64,000 bases of DNA from positions 1,178,001-1,242,000 of the forward strand of contig CM007990.1 of the NCBI GenBank assembly GCA_002189035.1. The letters run 5' to 3'. The DNA is from Utricularia gibba (taxonomy: Eukaryota; Plantae; Magnoliophyta). A program made the translations under genes and the position numbers. Within the stretch, counting starts at the first letter, position 1; each line of letters starts with the position of its first letter. Of this stretch, positions 1 through 64,000 are shown in pieces. Below the pieces are notes generated by a model. That model searched no databases and had not been told where the DNA came from. It worked only from the letters and a program-made list of their open reading frames with translations.

Positions 1-225
1 CTAACAGCATCAATCACGTCCACCGTCCAGTTACGTTCAATCAAATTAACGTAATCAACAAAAACGCAAATCACCCATTGTGACCGAAAGTCAAAGCAAT
101 ACAAGAAACACACTTTATCCGGTCAAACGCCATCCCACATCAAAACAAGCCCTATTACATCAGAGATCACGCAACCCAAGAAAAAATCAGAACAAACGAC
201 GAGCATAACATAAACTTTGACAAAC

Positions 226-381
226 CAGATTGCTGTTGCAGCGATCGAGATCCAAGCACTTAACAGCTACCACTTCATTGTATGGCAAATAAATCGCCCT
301 GTAAACTGTAGCGCTTGCACCGTATCCCACCTCCTCCATCAGCTTGTATTCAGCTGGATTCGCGTCGTATGTCTTCCCCAT
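226..381 (-). CDS. STE20/MAP4K-type (BLUS1/FRAY-like) Ser/Thr kinase, first coding exon only; gene runs off the left edge
   Basis: Translation MGKTYDANPAEYKLMEEVGYGASATVYRAIYLPYNEVVAVKCLDLDRCNSNL contains the Gly loop GYGASATV and VAVK. ATG at 381-379; GT donor follows at 225-224. Confidence 0.88.
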
Positions 382-677
382 CCCCTTCTCTTTCAACGAA
401 TCAGTCAACAAACCATCAATCTGAAGAACAAACTTCGATAACTGAATCAAATCGCCACTGTGCGATTCGCCTGCTTGATTATCGTCAATAAATTCACAGA
501 CCCACCACTCTGCAAACCCACGGACAAGGACCGTGCTTCTTCCACTCTGCACAACTTCTCAGATTATTGGTATTTTTTTCTGCATAAATAATTTTATTAT
601 CAAAAAGAGAAAAATGCGGCGATTTTTATAATCATGTGCTGTGTGTACTTTTACGGGTACTTTCCTGTCAAAACTTT

Positions 678-763
678 TTCACATAATGGTAATAAAATTG
701 TGCTTATTTATATATATATATTCACATAATGGTAATAAAATTGTGCTTATTTAATATATATAT
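678..763. repeat. 43-bp direct tandem duplication ending in (TA)n
   Basis: TTCACATAATGGTAATAAAATTGTGCTTATTTA starts at 678 and again at 721, each followed by a TA run. Confidence 0.9.
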
Positions 764-904
764 ATATATATAATTTCGAATTTACTCCAAAAAAAGGCAT
801 ATTCTTTTGTAAAATTACGTCCCATTGCCATTGGGATAAAATGAAAACCGGGGCTTTGATGTCATTTCTCCCGCCGGTCGCCGCCAATCGCCAATCGCCA
901 TTCA

Positions 905-3393
905 ATGGCGAGAGCTTCCCTCTGCCCCGCCACCTCCTTCGCCGCCGGTTTCGGCCGCCGTGCGCCGGTTATGGCATCTCCAGATGCCTTCGCAGTCCGT
1001 GCCTCTTCCGTAAAAGGAAGGCCTGAAACTGGCAGGCTAGTTCACTCTTCCATTGAGGTAACAGGTGGAGGCGCAGAGTCATTTCTTCCCGCCTTCCAAA
1101 GCCTTCATCTCCCCTACGTGGCTTATCCCCTGGTTGGTTGGAATCGTCACGTGGAAACTATATTCGCCGCATTTTTTCGGTCTCTCCCTGATGTCAGATT
1201 CTGGCGTGAGTGTCTCCGAACTAGGGACGACGGCGCGGTCGCTCTCGATTGGGTGGCCGGCGATGACCGAAGCTTGCCTGTGGATTCCCCAATTCTAGTG
1301 TTACTGGTGGGTTTTTTGATACAATGATTGAATTTCCATGAATATGACATCGGCTTCAATTTCTTGATATGGCTAAGGCTAGGATGTTAAACCGTCATTT
1401 CCTTCTCTGAATTAGAAGATCATAGAAAGATGCAGCCTTTCTTCTATATTCCTTGTTAATTTGGTCAGTAACTATGATATGCAAAAGGAATTGAACAGGA
1501 GATGCCAAACCTATTGGCCATTAATTGGTTTTCTTCCTACCTTCGTGTAATTATGTGAAAAAACTGTTTACAGCCAGGTCTTACTGGTGGTAGTCAGGAC
1601 ACATATGTAAGGCATATGCTATTGATAGCTAGAAGCAAAAAGTGGCGTGTGGTGGTGTTCAACAGCAGAGGTTGTGGTGGTAGTCCAGTGACTACAGCTC
1701 AGGTACATACCTTCTAGTACTTGGAACGTGTCGCATGGCTTATACCGATAGCGAGCCATGTGGCTTTCGAATCTAGAGGCACAATGAATTTGAATAAGAG
1801 TGGTACTAAGCTACTTGTGCTTGACGTTCTACTGGCATTTTGGCTTTTCCAGGGCTCAACTTAAGGAAGGAGAGCTTTAAGCTCCACAAAAAAAAAAAAA
1901 CACTTGAAATTGTGTTTTTAGTTTCAACATTGGGTAATCTTTTGCAGTTCTATTCAGCTTCATTTCTAGGAGATATATCTGAGGTGGTGGAGCATGTTGG
2001 GAACCGTTACCCGAAGGCAAATTTGTATGCTGTAGGATGGTCCCTTGGGGCTAATATTCTTGTTAGATATGTAGGACAGGTAACACAACAGTGATCTCTG
2101 TGTCCCATTTTTTGCAATCTTGATGTATTGTTCATGTACAGCTTCTTGCATTCCATTTGATACTTGAGAGAATTCTGTGAACATACTTCTTTAGTTTATT
2201 GCACAGAACGAGAGTCTAGGAGGGACCCCTTGTAGAATTTGCCCACTTCTATCTAGAAAAGACTTGTAGCATTACAAATTCTAGGGTGCTGTATTCTTCA
2301 TTGCCCTTGCGCATCAGAGATAAAACCAGTTACTTTTTCTTTTCCGACTTTGAACCAGTTGTTTTCTTCTGCAAGTAAATTATTTTGGCTCTATATGTGG
2401 TGTTTTTACTGAATGCTGTAACTTTTTACCTGATTCTCATACATTTTTGCATCACAGGAATCCGTTTCTTGCCCTCTTTCTGGTGCAGTATCCTTATGCA
2501 ATCCTTTCAACTTGGTGATCGCAGATGAAGACTTTCGAAAAGGTTTTAACATAGTTTATGACAAGGCGCTTGCAAATTCTTTACGCAAGATTTTCATAAG
2601 GTAGATGGGGTTAACTTTGTCAACAAAAATCTGCTGAAGTGCACCTCATGACTATGAAAGACTTATGTAGACATGCTCTCCTGTTTGAGGACATTGGAGG
2701 TGATTTCAATATCCCAATGGCTGCAAATGCGGAATCTGTTAGAGGATTTGATGAGGGGCTTACACGAGGTATCTATGGACTAGAACCTTCATCACCTGAA
2801 CTTAACATTGTAATCCTTTTATGCGGTCTCTGGAGCCTGATTCCATTTTTGGTTTCCTCAGTGTCATTTGGATTCAAATCAGTAGATGATTACTACTCCA
2901 ATTCTAGCAGCTCTGATTCTATAAAGAGTGTCTCCATACCTTTGCTCTGCATCCAGGCAAGTGCCTCAACTCTGCATCATCATGATATCTTTGTGCTGAT
3001 CAGCTTATCATGTCAAATGATTCTCAGGCCGAAAATGATCCAATTGCGCCATCTCGCGGGATCCCTCGTGAAGCCATACAGGTCTAGAGAAAGACTCGAT
3101 TGCTCGGCAATTAACCACTGTGAAGCAATCAACACATGATCTGATACTTTCTCTTCTTGTATTTTCAGAAAAATCCAAACTGCATGCTGATAGTTACACC
3201 TAAAGGTGGGCATTTGGGTTGGGTTGCAGGCAGCAAAGCTCCATGGGGAGCTCCTTGGACAGACTCTATAGTGATGGATTTTTTGCAGCACTTGCAGCTG
3301 AATAGATTTTCAGCTCCTGTGTCTTCTAGCAGCCCTGCCGAAACTACCAAGGGGTCTGGCGATGCACACGGCCTTCACCATATTCAGGTGTAG
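905..3393 (+). CDS. Alpha/beta hydrolase, embryogenesis-associated EMB8-like (ABHD1/3-type), 8 exons
   Basis: Exons join in frame: LVLL|PGLTGGS, FNSRGCG, nucleophile motif GWSLG, AENDPI (Asp), GGHLGW (His). Intron 6 has a GC donor (CAG|gcaagt, 2957). N-terminus resembles a transit peptide. Confidence 0.93.
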
Positions 3394-3545
3394 GAATTAG
3401 AAGCACATGCTGAACATTATTTGGAACAAACCTGCTTTACAGAACAATTATTAAACACTGATTATACAACCAAATCAGTTTTACCAATTCTCCTTCATAA
3501 TGCTTGAATCAGGCATTTATGTTGCAGTAACATTTGTTTGTGCGA

Positions 3546-4887
3546 TCATAGCTTTGAGTACAACGCCTTTCTCTTTTGAAGTTGAGCAGAAACTGCTTCT
3601 TTCAAGTCATCTGTCTGTAGCAATCCGGAGTTCAGTGTAGCCACGTAATCCAGACCTTGATGCAATGTCAGGTCCCTGCTCTGCAAAATCACCCGCTTCG
3701 TCCCCATAACAGCAAGTGGTGACATCGAACAGATATCTGCAAAAAAGGCATACAATCAAAATTCACTCAATATCCAGAACTTGACCTCAGACTGAATTCC
3801 AGTATAAGGAACTCCCATCCAACTTCAACTAGCGTTTTACATGCCACTGCGCTAAGTATTCTTATTGCCCTAAAACACTTTCTGTAGTTGAAAGGATTCA
3901 ACTTTACATTCGCTTCACAACTTTCAAGAGAATGAGCTTAATGAAACCAAAGCCTTATTCACATTCGCTTCACAGCTTCAAAGACTTATGTTTCATCACT
4001 TGAACTGTAGGGATACAGAGTCCCTACATGTGAAGAGATCTACATGACTTGGGATTAGATGCTTTTAACTTGATTTATCATCTTTCTCACATTCCCAGGT
4101 CCCAAAACTAGCTTTCAATCAGCACCGGCTAGCCACGGTAGGAAGGACGAGAAATTATCACTTAGAAAACGATTCCCAAAAACAATTCTGGAATGGGAAA
4201 AAGGCTGCTGCAAAATGGAACAATCAAATAGTAAAGGAAAAAGCTTACGCTCTGCGATTTCCTCAACACCATTTTCCAAGGCTTCCTTATCTGCAAAGAT
4301 CCTGGACACTAATCCCAGTTCCTTCGCCTGTAGAGCAGAGAATTTCCGAGCCGTCAAAGCGAGTTCCATGGCATTACCGAGCCCGACAATAGCAGGAAGC
4401 CTCTGCAACGTTCCCAAATCAGCCGCGATCCCCAATTCAACTTCCTTCACCGAGAAGAAGGCGCTTTCTGTAGCATACCTCAGATCGCACGCAGTAATCA
4501 AATCGATACCTCCCCCAATGCAAGCCCATGTATAGCGGCAATCACAGGCTTCCGGCACTCCTCAATCGCCGTCAACGCTCGCTGCATTAACAAAATCTCA
4601 CGACGTATTTTCTCCGCCTTCCTCCCGGAGTCCAAACCCTGCTTCTCCTGGAAGTTGGAAACCAGCGTCTGGAGGTTGATTCCGGAGCAGAAGTGCTTTC
4701 CTACGCCATATATTACAATCACACCCGCTTCAGTCCCGTGATCGAGCTCCCTAAGTGCTTCAGGAAATTCAGCGAAGAACTCATTCGAAAGGGCGTTCCC
4801 AAAAGCCGGCTGATTCAACAATAGGCGAAAAACTCGAGATTCCGGCGACCTCCGCACGATTTTCAATGTCTTGTACCTGTCGTCCAT
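3546..4887 (-). CDS. DCI1: Peroxisomal delta(3,5),delta(2,4)-dienoyl-CoA isomerase (crotonase family), 2 exons (4887-4249, 3736-3546), with an apparent 1-bp frameshift at ~4525
   Basis: Motifs HFCSGINL, ECRKPVIAAIHG/ACIGGGIDLITACDLRY and AADLGTLQRLP; C-terminal PTS1 -SKL*. The two halves are in different frames at a GGG run. Confidence 0.92.
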
Positions 4888-5942
4888 CTGCCCTAGCGGC
4901 TCCCCGCCGCGGCCATCGCATTTCCCGATAGAGAAAAGCCCTTGGGCCTGATCCTGGGCCCACATCCAGGGACAATTAGTCACGTGATCAACGCGTGGTT
5001 TGACATCTTTTTCTTCTTTTTCAGGGGAAGAGATAAGGATCTTATTTATTTCCTTTTATAGAAAGAGATAGGGCTATTACTAGAGGTCACCCTAGGTTGA
5101 AAGACTGTAAGAAAATATTTATGATTTATTTAAGTAAATAACTCCTTTTTGTCTCATAATGATTAAAATAAAACTAAAAAAAAGGATTAATTCTAACATC
5201 AAATATGTTTTAAAAATGAATACAATTAATTTAAGGATTAAAAGAATCACAACCATCATTTCAAATGTTGTAGTTTAAATTATTTAAAATAAAAAATGAG
5301 ATAAATTAAATGTTAGTTATCAAAATTATTGAAGAATGTATATTTTATGAATTATGAATAATTATAAATATAATTTATTAATATATTAAATGATTTAAAT
5401 TGATAAGACATTATAAATTGTGTATTCATTGTTTTGAATAATTATATAAAATGAATGCTATTAAATATTTTTATCGTAAAAACATAATAAAAATGTTTTT
5501 TTATCAAAAGAATTTATTTTTCTCAAAAAAAGCAGGGCGCGTGAGGGTAACATTCCTCCGGTAACCGTCCAGGTGGCGTGCACACAACACAATAGGGACT
5601 TCAAAAAGCACAAAGAATCGCTGATCTCGCGGCCGCCGCTAGCCATTTCCTATCATCTCCGACGCCGGAAGTTATACCGGAATGGATTCGGCGATTTCCG
5701 TCGAATCTCTATCATGCCTCGGCCGTGAAACCGTGGTGGCATTTTGCACGCGCTTCCACGATTTGATAAGCTTTTTTTGTGTTATCCAGTTCGCTCGTCA
5801 TCGTCTGGGATTCTGAAGCGCCACGCGTGCTACCTACCCTGCCGTTCACTATTTCTAAAATGTGAGGATCTAGAAATCCGGCTGCCATAAATGAGCCTCT
5901 TCCATCTTCTCTTTCTCGCGAAATCTCGAGATCTCGGGAGAA

Positions 5943-7526
5943 ATGGGGAGAAGAAGGCTTGAGATAAAGCGAATCGAGGACAAGAGCGCTAGGCAAGTAA
6001 CATTCTCGAAGCGGAGGAATGGCTTGCTGAAGAAAGCCAGAGAACTGTCGGTTCTCTGCGGCGCCGATGTCGCCGTTGTTATTTTTTCCAGTAGCGGAAA
6101 GCCCTACAATTACTGCAGCAACAACAGGTTGGTTTCTTTGTATTTCATGCGTTATTTAGAACGAGATTCTAATCTTGATCTTCATCCAGCTTGGCCAAAA
6201 CGCTGAGAAGGTATTATAATCATGTTGAACCAGAATCAAGTCACCCCAGTGGCGTTTCTGATGACAAGGTACATGAATCTTTACATGAAAAAGGGTTATC
6301 CTTGGTGGATGATTTACCAGAAAAGGTTCAGAATTCATTCTACCTTTGAAAGTAGTAGAAGAAACATATTTTCAAATCCAGGGTTTGTGTTGCATTTGGA
6401 TGAGATATTGCATTCCATATTTGTGTCGTCAAGGCTCTCATTTGATGTTATGATTTTAGCTGGTTTTGAGGTTATGGATCCTGGATTGAATCTGTTGGCT
6501 GTTTTAGATGTAATGCTTTGGTTGGGGAGCAGAATGTTATTCACGTATGCTCTACATTTCTACATCAGGCTTGCAACTTTAAAGATCCAGAATACATCAC
6601 AAGAGAGGAGCTTCTTCAAGTTGTGGAAAGGCAATCATGAGTTTTGTTAATCCTCCGAATGAGTGACTGTGCTTTTAAAATATCACATTTGACACAGGGA
6701 ACTCGAGGAGCTGGATGGTGACCAGCGCAGCGATGTTGAACTTGTTCTTCTTGAAGACCAACTGCAGAATGCATTAGTGCAAACTAAAAAGGCGAAGGTT
6801 CCTTCTTTAAACCCCTCTCCAACTCTCGAAAAATGCATCTTATCAACGGCAGTTTTCTTGCATATCCCTAGGCCTTTGATGAAGTTTTACTCTGTTTTCT
6901 TGTTCATCGACGCGGTTGTCTTGACTACCAGCGATATGCTTTTTCTGATCCCTGTTTTTCCACACAAAGAAAGCCTGATTCAATTACTGTGCAGACGGAT
7001 TGGCTATTGAATGTCATCTCCAACCTGCAAGACGTGGTAAGAATTTAATATTCTCTATTGCCCTGCATACCAACTGTGGCAGCATATCGGTTTACCTTAT
7101 CACTCAGAAGTTCTTGATAGTAGATGAAATGGGGGCCTTTTCCATGCCCCTGTTCATCTTTGGAGTGTATCAAAAAAGAGAGAAATGCACTGGAACTATT
7201 CTGAGAACTAAACCACTGACTGTAACAAGAACAAAAGTCTTTGAACTCATACACCATACACAGATGCTCAAGTGATTCCTTTTTGCTACCAGGAAACCGC
7301 ACTATTGGATCAGAACAATTTCCTTGAGGACAAGGTAATCTACACGCCCTCTGACCATTACCAGCATTTGAGCATGCAGATTTGCTATCAAACACCAATG
7401 CTACATTCCATAATTAAGTTGGGATGCTGTTAAAGTGATCACAATTTGCAGATCAGCAGGAGCACTGTGAAGAATGCTGCTGCCCTGGATCTGAATGCGG
7501 TTCCTGATGGCTACCAGAGTTCATAG
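5943..7526 (+). CDS. FLC-clade MIKC MADS-box transcription factor, copy 1 (194 aa)
   Basis: Exons 5943-6127, 6190-6268, 6569-6630, 6698-6797, 6995-7036, 7293-7334, 7452-7526 (185/79/62/100/42/42/75 bp, typical MIKC sizes). MADS domain [25 protein letters not shown]; I/K region [30 protein letters not shown] resembles asterid FLC-like proteins as recalled. Intron 3 needs a GC donor. Confidence 0.88.
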
Positions 7527-10073
7527 GTTCAAGTAATCGTGCCATGTGATGGATGAGTAGAAGATTGGCATCTTTGCCAATCAGCCATTTACAGGTGGTT
7601 TTTGAAGAATGATCATCCATACTTTTGTGCATCTGAAAAATGATCCTTCACTAGTTCTGTTTTGTTTTGTTCATATTTGTGTAAGAAAACAAGATCCATG
7701 GTTATTTTTCAAAAGCAAGTACCATTTATTCACTCATACAGTAGCGCTTCACTGCAGAACCTCCTCTTTGCTGCATTTACTTCATTCTGTAACCTCCTTT
7801 GTACTGCATTTCTTGGATCTGATGTGTTATGGAGTCATTAATGTAATTACTATATATGAAAAATTTGATTAAAAAAAGTCACTTAAATGGAATTAATTGT
7901 TTTTAATAGAAAATTATTGTAATAAAAATTATACAAAAAATTATCAAAATAACATTTTCACTATAAAAGATGTAGCCAAATCTTTTTTGTCATAAATTTG
8001 GAAGAAATTGTAGTACATTTTGATGCATAGGTTAGAAAAACTTTTTGGAATCATTTGTTAGCTGTGTTTAGACATTTAAACAAAGTACATTGTAAAAGTG
8101 ACAATCATAAATTAAATGTGTAATAAAAATGATCATCATTTTAATGCGTAAGATAGAAAGAATAAAGATATCTAGATTTTTAAATGATACTCTAAAATGT
8201 ATGTTTTATATAACACGTGTTTCATATAATTGTTAAATAATATAGGTGATTTTTTTTAAATAATATGGGATCATTTTTTTTATATTTATCTTTTATTTTT
8301 ATTTTTGAATTAGATCAAATTTTTATTTATCAAAACTCATGAGTAAAAGTTATGAAAATGTAATATATACTTAATGGTTACTATTAATTATTATAAACTA
8401 TACTATTCATCTGAATAATTAACTTAAACACATGAACTATTAAATTATGCTGTCAAACATTCTCTTTATATGTTAAAAATAATACTCCAGTGTTAAATAA
8501 TACATCTATCAAAATATTTAATCCATATTATTATATATTAATTACCATCAACCTTATAGTTAATAAGTTATTTAGTTTTTTGTTAGGAACAAAAACTACT
8601 TTTGAAAATGGATTTGAAAAGTATTTTTTTATCCAATACAAATGATTTTTATTTTAAAAAACTAAAAAGTTTAAATTTTTTATTATTTTAAAACAAGCTG
8701 AAGAACCTTTCTATTATTAGAATTAATTTTAAAATTTTTTTTTAGAATCTTAACATTTGATATTCTACCAAATATATCCTGATTAATTCCTTACAAACTA
8801 TCTTACATTTGTGGGGATGAACAATATTGTTATGACATGTTTTTAAGGCATGTCATTCCCTATGTTTTTAAGTGTAGATGATTGAAAATTCAAAAAAAAT
8901 ATTAATATATTAAATGTTACAATTCATATTATTCTTATATGATATTGTTCGATTTAAATAATTAACCTTACAATTTATGTTCTTCACTTCCAAAAAAAAG
9001 ATTTTGTTTAAAATTATAGTAATCCATCTAGTTAAACATGTCTTCTTTCATATTGTTAACTAATATGTGATATTATTACTAGATTTACAACCTTACATTT
9101 TCTCTCATTTAGTTATTGAGTGTTCTCACTAAATAACTTGTCCCATCATTGAAACATGTATGTGTTTTGCAATGATACCAAATGTCATGATCTATATTAT
9201 TATTGTACTATTTTCCATTTAGATCACATACTTTTCCATGATTATACATTTTCTTTTTTTAAAAAAATATTCTTGAAAAAAATTAGAAAAATCTTTTTAT
9301 TTAAACATATTCTCTCATTTGTACATAACCAACGTCGTTACAATACCCTTGGTCTTAAAATAAAAATACAACTTATTTCAAAGTTTGAACGAACATCTTA
9401 AACTATTTAACAAGTAATTACATTCATTTTTTGTAGCATTTGACATCATTACATAGTTTTTCATGCAAGTTTTTTGTTTTGGCTTTGAATCCACATACTT
9501 ATAATTACATTTTACATTATTTAAATGAGAATTTAGAAACATTTTTGAACGACTTTTTCATAGAATTTCATTCTAATTTATTTAATTGAAAATTATGAAT
9601 GTTTTTTTTAAATAATTCTTTCGCATTTATAACGCTTCCCACATTCATGGCTCAACACAATTATCAAGAGAAACCCAACTTGTCGACGTGCCAAGCGCGC
9701 ATTGGATGTGTCACTTGTAAAACACAAGTGTTCTCACGTCGGGGTTGAACTCCCAAAACGACAGGATTGAATCGAATGGATTCGGATAAGGATGACGCCG
9801 GCGACGATTTTCTCGTTTCCCCCACCAGCCGACGTCGACGAACGGCGATCGACGATTTCGAACCAGATTCGGGTAACGCTGCCCCCACCATTCTCGCTTT
9901 CTCCATCAGCTTTCTGTGTTGTTCTTCTATTGTATCACGGTGCTTCCTCGACTGCACCTTGTCTGGAAGTGGAGCGCTCGAAAAAGCCAACTTTTCTGGA
10001 AATCGGAAAGGCTCTTACTCTTCTTCTCTATTTCTTTTTCGGCTACGACGCTAGAGATTTTGAGTTGGGGGAA

Positions 10074-12119
10074 ATGGGGAAGAGGAAGCTGGAGATTAAG
10101 CGGATCGAGAACAAAAGCGCTCGGGAAGTGACTTTCTCGAAGCGGAGGAGTGGTTTCCTGAAGAAGGCCGGGGAGCTGTCAGTCTTGTGCGACGCGGAAG
10201 TCGCCGTGATTATATTTTCCAGCACCGGAAGGCTGTACGAGTACTGCAGCCCTAACAGGTTCATTAACGTATTTCAGATCTCCTGTCTCTTTATATCTTC
10301 CAGCACCAGTATTAATCGTTTATTGGGGCGAGGCTGATGCTTTAGATGTTGACAAGTTTCCATCTTTTGACGACCTCATGAAAGAAATAGCTGTAATAAT
10401 GCCCTAGTTTTGCTTGTATCGAATTGTATGTGCCGATATCTTTTAACATGTTTCTGCACATGGTTTATTCATCCATTTGGTAGTTGATACACAGTTTGCT
10501 TTACATGCGTACAAATTTCTTTGTTCCCATCTTATGCTCATGAGCATTTTGATGTCCATGATCCACTACAGCACGATAAATTTCACAGTAAATGTTATCT
10601 TTAACACCATCAGGAGTACCCAAGCCCACTTTTCTCCTGTGATTTCTCTTCATCGCCAGTTATGACATGAGCATTGCCTAGAACCTTTGGTTCCTTCTTA
10701 TTATGATTTACTAACTGATAAGAAGTCCATATAGTGGTGCACTGAGAGATAGCGGGTTCATTCTCTTCACAATAAAATGCAAGCGATTGGCAAAAGCAAG
10801 AGTATGCTTTTGGTAGTGTATCAAACACGCTCTGGTGTGGTGGATATTGTTCTACAGGTTATAGTATTCATCTCTTCCCTTCACTATGATTTTTCAGAAG
10901 CCGTGTTATGATATTCACTATGTAAAAATGGGATATTTACCACTCTGAAACCTTTGTTATAATCAAGTGTTTAGATGATACCGAGTATAGTGAGGTAATG
11001 GGTTCATGATATCATATGTAAGAACTGATTTTCTTTCTGTTACTGCATATGTGGAAGTTAGAGATGAAATCATGTCGATTTTTTTAGAGAATACCAGAGA
11101 GAGAATTTCAAAAATCATGTGTAGAGAAGCAACATACGGTTTCCTTCATCGGTGTTTCAGGTTTAGAAGTTGCAGCTCATTTCATGTGGATGGCAGGTTG
11201 GATACGTAGGTTAGATGCTTAGAAACTGCAAGACGTCAAGATACTTCTTGGAAACATCATTATATATGAATTGAGAGAACACTGTAAACTCATGCGTTAA
11301 CTGAAGTATCAACCAGGGTGAAAGGAAAAAATGCTGATATCTAGGCATACTTGCCTTTTTTTCATGTTCTCATTATTGACTGTTAGTTTGTCTTTTCTTT
11401 CCTGTTTTCACTATCAAATTACAGCACTTTAACCTTGGATACACATTGTTTGACTATCACTAGCTTGGCCACAACCCTACGACGTTATTACAATTATGTG
11501 GGAACAAAAGCAAGCACACACACTGGAGATCCTGAGCAAAGGCAAATGAATTCCTATAATTTGTTCCTCAGTGCTTACTCTTCCTGGTCTTCCAGACGAA
11601 AGTCTGATGTTGCTTTTCCCTTTTTCTTTTACAGGGAACTTGAGGAGCCCTTTGATGCACAGCGCAGTGTGGCCAACCTTGCTCTTCTTGAAAATCAACT
11701 CAAAACCGCATTAATGGAAATAGAACGAGAGAAGGTTTCCTATCTAGTTTCCACCCGACTATTTTCTCATTCACTTCTCAAACATGCACCCACCGACATG
11801 TTTCGCAGCAGTTAGCATACAATGTAGTTTCTTTGTTGCATCTCTCAATACCTGTAATATGAATGGCTTTTCTGGTTTTCTCTACGTTGCTAACCCCTCC
11901 TTTCTCCTGTCCCCTTTGCAGCAGAATGCACTGGCAGAAGAACAGAGCCTCCCCGAGCTAGACAAGGTGATCATATACTTGTCCCAGATCATACTGAAAC
12001 GAGCTGCCTGAGCGAACGCTGATCAGTCTCCGCTCAACCTGCAGAGTGGCCGCAGCCACGAGAAGAACGCATCTATAGATCTCAATCTCCTCCCCGCCGA
12101 CGACGACAACCAAGACTAG
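10074..12119 (+). CDS. FLC-clade MIKC MADS-box transcription factor, copy 2, lacking the 62-bp exon 3 (~175 aa)
   Basis: Exons 10074-10258, 11464-11541, 11635-11734, probably 11809-11853, 11922-11966, 12045-12119. Open frame to a C-terminus [14 protein letters not shown]. Confidence 0.82.
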
Positions 12120-12180
12120 AACAATGAGAACGGCTCCCGCAGTTTGCTGCATCTGAACCTTTGAAGAACCATGTCGATGG

Positions 12181-12379
12181 CCGTACTGTTTCATGGCCCA
12201 TGTAGCTGACGTATTCCACCCTCTGAATTTTTTTTCATCTTATTTTTGTTAAATTTAATATTGTGCTGTTTGATTTCATGAGTACGAAGAAAATTGACTA
12301 CTTGCCATTATCAAGTTTCGAGTGGGCCCCGTGGATCTGTACGGACACTCCCCCGGTCGCATGGCGGTTTACTGTACGG
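12181..12379. promoter_or_regulatory. SBP/SPL-type GTAC sites plus a TCP site upstream of MADS copy 3
   Basis: CCGTAC at 12181, AGTGGGCCCCGT at 12321, TGTACGG at 12338 and 12373. Function inferred from known motif consensus. Confidence 0.55.
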
Positions 12380-12960
12380 ACGAGCCGACTTTTGGGGTAT
12401 CTGGGCCTTGTCTCAAGGTCAAGTTGTCGGCCCAATTGTTTTTTTTTTTTTTTTGCAAATTTGGTGATATTTTTATTACCTCCTTTTTTATGAAAAAACG
12501 GTGATTAAAATGTATTTAAATACGTAAAATTGTAATATTACGATTTATCGAGGGCAAAAATGTCACGGAATGATGGAATTTGTGTTTATTAATTAATGTG
12601 ATTTATTTTTTTTGTGTGAGAAGCTATTGACTACGTGAAGGCGCCATGGCTTTGACGTGGACAGCTGTCCGCTGGCCCCATTGCCTTTTACGAGAAAAAA
12701 GTAGAAAACCCCAATTGTCACGTCAAAATCGAACCGTAATTGAGGGCGATCGGGAGCTACCGCCGGCGAGTGTCTTCACCTCCGCCTTCCAGGCGACACA
12801 ATCGAATGGCCGACGAGGCTTCCCCGGCGGATTCTTTCACGTTTCCGCCGTAGTAGGCCCCACGCGTGGAGAGGATTCTGTTCCTATGCAACTTGCATGT
12901 GTTTTTTTTTCTTTTTTACAGTGGAATCTCGTCCATTCGTTTTGTGGAGCCTTCAAGACC

Positions 12961-13040
12961 TTACTGGATTACCTCCTGACAAGCTCTAGTTCTCCGGATT
13001 TTACTGGATTACCTCCTGACAAGCTCTAGTTCTCCGGATT
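12961..13040. repeat. Perfect 2 x 40-bp tandem duplication just upstream of the MADS copy 3 ATG
   Basis: TTACTGGATTACCTCCTGACAAGCTCTAGTTCTCCGGATT at 12961-13000 and 13001-13040. Confidence 0.97.
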
Positions 13041-13097
13041 TGGTGTTTCCCATACTTTCTCTTTGTCCGTACCCTAAATTTTGGGATTTCAGTACGA

Positions 13098-15430
13098 ATG
13101 GGGAGGAGAAGGCTGGAACTGAAGCGAATCGAAGATAAAAGTGCTAGGCAAGTTACCTTCTCAAAGCGTAGAGCTGGCCTGCTGAAGAAAGCACATGAAC
13201 TCTCGATTCTTTGCGCCGCCGATGTCGGCGTAATCATCTATTCCAGCACCGGGAAGCTATACCAGTTCTGCAGCGGCAACAGGTGCACTTCGCTTATGTT
13301 TTGAAGTTGAAGTCCGTACATATGATGATATTGCTCCATTGATGATGTCGGTGACTAGTTATGGTTTTGTTTCTTCCACATGGTTTCCATGGTTGATCAT
13401 TTCATTAGCACATATCAAGCTGATGCAATTTGCTGAGGATTCTCAGTTTCTTAAGACTTATAATCCATCATTTTCTTCGCATGTTATGGAATTCTCGGAG
13501 CATATCGGGATACTGGTGACAAGATATAACTTGCTTCCTGCTAGGAGTAAAAAGGGACCACTTGTTAATAGGTCTCTTTTGTCACCAATCATGCAAAGGC
13601 ACCACCTTCGATCACAAAAATTCAAAATGCAAAGTCGTCATTTGTAATCACACGCGAAAAATACATCAAAAAAAGACTACACTGTCAAGAGAAATGAAAA
13701 AAAAAAAAACTTAATGGTGACGCGTTGAGATTATTTTTTGGTTGACACCCTTGGTTGTGTTGAAGGAACCTGTAGTCGATACATAGGTTGAGTTAGTTTG
13801 TGAAATGTGTCGTTCTATGCCATCTGTTCATTACTTTCATTCTAGGCTCATTCTCTCCATCTTTGCCTTTAGTTTTTATGTTTTGGGGATTCCAATGTTA
13901 AAATCTTGCTTGGATGTTCTTTTCTTTGACTGTGCTAATTGTGTTATTGTCTCGGGCAGCGTGGTAGATTCTGAGTTCAACTATTCTCTCATTTTGCTGT
14001 ATCACGGCTTTATATTCTCTACCATAGAGCATCATTTGCTCTTCCAATGATTTCTTGATGTTGTATTAGATTTACTCCCCTCCCCTCTTGCAGATGCAAC
14101 TGCAGCCTTCAGATTTGAAATTCTATATTCGTGTATGGATTCTCAATGAACTATTTGATTATCTTCCAGCTTGTCAAGAACCTTATGGCGGTATTACAAC
14201 TATGTTGGGTCTGAAGCAAGCCCCGCCAATGGAGAGCGTAAGGAAAAGGTAAAAAATGAACCTCTAAAACATTAGTCTCCTTTCCTGTGGAAATGTGACG
14301 CTGATACATGTTCAAGTCTTTTTCTCCCTTTCTGTGGTTGTGGATGAATTGCTAGAAGAGTTTTCGCAGTGCAGTTTATAGCATGTATGAGTAAATATAT
14401 TATAGATAGCGTAATGCAAATAAAAATGTGTTTCTTTGATTTCAACTTGTCTTGATACAAATCTATGCCCTTCGTGTTCAGCGGTCATAAAGACAAACAA
14501 GTATTTTTCTGAGAGACAATAGATTGATAGTCAATTTTTAGTGTCGAAAGCATGCTCATATTGATAAACAATCACGGATAGCATGCTTTGGATAAACACA
14601 TGGAAGTAAGTTTTTGAGAGGTTCTCTTTCTTTTACATGTTCAGGCTGATTACTCCAAATATTCAGAATACATTACCAGCGAGGAACTCCTTCAAATGGT
14701 GGAGAGGTACTCAATTTGTTCATTCATGTTTACTTCTTGGCCTTCCAAATGAGCGGCTTTAGAGTCAAAATTTTGCATTTGTACAGCCAACTTTCGGAGC
14801 CCTGTGATGACCATGACAGCTTGGTCGACCTTGTTGTTCTTGAAAATCAGCTCGAAACTGCGTTATTGCAGATAAAAACAGCGAAGGTTTTCTTTGAATA
14901 CTTTCATGTTTTCTCAAATCTGTACGCTTGTTGCCTGGCATCTGCAGTCTTGCTTAGTCTCTGCAAATATTATTATCGACTAATCATCATTTTCTGTGTA
15001 TCCAAGATCATCATCGTTCAGCTCCTATGGTACATATATTTCATTCTTGATGATACTCACCATAAAATGCCAATTTTCTGCAGACCCATCTGCTACTCAA
15101 TACCATATCAGCCATGGAAGACAAGGTATATGAAGCATTCAAATTATGGATCTTGTATAAAAATCCATGGGGGGGAGGTGGGGATACTTTGCTTACACGA
15201 TTCCTTTTTCTGGCAGGAGAAGGCGCTGACCGAGGAAATGATTCTCCTTGAGGGCAAAAAGGTGACCACTCTCTGAATCTGAAGAGTAACTTAGCTTCAG
15301 GTACAATAGCGTTTCGTACATCAACGATGATCACAATTGACTCAACTTGCAGAATGTCCAAAAGAACGTGAATGTGAAGGAAGCAACTCTAGATCTCAAT
15401 ATGGCTCCTGATGACGAAAATGATGACTAG
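13098..15430 (+). CDS. FLC-clade MIKC MADS-box transcription factor, copy 3 (196 aa)
   Basis: Exons 13098-13282, 14170-14248, 14645-14706, 14787-14886, 15084-15125, 15217-15261, 15353-15430, all GT-AG and in frame. K region ..[24 protein letters not shown]. Confidence 0.92.
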
Positions 15431-15713
15431 AACTTGGGGTGTTCGAGGACGGGTCTGTTCGCTACTGTAATTTGCTACTGCATGCATCTGTTGGTTTCAA
15501 CTTCCATCTGTTGCCCCCGATGAACTTGAAGCTCTCCTCTCGAGGAGACAATAACTTTGATAGTCTGATTTGGTATGCAGTGGGGTTCTAAATCTGTTGT
15601 TTTCCTTTAGAATGATGTGCATTCGTGTCGTGGACGATGAATTTCAGCACACGCAGACAAGAGAATCGTGCATGGAAAACTAAAAAGAAACCACCTTTAT
15701 GTCATAAGACATG

Positions 15714-15990
15714 TGTACGGTCAGGGGGTATTACTGTACTGGTGCAATTGGGACTGACTGTACGGTCAGGGCATTATTGACACACGCTGGGGGGAATGGG
15801 GGTGGGGTAAGGGTATTCCGGACAAACGACTTCTGTACGGTCGGGGTATTACTGTACCGGTGGGGGGCGGGGGGACGAACTGTACGGTCAGGGCACTGTT
15901 GGCACACGTTCGTGGTAAGGGTTGCTCTGGACAAACGAGATCTGTACGGTCAGGGTATTAATGTAATAGCACAACGGAACTGTACGGTCA
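15714..15990. repeat. G-rich degenerate tandem repeat (~110-120 bp unit, ~2.5 units) with six TGTACGGTC motifs
   Basis: TGTACGGTC at 15714, 15759, 15834, 15881, 15943 and 15981; the landmarks GGTATTACTGTAC, CACACG, GGTAAGGG and GGACAAACGA recur per unit. Confidence 0.93.
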
Positions 15991-16036
15991 AGTGGCCATT
16001 ATTGAGGAGAACGAGTGGCCAGTAGCATGGGTTTTT

Positions 16037-16078
16037 GTGGACCCGATTCAGTGGGGCCCTATGCTAAGTGGGCCCCGT
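16037..16078. promoter_or_regulatory. Three TCP-type GTGGNCCC/GTGGGGCCC sites upstream of MADS copy 4
   Basis: GTGGACCC at 16037, GTGGGGCCC at 16051, GTGGGCCC at 16068. Confidence 0.6.
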
Positions 16079-16362
16079 TTCGGTCGGCAAGCGAAGAGCA
16101 GGAGGTTATGGGCAGCTCAGCTCATCCAATAATTACCTTCTTTTCATCTCCGGAGAAGACGTTTGCTCATGTCGTTTGTTGCTTGAAAACGACGGTGAAT
16201 GCATATGAAAAGCTTTGACCTCTGGAGTTGAGTTCGCCGCCGCGAATGTGCTGCCCGTAGAGGACGACGCGAAGTAAGGTCCTCAAACGTTGGAAAATTT
16301 TGTGAGTCGTCTACTGCCGTTCCTCTTCCCTTGGAACAAGAAATTTCTGGATTTGAGTTGAG

Positions 16363-18887
16363 ATGGGGAGGAGAAGGCTGGAGATGAAGCGGATCGAGGA
16401 TAAAAGCGCTAGGCAGGTGACGTTCTCGAAGCGGAGAAAGGGACTACTGAAGAAGGCCAGGGAACTCTCGGTTCTTTGTGGTGCCGATATCGGCGTGGTT
16501 ATCTACTCCGGTACAGGAAAGCTGTACGAGTACAGCAGCACTAACAGGTAATTGCCTTTCAACCTTGTGCGTGTCTCCGATTGCCGAGGTACTCTCCAGT
16601 TCTTCACTTTCTAATTCCGAGACCGTACATGTGATAATGCCCCAAGGTTGATAATTTGGCTTGGGGAGCTTTCCTCCTTGAAATAAGCATCTTGTCAGTG
16701 TTCAACCTTTGTTTTTGGTTCACTTGGAAATTTGCAATTCTCTTACGAAGATATTCATTTTGTCATGCAAGTTTCTAAGGAATCTGCTGTTTTAGTGTAC
16801 AAAAGCCCTTTCATGGAAGATATACATAAGTTCATGAGATGGGAAATTTGTGAGTTTCATGCAAATAGTTCTAGGTCTATTAAACACATGAAACCGTGTT
16901 AAAAGCATTGACCTTTTTTCTCTTTAAGCATGATGATTCTGTGTTCAAATATCCATTTTTTTGAAGAAGGTAAAAGTCCAGAAACCCAACCCTACCCCTA
17001 AATGCCTTGATTAAGTTTTTTGGGAAGTGTGGTTTGCTTACAAATTTGTATTTGTACATTCTTCCCGGCCCACTCGATCTTATATGCAGTAGTACAATAT
17101 TGATCTCCATTGTCCTACCATTTAAGGAAGTCTTGACGCGGGTCATGGTACTTCATATTCCTCCATGTCATGCCCCACTTTTTTGGTTGTATTGGCTGGC
17201 CATTCATGATTCCTCCTACGTTTTGTTGGAACATGGTTTTAGTTTCTCATTTGAAAACCTGTCAAAAGCACCAAGCCTGGTGTAAATACCAATGATAAAG
17301 CATAAAGATGAGCTTCATGTTGTCAACTGTAGAGCACTATCTCCTCTCACAGCAATTTCTCGATGTTTTCAATATATGTGTCTGAATTCTTGCTGAACCT
17401 TGAAATTATCCAGCCTGACAAGAACCATATGGCGGTACTACAATTATGTTGAATCTGAAACCAGCCTGGCCACTGGAGATCCAAAGGAAAAGGTAAAAAA
17501 TGAACTATTTTTATCTTCTTGTTCATTTACAGCACCCATGTCGTCCGCTGAGAATCCCTTGATAGCTTACCGACATTTTCTTCCTATTTGTGAGAGCTAA
17601 TGGATGATCAGCAGATTTCGTGCACTAGCCAACACTGCTATATTGTTGTATGAGTGAATAGGGGTATAAATATTTTCATGCAGGTTAAAGTTAAAAAGTC
17701 ATTCTTATTTTTAACCAGCAATATTAATTCTAACAAAGCTAGTGATAAAGTGAGCTTATTTATCAGAGATGCACATGGCAGCATGTGAGATTATCTGCAG
17801 GTCCCTGCCATTTTACAGAAGCAACAATATTTTGAGAGGCTCTCTCTCTGTGTTTCTTATCAGGCTGATTACACCAAGCATTCAGAATACATCACAAAAG
17901 AGGAACTCCTCCAAGTTGTGGAAAGGTGCCCCCAACTTTTATTCCTGCATGTTTCTTACTTTCTTGCCACTCTGAATGAGAGAATATACATACTCTCAGA
18001 ATTGTTCATTTTCACAGAGAACTTGGGGAGCCCTCCAATGACCAGCGTAGCGCTGTCGACCTTGTTCTTCTTGAAAATCAACTTGAAACAGCTTTACTAC
18101 AGATCAGGAAAGCAAAGGTTTCCCTTCCCTTTCAACCACACTTTTGCTGTTGTATCCATCACTTGCCTCTGAGATCTCCACGCACCCTCTGGGACCAGCT
18201 AGAGAGTTTTTTTTCTCCCTTCTTAAATCAACTGTCTTGTCCCTGACCTCATTATTGTCACTTCTTTTTCAGACGCATTTGCTCCTCAATACAATATCAA
18301 GTCTGCAGCATGAGGTACAAAGCCACCCAAATAAACTACATAAAACAAGAGAAGCTAGCTAGCACGTGATGCTCACCTGATTCCTTTTGCTGGCAGAAGG
18401 ACCTGCTGTCAGAGGAAAACAGCCTCCTCGAGACAAAAAAGGTGATCACTCTCTCAAAATGAAGACCAATTACATAATTCTAAACTCCATGAGAACGAGT
18501 TTTGAGAACAAAACTCCACACAATGAATGCTTCATTTCACTTCACTGAGTTTTTTTTTTTTTTCAAAATCATGTAAAATGGGATGTTATAGAATTTTAGT
18601 TGTATGATTTAAAATAAAAATAGATTTCATGATATTAAATTCAGTTATGTAGAAAATAGTTTTGAAGCTTTTAGAAGGTTTAAATTATTCCTTTGAAATA
18701 AAACTTACTACTAAACACTACCTTAGAGTTTCGGGTTTGATTACCCTTTAAAATAGTATCTTATACATTAAAAAAACATGAAAATTTTTTAATTTTTTTT
18801 AGACTAATGTTGCAGGTTGGCACAAGGAAGATGGAGGTGAAGAAAATAGCCCTAGATCTCAATGTGGTTCCTGATGACCAAATCTGA
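16363..18887 (+). CDS. FLC-clade MIKC MADS-box transcription factor, copy 4 (194 aa)
   Basis: Exons 16363-16547, 17414-17492, 17864-17925, 18018-18117, 18273-18314, 18397-18441, 18816-18887, all GT-AG and in frame. Confidence 0.92.
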
Positions 18888-20863
18888 AAATTACAATGTA
18901 TCATGAAATTGGTTGTCATCTATTTTTTTTCGTATTAAATAATATCATAATTTCAAATATATTTTTACATATTTAATCGTATTTCAAAATTTTTAAAAAC
19001 TTGTATCGTATGAATAACATTGATCAATAACATATAACAATGTTCAATTTTCTTGCTTTTTATTTTACAATGTTTCTCATATAATACAAAAATATTATAC
19101 ATTTTTTTTGGAATTTTATGGGAGGATGGCATGGTAAAAAAAGTTGATATTGATAGATCACATTTTCTTGCATAGTAAGTGTCACCAAAACTTAAAAGAG
19201 TCATGAAAATAGTTTCATATGTTGTATTTTGGATTATTTAGACTTGAAAAACTATAAAATAATTTAAATAAATTGAATGATAATTATAAAAATTATTGAA
19301 AAGGATGTAATTTATGAATTATTAAAGACAATGAATTAGCTAAAAAATGAATGATAGTTTATACATTCAATCTTTTGAATAATTGTATGTTAGAATTTAA
19401 TATTTTAAATCCTTTTTAATGTTGAAAAATAAAAAATATCTATTTATTGATAAAAAAAACGTAAGAGAGAACAAAATTTTGACATATTTTTGTAAATATC
19501 TAATGTGTTTTCATATTAACACACATAAGTTATATTAAATTAAAAAATAATATTAAATTAACAATTATATATGCTATTAAGTGTGGGCCTGGGCTGGGGC
19601 CCATGTCCACATCCACTACTTAACAGTCATTCTCATTGAATTTGATTTAACAGGGGCACTTTTGGAATTTTGTGAACAATTTTATTTTAAGAATCATTTA
19701 TACATGTTTGAAAGTAAAAATGATTATTAAAATAAAAATAATTTTTTCATGAAGAAAAACTAGTTTTCATATCCTATCAATCAAATTCAGTTAGAGTATT
19801 AACATTTCTATTTTTTAAATATGTATTGAAAAAAAGATTTTCAAATATTTCATAATTTTATTATATGAACAATGAATTTTGAGAATTAGTATAATTCTAT
19901 TAAAAGTTTGAGATGTTAATTTGTATTAAAATTGATTTTTAAGAATAAATTCTAAAATTTAAATTTATAATTATATTCATATTTTTATAATAAGTACAAT
20001 CATTTGTTTTTTAAAAATAAATTTAATTTTATAATATTTTTTAAATAAATATTGAAATATTTAAAAATTATTATAGTAATGTAAAATATAATATTTTAAA
20101 ATATAATACTTTATAAACTTTATTTTTTTACTTATAAAAATCACTTATTATTATTATTTTCACTCTAAATATAAATAAATTTTATAATAATTATTTTTAA
20201 AAATACATTCTAGCAAAATTTTAAATTTTATTTGGACTAATATTTTAAAACCTAATTTTAATTTATTTGAATTTAAATAAAAATAATCTAAAATTAAGTC
20301 TTTACATAATATTCAATTAATATTAAAACATTTGAAATTAAATAAAAAAAATATAAGAATATCACTACCTTCATATAATAAACAAAACTCTCTCTATCTC
20401 GAATTTATTTAAATATACGAAATAAATACAATATAATTTACAATACTTATATTAAACCCTTGCAATCCCATGAATCAAACACACATGGCGCAGGAGATTC
20501 TCCAGGTGGAGAACTCAAACTCAGGCCTTCCTTCTTCTTGTGTCATGGCCAAAGTACACACAGACAGCGCGTGGATCACCGTCGCCGGCCATGTCCGGCG
20601 ACCGCCATTGTCGTCACTTGTTGTGCTGAGAACACTATACAGTTTGGGACAGCTACTCTACTTCCTATACGGTGCAAGAGAAGCCTGCCTGCGATGCCTT
20701 TCCACAAAGAATCTTCTTCTACAGGTGGCTGTGGATGCACCTGCTGTGGAAGAAGAAGCCACCGGAAGATGCCCATGAGGGTGATTCTGTGGGAAACGAG
20801 GCGGAGATAGATGGATGTGGTGGACTCACAGTTGTGGAAGGATTCTGAGAAGTTTTCTAGCTG

Positions 20864-23800
20864 CTACTGATTCTCGTCTGAGGTTTGAAAGAATCTTGAG
20901 ACTTCCCAGTAGAGTTGCTCGGCCTCGAACGGCTTCGAGACGTAGCCATCCATTCCGAATTTCGAGCACTTCTCGTTCGTCGCCTGGATCACGTCTGCTG
21001 TCATTGCAAGAATGGGCACGCGCCAGCTTTTCTCGTTGTCCTGTTGGGAGAGTTCTCCGGTTTGGACGCCATTGGTGAAGCTAGTTTCCACTTCCCTTAT
21101 TCTCCTTGCAGCTTGGAACCTGCATCATGACCAAGGTGATTGGTTGGCTGGGAATGAGGTTCTTTGCTATGGATTTGGGGTGATGTGGTTACCCGTCCAT
21201 TTCCGGCATCTGTATGTCCATGAAACAGGCATCGAAGCGATGGGGAGGTGTCAGCAAGGAGATTGCATCTTTCCCACTCTCTGCAACGGCGACTTCAGCT
21301 CCGTACTTTTTCAGAGCACCGGCAGCAACTTTCAGGTTCACTGGATTGTCATCCACGACCAGAATCCTTCTCCCTGAAAGGAGGCTACCGAGGGGCTGTG
21401 TCTTCAGCTCGCTGTTTCCCCGATGCCCAACACCCATTGCTCGATGGAGGGAAGAAGCAAGCATCCCGGCGCGCAGCGGTTTCATGACCACAAACAAGGG
21501 ATACCCATCGGAGGTAGCCCTGATGGAGCTTCCGGCGGCATTGGAGAGGACGGCTATCTTAGGCTCCACTCTCTGATTCTTTCTCAACTCCTGCAGTAGC
21601 ATGGGAAGGAAGCAAGAATCCTTGTCCAAGGCTTCTTCTTCCATGAAAACAATGTCCACATCTGTGCTCCGGGAGCTCAAATCTTGGAGTTCTTCGACTT
21701 TGATGCCAAGCCGTTCAATGTGATACTTGGACACCTTGCGACGGATGGGATTGGAATCCAGAAGCAAGGCCGTCAACCCACAAAACTCTGGAAAACTTGA
21801 GTATGATTGATCTCCGGCGTCGTGGCTCGCCTCAGAAGAACACCCCTTTGTGAAAACAGCAGTGAAAGTAAACGTGGAACCGACTCCCGGCGAACTTGCC
21901 AGCCCAATCTCCCCTTTCATCAGCTGGACTAAGCATTTGCTGATGCTTAAACCAATCCCAGTTCCACCATGGGTTCTGGTGATCGATGGCTCCCCTTGCA
22001 TGAAGGGGTTGAAGACCTTCGACTGAGCTTCTAAGGGTATCCCTTGGCCTGTGTCCTCAACTGAAACAATTATGTTCACGTGATCGCCCAAGGACTGCAA
22101 TGAGGAAGAAGATGATGATGCAGACACTGCTGCTTCTTGATTGAAAACTCTGAATCCTGCCCAGCTTTTCCTTCTGTCAACTACAGGGTGACCACTTAAG
22201 GATCTCGTTGAGCAGAATTCTGGTTCTGTTTCCTCTACTTCTTCACAGAGATGCACCGTCACAAAGACATGCCCTTTTTCAGTGAACTGCAAGCACAGGT
22301 TCACATGAACTTGTTATCTCAGATCGACCTGAAGAAAGGAAAATGAAACTTACTTTAATGGAGTTCCCAACTAGATTCATTACTATCTGTCGAAACCGGC
22401 CAGGATCACCAACTAGTGTGGCAGGGACTTTGTTGGAGACATACACTGCCATCTGTAATTGCAAAAGGAAAAAAAAGCATCTTGATTCAGAGAATGAAGA
22501 CTATACAGGAGGCCAAAGGTCTTCCTTTAACAAAGAGGTTCAAAGCAGAGTAGGTAAATGCAACTCCCAGTTTGCTCTCAGAACCAGTTTACAGTAAGCT
22601 CTATCTTACCTCAACATTACTGCCTTGATACTTTCCAGAAAATAGAGACAAGACATCATCAAGGATTGACCTCAGGTCAAAGCTGACAGCTTCTAGCTCA
22701 AGTTTACCAGATTCGATCTTTGCCTGGTCCAAAACTTCATTTATGAGTGAAACCAAAGCTTTACCGCTCTCTCTAGCGGTTCTGACATAGTCCTCTTGAG
22801 TCTCATCCAGGTTTGTATCTCTAAGCATTTGCAGCATTCCTAAGGACACAAAGTTAAAATACATCCCTCAGATTTGAACTTTGATTTGTGTAATGAGCAT
22901 CGAATTTTGGAGATGGAAAGGGAAATATTCTGTCCACTGACCTAAAACACCATTCATGGGAGTTCTGATTTCATGAGAAACAGTGGCAAGGAACTGGAGA
23001 AAAAGGGTCTCAGTTAGATGCTTAGAACTTGGTGCTAAGCAAACAACAAAGTCAAAAGACCTGTGATTTGGCTATGTCAGCATCCTCAGCACGTCTCTTA
23101 AGCTCCATCATCTGTTGGTAATCATCTTCTACTTTTGCAATCCTGTTCATGGTGGCATGGAATATATGCCCTATGAGCATAACAATTATGAGACCACCAA
23201 CTGAAGTAGTTATTGCAACCCATGGCCATGGTGGTTTTTGCTGGAACCTGCATCATAAGTACTTCCCCATGAGCAAACTACTTCTTTATCAGAGCCAACA
23301 TAACATATGTTTCAGACAAAGTAGTGTCTTCCACCATGGAATAAGGTAGAAGAAAGAAAAAAGAAGGGAGTACCTGCAATGCATTTCATGCTTTCGGAAC
23401 GGATCTCCGAAGTTAAGACTGCTAACATGATGTAATCCATTTCGAAAAGTGTTTGAGCCATACATACTAATGGGGTTGAAGGAATCAGTAGTGTCATAGA
23501 CATTCACAAGTATGGCCTGTTTGCTAGCAAGCTGGTGAAGTAGTTTCTCTACAAGTGATTCAATGTCAAAGATCCCACCAAGATACCTATTTGAAGAAGA
23601 ATCAAAACCCATCACTATCACTCAAGATCATGCCACAGACAGAGAAAAAAAAATTCAAACTTGAGCCAGTTGAGAGGGCAAACTTTGTATTTTCAAGGCA
23701 ATTTTCATACCCTGCAGTAGCTTGGATCCTTTCAGCAACAGTTGGATTGGTGGGAAGATCCCATTTGTAAATAGCAAAAGTCAGTATAACTCCGAGTCTA

Positions 23801-24901
23801 TTAGTTTTCAGCAACCTGAAAGGAGCTGTAAGGACCCCTTTCCCTGATTCTCTTGCTCGCACTACATTTTCACGGTCTTCCTGTAAGTACAGTGGATCCA
23901 AGGGAATATATTCAGGAGATCAAAGAAAATCTTGATTCACAAGTGGGTATCAGAACAAGATACCTTTCCAGAGAGAACATCAAAGGAAATAACATGTCCA
24001 ACAGTGTCTTGAGCAAAAATAACAGGAGCATATTCTTCTTGCACAGTAGAAGTCTCAAGGTTTTCTAGATCATGCTCATCTTCATGAACAGGAGTTTGTT
24101 CAAACTTATCCATTCTCTTTATACTCCATCCTTGGTCAGCCTCAAATCGCTCTCTATCACCATGTAGAACCCTGACCGCATAGGCTACACCGCTTGTGAG
24201 AGGTCTTTCAAAGGATGTTTCCTCTGTGTACTTGGCGAAAGTTCTCTACAAGAGATAGTCACAGTGCATCCAACACAGGAGATTAACAATGTTTGCATGG
24301 AAAAGGGTGGATTTTAAACACAGGAAATCAATGCAGCCTCAGTGAAACATGTGCATATTCAGTAAACTGTAGCAAGAATCAACCTCAAAGACACAGTTAC
24401 AAGAGTTTGACAATAGACCCTTTATACCTGATCAATGGCAGAAGGATTCTTCCTATGGTGAAAGATTGAAATCATGACAGACATTGCCTGAATGTGGTTC
24501 ATGCTGACATTAAACTGATCCTGCAACATCCTTGTCCTCTCATCACACATACTTGCAAGTATCTCCCTCCTTTTCTCTGAGGCCAGAGAGCTCATGAACC
24601 AAAAACATGAAACTGAAGCCATGAAACCGAATAGTAACCATGCAATCAAAGCAATTCTCCACCAGTTCATCCTCACTCTGACTGACCCAATATACTGGAA
24701 AGAGTTATTATGAATCCTAGAAGCAATATCTATAATCTGATCCGATACTTGTAACCACATTTTCCGTTCTCCCCCCTTCATGTTCAAGACCCCTCCATGA
24801 TTCAACCAAGCCAATAGAATCAATGAGAAAAACCGGTAACACAGCGAGATAAAGAGACTGGCCACCTTCGGTCCAAAGCAAATTACATGAAGTAAACTCA
24901 T
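20864..24901 (-). CDS. AHK3: Cytokinin receptor histidine kinase (CHASE, HisKA, HATPase, receiver domains), AHK3 type, multi-exon
   Basis: N-terminus [13 protein letters not shown] and C-terminus [16 protein letters not shown] match the AHK3 subtype as recalled. Also [34 protein letters not shown] (His box), [18 protein letters not shown] and [12 protein letters not shown]. Confidence 0.93.
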
Positions 24902-26815
24902 TTAAACCAAGAAGGAACTTCTGTAACTCCACCACAAGCTTTCAGTTGCTTGCTATATATTGGAGTTTACTGCTACAAACTCTACAGTAGCCTTGCAGCT
25001 GAAACTCCGCCCATTTCCCAGTTGCTTTAGGTTTCGGAAACCCGGACAATAATGCCGTTGCCCGAGTAAAATTGCTTCAGACTCACGTCTGGGTGACCAA
25101 GGAACGTGGGCGCGCAGAACAATTTCTCAAACAACGAGAGAGAAAGAAAACAAAGGGCTTCAAGATTCCAACATTTTTTTGAAACAAGGGAGAACAATAT
25201 GATAAAACTAGGAGACAAATGCGCTCCAAAAGCAACTAAACACCATTCTCGGCAACAGCATGAAGAATCAGCATCCCCTCCAAAGAACGAATCTGCAGCA
25301 AACACTGTACTTGAAACAGCGTTTCAAGTTCAAATTCCTCAAAATAAGCAGGAAATATGAAATGGGATTACTGAGAGGGACACTTCAGACATGGGACAAC
25401 TCGTACCCAGACGTGAGTTAAGTAACTAGACTCGAAAGATTGATCGCAACAGTTGATAAAGTAGCTACCAAGAGGGCTAAAAAAAAGTAGCTTGGGAATA
25501 AAAATATAAACTTGGGATTCATATGGACGCTATACAACAAGAATCAGGGAAAGCAAGACGATAGGAATACGGTGGTGGTGACAAAAGGTCTGCACCCCCC
25601 TGCCCCTGCTCTGCCACCATTATCTCTGACTAACGCATTTCATCCATTCACCAATTCTATCTATCTTCAATCTCTATCTCCTACACAAAGATCTGCACAA
25701 TTGAGGAAACAGTGCAGTTTGTTTCTACTATCCCAACTCCTTTAGTAACTTCATTGACAAACAAGCATCATACTGGTAGAAAAACAGGATCAATAATTCT
25801 TGCTGAGAGCGCAAAAAAGGTATATTCCCCCACCAACACTCCGATAAAATCACACCACTGGCTTTCCTCTGATGGGGTTGCTCCCCACGTCCTCCACCTC
25901 AATAATCACAACTTTTTGGTTATCCTTTTGAGTTACCACCCATTGGTTAAAAGCTAGATCTCTGAGTCAGCCACCGTTAAGTTTCAGTGCAAGTTCAAGT
26001 ACTGTTATCATTTTCAGTTCGGGAGACACGTTACTATGCACAACAACACAAAGCTTTCTTTTTTATTTCCTTGTGTGTGTAGGTGTCTCCTGAAAACATG
26101 CTTACTGTTCACAGAAAATGCACACCACCATCAAAGATTATGCCTTTTGCATGATGGCATTTAGTGTAAGCATCCAACAAACCAGCTTCATCTCTCCTGT
26201 GATTGGTGCAGTAGGGCCAACTGCCATAATCTTGTCTACGACTCCTTCAAAGCTTACTTATGTGCGACCAGGTGTAACCCATTCATAATCCTTGCTCAAA
26301 TACAACCTTTTTGGAGCTGGTTTCGCAAAAAAACATGTGCAAAGCTAACGCCATCACTGCTTACACAAAAATGCGCAGATGGGTTGTAAGCCTTACTTTA
26401 TCTTTTTCTTTATACCAAGAAACACAGAAAATGCATATTTGATGTCCGCAAAGACCACCGACGATGGCAAATGAGATATTATCCTCTCCTCTAGGGTATA
26501 ACCGTCGGAAAAATGTTAATGGACGACGGATGGCCTCTGCAAAGGTGACAGCCCATGAATCCGTGGCATCTTCATACGTCGTTTCCTGTTCTGGAAAACT
26601 CACGATCATCGTTGTACTCTGCTTTTTTTTTGTATGGAGTGGTTCATTGGGAATTTCTGTGTAGATAAATTTAATTATTTATAAATGTCAAAATCCATTT
26701 TATTTTATAATATTATATATTATAAAAATTTTACGATTTTACATTATTCTATTTTAAGAAAATGGGATGAATACATAGAGTTTTAATCAGGATTTTCTGA
26801 GAATAAAATCATTTG

Positions 26816-27077
26816 ATAGTGTTTGAATTAATAATATTTAAAGTAAAAATTATAATTATACCATGTTTATTTCATAAATTTAAATAAGATCGATATTAAT
26901 AATTTTATTTAAAATCATATTTATCCTTTATTTTACATAAAACGAATTGTTTCATATAAAAATCTAAGTCTAATCCCACTAACTAATACAATATATAAAA
27001 AAAACGAATATCTTTACATCATCTTTATTTAAATCCAACAAAATTAAATTATCTTAATTTCGTCAATCAAACACTAT
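26816..27077. mobile_element. Putative AT-rich MITE-like element
   Basis: Perfect 11-bp terminal inverted repeat ATAGTGTTTGA (26816) / TCAAACACTAT (27067-27077) around a non-coding AT-rich interior; no clean TSD. Confidence 0.4.
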
Positions 27078-27550
27078 TTTAATGATTGGATTGATGGTAA
27101 CATCATCTAAAGGGAATGAGGAATCTTGAAATTTGGTATTAAATCCAAATCAAGGGCACCAATCTTAGTGGCATGATTTTTAATAAATATTCATACAAAA
27201 TGCATGATTAACTTGTGTGAAATTGCAACTTTATAACTATGCCTATAATTGAATTGTTTAAGATATGCTTAATACAAATTTAAGAAATAATTCCAAATAA
27301 ATAATTCCTAAATATTCATAATTTAGAAGTGCTTTAAAAAGCCTTGAAGCTAATGACATTATACTTCAAAAAAAGAACATTTCAAAATTGTTGATTTTTT
27401 TTGAAGTGTTTTTCACATACATATATATATATATATATTTATTTATTTATTTATAATATAAAAAATATTTTTATAGATTTTTTAGAAATGTATACCACCC
27501 ATCAAACTTTAAAAAACAAAGAGGAACCCCATGCTAATATTTGCGTTATA

Positions 27551-28508
27551 GTGATAACCAAGTGATGAATTCAAATGTATGGGACATTTGAACTAAAGTA
27601 ATAAACTATGGTAATCAATCCATATTTTGATTATTTCAAACGTGAACATGAACTTATGTCAAATTAGTTTGTATTATATTGGGACAACTAATTGATAACC
27701 AAGTGATGAATTCAAATGTATGGGACATTTGAACTAAAGTAATGAACTATGGTAACCAATCCATATTTTGATTATTTCAAACGTGAACATGAACTTATGT
27801 AGAGCAAGTTTGCATTATATTGGGATAATTAAGTGATAACCAAGTGATAAATTCAAAATGAATGGTACATTTGAACTAAAGGAATGAGGTATGGTAATCA
27901 ATATATATTTTGATTATTTCAAACTCGAGCACGAATTTATGTAAAACTAGTTTGCATTATATTGGGACAACTAATTGATAACCAAGTGATGAATTCAAAT
28001 GTATGTAACATTTGAACTAAAGAAATGAACTATGGTAATCAATCTATATTTTGATTATTTCAAACTCGAGCACGAACTTATGTCAAATTAGTTTGTATTA
28101 TATTGGGACAACTATTTGATAACCAAGTGATGAATTCAAATGTATGCAACATTTGAACTAAAGAAATGAGCTATAGTAATCAATATATATTTTGATTATT
28201 TCAAACTCGATCACGAATTTATGTAGAGCTAGTTTGCATTATTTTGGGATAATCAAGTGATAAATTCAAAATGAATGGTACATTTGAACTAAAGGAATGA
28301 GATGCTGCAATCAATCCATATTTTGATTATTTTGAACTCGAGTATGAATTTATATCGAGCTAATTTGTATTATAGGACAATCAAGTGATAAGCAAGTGAC
28401 AAATTCAAATGAATGGGACATTTGAACTAAAGAAATAAGGTACTTCAACCAATCCATATTTCAATAATTTCGAACTTGAGCAGTAACTTATGTGGAGCTA
28501 ATTTGCAG
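27551..28508. repeat. Satellite-like tandem array, ~7 units of ~141 bp, with trimeric higher-order structure
   Basis: The unit anchor GATAA(C/G)CAAGTGA occurs at 27553, 27694, 27835, 27977, 28118 and 28387; the sixth unit has a short deletion. Periods are 141-142 bp. Confidence 0.96.
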
Positions 28509-29906
28509 CCCTAATTTGGAACCATGTTTAACGTTCCATTATTAGCCGACTTCAAACTTGCGTGTCCATGAAAGGGGAGCGAGAGAGAGTGGGCGGGCCA
28601 AGACGTGGCCCAAAGCCCACACAAAATCCAGATATTTGGAATCTTGATTGGATGGCCGGTGAAGAAGGGGAAGCTTCTCCGACCGCCGGAACCAAGTTCA
28701 GTTTTGTTGGTACGTTACGAAAGATCCATTTCAACAGAAAAAATATTCCTTTTGCTGGAAAAGAACGCTTTGTGTAGCTTGTAAGTATGTGGCCTCTTGA
28801 TTGGTCAGGGATGCCGTTCATGTTGCTTGTCTTAAAAGTCCATGGGGATCGATCGTACACGACAGATCCATTGCTTTTGTGGGTTTTCTGGAAACCAATC
28901 ATGTTATCCTGGAAATGGAGAGAAAAAAACACGTTCTTGGAGTCTTTGAGTACAAGCATTTCATCGGTTGAAACAAGCAGTCCCCTCCACCCATCTGCTC
29001 TTGATTAGACGACGACACTCCACAATCACTTCTCCTAGTAAAAGCTTGAATACGACATTGGCTTACTGTATTCAATGGTAAATACATAATCCAGACGGAT
29101 TTTCCGGACACTAGCAATTGAGTGGCGGGCTGCTGTCTGTCTTCCCTGACCCAATTCTCCGTACATCCATCCATCCTCAATAATGGAACGAACCCATCTT
29201 TCCTTGTCGTATTCCTCTTGACGCCGATGGGGTACATTTTCCCCGCTTGACTTGACTGTGAGCTGTAGATAATTCAGACGTTTCACCATTCTTCATAGCT
29301 CACAAGTTTCGCAGAGTGAACCACAACAAACATCGTTTCAGCAATAACTTCATCGTGGGTGAAGGCATTTGCTTCACTACTTTGACGAATGGCTCGAGCT
29401 TGCTTTTGCTTTCGTTGTACATTTTCTCTTTGAAAAATGTGTCTCTCCTTCTGGGGTGTGTGGACCCTATACAGACACTCCGCTACTCACGTCGTTTTCT
29501 CATAAATCTCCCTTAACTTCCCCATCCCCTTTGTGTGTGGATTGTGGTTCTCACTTCAGACGAGTGACAGCTTTACAAGGAGAAGGCTGTTAGTTTTTGA
29601 AATCCACTCACATCATCTTCAGCAGCAGATGGGTTTTTGTGATTGAGGATTGTAATGTATGGAATGGCTTTCTTGGTTCACTGCCCAAAGGGTGGTTGAT
29701 TTTGTATCGTTTGGAAAAGATTCTGTACTTGTGCCTTCTGCTGCTGCTGTTTTTTTTTTTTTTATTCTGTGTTAGATGTATCTTGGTAATGTCTTTTTCC
29801 TCCACCTAGAGCTTCTTTTTACTGATGGAAGTGTTGTTCCTCAAAGACGCCTTTTTGAAACCTCCAATGGCGTACTTTTGATTACATTTGTCTGTTTGCC
29901 GAGGAA

Positions 29907-32139
29907 ATGTGGCTGCCTTTTGTGGTCTTTCTTGAGCTGGGCTTACTTCTGGCGAGTTCTGTGACTTGTTTAACTATAGATGGACTCTCATTACTCTCCC
30001 TGAAATCTGCCGTAGACGGCGGTTCCGCTGCCATCTCTGCTTTCTCCAATTGGAACGACGGTGATGAGACGCCGTGTAATTGGTCGGGGATAGAGTGTTC
30101 GAATATTCCCGGGTTAGATGAACCCCGTGTCGTGAGGGTATCGGTGGCCGGAAGAAACCTTCGAGGGTACATTCCATCGGAGCTAGGCGAGCTTTCATAT
30201 CTCCGGCAACTGAACTTACATGGGAATAACTTCTATGGTTCTATCCCTGCTCAGCTTTTCAATGCTTCCTCACTGCACACTCTTTTCCTCAATAGTAATA
30301 ATCTCTCTGGTCCATTACCACCTTCTTTGTGCACTCATGTTCGCGTCGAAAATGTCGATTTTAGTAACAATTCGCTTTCCGGCCCATTGCCGGAGTTCCT
30401 CCGCAACTGCACCGAGCTGAGGAGGCTGATTCTCGCCAGAAACAAGTTTTCCGGCGAGATTGCAGATAATATTTTCCCTGGTTTGGCTAACTTAGAGCAG
30501 CTTGATTTATCTGTAAATATGTTCAGTGGCCCAATCCCTGTTGATATTGGAGAGCTGAAATCAATTACAGGGACACTGAATCTGTCTTTCAATCATTTCA
30601 CCGGAAATATCCCAGAAACCTTGACCAACTTGCCACTTACAGCGAGGTTTGATCTCAGGAACAACGATCTGAAAGGTGAGATACCAAGATCAGGATCTTT
30701 TGCAAACCAGGGTCCATCTGCATTCTTGAACAACCCTGACCTTTGTGGCTTTCCCCTGCAAACTAGATGTAAGAATGATTCGGATTTCAAATCAACCACA
30801 CCAGATGCCTCGGGAAACAATGGTGTTCATCGGAAGAAAGGGATGAATCCGGGCTTGATAATACTGATCACAGTTGCTGATGCTGCAGCAGTGGCATTTG
30901 TAGGAATGGTGATAGTTTATGTCTACTGGAAGAAGAAGGATTCTCATGGATGTAGCTGCACTAGGACGGCAAGGCTGGGAGGGTCGGGGAAGGTTCACAA
31001 TGGATGTGTATTCCCATGTATGAGTACTCATTCCTTCAACGATTCTGAGATGGAAATGGAGATGGAGTCCGAGAAAAGCGGAGGCTGTACCAGCCGGGGT
31101 ACTAGCTGTGGAGAAGGGGAACTTGTTGCTGTTGATAAAGGTTTCAGCTTTGAGTTGGATGAGTTACTTAGAGCATCAGCTTATGTTTTGGGAAAGAGTG
31201 GAATCGGCATAGTGTACAAGGTGGTGCTTGGAAATGGAGTTCCGGTGGCTGTGAGGCGTCTCGGAGAAGGTGGCCAACAGAGGTATAAAGACTTTGTTTC
31301 AGAGATTCAGGTCATCGCACGAGTGAAGCATCCAAACATTGTGAAGCTTAGAGCTTACTACTGGGCGCCAGATGAAAAGCTTCTGATCAGTGATTACATC
31401 TCTAATGGGAATTTGGCTTCAGCTCTTCGTGGTGAGTAGATAGTTTTCTTCGTTTATGTCTCACCAAGATTGCTGCTTTCTGAATTGAAAAGGTGATCGT
31501 GTGTTTGTGAGTACAGGTAACGAAAACCAGATGTTGTCATGGAGAACAAGGCTGAAGATTGCGAAGGGAGTGGCACGGGGATTGGTTTACCTCCATGAAT
31601 GGAGCTCTCACAAGTTCATCCATGGAGATATAAAGCCCACCAACATTCTCCTTGATGATGAATTCCGGCCATATATCTCCGATTTCGGCCTCAAACGCCT
31701 CGTAAACATCACCGGAAATAATCCTTCTCCCGGTGGGCTACTACCGTATGTCAAAACATCGCAACCGGAGAAACCGAATCACTACCGTGCGCCAGAAGCG
31801 ATGATTTCTGGAGCTCGGCCTACGCAGAAATGGGACGTATACTCATTTGGAGTGGTTCTGCTTGAAATGTTGACCGGGAAGTCGCCGGAGCTTTCACCGC
31901 CGACAACCTCCACCGCAACGGAGGTACGCGATCTCGTGGGGTGGGTCAAGAGAGGTTTTACACAAGAAAGCCCCCTGTCCGAAATGGTTGATCCTCTACT
32001 GCTACAGGAAGTTTATGCAAAGAAAGAAATTCTTTCCGTGTTTCACATAGCGTTGGCTTGCACAGAAACGGATCCTGAAATCAGACCAAGGATAAGGATT
32101 GTATCTGAAAATCTTGATAGAGTTGGCATGCAGAGCTAG
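29907..32139 (+). CDS. LRR receptor-like kinase (LRR-III, At1g67510/ZAR1-like), 2 exons (29907-31431, 31517-32139)
   Basis: Signal peptide, LRRNT (WNDGDETPCNWSGIEC), LRRs, TM helix, FELDELLRASAYVLGKSG, VAVRRL, HGDIKPTNILL, SDFG. Confidence 0.95.
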
Positions 32140-32251
32140 AGCTATTCGAGAGACTCCGCCATGGATGAAACTTGTATTGTCCTCTGTTATCATATAAACT
32201 GGTGTCTTGTTCGTTCTTGAACTCATTTCGATAAAACTAACCAAAAGTTGA

Positions 32252-33877
32252 ATGCTTTCGTCTTCAGCAAGCGTCCACAACCGAGTACTTGCGATCATCG
32301 ACAAATGTTTCACCGTGGAACATCTGAAACAGCTACACGCGAATCTCGTAACGTTGGGTTTGGGGAACACCCATTTCTTTGTCTTCAAGCTGATTCGTTG
32401 TTGCACCGTTCGTCTCGGCAGCATTGAACATGCACGCCATCTGTTCGATAAATTTACAGATCCCAATGTTTATATGTATCACGCGGTAATATCTTGGTAT
32501 GCGAAGGTTTCTGATTACGAATCTGCTGTGGTTCTTTACCGTGATATGGTTCGTGAAAATCGTGCAAAGCCGAATCAGTTTATCTTCTCTATTGTTTTGA
32601 AGGCGTGGCCTGAACTTTTGAGGAGTTATGGTGCAGATTTGGTGCATGCGCAGATAGTGAAGATGGGTTACGGTGGAGATCAAGCCGTGCAAACGGCCAT
32701 TTTGGATGCCTATTCAAGGTACGTGGCTGATGTTAGTGTAGCACGGAAGGTGTTCGATGAAATGCCCAATAGAAGTGTACGATTATGGACAGCCATGATA
32801 TCGGGGTACGCGAGAACTGGGCAATTGGAAAATGCAGTCTTGTTGTTTGATGAAATGCCTAAGGATATTAGAGATACGCCGTCGTGGAATAGTATTATTT
32901 CAGGATGTGCCCAAAATGGATTGTTTTCGGAGGCTGTTGAGTTTTTCAGGAGAATGGTGGTTGACGAAAGAATAGGGACAGGAAATAGGCCTAATCAAGG
33001 TACATTTGTGAGTGTTCTTTCTGCCTTGGGGAATTCAGGAATGTTAGCTTTAGGTAAGAGCATTCACGGTTATGTATACAGAAACGGAATCAGCTTCGAT
33101 TTATTTGTGTTAAATGGTTTGATTGATATGTATGGAAAATGTGGAAATTTTGAGTATTCAAGAACCGTTTTTGATACATGCCTAGTGAAAAATGAAACAA
33201 CTTGGAATTCCTTGATTAATTGTTATGCACTACATGGTAGAACTCGTGAAGCCATCGCTTGTTTTCAAGATATGCAGAAAGAGGGTGAAGTGAGGCCTGA
33301 TACAGTGACTTTTATTGGTCTGCTGAGTGCTTGTGTTCATGGTGAACATCTTACTGAGGGTTGTGGTTATTTTGATGTGATGACTAAGGAATATGGAATT
33401 GAGCCAGAGATTGAACACTATGGGTGTTTGATAGACATGCTTTGCCGTTCAGGACGTTTTCAGGAAGCGATGGAGATTCTCACGGTGATGAGAAGTTCAC
33501 CTGATGAAGTTATATGGGGTTCTTTGCTTCATGGGTGTAAGATGCATAGAGGCACAGGGTTGGCTAAATTGGCTGTTGAGAAGCTGATTGAGATCAATCC
33601 CAGGAATGGTGGGTATAAAGCGATACTGGCCAATTTGTATGGGGAAATGGGAAGTTGGGAGTGCGTGCAAAAGATAAGAGTGGCAATGTCTGAAGGGAAT
33701 GACTACAAAGCTCTTGGTTGTAGCTGGATAGAAGTTGAAAGCCAAGTTCATAGGTTTCATTCTGTGGATAAATCGCACAGTAGAGCTTACGATATATACG
33801 CCATTTTGGAGTCCCTTGTTGACACTTGCAAGCTGCAGTATGCCTCATTCCATGCAGTAGAACTCTTGGCAGTGTGA
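32252..33877 (+). CDS. PLS-class pentatricopeptide repeat protein, E subgroup, intronless, 541 aa
   Basis: Repeated PPR motifs (VFDEMP..WTAMISGY; LIDMYGKCG; EHYGCLIDMLCRSG) and E-domain GCSWIEV. Confidence 0.95.
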   Translation: MLSSSASVHNRVLAIIDKCFTVEHLKQLHANLVTLGLGNTHFFVFKLIRCCTVRLGSIEHARHLFDKFTDPNVYMYHAVISWYAKVSDYESAVVLYRDMVRENRAKPNQFIFSIVLKAWPELLRSYGADLVHAQIVKMGYGGDQAVQTAILDAYSRYVADVSVARKVFDEMPNRSVRLWTAMISGYARTGQLENAVLLFDEMPKDIRDTPSWNSIISGCAQNGLFSEAVEFFRRMVVDERIGTGNRPNQGTFVSVLSALGNSGMLALGKSIHGYVYRNGISFDLFVLNGLIDMYGKCGNFEYSRTVFDTCLVKNETTWNSLINCYALHGRTREAIACFQDMQKEGEVRPDTVTFIGLLSACVHGEHLTEGCGYFDVMTKEYGIEPEIEHYGCLIDMLCRSGRFQEAMEILTVMRSSPDEVIWGSLLHGCKMHRGTGLAKLAVEKLIEINPRNGGYKAILANLYGEMGSWECVQKIRVAMSEGNDYKALGCSWIEVESQVHRFHSVDKSHSRAYDIYAILESLVDTCKLQYASFHAVELLAV

Positions 33878-34048
33878 TCTTTCTGCGGTTTTTACGAGTT
33901 ACAAAGCATCATCAATCATCGGGTGCTACTTTTTAACTGGGGTATTAAGAGAAGAAAACTAAAATGATCAGCTCAATTAGGAGGGTTTTGACATTATCTT
34001 GAAGTTAGAATACCCTTACATTTGTAGAACCAAGGAAGAAAAGCATGC

Positions 34049-35997
34049 TCATTTCACTGCAAGAAGATGATGATCCTGGACCTGCTCTTTCGGGGAGTTT
34101 CTGGCGGCAAGTCCTCTGGCTCCGAAGCACATATACGCATTCATCAACCTCTGGTTGAAAGAAGCATGTCTGGACTTGAGCTTTTCCAGGTTAGTGCTGA
34201 ATCTACTCGGTCTATAGGAAACTACAACTGCGTCACAATTTGGAGTCTCTCTGGCTTCATGAATTGGTACAAGGGATGACCAAGAAGACTCGGAACAGGA
34301 GCTGGGACCTCTAACATGTCTGTTTATACTGCAGGGGTTTAGGATGGTGCGTTCCTGCAATGACACTGCTCTTTTGCTTCTTGAGAACTGTTGCCGGAGG
34401 GGAACAGGGCTGCAATATGACAAGCTTCGATGATGACTGTGTGTCAAACTGCGAATAATCTTGAGTCCCATGTCTCTCAATTTGGATGAGTACTTCTGCA
34501 TTTCGGTTGGGGTATTGCCTGCTTCTAGATCATCAGAGAAACAATAATCTGTGCTTGAGAATTCATCTTCCTCAACTCCACTGTGGAAAAGTATTTCTGC
34601 ATCAGGGACTCCGAAGGAAGTCCCTGGGACACTTCCAATTCCACCTCTTCGGTTACAGAAAACAGGAGCATTCCGGGGTTCCCCACCGGAGATCCCTCCG
34701 GCTGCTCTGATCTTCGTAATCAAAATCCTTGATGAAGGTGATATTGGCTGCTGGTTCAGTAGATCAAGTGCAGTGTTTCCATCAGAATCACAGGCATTCA
34801 AATCTATGTAAGGGACTGAAAGAATCAGCTCCACAAGCTCAGTCTGAATATTCTCCAGTATAGCACAGTGAAGAGGTGTTCTCCCCTCATTGTTCTGGAC
34901 ATTGATCATGTCTTGAACTCGGAAAACACTACCAGAAACAAGGCGTTTCATAAAATCAATCTGCCGATCCATGAATCTAAAGCTTTGAGATCTGAATCCA
35001 GAGATGGCCATGTGAAGAAAAGTGTCGCCATTGTTGTTGGTTGCTGATGCAGGAAGAGAAACAGATACAAGAAACTCTAAAACTGATAGTTGCCCATGAA
35101 ATGCTGCTATGTGCATAGCTGTGTTTCCCAGATCATCCACACAGTTTACAGTCTCGAAAGATGAGACTAACTTCTTAACGACCTGCGTTCATATTCCAAG
35201 ATCAGTGCATCATATCTCAGAAACATTCTCAAAAACTCAGGTAAAGAGAAGTAGCATGTGTTCATCTCTCATTGGCAGATTGGAGCTAGAAGATGAATCA
35301 CCTCGACTCGTCCGGCGGCGGCGGCGGCGGTGTGGAGCACGGTGGATCCCTGAGCATCTCTGTAGTCCGACAAATCAGAGCTATCATCACTGCCCAAAAT
35401 CGCCATCAGAATCTCCCAACAGCCGCCTCTCGCCGCGGCGTGAACCGCCCTGTTCACCATTTCACGCCGGAAAACCGGTGAAGCCTCCTCCTGCTGCTTC
35501 TTCCCCTTGACCGATACGGCGGAATCGAACAGTAACCGGAAAACCCCACAATCCTTGCTTCTGGCCGCTGCGTACAAGATATCGGTAACCCCATATTCCC
35601 CTCCACCGAACACCAAAAGGGAGTCCCTACCCAACAACTCCCTCACAAAACACGCATCGCCGGCGGAAGCGGCGCAGTATAAAAGCCAGCCGCCGTACCC
35701 CGCCCGGATCAGAGAATTATACCCTCTATCCCTATCGCATTCCCGCATAAGTCTCTCCGCCACGAGGGATCTGCATTTGGAAACTCTGCTATCGAATCCA
35801 GATTCCTCGTCCCACGCCGCCTCCAGTCGCCGGATCCTCGCGAGAGATGTCAGTTTGATGAGGAGATGATTGTCCAGAAGAATGAGGTATTTCACCAACT
35901 CATAATGCCCATTCGAGGACGCACAATCGATCGGAGAAGCGAACCACCATTGTTCTCCGGTAGTCTCCCATCTCAAACGGAAAAACCCAGAATCCAT
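34049..35997 (-). CDS. Plant ankyrin-repeat protein (At3g04140/At5g14230-like), 2 exons (35997-35302, 35182-34049)
   Basis: Family N-terminus RLRWETTGEQWWFASPID..LLIKLTSLARIRRLE; ankyrin repeats (RAVHAAARGG, GNTAMHIAA, GRTPLH); C-terminal LMNAYMCFGA. Confidence 0.92.
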
Positions 35998-37316
35998 CCG
36001 GATCGACGTTGAATCAACAAAATCAGCGCTGACGACGGGGGGCTGCTGGATCAAGGAATGTGGGGCAAAAGTCCACCGATGAGGACAATGACGTGGACGG
36101 CGACCCAGCAATTCCCTCGAATGAGGAAGCGGTTACCCACCGCCCTGAGAATGGCTCCAGGGACATGTGAATTGTTGTGCAACAAAAGTTAAGCAAGTGC
36201 ATGATTCCAGGAACACAGAGAATCATTCAACTGACAATAACATCATCGACGCGTGAAGACCACGTCTATTGGGCTCCCAAAAGCCCATTAACGTGCCTGA
36301 ACCAGGCCTACAACATGGGCTGGGATGAATAAATTGCTCCAATGAGCCCAATCACCTCTTCGGGATCAATAAATTTCAACAAGTTTATAAATAGAAAATG
36401 AAAAATTATTTTATTCCATCTTGATTTATTCAATGTAACGACATATTTTATTCTTGTATGATATTTTTACTTTCGAACATTCAAGCCTCATGATTTTTCA
36501 TTCTTTTTTTTTCCAAAAATAACGATCTCACAAAATTAGAAAAAATTCATTTATATAAAATATTCTTGCATCACATCTATAACTAATGTGGTATTCTCTA
36601 GTAACCTTTCACTTTTCCTTGGACTAGATCCTTAACTCCATCAAAATAATCTTTTTTCTATAATTTAGATCAAAATCACTTTGAAAAATCATAAACTATA
36701 TTTTACTTCTAAAATATTAAAAGTACTTAAAAACATAGAAAAATATAAATACAACATATATAAAATGATTTTAAAAAGTTATTAAAAATCATAAATATCA
36801 TTGATAGAAAATCAATTATCATATAGTTAAATACAAATCAATTTTCTACACGAATTTAGATAACCCAATCATATAACATTAAATTTTAATTTATGTTAAA
36901 TAATATATGATAATATTTGATTTTATGATAAATATTATTTAACATTGCAAATTAGCTATAAATATATTTTTTAGTTATTCATTATTTCATGGTAAGATAC
37001 AAATTCATGTTCTAGATGAATTTAGTTAATACTATGATGTGAAAATATAATATTATCCCTCCAACTATAAATTTTATTCTCTTTTTTAATAAACAAATTC
37101 AATGCTAGCATTTAATATTTAATAAAAAAAGTTTCTTATTGATTAATAAAATTTTAGAAACTATGCATTAAAATAAAATACCCAACACATCATAAAAATT
37201 ACATTTGATTTTAATTAAATCATATTTTAAGAATCACACATTAAACTATCTTACCTACCAAACATGCTCTTATCTTTTCAACTACGTATGAAATGCAAAT
37301 TGTAACCAAATTCAAA

Positions 37317-38982
37317 TTAAATTGCACCGAGAAATTCCTTCAACTCGGGATCCTGTGCCAATTTCTCCATATCACGTGCCGTCAAATTGATCCACGCTTC
37401 GATCCCGTCGCCGTCATGTGCGTCCATGAACGTGACCAAATTCTTGTACTTCAACCGGGCCGCCCCGATCCGAACCGGTTTGCCCCACCCGAAATCCGTT
37501 TCCCGAACCGGCATCCTGCACAAGCTCGTGAAGCTACACGAAACCATCTCCCCTCTCTGAGCCATCCCCATTCTGTCCTTCAGTGCCTTCACATGGCCGC
37601 CGCCGTTTCGGAGATCGGAGAGGTATTCGTTGTTAATCGCTTTGATCGAGTGCCGAATCGTCGGCAGGATCTCGTTGATTTCTCCGGCTTTCCCCGCCGC
37701 CGGTACGGCGATCGCCGCCCTGCTTAAGTTCCCGAAGTGATTCTCCGCTATAGGCGGGTCGAATCGGGTTCTCAGGTTCACAGCTTGGACAATTGTGTAG
37801 AGTTTTGTCGGGCCGGGTTTGGATTCGGTGGCGGATAAGAGGCGGGTCCAGATATAGCAGGATAGGGCTTCGACTCGAGAAGGGCGTCGTGGGGGAGGAT
37901 CGGCCCCGGTTCCGGTGACGGCAGCCCAGTATTCTTCTTGAAGGGCGGCGATTTGGGAGGCGGGGAACGTGAATATCTTGGAGACGAGCTCTTCTTTTAC
38001 GATACCAATACGAGGGTCAAATCCGAAGGCGCCTCGGGGTGGGAAAAGTGCCGCGGAGTCGAACTTCGGGCGGCGGAGGTCCTTCACAAAGCCGCCGCCA
38101 CGGGCGACGGCGGCCCAACTGTTGGTGAAGGAGAAGAAGGACACCGCGTCGGCAATCTTGTGGGACATCAGAATCCCAACTGAAATTCCACCGCCTTGAA
38201 AGTACGTAACCTGCATGTTACAGTGGTAAATAATTAATTTTAATAAAAGAATAATCAATTTTATTCCATAGACTTTTGACCTTGGTTTACCAAAATCATT
38301 TTGACCATCAATTTCTAATAATAAATTTAAAAATTAATTAAAAATCATAAAAAACATTCACATTCAAATATCTAACCCTCAAGTTTTTACGTTTTAACTG
38401 ATATGAAATTTACCTAAGTTTCTTACATCATTTCTTTGGCCAGTTACACAAATGATTCCATCACGATTGAAATATTTATGTCTTTTTTTGTAAAATAACA
38501 AAAAAATAAAGTGATTAATTCAAAAAAGAATTGCTGTAATGAAATATTATGAAACAAAGAAGACTTGCTGTAATAACCTGAACAGCCATGGCGAAGTCAT
38601 GAGGCTCGTCGAGCTCAAACGGGAGCAACTTGTTCATGTTTTCAGGGACCAGACCGGCGACGACGTCATCTACAGAAGCGTTCGCTTTGGCCTCGAAAAA
38701 CGGCACGCCGTCGTCGCTACAGTCCAAGTACCCGCCGCCGACGAATCGGCCGGCGAGAGGGTAGTACAGGGATAAGGTTTCCGACAGGGACTTCTTGAGA
38801 TGGATTGACCTATCCTCGCCGGAGACGAAACCCTCGTCGTTCCGGTAGAAGTAGACCATGGGCATGAATATGTGGGGGGAAACTTGGTCGAGAAAGGAGA
38901 GGAGATACTTCCGGCGAGGCCCCGGCGTCGAGCGCGACGGCTTGATCAACTCCAAGGAGATGAGCTGGATCTTGAGCTCCAT
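37317..38982 (-). CDS. BAHD acyltransferase (clade III, vinorine-synthase/alcohol acetyltransferase-like), 2 exons (38982-38578, 38210-37317)
   Basis: HXXXD motif (HKIAD), DFGWG, LKKSLSETLSLYYPLAGR, and the conserved Q|V intron position. Confidence 0.95.
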
Positions 38983-39914
38983 TCTTCTCCGGCAGCTCTG
39001 AGCTGGTTTCTTCCTTAGTGTGAAGAAGCTGGCGCTTCAGCCTCCCTAATTTATACACACAGCCTTGCCGCAATTTCTTTTATCAGTTATTTTATTATTC
39101 ACACGGTTTGATTTTCTTAATTTTTTTAATCCTGTATTTATTATATTTAATACTTTTTTTTGTCTAAATCACAGGGGCATTTATGTCCAATTTTGATGGA
39201 ATGTTATCCACAAATAGAGTCAATGACGTTTTTTGAATAGTGTAAAGTTGGTTTCATATATTTTGCGTTATTTAGGATCGAAGAAACGTAATACGCTTTC
39301 AAATAATTTGAATATTGATCATTGGAATTACTAAAAAAGGTATAATTTATGAGTTATCACTAATTACAGATGAGAAATAATTTGATGATTTAAATTAATA
39401 GAAACGAATAATTTGCGTATTAAATATTAACAATAATTATATAATGCTAAATAGTTTAAGTATTTATAATTTTTTTAAGTCAAAAAATAAAAAAATAGTA
39501 CCATTTCAATGTGTGAATAGGGTTTAGATAGTATTTGACAGTCATTTTAATAGATTTTTAATTTTAATAAAAATATTTTTTAATTAATTTTATATACAAT
39601 AAGTCAAATCTGACCCTAAATAAAAAAACCCTAAACAACTAATCCGTTTATTTATGATTTATTAATCAATAAGCATAGTATTTATCATATAACCACTTGT
39701 TCTATATGTTATGTTTGTAATTACCAGTTTTTGACCGAATTGGTTGAGCATCAATTCAATTAGACCACTGAGTTTTATTTTTTCAAATTTACAGTTGTCG
39801 AGAGCTTATCCTTACCATCTATATTCATCTTTTATGGTATTATTCAATTCAAATATTTTACTTATAATTTTACGTTTTTTTTTCGAATAAAATGATGGTA
39901 CATACGTAAAAACG

Positions 39915-39935
39915 AAACCCTAAACCCTAAACCCT
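39915..39935. repeat. Three tandem plant telomere units (AAACCCT)3 / telo-box cluster
   Basis: AAACCCTAAACCCTAAACCCT read directly; one further telo-box near 39625. Confidence 0.85.
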
Positions 39936-40356
39936 AAAACAAAATCCTGAACCTTACACTATTGTTAGTACGAGTAGAATTGAAGGTGACCTATCACACC
40001 CAAAGCGATGGATGTGTAAATTTAAATGGATGTATGATTGGCTTTAAAATCATGGTGTGAATGCAATACCATCATGTGTGAACCATCCATCTCAGACAAA
40101 TAAGATATTATATTTATAAAAAAAGGTCGTAATTATTTGCTGGTGGGGCCCATTGCGGGTCCCCATTAATTTACAATTTTCTGGTGTAATTTTCCTGCAT
40201 TCCTACGCTTTAGTCGTTCTAATTCCACGTTACAGCTGCTATACGCTTCGAGTGTTGAAAGTCAACCAATCTAGTTTGGTGTAACCGCAAAGTCAACAGC
40301 AGCATAGTTGGTCTTCGGACAAGTTGTGTTACTATGGATTATGTGATATGTAATTT

Positions 40357-40594
40357 AAACATTGTTTTGAAAAAAATTTTAAACTTGTTTTTACTTTTTA
40401 AAATTATTTTTAAAAAGTATAAATAAATAGTAAAAATAACAAATTCATTACTTTTTCGAAAATAAATTTTATACTTATAATTTTAAAAGTATTTTTGCTA
40501 AAAGTATTTTTACAATTAAAAGTATTACAAAATAAAATTATTTTTACTTTTGAAAAATATAAATATATTTTAAAAATTTTCCAGAACACTGTTT
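40357..40594. mobile_element. Putative degenerate AT-rich MITE-like foldback element
   Basis: AAACATTGTTTTGAAAAA (40357) versus TTTTCCAGAACACTGTTT (40577-40594) form a 15/18 inverted match; TSD unclear. Confidence 0.35.
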
Positions 40595-41666
40595 TATATT
40601 TCTCGCATCTTAGTTCCACTTGTATTCATACACATTGTTAATCATTTGCAATCTTTTATTTTGTATTTGTAACGTACATTTGCATTTATATATATTATTT
40701 AAAAATGAATGAAAATCTGAAGAACATTGAAAAAAATGTTCAAGAAAATAGTTAAAAATGAATGGTTTTTTAGTATTGTAAATAGTAAATATTTGTAAAA
40801 ATTCTGAAATATCTGCAAGTGTTTTGAAAAAAAAATATTGAATCTTTCGATGATATTTAATTAATAATAAAAGAATACATTGGAATCTAGAAGTCAAACC
40901 TGCGTTATCCTCTCCAGAAAAGCCGTGGGTTAACTGGACATCGACAGCTCATTCATTACACGTAGTCCGATGTCGGCTGAAACTACTAGAAAAGAAATAT
41001 TAATTTTGAAAATAATAAAAAACAGTTCTATTTATTTACAATTTAATTTAAATATTCTAAAAAGACGCGCGTTTATTGTCAAAATTCCTCAAACGCGGGA
41101 TGGTAAATCTAGAACTAAAGTTGCGTCTGATATTCTTTATCATAAAAGTATTTTCCGATAATTATTTGTAAAAAACATATCCTATTAAAAATAATATTTT
41201 TTTTAAAATAAAAATCATCATATTGAATAATAGAAAATATTTTTAAAATTACTCTCAAGAAATAGAATTTATTTCAAAGAGGATATAAAAACTTATTATC
41301 ATAAAAAAAACATTAACATCTGGTTTTTGTTATACCCATTTTTAAAATTTGATGAAATATTAAAGCAATTTACCATTTTACCCTCAAATTTACTTTAATT
41401 TGTAATCATATATTTTAACATGAAAACACAATATATGAATTAAATTTGAAATACATTTATTAGATTAAAAAATAATATAAAATTTTGACACCCTGAAGCA
41501 TGATCTCCATGATCAATAAGAAAAAGCACCATGGAGTAGAAGAATGCAGTTACAGATCATCAAAAGTACACATTTCTCAAGCCACTACCAGACCCAAGTT
41601 AAGCATTCATGAGATGGAATGAATCATCACCAGGAGATCAAGAACTCAGAAATGTGAATCACAAGA

Positions 41667-44112
41667 TCAATACTCAGATGGGGAGATAACATCATCGATC
41701 TTGAGAATCATCTTCACTACCTGAGTTGCTAGCAGAATCTGCTGCTGTTTGCCGATCAGTGTTTCGAAAACGTTTTGCTCGCGCATGTCGTTCGTGCCGA
41801 TGTCGTTGCAGTCGATGCCGCAGCAGTTGTTTTTCTCCTGCAAGAAAGAGTTTAGCAGACCATACACAAGTGATTTGGAGGAGGCATCAGGGGGCTGCTA
41901 AAGAACCTTGATTTGCTGAGCTTTGACAGCAGAGAGTGTTTCGATCGGCTGCAGGCCGCTGTTCTCTGCAAGAGCCATGGGGATGGCATCCAGAGCTTCT
42001 CCGAATGCTCTGATTGCATACTGGGAAAGAAAGCCAGCACTCAGGTTTATGTTTTGGGTGTAATGAAACCATTTTGTACAGAATAATGGGATGCTTTTAC
42101 CTGCTCAACTCCGGGATACTTATCAGCAGCGGCTTCTACTGCAACCGAGCAAGAGATTTCGGCTGAGCCCCCACCGTATACAATGGAGTTGTTGCGGATA
42201 AGGTTCCGGGCAACACACAAAGCATCATGAATGCTGCGCTTTGTTTCCTCTATCATCATTTTGTTACCTTAAAAAGTTTGCCATTTGATGCATTTAGTGA
42301 AGCTGAGGCCTTTAGCTCAGGGACCAATTAAAAGCAGGAAGAACCAAAAACACCTACCACCACGTATGAATATGGTGACAGCCCTTGAATTTGCACAATG
42401 CTCAATGTAGATCATTCTGTCCTTTGTAGTTCCGAAACTTTTTTCTCGAACAAGACCAGCCTGGAATTTCAATGCATGTGAAATTACACTATCAGGAGTT
42501 GAAGCTGAGTATCGGTGGAAAAGGTGGTGCAACTTACGCTGCCAAGTTTCTCTGGGGTCAACTCCTGAAACCTCGGTACAATTCTCCCACCTTTAATAAG
42601 ATAGATAGAAGATCAAAGAAGCGCAGTACTCAAAAGCTCAAAAAGAAATGCAGCAGAAAAGGATTGACAAACAAATTGGCAAGTATAAACCTGTTGCTAT
42701 TGCTATAAGCTCTAACTCTACACCTCCAACCCATCTAACAGCAGGCAAGCTTCTGTTCATCAATAAGTGGTTGGCCTCATCATCGAAACCCCATTGGCAG
42801 ATAACCAAAGTAGCTCCCACATCCTGAGATCAAGTGAAGTGGTTGCGTTACGATAAAATAAGACATAATAACGGACATTCTATTGAACAACATAGTGAGC
42901 CTCACTTGCAAAAATACAGAGATTAAAAACAGAGTAAGGATAGTAGAAAATACAGAGGACCAACCTTGCATTTTTGGACCATGTCATCAAAGTATTGCTG
43001 TTCTTGCTGACGCAGCTTCTGGAACTTTTCCACTGTGTCAATGTCAACCTTATGCTTAGTCTTGGGCTTTGGGGGTTCAAATGGGCAAGTTAATATGGCA
43101 ATTTTTGCATCTTCGATATGCTTCGGCATCTGAGGATGGCTCATATCCTTGTCGATGATAATCCCATAGATCAGTTCTGTATCCTCAAGCTTTCCCCCAA
43201 CTTTTCCCTCTACTTTAATCAAGTCTAAATTAACATCCCTCCTTTCTAAGTCGGCAACAGCCAGCACTGCTTTAACCGCAATCTCTGCCAGGCTGCGCTT
43301 GCATCTATTCACACTGCAAAAAAGAAAGAACAATTGTGAATACAACTTGTAAATTTAACAATCCGCAAATAAAATAAAAAAAAACTTCTTACATCTTGGA
43401 AGATAATGTAGTCATACAAGTGCGAATCAAAGACTCATAATTTTCAGCATCGAATTCAAATTTATGTGCTATTTTTTCCAAATGATCAACCGCAATCCTA
43501 GAACCCATTTCATATCCTTCTGCAATGCGAATGGGATGAATCCCACGCTCCAGCAGTTTCTCAGCTTGTTCAAGAAGCGCACCCGCCATAACCACAACGC
43601 CAGTTGTTCCATCACCGATTTCATAATCCTGACTCCGTGACAATTCAACCATAAGCTTAGCAATCTGGTTGTCAACATCCATCTGCTCCAGGATAGTCGC
43701 ACCATCATTCGCTGAAAGCAGAGAAAGAACAATAAAAAAAGCATACACATGCCAAACCAAAAAGCAAAATATCACATAACCCAACTCGGTTCCTACCACC
43801 GCATCATAAAAAAAAAAAAGAGACTCATAGAAAGCATCCTAAGTCACGACAATACACGAGAGAATAAATGACACGAAAGCATATAATGAAGTAAACTCTA
43901 CTCGGGGGCTTACTTATGGTGACATCCCCATCTGGGCTTTGGAGCATTTTATCCATTCCTTTCGGTCCGAGAGAAGTCCGGAGAATCCGAGCCACCGCTT
44001 TACCGGCGGCAATATTCGCCTTTTGAGCATCAATTCCACGCAGTCTCGTCTTCGTCTCCTGCTCCCTGAGTATAATGTAAGGACGACCGAAATCGTCGAA
44101 TGCTAACGCCAT
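41667..44112 (-). CDS. CCT5: T-complex protein 1 subunit epsilon (cytosolic chaperonin), multi-exon
   Basis: [69 protein letters not shown]. Confidence 0.97.
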
Positions 44113-44936
44113 ATCTCTGCACAACAAGACCTCGAGATTCGGCCTCCCTGCTTAACCTCAGAGAGATGGAAAGGGAAGCGAGTTTGAACGATTTCAAGGC
44201 TTCTACGAGAATGCCCTACTGGCTAGCGTCACCAGATGCGGCGTCGTTTTATCACGGCCCACCCTTTCGATGGGCTCCTTTTGACCAATAATTGGCCATG
44301 CCCGTCCGGCCCACTATCATAATTTCTTTTTACGAAAAGGCCTATATTTTATGTGTATAATATTAATAATTTTATAATTTATGTAAGAAACGTAGGGACA
44401 CGGGCATCGGTGTCTAGACACCCGTATCAGAATTGCTTTTGAAATTTATGTTTTTCAAAATTATCTTTATAAATTCAATATAATAATCTTTCATTCAAAA
44501 TACCAGAAAAAATGGAATCATGTAAATAAAAATAATTTATTAATTAATAAAAAAAACACATAGTGGACGTGTACGAAATTTTCGATTTTATATCAATTAT
44601 ATTATAAGAAAATGGTTCATAATAATTAAAAAATATATAAATAAGATAATTAGGGCTGGCCTCTGAAACTCGTATATATTATATTTATGCCGGAAATTTC
44701 TGCGCTGCTGAGTCACAGACACGAGACACGGATCGCCGACCCATGGCTGGTGCCTGAATCCAATCGCTCCTTGGCATCGGAGGAGTAGAAAATATGAACT
44801 GTCTTTTCGGCTTCGATGTGCTGTCCAGAATGCGAATAAATGCGGAGACTCGGCGTTCGATTCTATCTCCTCCTCCAGGTCTCTGCATCCCCCACGCGAA
44901 TCGGAGTTAACGGCCACCGCCACCGCCGTTGAGAAG

Positions 44937-45548
44937 ATGGTGGTTTTCGCCACAAAATTGATGTGTCTGCCTTCTCCTATACGCTTGCCCCCGAAAGTTA
45001 TTGTACCCAATTCCTCATCTCCGATTTCGGTCCGTCTCCCCAGTCAAAACCCACCACGGATTCCGCCTTGCCGCTTCACTGTAACCGAATTCCCGGCCGT
45101 GGCGAAGCCCCCAACCGTGGCGGAGAAATTGAAAACCCTGAATTGTGAATTCAGATCGTTACCAGAGCCAATCGAGAGGGTGAAACGATTGCTGCAGTAC
45201 GCTGCCCTTCTCCCCCAGTTCGACGACTCGTTGAGGAAAAAGGATCTCAGAGTGATGGGCTGCACGATGGGGGTTTGGTTGGACGTGAAATTGGAAGGCG
45301 ATCGGGTTGTGAGATTCAAAATGGATACCGATTCCGAGATCACGAAAGGGTTCTGCTACTGCTTGCTGTGGTTGCTCGACGGGGCGAAAGTGGAGGAAGT
45401 GCTGAGCGTGACAACCGATGATCTGATGGAAATCAACGTCGGGTTGTCGCCGATCAGAGGGAATTCACGGCTCAACACTTGGAGCAATGTGTTGTTCACC
45501 TTGCAGAGAAGAACAGAGTCGCTAGCAAAGCAAAGCCAGTTTCTTTAA
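44937..45548 (+). CDS. SUFE2: Plastid SufE-like Fe-S cluster assembly protein without BolA/NadA domains, intronless
   Basis: Transit-peptide-like N-terminus, then EFRSLPEPIERVKRLL, RVMGCT (active Cys), DSEITKGF, SRLNTWSNVL. Confidence 0.88.
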   Translation: MVVFATKLMCLPSPIRLPPKVIVPNSSSPISVRLPSQNPPRIPPCRFTVTEFPAVAKPPTVAEKLKTLNCEFRSLPEPIERVKRLLQYAALLPQFDDSLRKKDLRVMGCTMGVWLDVKLEGDRVVRFKMDTDSEITKGFCYCLLWLLDGAKVEEVLSVTTDDLMEINVGLSPIRGNSRLNTWSNVLFTLQRRTESLAKQSQFL

Positions 45549-45754
45549 ACAGAGAGACTGCTTCAAGTGCATGTAGGAACTTTAGTGTAGCCTGGGTTTT
45601 CAAATAAAGTGAAGAACTGTAGTGGTTTAGATTTACATGTGTACCTCCAGTGGAGCAATTATTGCAGTATCGATGTTTTGGGTGCATCCAGGATGATTCA
45701 CAAAGACACAGAGAACAGGCAAGACAACCTTGTGTTGTCTGATATGATCTCCGG

Positions 45755-45982
45755 CTAGGTGCCCTTGGCCGGTGATTCCTCTCCGCCGGATGGAGCCTCT
45801 GGTGTGGTACTCTTCGACCTCGTCCTGTGAAGCCTACATCGGAAGGAGCCAACATGGGTGGTAGGAGAACAGAGACAGTTATGTTTTGGAGCTCTTCCCT
45901 GCCTTGGAGGTCCGCTACCAGCAGCAGCAGGAGGGGGAATTTCAACCTTCACTTGTTTGGTAACCATGGCTTCAGTCCCCAT
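45755..45982 (-). CDS. Small uncharacterised plant protein with CLCSPTTHxGSFRCRLHR motif (At1g67910-like), 75 aa
   Basis: Translation MGTEAMVTKQ...NCLCSPTTHVGSFRCRLHR carries the conserved family motif. Confidence 0.85.
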   Translation of the reverse strand: MGTEAMVTKQVKVEIPPPAAAGSGPPRQGRAPKHNCLCSPTTHVGSFRCRLHRTRSKSTTPEAPSGGEESPAKGT

Positions 45983-47223
45983 CACTGGCAAAAATGAAAA
46001 GCAACAGGATGAAAACAGGGAACTATTGTGCAGGAAAACAGGGAAGAGTTGTGATGGCTGGGAATTAAAAATTTGCGATTTTGGTTGAAAGAAGATAAGA
46101 TAGAGATACCCTGAGGCATTATCTTGATTCATCATCCCCTCCACAGTGATCTGAAAAAAAAGCCACAAGATACCAAGTATGTCATTATCGAATCATAAAG
46201 CCATGCCCCATCATAATACTTCTTCTACTTCGAACAATGAATCCAAAAATCACATATTTCGTGGACGAGGATGAAGAGGAAACGATGGCGCAGCATCTTC
46301 TATCCAAGAGTGACAGTCAGCCTTCTGCCTTCTCTTAACATGATCCAGTTTCCTAATGGTTAAATCACTCAGTTTTATCTGCACATCGAAAAGAACTACA
46401 CGAATGACAACACAACATGGGAATCTTCTTCTTTGAGGTTCTTTTCTAAAGACCATGTTGTACTCACATGCACACACGAAGGTGGTCCCAGATTTCATCC
46501 ATGATGTCACCTTGCCTGGAGACTGGGGTCAGGTCTCAATGCTGCAAGGGCGAAATTATTAGCAGAAATCTAGCATCTAACACGTTGGCCATCTGATGGG
46601 GGACAAAGGAATAGAAATATAGAATAACATCCGAATGCGGAGGAAGAGGTGAACCTGGGACAGTTGCAGCAGAGCCCTTAAGCTTCAGATACCCTCCGAT
46701 AATCACTGCCTCCTCTCCAGCTTCCTTCCCTCGCCTCCATTGTACCTTCAAAGATTGTGTTCATCAATCCAACCCATAAATTCGCCAAATTTTGTCTCCT
46801 GGACTAGGAATCGGTCTACGATCCGGCGGCGCGAACTCCAACATTGCCGCCCCGGCGCCATTTCTGTGCTTTTAATCCTGCGTAACCGTGGATCACGGTA
46901 TTCAACAGAAATGGGGATCATGATCATTTGTGACCGTTCGCACGTGGTTGATCACTATCATATACTTCCCACCGTGGGGAGGTATGTGTTTTGCCCATCA
47001 TCTTCCTCCGCCTCGGAGGAAGACTACAACTCGTCGGAATGGGAGCCCGGAGTGGAGGAGGTACCTGGGGCGGACTCGATCCGGATTCCAATGGGACTCC
47101 ATGAGTGAATTTTATGCAACGTGTTATATTGGAGTCTTGGGTTGGAAAATTGGATATATTTAATGAAGATACACATGGGATTTGAAGCCGAGACCTGGCA
47201 CATCCGGCACAAACAAGGAGATG

Positions 47224-48705
47224 CTACTGAGTGGCTACCAAATTTCCCATTAGCCCAGAAGCAATTTCGTAGTGCTTTGCGACTGAGAAGCCAGCTTCCA
47301 GGGCTAGCTTCTCCAACTCATCCCCTGCATCATATGCGAAGTGAAAATCTGTTCCAAAAGTAGAAGAAAACACTGTCTGGTTGGGAGTAGTTTACCAGTC
47401 TTGTAATTCCTGATTGAGCTCTTCAAGTAGTGATACTCCCCTGCTAGGCCATACGTGCTTGCCACTGGAACAACAACGTTATCGATCATCCACTCCTGCA
47501 AAACAGACGGATAGGAAAATAGGGGTAGTAACTTTCAATACTATAGGCAGAAACACCAAGCCAAACACATTGAAAGTTTATGAGTTACAAATTGGCATAC
47601 AGGAATGGCAAACCTGTATAGAAGCGGTTAAAGGGTCGTTGCTTTTGTTGAAGTCCAGAATGGAAACTTTTGAACGAGGTTTTAGCACTCTGTGCATCTC
47701 CTCGAGAGCTTTCCTCCGATTAACTATGTTTCTTAATCCATAACCAATGGTCGCTGCATCGAAAAAGAACTTGGGGAATGGCAAATCAGTTGCATCTCCT
47801 TCAATCCATCTATTCAAGTATGCATCATAACATGAGACATCTATACCCGGGTAACAGTTTAAACGAAATTCAATCATCTCAAGGAAATTTGCTTTCTAAT
47901 GTAAATGATGATTCACAATAAACATTCTTACTCAATGTTCTTATAGCATGGTTTTGTTCGATCGTGTTGGCGTATGGCCGCAAGGTTCAGGAGCTCCTTT
48001 GAGAAATCCAGGCCAAACACCTATCCCACAGACAAACAAGTGCAAATGAAAAGAAAAAAAAAACAATACCAATCTTTAAGGCAAACATCTTCACATAATA
48101 CACCACCATATTGCGAATTGTTGAACAGTATCAGTAATAGCACACACCTTGCCCCGGATGCCAACTTTCTCTGATAGCAGAAATGTCAAATCCCCACTTC
48201 CACAGCACACATCCAGCACTGTGTCCCCTCTTTAGCCCTGTCCAAAGGATTCAATTACTTGCACTTCTTAGAACAATTACTGCAATACAAAAACTCTTTT
48301 ACCACATTATGATGAAGCTCATTACAAATTCCTAAACAACTAATATTCAATCAAGATAACTAACAGGAGACAAAACTGAGGTTACCCACTCCACGAGACA
48401 CTCATCCTCTTCCATATCCTATGGCCACCCAAGCTCAATATGTCATTCAACTGAAGCAACAAAAAAACACAAACAGCATCGAATCACAGATACTCGAAAA
48501 GCGATACATCATCGCGAAACAGTTCCGGAAACGAAGCATTCGAGAAATTCAAAACGCTCACATTATCGTAAACTGGAGCAATGCGATCAAAAATTTGTTG
48601 GCGTTCAGACGTGCACCTCACAACCGGTCGCCATCTGAAATCCGGCGCCGGGAAACACCCCCGCCTTGCGGGTGAGGCAGTTAAAGATAACTGGAGTATC
48701 GCCAT
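47224..48705 (-). CDS. MENG: 2-phytyl-1,4-naphthoquinone methyltransferase (phylloquinone synthesis), multi-exon
   Basis: Transit peptide, FDRIAPVYDN, VLDVCCGSGD (SAM motif), WIEGDATDLPF, IGYGLRN, YLKSSI, GLMGNLVATQ*. Confidence 0.94.
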
Positions 48706-48892
48706 TGTGAATGCACTCCTGCCGAAATCGGAACACGTTTAACCGCTTCTCGAAACTTAATGGGCCGGCCCGTTTAAGAAACTCAGACCCAAGTGAAAAG
48801 CCTAATAATAGTATAAGAAGAATTCTGTTGTTATCTGATAGGCCCAATAAACTAAAAAGGAAAGGCCCATGATATATGAATGAGGCCCGGTA
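48706..48892. promoter_or_regulatory. 187-bp bidirectional promoter (MENG / PPR) with site II elements
   Basis: Divergent ATGs at 48705 and 48893; TGGGCC at 48761, GGCCCA at 48841 and 48864. Confidence 0.7.
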
Positions 48893-50914
48893 ATGCCCCA
48901 TGTCGGTTCAAACGTCTCTCTGCCCATTCGCAGTTTGATGAAAAGAGAAGGCGTACGGAGTTTGTTGCTGTCACTAAGCTTCAAGTTGAACAGAAAGCAT
49001 GCTTTTCTCGGCATCTCTTCTCATTCGCTGCACACGCTGCCGGAGACTAGGTATGCTGCCGGCTCAAGTATATACAGAGCTAACAGGTATGTTGATTGCT
49101 TGATGAAAGCGGGAAACTTGGATTCAGCCGTCTCGGTGTTCGATGAAATGCTCGAGCGAGATGCGATCACTTGGAACATTATGATTTCAGGGTTTTGTCG
49201 ATATGGGTATAAGAGAGAAGCTTTGGGTTTGTACAATAGAATGATTTATGAAGGTTTCGTGGAGAATCCATCTACTTTTTCAGTAGTTTTGAGTGTAAGC
49301 AGCGTGGAGGGGTTATTTAGAGAAGGGATTGTTCTGCATTGCAGATCCATTGTTCTTGGATACCATGCGAACGTTTACATTCGTTCCGCTCTGGTTGATC
49401 TTTATTTCCAAATGGGACTCGATGATGTTGGTTTCAGATTGCTTAGAACGTCAGAAAACAGAAACTTGGCTACCTGGAATATCGTTTTGCGTAATTTTTC
49501 AGAGTTGGGTCGGTCGCAAGAGCTTCTCAGATTGTACAGTGACATGAGATTGGATGGAGTGGAGCCTAATGGGCTTACTTTCTGCTACGTAATTCGTGGT
49601 TGTGGATGTGAGAAGTTGATTGATGAAGGAACACAGTTGCATTGCTGCGCTATCAAGAAAGGACACACTGATTCCAACTTGTTTGTAGTCAACGCGCTGG
49701 TTGATTTTTACTCCGCCTGTGGGAATTTAACTGAAGCCTTGAAATCGTTCGAGGACATCCCACCTATGGATGTGATTTCATGGAACTCAATGGTTTCGGT
49801 TTTCGCTGCTAGTGGTTTTGCTGTAGATGCTCTTGAATGCTACCGCGCAATGCATCTTTGGGAGAAAAAGCCATCACTTTGCTCATTTGTTGCACTTTTG
49901 AAGTTATCTGGTTCAATCATGGATATACGACTTGGGATGCAAATCCACTGTTGCATTATGAAGCTTTGTTTCAAAAATCCTATCGTCGAATCTGCTCTTA
50001 TCGACATGTATGGCAACTGTGGGGATATTGAAACTTCGTTTAGTATTTTCAACATGAACAATCAAAGAAATATCATTTGCTGTAACGCTCTCATGGCTTC
50101 TCTTTTAAGAGCTGGACTTTCAGGGGACGTAATTGAGCTTTTTGGTCTAATGGTCGATCAGAACATAGGATATAATGAAGTTAGCCTCTCCTTGACATTA
50201 AAAGCACTCTCAGTTGCTGGTACTTCTTCGTGTACAATTCTCCATTGTTGTGCCATAAAGTCTGGTTTTGATTCCGACATTGCGGTGGCCTCTTCAATGA
50301 TTGATGCATACTCAAAAATCGGCGAAGTTGATCATTCGTCACGGATCTTCAATGAACTTCCTTCCCCAAATGTAATCTGCAGCACATCGTTAATCAGTGC
50401 ATTTGCTAGGAATGGACAGGGAAGGAAATGCCTTGAGCTGCTGAATTCAATGACGGAAAATGGCTTAAGACCTGATGAAGTAACATACTTGAATGTTCTC
50501 GCAGGATGCAGTCATTGTGGAATGGTGGAAGAGGGTAGATCAGTCTTCCAACAGATGCATAGGCAGCATGATTTGAAGCTGGATAGGCGCCATTATTCGT
50601 GCGTGATTGACCTTCTCGGTCGGGCCGGTTTAGTCGTTGAAGCACTAGACTTGGTAAATGAATGCCCATTTGGGAATGACGCAATGATTTTGAGCTCTAT
50701 ATTGAGGAGCTGTAAAGTTCATCAGATGGAGGAAATTGGAAGGAGGGTGGCACAAAAACTGGTTGATCTTCAACCTGAGAGTTCTCATGTTTGGCTCCAA
50801 GCTTCTGGATTTTATGCAGCTGTGGGTGACACGGACACTGCGGCACATTGTAGGGAAATTGCATTAGCAAGAGAGATTGCTCTGGATATTGGTCACAGTT
50901 TGATACATGTTTAA
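48893..50914 (+). CDS. PLS-class pentatricopeptide repeat protein, E subgroup, intronless, up to 673 aa
   Basis: Long uninterrupted ORF with PPR motifs (VFDEMLERDAITWNIMISG; ALIDMYGNCG; HYSCVIDLLGRAG). The start may be 48893 or 48938. Confidence 0.94.
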   Translation: MPHVGSNVSLPIRSLMKREGVRSLLLSLSFKLNRKHAFLGISSHSLHTLPETRYAAGSSIYRANRYVDCLMKAGNLDSAVSVFDEMLERDAITWNIMISGFCRYGYKREALGLYNRMIYEGFVENPSTFSVVLSVSSVEGLFREGIVLHCRSIVLGYHANVYIRSALVDLYFQMGLDDVGFRLLRTSENRNLATWNIVLRNFSELGRSQELLRLYSDMRLDGVEPNGLTFCYVIRGCGCEKLIDEGTQLHCCAIKKGHTDSNLFVVNALVDFYSACGNLTEALKSFEDIPPMDVISWNSMVSVFAASGFAVDALECYRAMHLWEKKPSLCSFVALLKLSGSIMDIRLGMQIHCCIMKLCFKNPIVESALIDMYGNCGDIETSFSIFNMNNQRNIICCNALMASLLRAGLSGDVIELFGLMVDQNIGYNEVSLSLTLKALSVAGTSSCTILHCCAIKSGFDSDIAVASSMIDAYSKIGEVDHSSRIFNELPSPNVICSTSLISAFARNGQGRKCLELLNSMTENGLRPDEVTYLNVLAGCSHCGMVEEGRSVFQQMHRQHDLKLDRRHYSCVIDLLGRAGLVVEALDLVNECPFGNDAMILSSILRSCKVHQMEEIGRRVAQKLVDLQPESSHVWLQASGFYAAVGDTDTAAHCREIALAREIALDIGHSLIHV

Positions 50915-51435
50915 CACGAATGGTTAGTGTTGATATATGCTCTAGAAAAGGTAGCCCCAATGATCGTGCCATCATCGAATCAAACCCGATTTCGATTTTC
51001 AGGATCGCACAGTTTGAAAGGCAAAAACCATGATCATGATATTGAGATCCACCGGTTTTTACCAGGCTGCAAGTCGGAGAACTCCTAGAAGATGCAACCC
51101 AAATCAATCAGAGGTATTAAATTCCTCTCCATCTTTTGGTTCGTTGTTACCTGCTACTCTATTCCGCACGCCAGCTGAGAAGCATTGATTGGTTTGTTGG
51201 TGTAAAATATATTCTGCACTTTTGGGTTATCCAGAAACAGTGACGGGGCGTTTAAAATTAACATTTTGGGAGACGAATTGGTTGACCGTGGTACGCGTTG
51301 CCATTAATGATTGCAGCAGACCCTTGTTGTTCAAAAGACAGTTTTTCATCAATTCCATATGGATTGACGAAGCTTTCTGGCAGAACTGGGACAAGGGAAA
51401 GGGGGGATTAGAGCGATCGAAGCTACAAGGAGGAA

Positions 51436-53670
51436 ATGGAAGGAGATGAGCTGGAAACGGACAAGGCGATTGAAACCGACTCAGCTCCTCGGCTAGCTAT
51501 CGACATCGGAGGTAATCCAACCTGTTCATTTCATCTTCGTGCTTCCTGGAGATATCTGAGTTCTGGGCGTGATGCATGCCGGTGTTTAAAAGTTTCTTTG
51601 CTTGAGAAAATGGGTTGGTTTTTTTTTTTTTTTTTTAATTCTATTGCAGGACCGGAAGTCTTGAAATCATCAAGTTTCTCTTTTGCTACTGTCTTATTGT
51701 ACAAAATTGATTTTAGACAATTCAACCCAATGATATTTCTGTAACTTTAAATTTCAGGTTCACTAGTTAAAATTGTATACTTTTCAAGCGATGCTAGCGA
51801 GAGCAATTTTTGTTCCACGAGTGACAGGGTCACCGGTATTCTGGAGGATGGATCACCAGCTCCCGTTGGTGGTCTTCACCAAAGTTTCTCTAATGGGAGG
51901 CTACATTTCTTCAAGTTCGAGACAGGGAAGATCAGTGAATGCTTAGAATTCATATCCTCGGTTCTGCTTCCGAATACTGGTATGTGCTTATGTAGCAAGT
52001 GATCTCTTCGATTTCATGAATGATGTGTCATTTTTCTTTGATTATTTATATGCTTGGAATTATTTCTGCTTGCCATGTTTTCGTTGTACATTGTGAAAGG
52101 CTGGTCTTTAGATTCTAAATTCTGCAAGTGAAGGGAATGCTTGTAGTTCTATTTCCAGCAGTGAAACTTTGATGTGGGCTACTTGTAGTTCATGTTTATT
52201 GTTCTCCTTTTAGAGCCATATTATGGATTTAGGTTCACGGAATAACGATGCTACTTTCAGCAGGAAAAGTATCATTAAGGTACTTTTTTTCTTACATATT
52301 TGCAAATACGTGATTAAATCTATTTTTGGACAAAGACAACTTTTTTTTGTCGTGATGAAGGCGACTGGTGGTGGGGCATTCAAATTTGCGGATGTTTTCA
52401 AGGAAAAACTTGGTATTACTCTTGACAAGGTTGACGAAATGGATTGCCTGGTGGCTGGAGTTAATTTTTTGTTAAGGGTGAGAATTTTAGTACTTGCATG
52501 TTCCTAGTTATCATTGTACATGGTTGTTGGAGTATGCTTTCTATGCTGTAGGCATGGAATCATGAAGCATTTACATATGTCGATGGTCAAAGGGAGAACA
52601 TTCAGATTGACCACAATGATTTGTATCCTTATCTTCTTGTTAATATAGGCTCTGGGGTGAGCATGATCAAGGTAGCTGCATCAAATCTTCTAGTAATCAT
52701 ACAAGGTTTTTGATATCAATATCTAAAATTTCTATCTGTTGGCTGTCTTAGGTTGATAGTGATGACAAATACCAGCGTGTTAGTGGAACAAGCATTGGAG
52801 GTGGCACCTTCTGGGGCTTAGGAAAACTTTTAACCAAGTGCAAAAGGTTCCTCTTTTCATGGATTTTTTCTTTATCTTGAGATGGCTCTTTTCGAAGGCA
52901 AGATTATATTTGGTTGATTCTTTCACTTATGACTACATTTCTCTTTCTTTCTCTTTCACATTACCTTAGTTTTAACGAGTTATTGGAGATGAGCCATCAA
53001 GGAAACAACAGACTAGTGGACATGCTTGTGGGTGAAATCTATGGTGGAATGGATTATGCAAAGGTGGATTTACCGCTTCTTGCTGTGTATTATGCATGCA
53101 TTCTTCAAAGTTTAATTCAAGTGGAAAACTTTTCCAGATTGGCCTTACTTCAACAGCAATTGCTTCCAGTTTCGGAAAGCCAGTGTCTCAAAAGAAGGAG
53201 CTTGAAGACTACCAACCTGAAGACATGGCTCGATCTCTACTCAGGATGATCTCCAATAACGTTGCACAGGTAACAAACATCCCACACCATCAGATCCTAT
53301 TAAATCCCCTCCTGCCCCTTCCCTTTCCTCATCTCCTCTGTCACATATCCCAGATAGCTTACCTGAATGCCCTCCACTTCAAACTGAAACGAATATTTTT
53401 TGGAGGATTCTTCATCTGTGGCCATCCCTACACGATGGACACAATCTCAGTGGGAGTCAACTACTGGTAATCTACCACCTTCCTACTACTACTTCCGAGT
53501 CGCGGTGCGACATTTGATTTCAATGTTGTTACCATTGAAGGTCAAATGGTGAAGCTAAAGCCATGTTTCTGGGGCATGAAGGATTCCTTGGCGCTCTGGG
53601 AGCCTTTCTGAGTTACAGTAAAAATGGCCTTGCAGATTCTGCACATCAGCTCTCCAAGGAGTCCCATTGA
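51436..53670 (+). CDS. PANK1: Type II pantothenate kinase, PanK domain only, multi-exon
   Basis: LAIDIGG|[59 protein letters not shown]; no DUF89 domain. Confidence 0.93.
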
Positions 53671-54332
53671 TCTTTATGGTGCTCTTCTGCTTTGCGTAAA
53701 CTATTGAATGGTAGAAATGGATCCTTGAGGAAGGCAAAGTGTACTGCCGGAAAAGACATCCTGCTTGGGGACGACGGCCGACTTCTGTAACTGGTTTTTA
53801 AAAAGTTAAAGATAGAATGTATTCTTATTTAAGCCTTTTTGTTAAATATTTTTTTGAGTAAAATGCATCAAAAATCACAATGTTTAATATTTTGATAAAA
53901 TTAGTTTTTAATTTTTAATATTTTTAAAATCTTACGTACCATACATAATTCATTTTCAAATTTTTATATTTTAAATATTTTTAATTTTTCACAATTGAAT
54001 ACCGAGTATAATTAATTTTATCACTTATTTCAAATATTAAAAATTAATTATGTGAAAATATGGAATATTAAATCATTAGGAATTATTTTCTAAATGGTTG
54101 AAATACATTATTTTGAAAGAATAAAAATTAATAAAATCAAAGTTTTAAACAATATGAATAATATTAAAATAGTATGACTATTTTTATAAATTTCATAAAC
54201 ATGGGTATCACATTCTTATAATAAAAATAATCAAATTATCTAGGTGGAAAATAATACTACCAATAACATTAATAATAAGAATAAAAATAGTAATAATAAT
54301 AATAAACTTTTGCATGGATCCTTCTTGGAGGC

Positions 54333-54743
54333 TCACGCAGCACCAGCACGTCTAGCGCGCGATCTTGGTATAATGTTCTGCTGCTGCTCCTCCTCCTGTG
54401 GAGCCTCCGCCGGCGCCGGCGCGGCCGCATCACCTCCAGCATTGCCGGCGGCGTCCCTCTCTGCGCCGGATTCCAAATCTTCTGTCACATTCGCGACCGG
54501 TTCCTGCGGCGGGTTCCCTTCCTCCGCAGCTGCCTCCTGACTCGGCTGAGACTCTCCCCCAGCTCCAGCCTCCTCGTCGCCGGGGCAGCAGTGGCGACAC
54601 ATGCGGCTTAAAGCACACGACACCACCGAGATGACGGCGATCGCAAAGAGGACGATCACAACGGGCCCGTACGGTCCAAACATGCGGGAAGGAGGCTGTG
54701 GTACGAGGAGGGGCTCCGGTGTAAGAATTGCTGGCTGAGACAT
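54333..54743 (-). CDS. Small single-pass membrane protein, uncharacterised plant family, 136 aa
   Basis: GC-rich ORF; GPYGPVVIVLFAIAVISVVSCALSRMC hydrophobic helix with Cys cluster, followed by an acidic disordered tail. Confidence 0.78.
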   Translation of the reverse strand: MSQPAILTPEPLLVPQPPSRMFGPYGPVVIVLFAIAVISVVSCALSRMCRHCCPGDEEAGAGGESQPSQEAAAEEGNPPQEPVANVTEDLESGAERDAAGNAGGDAAAPAPAEAPQEEEQQQNIIPRSRARRAGAA

Positions 54744-57700
54744 ACTTCAAGGGCAAGAAACAAGTGTACTGTAGTTGCATGCAAGAGAAGAGGGATTTTT
54801 GGGTTCTAATTTATAGAGAAATTTTTGAATAATTTTTTTTTAATTTCCATATTAATTTCAACTTTAAAATAGTGGAGATACTCATATTATGGAAATAGAG
54901 AAAGCCAATACTAAAAATATCACATCACTGTTAAAATAGAATTATTAAAAACAAATATCCCGATTAAAATAGAAATGTTTCCATATTTATACTTCACGGT
55001 AATAGAACATATGGAAATAGAAGAAAACATTAAAAAATACTAAATTTTTATTAATGGTTAAAAAAATACTAATGCTTAATGAAACTAAGAATACATAGAA
55101 TTGGAATGTGTCATCCCATTCTTATGTGTCATCATAAGAATGGAAGATGTATTTAAAAATTTATGTACTAATAACAATGTATGTTTAGCAAATCGATTTA
55201 ATAGTCCGAAAAACTCCAAATTAAGAATTTTTATATGAATTTTATTAAACAAATCAAGTTATAAACTATTTATTCTAAATGTATCTATTGAACATAATAT
55301 TATTTTAATTATATATATTCAAAAATGATATATAAAAAATTAATTTTAATCATATAACACGTGTCTATCTAAATATAAATAATTCAAATACAATTTTAAT
55401 TAAAACATCCTACCAAACAGACCCTAACTGGTGAAAAATTATTAAAATTGGAGTGAACCAAAATTCTCCACCTTTCATGTCAATTATTAGGGTTTGTGTT
55501 CTATGCATGGAATAGATGAGATAATCTAATAATTGAGTTATATAATTACTATTTATGTGCACATGGTATGCTCAAGACATCAATTATGTTACTGTGTTTG
55601 TCTCCATTTATGTTTGCCAAAAAAAAATATTAAGTATAAATTAATTATATTGTAAAAAATATAAATTTATTTTTTGTTCAATTTTTAAGTTGGATTTATT
55701 TTAAATTGATAACGTATGGTCATGTACGTTATTTTTATTTTTTTTTTCTGAAAATTATATTATATTATTAATTCAACTTTGATATATTTAGAATTTACCA
55801 GCACCTACCCTACTATCATAGACCATGGGCACAGCGGATCCAAATTATTTTATACCACGCGCGCACTTGTGGTCCATTTCTCCATTTTATTATTAATTTA
55901 ATAATAATAGTAAAAAGAAACCGCCTAAATTATAGACAGCTACGCGGTGTGCGGCGTACAACACTGCACTGCACACCTCACACCAATATTTTTAATTTTA
56001 GAAAAAAATTCATTAAAATTTCCCCAAATTTCGAAATATTTTCTTAATTTTACTAAAAATCTGAAATTTTTTCGAATTTTGAATATAATTTTTAAATGTG
56101 AGAGAAATTAAAAAAAATGCGGGATCCATCTACACCCATTATTAACTCCCACGTGGCCCGTCTCTGTCCTCCAGCTCCGGCACCGAGAAACCTGGCGCAA
56201 TCGCAACCGTACATCTAGATCGACGGTTCACCGGCCTCGAGCACGCACCTATGCCAGTGTTTTCGATGACTTGTATCCGTATGAGGGTGGACGGTTCGGT
56301 TTATGATACAGTTATTAGTTTTGACCCACAAATTATTTAATTTAATTTTCGGATTTAATTATCATATCTCAATAAATTATTTCTATATGCATTAACGATT
56401 TTCATCCTAATTATCTACTACATCGATCCATTTTGTAGTTATTGATTTGATTATAATATTTGTATACTTTAATACTTTATATGTTAAGTTAGGAGGTATA
56501 TGAAAAGTGGATATATAATAATATAATTTTATCCCAATTATTTCTCTTCCTTTATTTCATTCCATATTCATGTTTTAGCATATTTCGATTATAATTTATC
56601 TCATCTACCAAATATCATATTTTTTCCTATTTAATTATTCTTCTTTATATTTTCTATCAAACACATTTTATATAGAGCATTTAGAAATAATTATTCTGAA
56701 TTTCTCTTGTACACTATGATAAATTATATATATATATAAGATGATCATTTTTACCACATACTTAAGGGAAGTTGATCACTTTTTTAATACATACCCTCAG
56801 AAATTGCAAACCTCCTTTGGTGTAAGGGGGCCACTTGGGGGTGGCTAGGCCCCCACACCCCCAAAGTAGCAATTAAACGTGGGATCATTTTTCCAGGGGG
56901 GCGACCGCCGGTCGTAATTAGCATCTAATTAATTAATGCTTGGGCTTCCCCCAATTGGATATGGATGGGCATGCACCACCCACCACCTACCTACACACTC
57001 TACTCCTCATGACTGTGTGTTTGTTTCACACCCAATTATAATAATTTTTTTAAGTATTTATTGAATTTAAGCAACCTCCAATAGCACCTACCTTTAAGTA
57101 ATTAATATTTTAAAATAATTTTTTCATCAAATACAAAAAAAACATCAATCTAAAAGCATTTTGATTTTTAATAGAAATTGATGTTGAAATTTTTAAGAAT
57201 AATTTGAAAAATAAATTTACAAAGAATGCTTAATAAATTAGAAATTGAAATTTTATCATTTTTTTAAAGAATTCTTGATTTATATTCTTCATTATAGCAT
57301 TGATAATCAAAGTAATTATAAATTTTTTGTGAATTATAAATTTATTACAAAGAAACCCTAATTTTTTTACCATATGAATTATGGAAAGAAGCCAATTTAA
57401 TGCAGAAGTAGGGGACTGATTGGCCAAGGGAGAATTTTAAGTACACCTGTTATTATTACAAAGTCAAATTGAATAGAAAGAAAAAAAATTAATATAATAC
57501 CTTAATTTTTGCAAAATCTCAAACACCTGTTAATGATGCTATGCCCAAAGGAAACCCTAGACATGGGAAATTTGGCATCCAAATTGTGTGCATTAGTCTT
57601 GATTTTTTAATGAAATTATTGTGTTTTTAACCCATGGTGGGGATTGAGGCACAAAATGAAAAAAAAAAAATCAAACATGAAGATATTTCAAAATGATATT

Positions 57701-58959
57701 AATATAATAATATGTATAAAATGATTATAATTTTTAAATTTAATTTTAACTCAATCATAATTTAAAATAAATGTGGATAATATTTAATATTGCAAAACTA
57801 TATTTTATTTATTTATGGATGCTTCACATGTAGTAGTGTGAAAATTAGGGATCAAGATGTGATGTCCTACCGTGAAAGCACAGAAATGGTTTAGGAGAAT
57901 CTCATATTGAATACAAATACATAAAAGTATGAGATTAATTAAAATGATTATGTAAATTTTACACGAGATCTTTTTTGAATACGATAAAGAGTTTTTGATG
58001 AAAACTCCAAAGTTAAGTGTACTTGGATTGCAATAAAATGTGAATGAATAATCTTTGAAAATGTAGGTTAAAAATGAAAAAAAAAACATATAATTATAAA
58101 AATTGGATGAACGAAATTGATAATATCGTGTAAAACATGTATGGATATTTACATCAAGAATCTAAGTCACATCATATTTAATTATTTTTTAGGGAATAAA
58201 ACATGTTTAATAATACTAAATGTCATTATTTGTTTATGAATTTTGTTTTGTTTTTTTGTAGTAGAGCATGAATATTATTTATTTGTTGTTTAAAGGAAAA
58301 TGAGATCATTTATGGAATTTTTTGCTGAATTTCAGCTGCAAGTCATCTTCTCACATGACTTTTCTTTGCAGCGGACACGCATCGCACACCTCTAAAGAAG
58401 ACCGGAGACGCATCGGGGTTGTCCACGTGTTGTTGAACCCTCTCACGCAAAATGAAGAACTGTCTTTGGAGGTTGAGAAGAGGTGGGCACGTAAGGGGTG
58501 AGTGAAGAAAATTTAAAGAACTGGTTTTGAGAAAAAAAAGAGCCTAATGGAACACCCATTTCGCTCTCATAAAGAAAATATTCGGTAGACTTTATGCTGT
58601 GATTCCAAATTCCCACCTTTTTCTGTAGTGTATGTATTTCAGTTTGTGGGATTTTTTTGTTGTTGTTATCACCTGCTCTTATCTGGGGTAGTGCTGCTTT
58701 TCTTCCTTTTTCTTTTTCATTTTTTTTCCAGTGTTGTTTCTTGGTTCTTTGAGTTTCTTTCAACTGCTCGTATGCGGCATTTTAGTTACGGTCTGTACCG
58801 ATAAAGTATCCGATTTTTAGGTAGACAACCTTTTTTTCCCTCTGGCCGCCGTCACTGTGCTTTTTTGGTGAAAGTTCTTTATTTTGCGGGTGGGTTTGAG
58901 AAATGGGTCACTGTTGAAATTCTTCGATTTGCAGTTGAGATGGTTTCAGTGCCTTGAAG

Positions 58960-61900
58960 ATGGATTTTGAGAGTGGGACTCATCGGAGTCAACTAAAGGT
59001 GGGTTTCTGTTATCTTGAAGTTGTTGACTGGTTCATTGTGTCTGGTTGCTCAAGATTATCATTTTCAGAGGGAGTCTTGGAGAACAATCTTTTCATTGGC
59101 TTATCAGAGTTTGGGAGTTGTTTATGGAGATTTGAGTACTTCCCCGTTATATGTTTACAAGAGCACCTTCGCTGAAGATATCGTGCACTCCGATACAAAT
59201 GAAGAAATCTATGGTGTTCTGTCACTTGTCTTTTGGACACTAACTTTGATTCCTCTGCTGAAGTATGTCTTTATTGTCCTAAAAGCCGATGATGATGGCG
59301 AAGGCGGCACCTTCGCCTTGTATACACTGCTGTGTCGGCATGCCAAGCTTAATTCTCTTCCTAGTTGTCAATCGGCAGATGAAGAGTTATCTTCGTATAA
59401 AAAGAATTTAACTAGTCCTTCTCCGTCCTCCTTCCGGGCACGGCTGAAATCAACCCTTGAACGACACAAAAGCTTGCAAAGAGTTCTGCTGGTGCTGGCC
59501 CTTCTTGGTGCTTGTATGGTGATTGGAGATGGAATACTGACTCCCGCGCTATCAGGTATTGCTCTTTTGTTTTTTTAAATTCCCATGTCGAGTTAGCTTG
59601 TTTGCATACTTTAGATCAATAATTTGTTTGTTGCCCTTTTCCAGTGTTCTCTGCAGTTTCCGGTGTGGAGCTTGCTATGGAAAAGCATCATCACAAGTGT
59701 AAGACTCTGAAGCCCTGCTTTGTGACTTGCTTTGATTCATCGATCATCATCATCTTTGCTAGTCCCCATGTTCGAAATTTCCTGCTAATCTTGATACTTA
59801 TGGATGCTAAGTAGAAAGTCAACTCATTTATGACAAAGGACTCCAGGGTTATGTGAACTTTCTTCATTGGGTTGAAATGAGGATCCTATTTTGTGACTAT
59901 GGTATACAATGGATTAATGCTAAATGACAGGATTTTGAGCTCTACCATGTTCAAGTTTCTTCCTAAGCATCTCCTTCCAGGACTAATGCTTTGTCGTCGT
60001 ATCGATAGTTTGCGTTGTTACTTTGGAATGTTCTGAAGTTTAGTCATCTCTGCAGATGTGGAACTTCCAGTCGCTTGCATCATACTGATAGCACTGTTTG
60101 CCCTTCAACATTATGGAACCCACAGGGTGGGATTCCTCTTTGCACCTGTTGTCATTACTTGGCTTCTTTGTATGGGATCCATTGGTGTCTACAACATTTT
60201 CTACTGGAATGTTCATGTTTACAAAGCTCTATCACCATACTATATCTACATATTTTTGAAGAAAACTCGAAGACAAGGTTGGATGTCCTTGGGAGGAATT
60301 TTGCTCTGCATAACAGGTGAGTCAAGTTCATCTTCCTTCTCGAGATGCTTCCATTACAGGTTTTTGACATGTTCCACTTCAAATGCCCCAGGTTCGGAAG
60401 CAATGTTTGCTGATCTTGGTCACTTTTCACAGCTATCTGTTAAGGTCTGAGATCTCCTTCTCTTCCTGGATACACAACCATCGTTTAAGCTGACCTTCTG
60501 GTTCTTTTTCTGGCTTCCAGATTGCCTTCACAACTTTCGTCTACCCGTCTCTTGTGCTTGCATACATGGGCCAAGCTGCATATCTCTCCCAGCATCACGA
60601 CATGGAAAACGACTATTCGGTCGGATTCTACGTCTCGGTACCCGGTAATAATCTTCATAGCAATGCAGATACAGAAACAATGTGATCATCATGGTAACTG
60701 TATTCACAAGCTGTGCTGCTACTTGTGCCTCAGAGACTCTCCGGTGGCCGGTTTTGGTGATTGCTATTTTAGCTGCAGTTGTGGGCAGCCAAGCTGTTAT
60801 TACCGGGACATTCTCGATCATAAAGCAGTGCACAGCTTTAGGCTGCTTTCCAAGAGTAACAATAGTCCACACATCCTCAAAGATTCATGGCCAGATTTAT
60901 ATCCCTGAGATCAACTGGATTCTGATGAGCCTGTGCCTCGCGGTAACGATCGGATTCCGAGACACCCGCCGGATGGGAAATGCTTCAGGTAAAATCAGTT
61001 TGCTGTTCTATGGACATGAAGGGGTTTTGAAGGTAACAGGGTGTTCTTGTTCTCTGTTTCCATGCTCAGGGTTGGCTGTGATCACTGTGATGCTTGTGAC
61101 GACGTACTTGATGTCGCTTGTCATCGTGCTATGTTGGCACCGGAGCGTCATCGTAGCGACGGCGTTCGTCGTGTTTTTCGGGACGATAGAAGCTCTCTAC
61201 TTCTCAGCCTCCCTGATCAAGTTCACGGAAGGAGCTTGGGTTCCCATTGTGATATCCTGTTTCTTTATGGCTGTGATGTGTGTGTGGCACTACGGCATCC
61301 GTAAAACTTACGAGTTCGATGTCCAGAACAAGGTCTCCGTCGACTGGCTCCTCGGACTCGGTCCCAGCTTGGGAATCGTTCGTGTTCGCGGCATCGGTCT
61401 CATCCACACGGAGCTGGTGTCAGGGATTCCGGCCATCTTCTCCCACTTCGTCACCAATCTCCCGGCCTTCCATCAAGTCCTGATCGTCCTCTGTGTGAAG
61501 TCCGTCCCCATCCCACACGTCCAGCCGAACGAGCGGTTTCTGGTCGGCCGCATCGGCCCGAGAAAGCACCGTATCTACCGATGCATCGTCCGGTATGGTT
61601 ACCGTGATGCTCACAGAGATGATCTCCAGTTCGAGAACGACCTCGTCTTCAGCATAGCGGAGTTCATCCGCACCGGCAAACCCACACTACCGGAAGAAAA
61701 CGAGGCCGATGATCCCTCCCAGGGAATGGTGGTGGTCGGCACCCCCTCCACCCACCCCGACGGGATCAAACTCTGTGAGGACGACGGAGAGCAGCCAGCG
61801 GATGAGAACACCTCACAGACGACGCCGGGTCCCTCCCAGGACCGCGAAATACAGTCACCCCGGCCCGTGCCCGTAAAACGGGTGAGGTTCATCGTCCCGG

Positions 61901-62145
61901 AGAGCCACAAGATCGATAAGGCGGCAAGGGACGAGCTCCGGGAGCTGATGGAGGCGCGGGAGGCCGGCGTGGCGTACATTCTGGGACACTCGTACGTGAG
62001 AGCGAAGCAGGGATCGAGCCTGGTGAGAAGGATAGTGATCAACGTGGGGTATGATTTCCTGAGACGAAACTCAAGGTCTTCGACGTATGCGCTCAGCCTG
62101 CCGCAGACTTCCACCTTAGAAGTAGGAATGGTATACCAAATATGA
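58960..62145 (+). CDS. KUP/HAK/KT potassium transporter (KUP6/KUP8-like), multi-exon
   Basis: MDFESG..|[77 protein letters not shown]. Confidence 0.96.
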
Positions 62146-62591
62146 CGACAACAACGCAGATATGCAAATCTTTTTCCCTGTTCTTTGTAGGAATCCCAAT
62201 CAAAAGTTCCGATCTTGAATGTTAAACATAAAGATTTCTAGCTTTTTCAGACAGGTTATTATCTCCAAAAGGACTCTGACCAGTGGATTCTGTAAATTGT
62301 CAACCAGGAGAAAGAGGCATCTACCTGCCTTTGCCTGAAAGAATACACGAAAAGGAAGGTGAAGATGGGGGGGAGCTAACTCTGGAGAATGAAATGGTGT
62401 TGAATTCACACTACTAAAAGAACTGGAAAAAAGAGAGAGAGCGAGAGAGAGAGGGAGATGTTGGACCACAGCCATGTTTTGGAAATGGAGAAGCTTTGAT
62501 CGATGGCCCCCCAGTGTGTATGCATCCACATCAGGATGTTGTGGGTATGGTCGTCTCCGGTGAGATTCCGGGGTTGCTCAGCTTCTCCCTT

Positions 62592-63613
62592 TCATGGCGA
62601 ATTGGCATTGACGGCATCGGAAAAATGACTGGAGCTTGGGGATCTTTTGCCTTCCTTGGACCACAGCCATATCTTGGAAACGGAGAAGCTCTCACCTTTG
62701 GCCCCGATCTTGATCCTCTTTCCATCTGCTTCAGCATTACTCTCGTCTGCGTCTAGATTCCGGATTTGCCCACTTCTCACTTTCACAGGCCTCACATCAC
62801 TGACCCCATCCACATTTTCTAGATCTCCTCCACCTCTTCTACTACTCGGGCAAAACGCGACCTGCAGGTCCAAATCATCCACCACATACTGAAATGATCC
62901 CATTGAGTAGCACCTTCTGGCGTCCAAATCGCTGCTGCTGCTCCCCCTGCTTCGCTTTCTCTAATCTGGTTGCTGTTGGAAGTGTTCGTGCTCCGGAACT
63001 TGCCCAGTCTCACTGAAAACACCCTTTTCTCGCTGATAGCAGCACCGTTCTCCTCCTCCTCACGCCTAGGCACGCAGGGGATCCTGAAGGAGCTGGCAGC
63101 ACTTCTGAAGCTCCCATCCTCGTTCTCCTTGGCATCTTGCGCAAGGAAAAGGGGATTCTCGAAAGAGAACTCCGGCGAGAAAATGACCCCCCTGCAGAGA
63201 GGACATGTTGAATTGGAAAGCAGCCATGTGTCGATGCAATCGATGTGGAAGGCGTGGCTGCAAAGGGGAAGCAACCTCAGCTTATCCATTTCTGCGAATT
63301 CACACAAACAGACCGCACAATCGAAAGGCTCCTTGGAACCCACAATATCCTTGTACATAAACACTGGGAGTGCATCAATATAGGCCTGATCTAAACCAGA
63401 ATCATGAAGGTGAAAAAGCTGCTGCAACTGCCTTTGAAAAGGACCGGAAGACATCTCCGGGAAGCGATGAGACTGCATAGATCTCTGCTTCAGAAGCAGT
63501 CGTATGAGCAAATGCATAAGGGCGACCACAAAAAGCAAAACCGCAGAAAGCACAATCACAAACAGAATCACGGGACTGACTCTGCTCCCAAATATCGACT
63601 GAATCCACGACAT
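62592..63613 (-). CDS. RING-H2 E3 ubiquitin ligase, ATL46/47-like, intronless, with an apparent 1-bp frameshift at ~62945
   Basis: TM helix, GLD motif (DSGLDQAYIDALP) and RING-H2 CAVC..CSHAFHIDC..CPLC. The family C-terminal motifs DARRCYSMGS and ESFSVSKIWLWSK lie in the adjacent frame. Confidence 0.92.
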
Positions 63614-64000
63614 GATCCCTTCAACTTCACTCCCAATTCAAACCCACCCACCAAAACCCAGATGGGAAATCAGCTCCCTCACCTGAAATTACCCCGATCG
63701 GGCTGAAACAAGCATTGATTCCGAAGTGGGGTGAACCAGATTTCCTCCACACCATATCCCCTGTACCAGAATCAAGCAATTCAAGAAACTAAAGCGGGCT
63801 TGGGCGCCGCACGACTTGATTTTCAGGGTCCCCTAAAAAAGGGTACGTGGAGTAAAACCCCAGACTGTAAAAGGGAATTTGGACAGTGAAGCTGAAAGAA
63901 AGAAAAAAGCAGGAGATCTGGTGTAAGAGTTAAGAGCGTACACCTGCTGCCATTACACTGAATCCCGGAAATTAAAAATCCCCACCATCCCACAGTGTTT

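Follow-up and report, generated by a model that had tools for sequence, protein, structure and literature searches.

Proteins of the FLC clade are repressors, and in Arabidopsis the genes MAF2-5 form a tandem array comparable in arrangement to the one described here. DLNxxP is a canonical type of plant EAR motif, recruiting TOPLESS/HDAC corepressors. The FLC subfamily has seven exons with published sizes of 185/79/68/100/42/42/105, of which exons 1, 4, 5, and 6 (185, 100, 42, and 42 bp) are conserved (PMC4852290). A tandem pair of MAF/FLC-like genes lies within a vernalization QTL of Mimulus (PMC4856076), and the tandem MADS repressor genes DAM1-6 of Prunus encode proteins with a conserved C-terminal EAR motif (PMC5800298). 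Precedents for EAR motifs in MADS repressors are SVP, whose LRLGLP binds TPL (bioRxiv 10.1101/2021.11.23.469726), and AGL15, which binds SAP18 (PMC6639411). The experimentally studied C-terminal DLNxxP motifs of AtERF4 (LDLDLNLPP) and AtERF7 (DLNFPP) resemble those found in this study (PMC9956375).

The window analyzed here, a 64-kb stretch of the Utricularia gibba genome, contains four intact MIKC-type MADS genes arranged head to tail on the + strand (5943-18887), all with open frames (Table 1). MADS exons were found in these genes only and nowhere else in the window, in agreement with the tandem quartet of a previous sequence-only reading. In all four copies the first exon is 185 nt long and encodes a Pfam SRF-TF domain (PF00319, E 8.7e-29 to 2.2e-26). 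PF01486-bearing homologues can be aligned over their full length with copies 1, 3, and 4 (e.g., residues 1-198 of P0170 with residues 1-196 of copy 3), and exon 4 of copy 4 alone gave a weak K-box match (E 0.004), which is below the cut-off. None of the protein searches returned the four window proteins themselves. Tandem Repeats Finder detected nothing between 15500 and 16350.

Table 1. Coordinates of the four FLC-like genes and their C-terminal motifs in the window.
Feature	Position	Strand	Basis and remarks
FLC-like copy 1, 194 aa	5943..7526	+	manual predicted model, open frame; SRF-TF domain; FLC clade in tree
Exons of copy 1 (predicted)	5943-6127, 6190-6268, 6569-6630, 6698-6797, 6995-7036, 7293-7334, 7452-7526
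LDLNAVP, EAR-type motif of copy 1	7485..7505	+	7 residues before stop
FLC-like copy 2, 173 aa	10074..12119	+	predicted model, open frame
Exons of copy 2 (predicted)	10074-10258, 11464-11541, 11635-11734, 11812-11853, 11925-11966, 12045-12119
IDLNLLP, EAR-type motif of copy 2	12075..12095	+	translation
FLC-like copy 3, 196 aa	13098..15430	+	model and RNA contigs of run X1
Exons of copy 3	13098-13282, 14170-14248, 14645-14706, 14787-14886, 15084-15125, 15217-15261, 15353-15430
LDLNMAP, EAR-type motif of copy 3	15389..15409	+	translation; exon in spliced transcript
FLC-like copy 4, 194 aa	16363..18887	+	model and RNA contigs of run X1
Exons of copy 4	16363-16547, 17414-17492, 17864-17925, 18018-18117, 18273-18314, 18397-18441, 18816-18887
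LDLNVVP, EAR-type motif of copy 4	18852..18872	+	translation; exon in spliced transcript

The exon sizes of copy 1 (185/79/62/100/42/42/75), copy 3 (185/79/62/100/42/45/78), and copy 4 (185/79/62/100/42/45/72) fit the published FLC subfamily pattern (PMC4852290), with 185/79/62/100/42/42-45 as their common series. With 47-69% protein identity among them, the four copies are to be regarded as old duplicates. The most diverged member is copy 2 (47-51% identity to the other three). Its model comprises six exons and is missing the counterpart of exon 3, which encodes the first K-domain helix; the absence of this helix may alter its choice of partners. The predicted 93-nt intron of this copy (11542-11634) uses a GC donor and, if retained, would be read through in frame (ORF 11435-11815). 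A GC donor (exon end AG, followed by GCAATC) is also predicted for intron 3 of copy 1.

RNA contigs of one run (X1) carry the predicted GT-AG junctions of copies 3 and 4. All six introns of copy 4 are joined in one contig of 593 nt. In copy 3, introns 2-6 are joined in the contigs, whereas the support for intron 1 consists of loose contig ends that match each other, at 13282 and 14167. The last-exon junctions in these contigs connect 15261 to 15353 (copy 3) and 18441 to 18816 (copy 4), and the motif-bearing last exons are included in the spliced transcripts of both genes. Copies 3 and 4, at least, are transcribed and spliced as modelled. The splicing into the last exons that had been proposed for every copy was hence observed for these two, while copies 1 and 2 are predicted models requiring GC donors.

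In a maximum-likelihood tree, the four copies were placed inside the FLC/MAF clade with a support of 100/99, as had been expected from the sequence. This clade of 53 rows comprises Brassica and A. lyrata FLC, Arabis PEP1, the MAFs, and the four window proteins; Arabidopsis and other Brassicaceae FLC and MAF1-5 share one MIKC clade with the array. Representatives of the SEP/FUL- or AP1-type, the PI-type, and the SVP-type were placed outside, whereby the outgroup rows were assigned to their clades by signature motifs rather than by database names. Several automatic database names of close homologues ('EJ2-like', 'CMB1', 'RIN-like', and 'CAULIFLOWER') point to SEP or AP1, and would suggest that the copies belong to another MIKC clade (SEP, AP1/FUL, or SVP) and are mislabelled as FLC. 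We give this hardly any credence, as the tree joins the copies with Brassicaceae FLC, PEP1, and MAF at 100/99 and leaves the SEP/FUL-type outside, and as the genes have seven exons of FLC-specific sizes rather than eight.

Within core Lamiales, the four genes cluster with one another to the exclusion of all other rows (100/99), and this grouping holds, with the same support, when the C-terminal columns are removed. It fits a lineage-specific tandem expansion, in line with the independent expansion suggested earlier. The array comes from an asterid. A sister relationship to Torenia (97/86 in the full tree) was discarded, since it dissolved into a polytomy once the C-terminal columns were removed.

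Translation of the last exons matched the four heptapeptides of the sequence-only reading exactly, position by position. In all four proteins, [L/I]DLNxxP lies 6-11 residues from the C-terminus, with the general form [L/I]DLN-hydrophobic-x-P followed by acidic residues. By sequence, the heptapeptides match the EAR consensus DLNx(x)P, ideally (L/F)DLN(L/F)xP (PMC9956375, PMC6639411). LxLxL-type EAR motifs were not found in the four proteins. A six-frame scan of the 64 kb for [LIVMF]DLN..P returned these four motifs and one match containing a stop codon, whereas shuffled sequence yielded far fewer than observed, with an average of 0.16 matches over 200 shuffles. As a structural proxy, an AlphaFold model of the homologue from Torenia was inspected: its K helix extends to residue 178, and residues 183-189, which form the motif, are located in a non-helical, low-confidence tail with a pLDDT of about 50.

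The remainder of the last exon is poorly conserved, as had been noted from the sequence: the stretch of 10-12 residues leading up to the motif holds only 1-2 identities, compared to 4-6 of 7 inside the motif itself. Between copies 1 and 4, only 28 nt of last-exon DNA around the motif still align. The motif codons differ synonymously, both between the copies and in comparison with Perilla and Erythranthe (AAT/AAC, CTG/CTC, CCT/CCC/CCA). Because of this variation, we rejected conservation at the nucleotide level, for instance of a small-RNA target site, as an explanation for the block; the synonymous codon differences together with the unconserved flanks point to selection acting on the peptide. 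As the genes are paralogues of one array, sharing alone is no proof of selection, and the motif might be a neutral relic of recent duplicates or homogenized by gene conversion. This explanation is already strongly disfavoured and appears very improbable to us: the copies are old, hardly any similarity is left in the exon outside the motif, synonymous changes occur within the motif, and the motif is kept in at least 10 other genera of several families.

The motif is not peculiar to this array. DLNxx[P/A] with an acidic tail ends nearly every fetched FLC-like protein of core Lamiales (Perilla, Salvia, Sesamum, Torenia, Phlomoides, Erythranthe, Andrographis, Primulina, and Penstemon) and is thus a shared ending already present in public databases, which lowers the novelty of this locus. 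DLN occurred in 28 of the 29 core-Lamiales tree rows, from which one gain, one loss, and one parallel case were deduced; judged by these sequences, the DLN ending defines the core-Lamiales FLC-like proteins. Among the fetched DLN-bearing proteins, D, L, and N are invariant and the flanks variable. The consensus proline is not universally kept in core Lamiales, as DLNxxA replaces DLNxxP in many proteins, namely those of Erythranthe, Andrographis, Primulina, and Penstemon as well as a single Sesamum and a single Salvia copy. In other Lamiales, the residues ahead of the motif often include a basic KKKK run.

DLNxx[P/A] was not found in the fetched Oleaceae proteins, nor in those of other asterids and rosids, except for one solanaceous-type DLNxxxP. 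At the same position, Oleaceae carry MDLSALP or MDLDVLS and Solanaceae MNLNNIAP or SDLPAP, none of which matches the EAR consensus. The absence from Brassicaceae that had been suggested earlier was substantiated, with DLNxxP in 0 of 119 fetched FLC/MAF proteins. In the literature search, no account of an EAR motif in proteins of the FLC clade turned up, and such an ending seems to be undescribed. The concern that the motif might be widespread in asterids and described already applies in its first part, for core Lamiales, and, judging by this search, not in its second.

Brassicaceae FLC/MAF genes resemble the array in their seven exons (185/79/~62-68/100/42/42) and a protein length of about 195 aa. 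Their proteins end in (V/E)TL(P/S)LL(N/K), whereas the window's proteins are devoid of the terminal TLxLL and their last exon measures 72-78 nt compared to a deduced ancestral 105 nt. The LxLxL matches of Brassicaceae FLC/MAF do not qualify as EAR candidates, since they consist only of LMLKL-type strings inside the K-domain helix. Core-Lamiales FLC-like proteins belong to the same subclade as the array and share the C-terminal [ILVMF]DLNxx[P/A] with acidic tail (e.g., Perilla frutescens C2S52_007046, Salvia AGL27-like, Sesamum indicum AGL27 X4, the Torenia fournieri 'RIN-like MADS-box protein' B2DCP7, and the array on chromosome 11 of Erythranthe guttata), but are only 53-57% identical to the window's proteins. 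The Perilla gene is a single one spanning 20.8 kb in contrast to four genes of 1.6-2.5 kb here, and the Erythranthe copies have A where the array has P. At the fetched Perilla and Erythranthe loci, where only the queried gene was shown, the window's neighbour genes were not found. Prunus DAM1-6 are similar to the array in tandem layout and C-terminal EAR-type motif; they belong, however, to the SVP clade and represent an independent case in rosids. SVP (LRLGLP to TPL) and AGL15 (to SAP18/TPL) are likewise MIKC repressors that recruit via a short C-terminal motif, but of the LxLxL type and in other clades, while the array carries the DLNxxP type, which characterizes class II ERFs and zinc-finger repressors of the C2H2 class.

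Our preferred explanation, held with little more than even confidence, is a lineage-specific FLC/MAF-clade array that keeps a selected DLNxxP tail for EAR-type docking of co-repressors. The DLN ending probably derives from an older C-terminal motif of lamiids (MDLSALP in Oleaceae and MNLNNIAP in Solanaceae), and its origin probably coincided with the loss of TLxLL, the terminal motif ancestral to the FLC clade. The MADS domain would bind CArG boxes in genes that promote flowering, and dimers or tetramers would be built through the K domain, while the exposed tail, as a DLNxxP-type EAR motif, would dock TOPLESS/TPR or SAP18 co-repressors, which in turn would bring in histone deacetylases. FLC-like proteins would thus carry their own repression module. 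An EAR function recruiting TOPLESS or SAP18 is a plausible prediction; the 'active repression motif' of the sequence-only reading is better called a candidate one, and a floral-repressor role of the four genes is likewise presumptive. A further-reaching version, possible but short of even chances in our estimation, is that in the core-Lamiales ancestor the terminal TLxLL was lost and the upstream C-terminal motif turned into a true DLNxxP EAR, allowing direct TOPLESS/HDAC recruitment without relying on partners such as SVP. The array, with its one copy devoid of the first K helix, would then be a dosage- or partner-tuned set of self-sufficient repressors.

The [ILVM]DLNxx[P/A]-acidic tail could instead be the lineage form of the older lamiid motif with a job other than docking, such as partner selection in MADS complexes, stability, or localization, its fit to the EAR consensus being incidental. 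The related non-EAR motifs at the same position in Oleaceae and Solanaceae, the replacement of P by A in many core-Lamiales proteins, and the KKKK run, which hints at a composite signal, speak for this option. Given these presumed precursor motifs without EAR consensus, the constraint on the motif may be older than TPL binding and have nothing to do with it. We nonetheless consider a non-docking role rather unlikely, in view of the repressor nature of FLC-clade proteins, the documented EAR use in the related MADS repressors SVP and AGL15, and the invariant D, L, and N followed by two mostly hydrophobic residues, as in ERF-type EAR motifs (PMC9956375).

The silencing of FLC-clade targets is partly understood, and the mechanistic work comes almost entirely from Brassicaceae. 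A clade-wide, selected EAR-type ending would offer a simple and testable repression mechanism for Lamiales, a large order whose crops and ornamentals include sesame, mints, sages, and perilla. It would also be a dated case in which the gain of one short linear motif went along with the loss of another. Gene predictions that miss the short last exon would hide the motif. Replacement of DLN by AAA would provide a mutational handle on flowering-time control outside Arabidopsis.

The sequence-only reading had placed an [L/I]DLNxxP heptapeptide, an EAR-type tail, near the C-terminus of each of four tandem MADS genes, and on translation all four peptides were found exactly there. A six-frame search of the 64-kb window with [LIVMF]DLN..P returned these sites and one stop-containing match in AT-rich spacer, against a mean of 0.16 matches expected in shuffled sequence.

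Coordinates of the FLC-like genes, their terminal motifs and the neighbouring ORFs with Pfam matches (window positions)
Feature	Position	Strand	Size	Basis or assignment
Copy 1	5943-7526	+	194 aa	Predicted from conserved blocks and reading frames
Copy 2	10074-12119	+	173 aa	Predicted from conserved blocks and reading frames
Copy 3	13098-15430	+	196 aa	Conserved blocks and frames; junctions in X1 contigs
Copy 4	16363-18887	+	194 aa	Conserved blocks and frames; junctions in X1 contigs
LDLNAVP	7485-7505	+		Copy 1, translated
IDLNLLP	12075-12095	+		Copy 2, translated
LDLNMAP	15389-15409	+		Copy 3, translated
LDLNVVP	18852-18872	+		Copy 4, translated
ORF	21189-22304	-		AHK4/CRE1-type histidine kinase receiver region
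ORF	29907-31439	+		LRR receptor kinase
ORF	32252-33877	+		PPR protein
ORF	34049-36111	-		PPR protein
ORF	37317-38258	-		Ankyrin-repeat protein
ORF	48893-50914	+		BAHD-type acyltransferase
ORF	60682-62145	+		KUP/HAK potassium transporter
ORF	62819-63613	-		RING-H2 protein

Gene models were obtained by pairwise blastn of the four units, which share one series of conserved blocks, and by reading frames across these blocks. The first exons gave strong SRF-TF (MADS) matches in Pfam. Exons measured 185/79/62/100/42/42-45 nt, and the final one 72-78 nt with its stop codon. The introns were all GT-AG except for two predicted GC donors, both at or adjoining a site where other copies carry GT: AG|GCAATC in intron 3 of copy 1 (6631-6697; GT at the same position in copies 3 and 4), where nearby GT donors would disrupt the frame, and AG|GCAAAT after exon 2 of copy 2. 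In the stretch from exon 2 to exon 4 of this copy (11464-11734), exon 3, which encodes the first K-domain helix, is missing. The frame of copy 2 survives both direct joining of exons 2 and 4 and retention of the 93-nt intron (ORF 11435-11815), and both predicted isoforms would keep the EAR-type tail. The genes are compact (1.6-2.5 kb, introns down to 62 nt), whereas the Perilla homologue spans 20.8 kb.

Splicing was compared with contigs of the RNA run X1, which differs from the window at many intronic positions and therefore represents another genotype. For copies 3 and 4, all predicted junctions were present in spliced contigs, including those into the last exons (15261|15353 and 18441|18816) on which the earlier claim depended. 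The seven exons of copy 4 were joined in a single 593-nt contig, and intron 1 of copy 3 was supported by matching loose contig ends. The copy 4 motif is identical in the X1 genotype; at 18846, A is replaced by G, changing the Ile two residues ahead of the motif to Val. Unspliced copy 3 contigs at 13253-14196 (intron 1) and 14878-15089 (intron 4) had a depth of 6-11, compared to 150-350 over exons, and look like intron retention, pre-mRNA or other unspliced RNA, or DNA carry-over.

Relatives were collected by searching the copy 1 MADS exon against 1.8 billion cluster representatives, with the best full-length relatives (an Erythranthe protein, a Brassica FLC fragment and a Torenia protein) as second-round queries. 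The nearest proteins were only 53-57% identical to the window proteins and are named AGL27, AGL31, MAF5-like or FLC-like at source, some bearing automatic SEP/AP1-type names. Several entries with two MADS stretches (P0166, P0005/P0423 and P0010; Solanum verrucosum, 294 aa; Zingiber, 328-330 aa; DAM-like, 452 aa) look like fused predictions of adjoining MADS genes.

In a maximum-likelihood tree of 62 rows, all four window proteins fell into an FLC clade (100/99) together with Brassica and A. lyrata FLC, Arabis PEP1, four MAF-type proteins and FLC-like proteins of rosids and asterids, with SEP/FUL-, PI- and SVP-type representatives outside. The quartet formed a single group (100/99) within a core-Lamiales clade, with the Oleaceae copies as next relatives. 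With the final 26-40 residues trimmed from every protein, Lamiales and quartet were both retained at 100/99, and the quartet fell into a polytomy within core Lamiales. The exon layout equals the pattern described for FLC-like genes of core eudicots (seven exons; 185, 100, 42 and 42 bp for exons 1, 4, 5 and 6; inferred ancestral layout 185/79/68/100/42/42/105) (PMC4852290). Based on tree placement and exon layout, the FLC-clade membership and lineage-specific fourfold expansion previously claimed are well supported. As no further MADS or K exon was found in the 64-kb window, the array has exactly four members there; at 47-69% identity, the paralogues are old. No SEP3- or AP1-like gene adjoins the array. 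Spacers of 26-32% GC (8000-10000, 18900-20000, 26000-28000, 40000-42000 and 54000-58000) alternate with stretches rich in genes, of about 40-48% GC, and the genes of the window are densely packed.

The DLN-type ending is not confined to the U. gibba genome, judging from the homologues: [ILVMF]DLNxx[P/A] with a short, mostly acidic tail ends nearly all core-Lamiales FLC-like proteins fetched. The P form occurs in Perilla (IDLNAIP), Sesamum indicum (LDLNIIP), Torenia (LDLNALP), Phlomoides (IDLNMVP), five Salvia species and transcript-derived (Logan) proteins; the A form in Erythranthe, Andrographis, Primulina, Penstemon, a second Sesamum lineage and one Salvia copy. When mapped onto the C-terminally trimmed tree, DLN was present in 28 of 29 core-Lamiales rows, which requires a single gain, a single loss (INLNVIP) and a single parallel case (VDLNNIAP, a solanaceous-type protein). 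Outside core Lamiales the C-terminus is longer and ends in TLxLL-type sequences (FLC VTLPLLN; rosid ATLSLL and ATLHLL; Solanaceae TLNFL; Oleaceae LLDLL), with other motifs upstream at the DLNxxP position (Fraxinus MDLSALP, Forsythia MDLDVLS, Solanum MNLNNIAP, Coffea EFGDLTHV). Most simply, canonical DLNxxP would derive from an older lamiid motif, refined as the terminal TLxLL vanished, a loss consistent with the shorter last exon. In agreement with the sequence-only reading, none of 119 Brassicaceae FLC/MAF proteins carries DLNxxP. Their LxLxL matches (LMLKL and similar) were discarded as EAR candidates, being situated within the exon-5 K helix.

Among the four paralogues, 4-6 of 7 motif residues are identical, compared to 1-2 per 10-12 residues preceding, and 28 nt surrounding the motif are the sole alignable DNA in the last exons of copies 1 and 4. 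Motif codons vary synonymously both from copy to copy and in comparison with the Perilla and Erythranthe genes (Leu CTG/CTC, Asn AAT/AAC, Pro CCT/CCC/CCA), which points to constraint on the peptide and speaks against recent gene conversion or an element acting at the nucleotide level. The Torenia homologue, modelled with AlphaFold (59-sequence alignment), served as a proxy for the window proteins: its long K helix stops at residue 178, and residues 183-189, the motif, belong to a non-helical tail (pLDDT about 50), as would be expected of a short linear motif.

By sequence, the window motif fits the DLNx(x)P type of EAR motif and, being C-terminal with hydrophobic residues after N, resembles the tested class II ERF motifs of AtERF4 (LDLDLNLPP) and AtERF7 (DLNFPP) (PMC9956375). 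TOPLESS and SAP18 recognise EAR motifs, which have been reported in more than 20 Arabidopsis MADS factors; AGL15 binds SAP18 (PMC6639411). SVP requires its LRLGLP motif for TPL binding and repression of FT-like genes (bioRxiv 10.1101/2021.11.23.469726), and the six tandem Prunus DAM genes share a conserved C-terminal EAR motif (PMC5800298). In our most likely working model, held with moderate confidence, the MADS domain would bind CArG boxes, the K domain would mediate oligomerisation, and the free tail would dock TPL/TPR or SAP18, which would bring in histone deacetylases. The main rival to co-repressor docking, a tail that serves some different interaction and matches the consensus by chance, seems less likely to us; it is favoured by the non-EAR precursor motifs of Oleaceae and Solanaceae, as well as by the DLNxxA form of many core-Lamiales proteins.

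Tandem FLC/MAF arrays, such as MAF2-5 of Arabidopsis, and EAR motifs in MADS repressors are already known. A tandem MAF/FLC-like pair, another such array, lies within a vernalization QTL of Mimulus (PMC4856076). The supposed novelty of the motif among asterids stood in part: it is widespread in core-Lamiales FLC-like proteins, yet no description of an EAR motif in FLC-clade proteins was found in the full-text literature searched, in which most subscription journals are not covered. The core-Lamiales DLN-type FLC-like subclade, with this array as a new member, is thus apparently undescribed but visible in databases. While not a surprising kind of finding, it suggests how FLC-like proteins may repress beyond the Brassicaceae, a hypothesis that lends itself to clean testing.

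Follow-up and report, generated by a model that had tools for sequence, protein, structure and literature searches.

The extended SBP-type motif GWCCGTACA was found at 10 positions in the 64,000-nucleotide stretch of Utricularia gibba DNA analysed here (hereafter the window), as compared with 0.26 expected, and all 10 were located at the 5' ends of copies 3 and 4 of a tandem series of FLC-like MADS-box genes. Six of these sites form a cluster upstream of copy 4, two lie in the copy 3 promoter, and one each is in intron 1 of copies 3 and 4. As judged from this distribution, the motif is probably a real regulatory element, and the six-site array represents a good lead for a putative enhancer.

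Four MADS first exons were detected by tblastn in tandem on the plus strand, at 5943, 10074, 13098 and 16363, in a region where genes are spaced about 3 kb apart. For copy 4, six GT..AG introns were defined by RNA contigs aligned to 15000-19200, leaving exons of 185, 79, 62, 100, 42 and 45 nt plus the last exon, and these contigs demonstrate that the gene is expressed. The best 120 matches of its protein carry PF00319, most of them also PF01486, and those with descriptive names are mostly AGL27/MAF/FLC-like; the top relatives are Lamiales proteins of 55-60% identity, including two partial proteins of Genlisea aurea. Taken together, the MADS and K-box domains, the exon structure and the closest relatives assign copy 4, on sequence grounds, to the FLC/MAF clade of MIKC MADS-box genes, in agreement with the first-pass annotation, in which the gene downstream of the cluster was called FLC-like. 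An LDLN..PD motif of the EAR type ends copies 1, 3 and 4 (7482-7508, 15386-15418 and 18852-18884, tblastn).

The promoter of copy 4 is short, and most of it is occupied by the array. The array begins 33 nt past the end of the copy 3 RNA contig (15670), and the gap from this 3' end to the start of copy 4 mRNA is about 510-555 bp, of which the array, at 303 bp, takes up over half. The array lies about 175-525 bp upstream of the copy 4 transcript start, and its end is about 175-220 bp before that start; a variant RNA contig may carry the copy 4 5' UTR to about 16180. No RNA contig covered the array, copy 4 transcripts beginning downstream of it. Of the words sampled from 15671-16060, 25-61% were present in DNA runs from two studies and none in the listed RNA runs; since the stretch is contained in DNA runs of two studies, the array is real DNA and not an assembly artefact, and it is not visibly transcribed. 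In an Rfam search with E up to 1 the array had no hits, with two chance-level hits in intron 1, and there is no sign of the array as a known RNA gene. In one RNA run, two versions of the copy 4 5' UTR were observed over 16227-16378, both well covered, with 1 versus 9 differences in 152 nt; only the reference version was seen in the DNA run examined. The second version may represent either an allele or a homeologous copy of very recent origin, and its promoter would make an ideal comparator for that of copy 4.

Besides the SBP-type boxes, two class I TCP-type sites lie downstream of the array and ahead of the transcript start; the second (16068-16075) falls within a 12-mer, AGTGGGCCCCGT, common to the copy 3 promoter (site 12322-12329). 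The window has six class I TCP-type sites, of which four are in the copy 3 and copy 4 promoters (12322-12329, 12856-12863, 16051-16058 and 16068-16075); the total of six against 3.0 expected is itself no significant excess. At Arabidopsis FLC, VAL1 is recruited by RY motifs located where intron 1 begins, leading to silencing in response to cold. Two RY motifs (CATGCA) were noted in the 5' part of copy 4 intron 1 (16764-16769 and 16858-16863), and TGCATG also occurs at 15479 and 15669.

Features at the 5' ends of copies 3 and 4 (positions in the window; the strand of a box is that of its CCGTACA reading)
Feature	Position	Strand	Evidence
Copy 3 promoter box 1, GTCCGTACA, oriented as the array	12338..12346	-	
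Copy 3 promoter box 2, GTCCGTACA, 35 bp after box 1, oriented as the array	12373..12381	-	
Copy 3 intron 1 box, GTCCGTACA, 30 nt after the donor	13312..13320	+	
Copy 3 last exon and 3' UTR	15351..15670	+	RNA contig, tblastn of C-terminal exons
Diverged tandem array, ~2.7 copies of a 110-122 bp unit	15703..16005	.	Repeat search, self-BLAST, alignment
Box A1, GACCGTACA (SBP consensus CCGTACA)	15714..15722	-	Exact match
Box B1, GACCGTACA	15759..15767	-	Exact match
G-quadruplex-type motif, four G-runs of 3-6, unit 1 spacer	15789..15813	+	Regular-expression scan
Box A2, GACCGTACA	15834..15842	-	Exact match
Box B2, GACCGTACA	15881..15889	-	Exact match
Box A3, GACCGTACA	15943..15951	-	Exact match
Box B3, GACCGTACA	15981..15989	-	Exact match
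Two class I TCP-type sites (GTGGGNCC), between array and transcript start	16051..16075	+	
Copy 4 5' UTR, minimum extent	16227..16362	+	RNA contigs of two runs
FLC/MAF-clade MADS gene copy 4, 7 coding exons, 194 aa	16363..18887	+	RNA-contig GT..AG joints, assembled CDS, homologs
Copy 4 exon 1	16363-16547	+	
Seventh exact box, copy 4 intron 1, 74 nt after the splice donor, opposite orientation to the array	16621..16629	+	

The first-pass annotation had listed six exact copies of TGTACGGTC on the plus strand, at 15714, 15759, 15834, 15881, 15943 and 15981, two additional TGTAC at 15735 and 15853, start-to-start spacings of 38-75 bp, and a position 370-650 bp upstream of copy 4. All of these were recovered: the spacings are, in order, 45, 75, 47, 62 and 38 bp, the cluster lies 373-649 bp from the ATG at 16363, and a seventh copy absent from that list was identified on the minus strand at 16621-16629. 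Comparison with shuffled controls gave an expectation of 0.13 copies of TGTACGGTC per window under dinucleotide-preserving shuffling, and the 7 copies observed were reached in none of 100 shuffles.

All six array boxes have the same orientation. The array is not built of six equal units: it consists of about 2.7 diverged copies arranged head to tail (periods of 120, 109 and 122 bp; unit-to-unit identity 72-88% by repeat search, self-BLAST, which gave 72-75%, and alignment), and each unit contains one A-type and one B-type box, with A-to-B spacings of 38-47 bp. The A and B sub-units have a block of about 25 nt in common, beginning CTGTACGGTCAGGG, which is more than the 9-mer alone. As head-to-tail copies of one unit the array is a tandem repeat, or minisatellite, and the earlier proposal that tandem duplication multiplied the sites is borne out. 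Tandem Repeats Finder, run over 15000-17000, did not report the array because its units are only about 72-75% alike. In unit 2, two long G-runs stand at the place matching the G-quadruplex-type motif of unit 1.

When read on the opposite strand, TGTACGGTC becomes its reverse complement GACCGTACA, which fits exactly in six of six array boxes the SBP consensus CCGTAC(A/G) quoted from Liang 2008 and Franco-Zorrilla 2014 (PMC6508781), as anticipated when the boxes were first compared with the CCGTAC/CGTACA flanks of SBP sites. The GTAC core and CCGTACA are present at all 10 sites, six in the array and four outside. GTAC is the accepted core of both SBP and copper-response elements (PMC13666632; PMC10535918), and a total of eight GTAC are located in 15714-15989, so that multiple cores near a transcript start, as in copper-response elements, were also found here. 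The CCGTAC match is not exclusive to SBP proteins, the same motif having been assigned by modelling to a non-SBP factor, bHLH28 (PMC13234004).

The four GWCCGTACA sites outside the array lie within the 2.3 kb concerned with a Poisson P of about 3e-10, or 1e-7 if the copy 3 pair is taken as one event. When all 8-mers were compared between the copy 3 and copy 4 regulatory regions with no motif preselected, CTGTACGG ranked first among window-unique words, and the only other extended element common to both regions was the 12-mer with a class I TCP-type site. Residual homology cannot account for the common motif, since the total of 8-mers in common was 82, against a random expectation of 68 +/- 15. 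By self-BLAST the copy 4 upstream region aligned only to itself and to copy 4's own last exons, and 12 of 22 fourfold sites differ between copies 3 and 4 in exon 1, so that neutral sequence must be near saturation. The intron boxes of the two copies lie within a common short island, the introns being unalignable elsewhere. Outside 12100-16700, CCGTAC was found 8 times in about 59 kb, which is chance density, and the motif has no occurrence at copies 1 and 2, except GCGTACAA in the copy 2 intron. The recurrence of the extended motif in non-repetitive form at copy 3 and in both introns argues for a retained cis-element, and we infer that selection has kept these sites.

The base preceding CCGTACA is T in 3 of 3 copy 3 sites and A in 7 of 7 copy 4 sites, in promoter and intron. 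This difference could reflect within-gene homogenisation or tuning, the independent sites being too few for significance; concerted evolution of the flanking base was considered and set aside as not significant, since each gene offers no more than two or three independent sites. The alternative that the sites are 3' elements of copies 2 and 3 was rejected, given the intron sites in copies 3 and 4 and nothing similar after copy 1 or copy 4.

Conservation within the array is supportive only. In the three-unit alignment the invariant columns are clumped, with runs of 12, 9 and 8 (shuffle P of 0.0015 and 0.00017), and the 9-mer shows changes at 0 of 54 positions against 20 of 99 elsewhere in the block common to the sub-units (Fisher P of 9e-5, the core having been chosen post hoc). 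The same shuffle test, however, gave P down to 0.0006 for a control array at 27552-28507 (141 bp x 6.9), presumably neutral, and the column-shuffle P values are therefore discounted. The earlier observation that the spacers have diverged while the 9-mer is conserved carries less weight than it seems to, because the control array is clumped in a similar manner. Since the within-array test overstates significance, the case for a regulatory element rests mainly on the sites outside the array. The control array, in an AT-rich stretch, has 84% matches and is also readable at a 283-bp period; a further repeat, of the interstitial telomere type (AAACCCT, x 3.4, perfect), is located at 39915-39938.

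FLC-like loci of three other Lamiales, Perilla, Phlomoides and Erythranthe, contained no site cluster within 5 kb upstream; upstream they showed only single sites, at -1466 and -2186, and in Perilla a group of three was found within an intron. The cluster is thus not deeply conserved. From these comparisons it is no general feature of Lamiales FLC-like genes and appears to be specific to this lineage. The site at the Phlomoides rotata FLC-like locus (position 3535) is a single CCTGTACGGTCAA, 1466 bp upstream of the ATG, which matches the last array box exactly over 11 nt. The Perilla trio comprises CCGTAC three times in 80 bp, far into intron 1 (locus positions 10591-10672); either could be due to chance. 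Two Genlisea aurea contigs begin 76 and 175 bp before the ATG, so that the comparison covered the genes downstream of their promoters, and only the MADS exons matched the window. A look-up of the exon-1 peptide for other assemblies of the locus gave no match.

The reading that we favour, to which we assign about an even chance, is that an upstream pair of SBP-type sites and one intron 1 site are ancestral and were kept in copies 3 and 4, and that the pair was tripled in copy 4 to give a homotypic cluster. The ancestor of the two copies would probably have had this layout of paired upstream sites and one intron site, which is still seen in copy 3; tandem duplication in copy 4 would then have brought a pair-carrying unit of about 115 bp to about 2.7 copies, yielding six sites. 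SBP-domain (SPL) proteins, if they are the factors concerned, would occupy each CCGTACA independently, and transcription of copy 4 would then follow SPL activity more steeply than that of copy 3, the input being either the miR156-controlled age pathway or SPL7-type copper signalling. The binding by SBP proteins, the direction of their effect and the tie to plant age or to copper are predictions. Several observations count against this reading: an SPL activator input to a putative floral repressor runs counter to the usual logic of the age pathway, copies 1 and 2 are without the motif, the other three Lamiales are without an upstream cluster, and, as discussed above, conservation within the array is not decisive and CCGTAC is modelled also for bHLH28.

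It is conceivable, though we consider it unlikely, that the array is a neutral minisatellite that arose from intergenic DNA through slippage or unequal exchange, with functionless GTAC boxes and with both the SBP fit and the apparent conservation due to chance. Tandem duplication is indeed ongoing here, as seen in the 141-bp array and in a 40-bp duplication at 12961-13041, and the clumped invariant columns of the neutral-looking control, as well as the orthologues lacking the cluster in other Lamiales, are in line with such an origin. This explanation, however, accounts neither for the four 9-mers outside the array, at the paralog and in both introns, nor for CTGTACGG as the top common word of otherwise unrelated regulatory regions, and although the units are old (about 25-28% diverged), six of six cores are intact. 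The 40-bp duplication (2.0 copies, 100% match) lies just upstream of the copy 3 ATG, and its perfection indicates that promoter duplications are still arising in this gene cluster.

Two further explanations concern the identity of whatever reads or carries the boxes. According to one, for which the chance seems rather low, a real cis-element or repeat effect operates without SBP proteins, either through another factor that reads the CTGTACGGTCAGGG block or through small RNAs and DNA methylation drawn by the repeat, which would set the expression state of copy 4. Conservation does run past the SBP core into CAGGG and part of the 25-nt block, CG and CHG sites are present in every box, a non-SBP factor has been modelled with CCGTAC, and the array is directly upstream of the transcript start. 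The part common to copy 3 and the introns is, in contrast, the SBP core with one or two flanking bases and without CAGGG, and the expression of copy 4 implies that there is no constitutive silencing. The other, which takes the boxes for the subterminal repeats that transposase would bind in a DNA element or MITE inserted before copy 4, is highly improbable. Short conserved boxes with variable spacers do resemble the subterminal repeats of DNA transposons, but a search of 15300-16400 revealed no inverted repeats, and hence neither transposon ends nor a hairpin; moreover, all boxes share one orientation, and the motif at copy 3 and in the introns belongs to no repeat. The dispersed repeat that the first-pass annotation had named as a finding that would undermine its proposal is likewise not supported, for no second copy of the unit is present in the 64 kb. 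No contig in four runs, one of them a DNA run with 293,524 contigs, covered 15705-15986 at a likeness of at least 85%, which weighs little since that DNA run lacked the locus itself as well. Repeats make up only about 3% of the Utricularia gibba genome (PMC4972453).

On the preferred reading of an ancestral SBP pair tripled in copy 4, a wider proposal may be advanced tentatively, as a possibility that we hold to be somewhat doubtful. In this compact genome an SPL module, with miR156 age input or SPL7-type copper input, would control FLC-clade repressors from upstream, reversing the order known from Arabidopsis, where FLC represses SPL15, and one paralog would have become more sensitive through the tripled ancestral pair in a promoter of about 500 bp. 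Such a change would exemplify cis-regulatory subfunctionalisation through the tandem amplification of sites, in a genome whose bias is otherwise towards deletion. Should the sites prove functional, they would provide a new link from plant age or copper status to a repressor family of the vernalisation type, and a clean natural divergence of paralogs by site number, two in copy 3 versus six in copy 4. The copy 4 promoter is small enough for complete dissection. If the sites are functionless, the locus is an old minisatellite and a caution that conserved cores in tandem repeats need not imply function.

SPL proteins are already known to activate MADS-box genes that promote flowering. No description of SPL control of an FLC/MAF-clade gene was found in the literature searched, a limited library that gives no proof of absence, and to that extent the earlier remark that such wiring was not known to be described still stands. 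In a 2026 review of SPLs in flowering, FLC and MAF are never mentioned (PMC13666632).

Among known systems, copper-response elements consist of clustered GTAC to which CRR1 binds in Chlamydomonas and SPL7 in Arabidopsis, for instance in the promoters of Cu-microRNAs (PMC10535918). The array resembles these in that a number of GTAC cores lie no more than a few hundred bp ahead of a transcript start, but differs in that the longer GWCCGTACA is kept, whereas copper-response elements need little beyond GTAC, and in that no copper-related gene is involved. The promoter repeats of Arabidopsis FWA and SDC act via small RNAs and DNA methylation. Like these, the array of copy 4 is short, tandem and placed immediately before the transcript start of a gene that regulates development; unlike these, it has a recognisable transcription-factor motif.

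SBP proteins were first found in Lamiales, SBP-box sites are present in the promoter of the MADS-box flowering gene SQUAMOSA of Antirrhinum, and AP1, FUL, SOC1 and AGL42 of Arabidopsis are targets of SPL3/SPL9. The sites described here are similar to SBP sites of MADS genes with respect to GTAC and CCGTAC(A/G), the location in proximal promoter and first intron, the MIKC-type gene and the Lamiales plant. They are different from those of SQUAMOSA, AP1, FUL, SOC1 and AGL42 in that the target belongs to the FLC/MAF clade and, with its C-terminal EAR-type motif, is a putative repressor, not a floral promoter. They also differ from known SPL targets in the multiplication of the sites to six by tandem duplication, the binding here being predicted. 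In the FLC/PEP1-SPL15 circuit of Arabidopsis and Arabis, FLC represses SPL15, and SPL15 and FLC are reportedly discussed together in published work. The present sites would likewise link the FLC clade to the miR156/SPL age pathway, but in contrast to that circuit they would place SPL upstream of an FLC-like gene.
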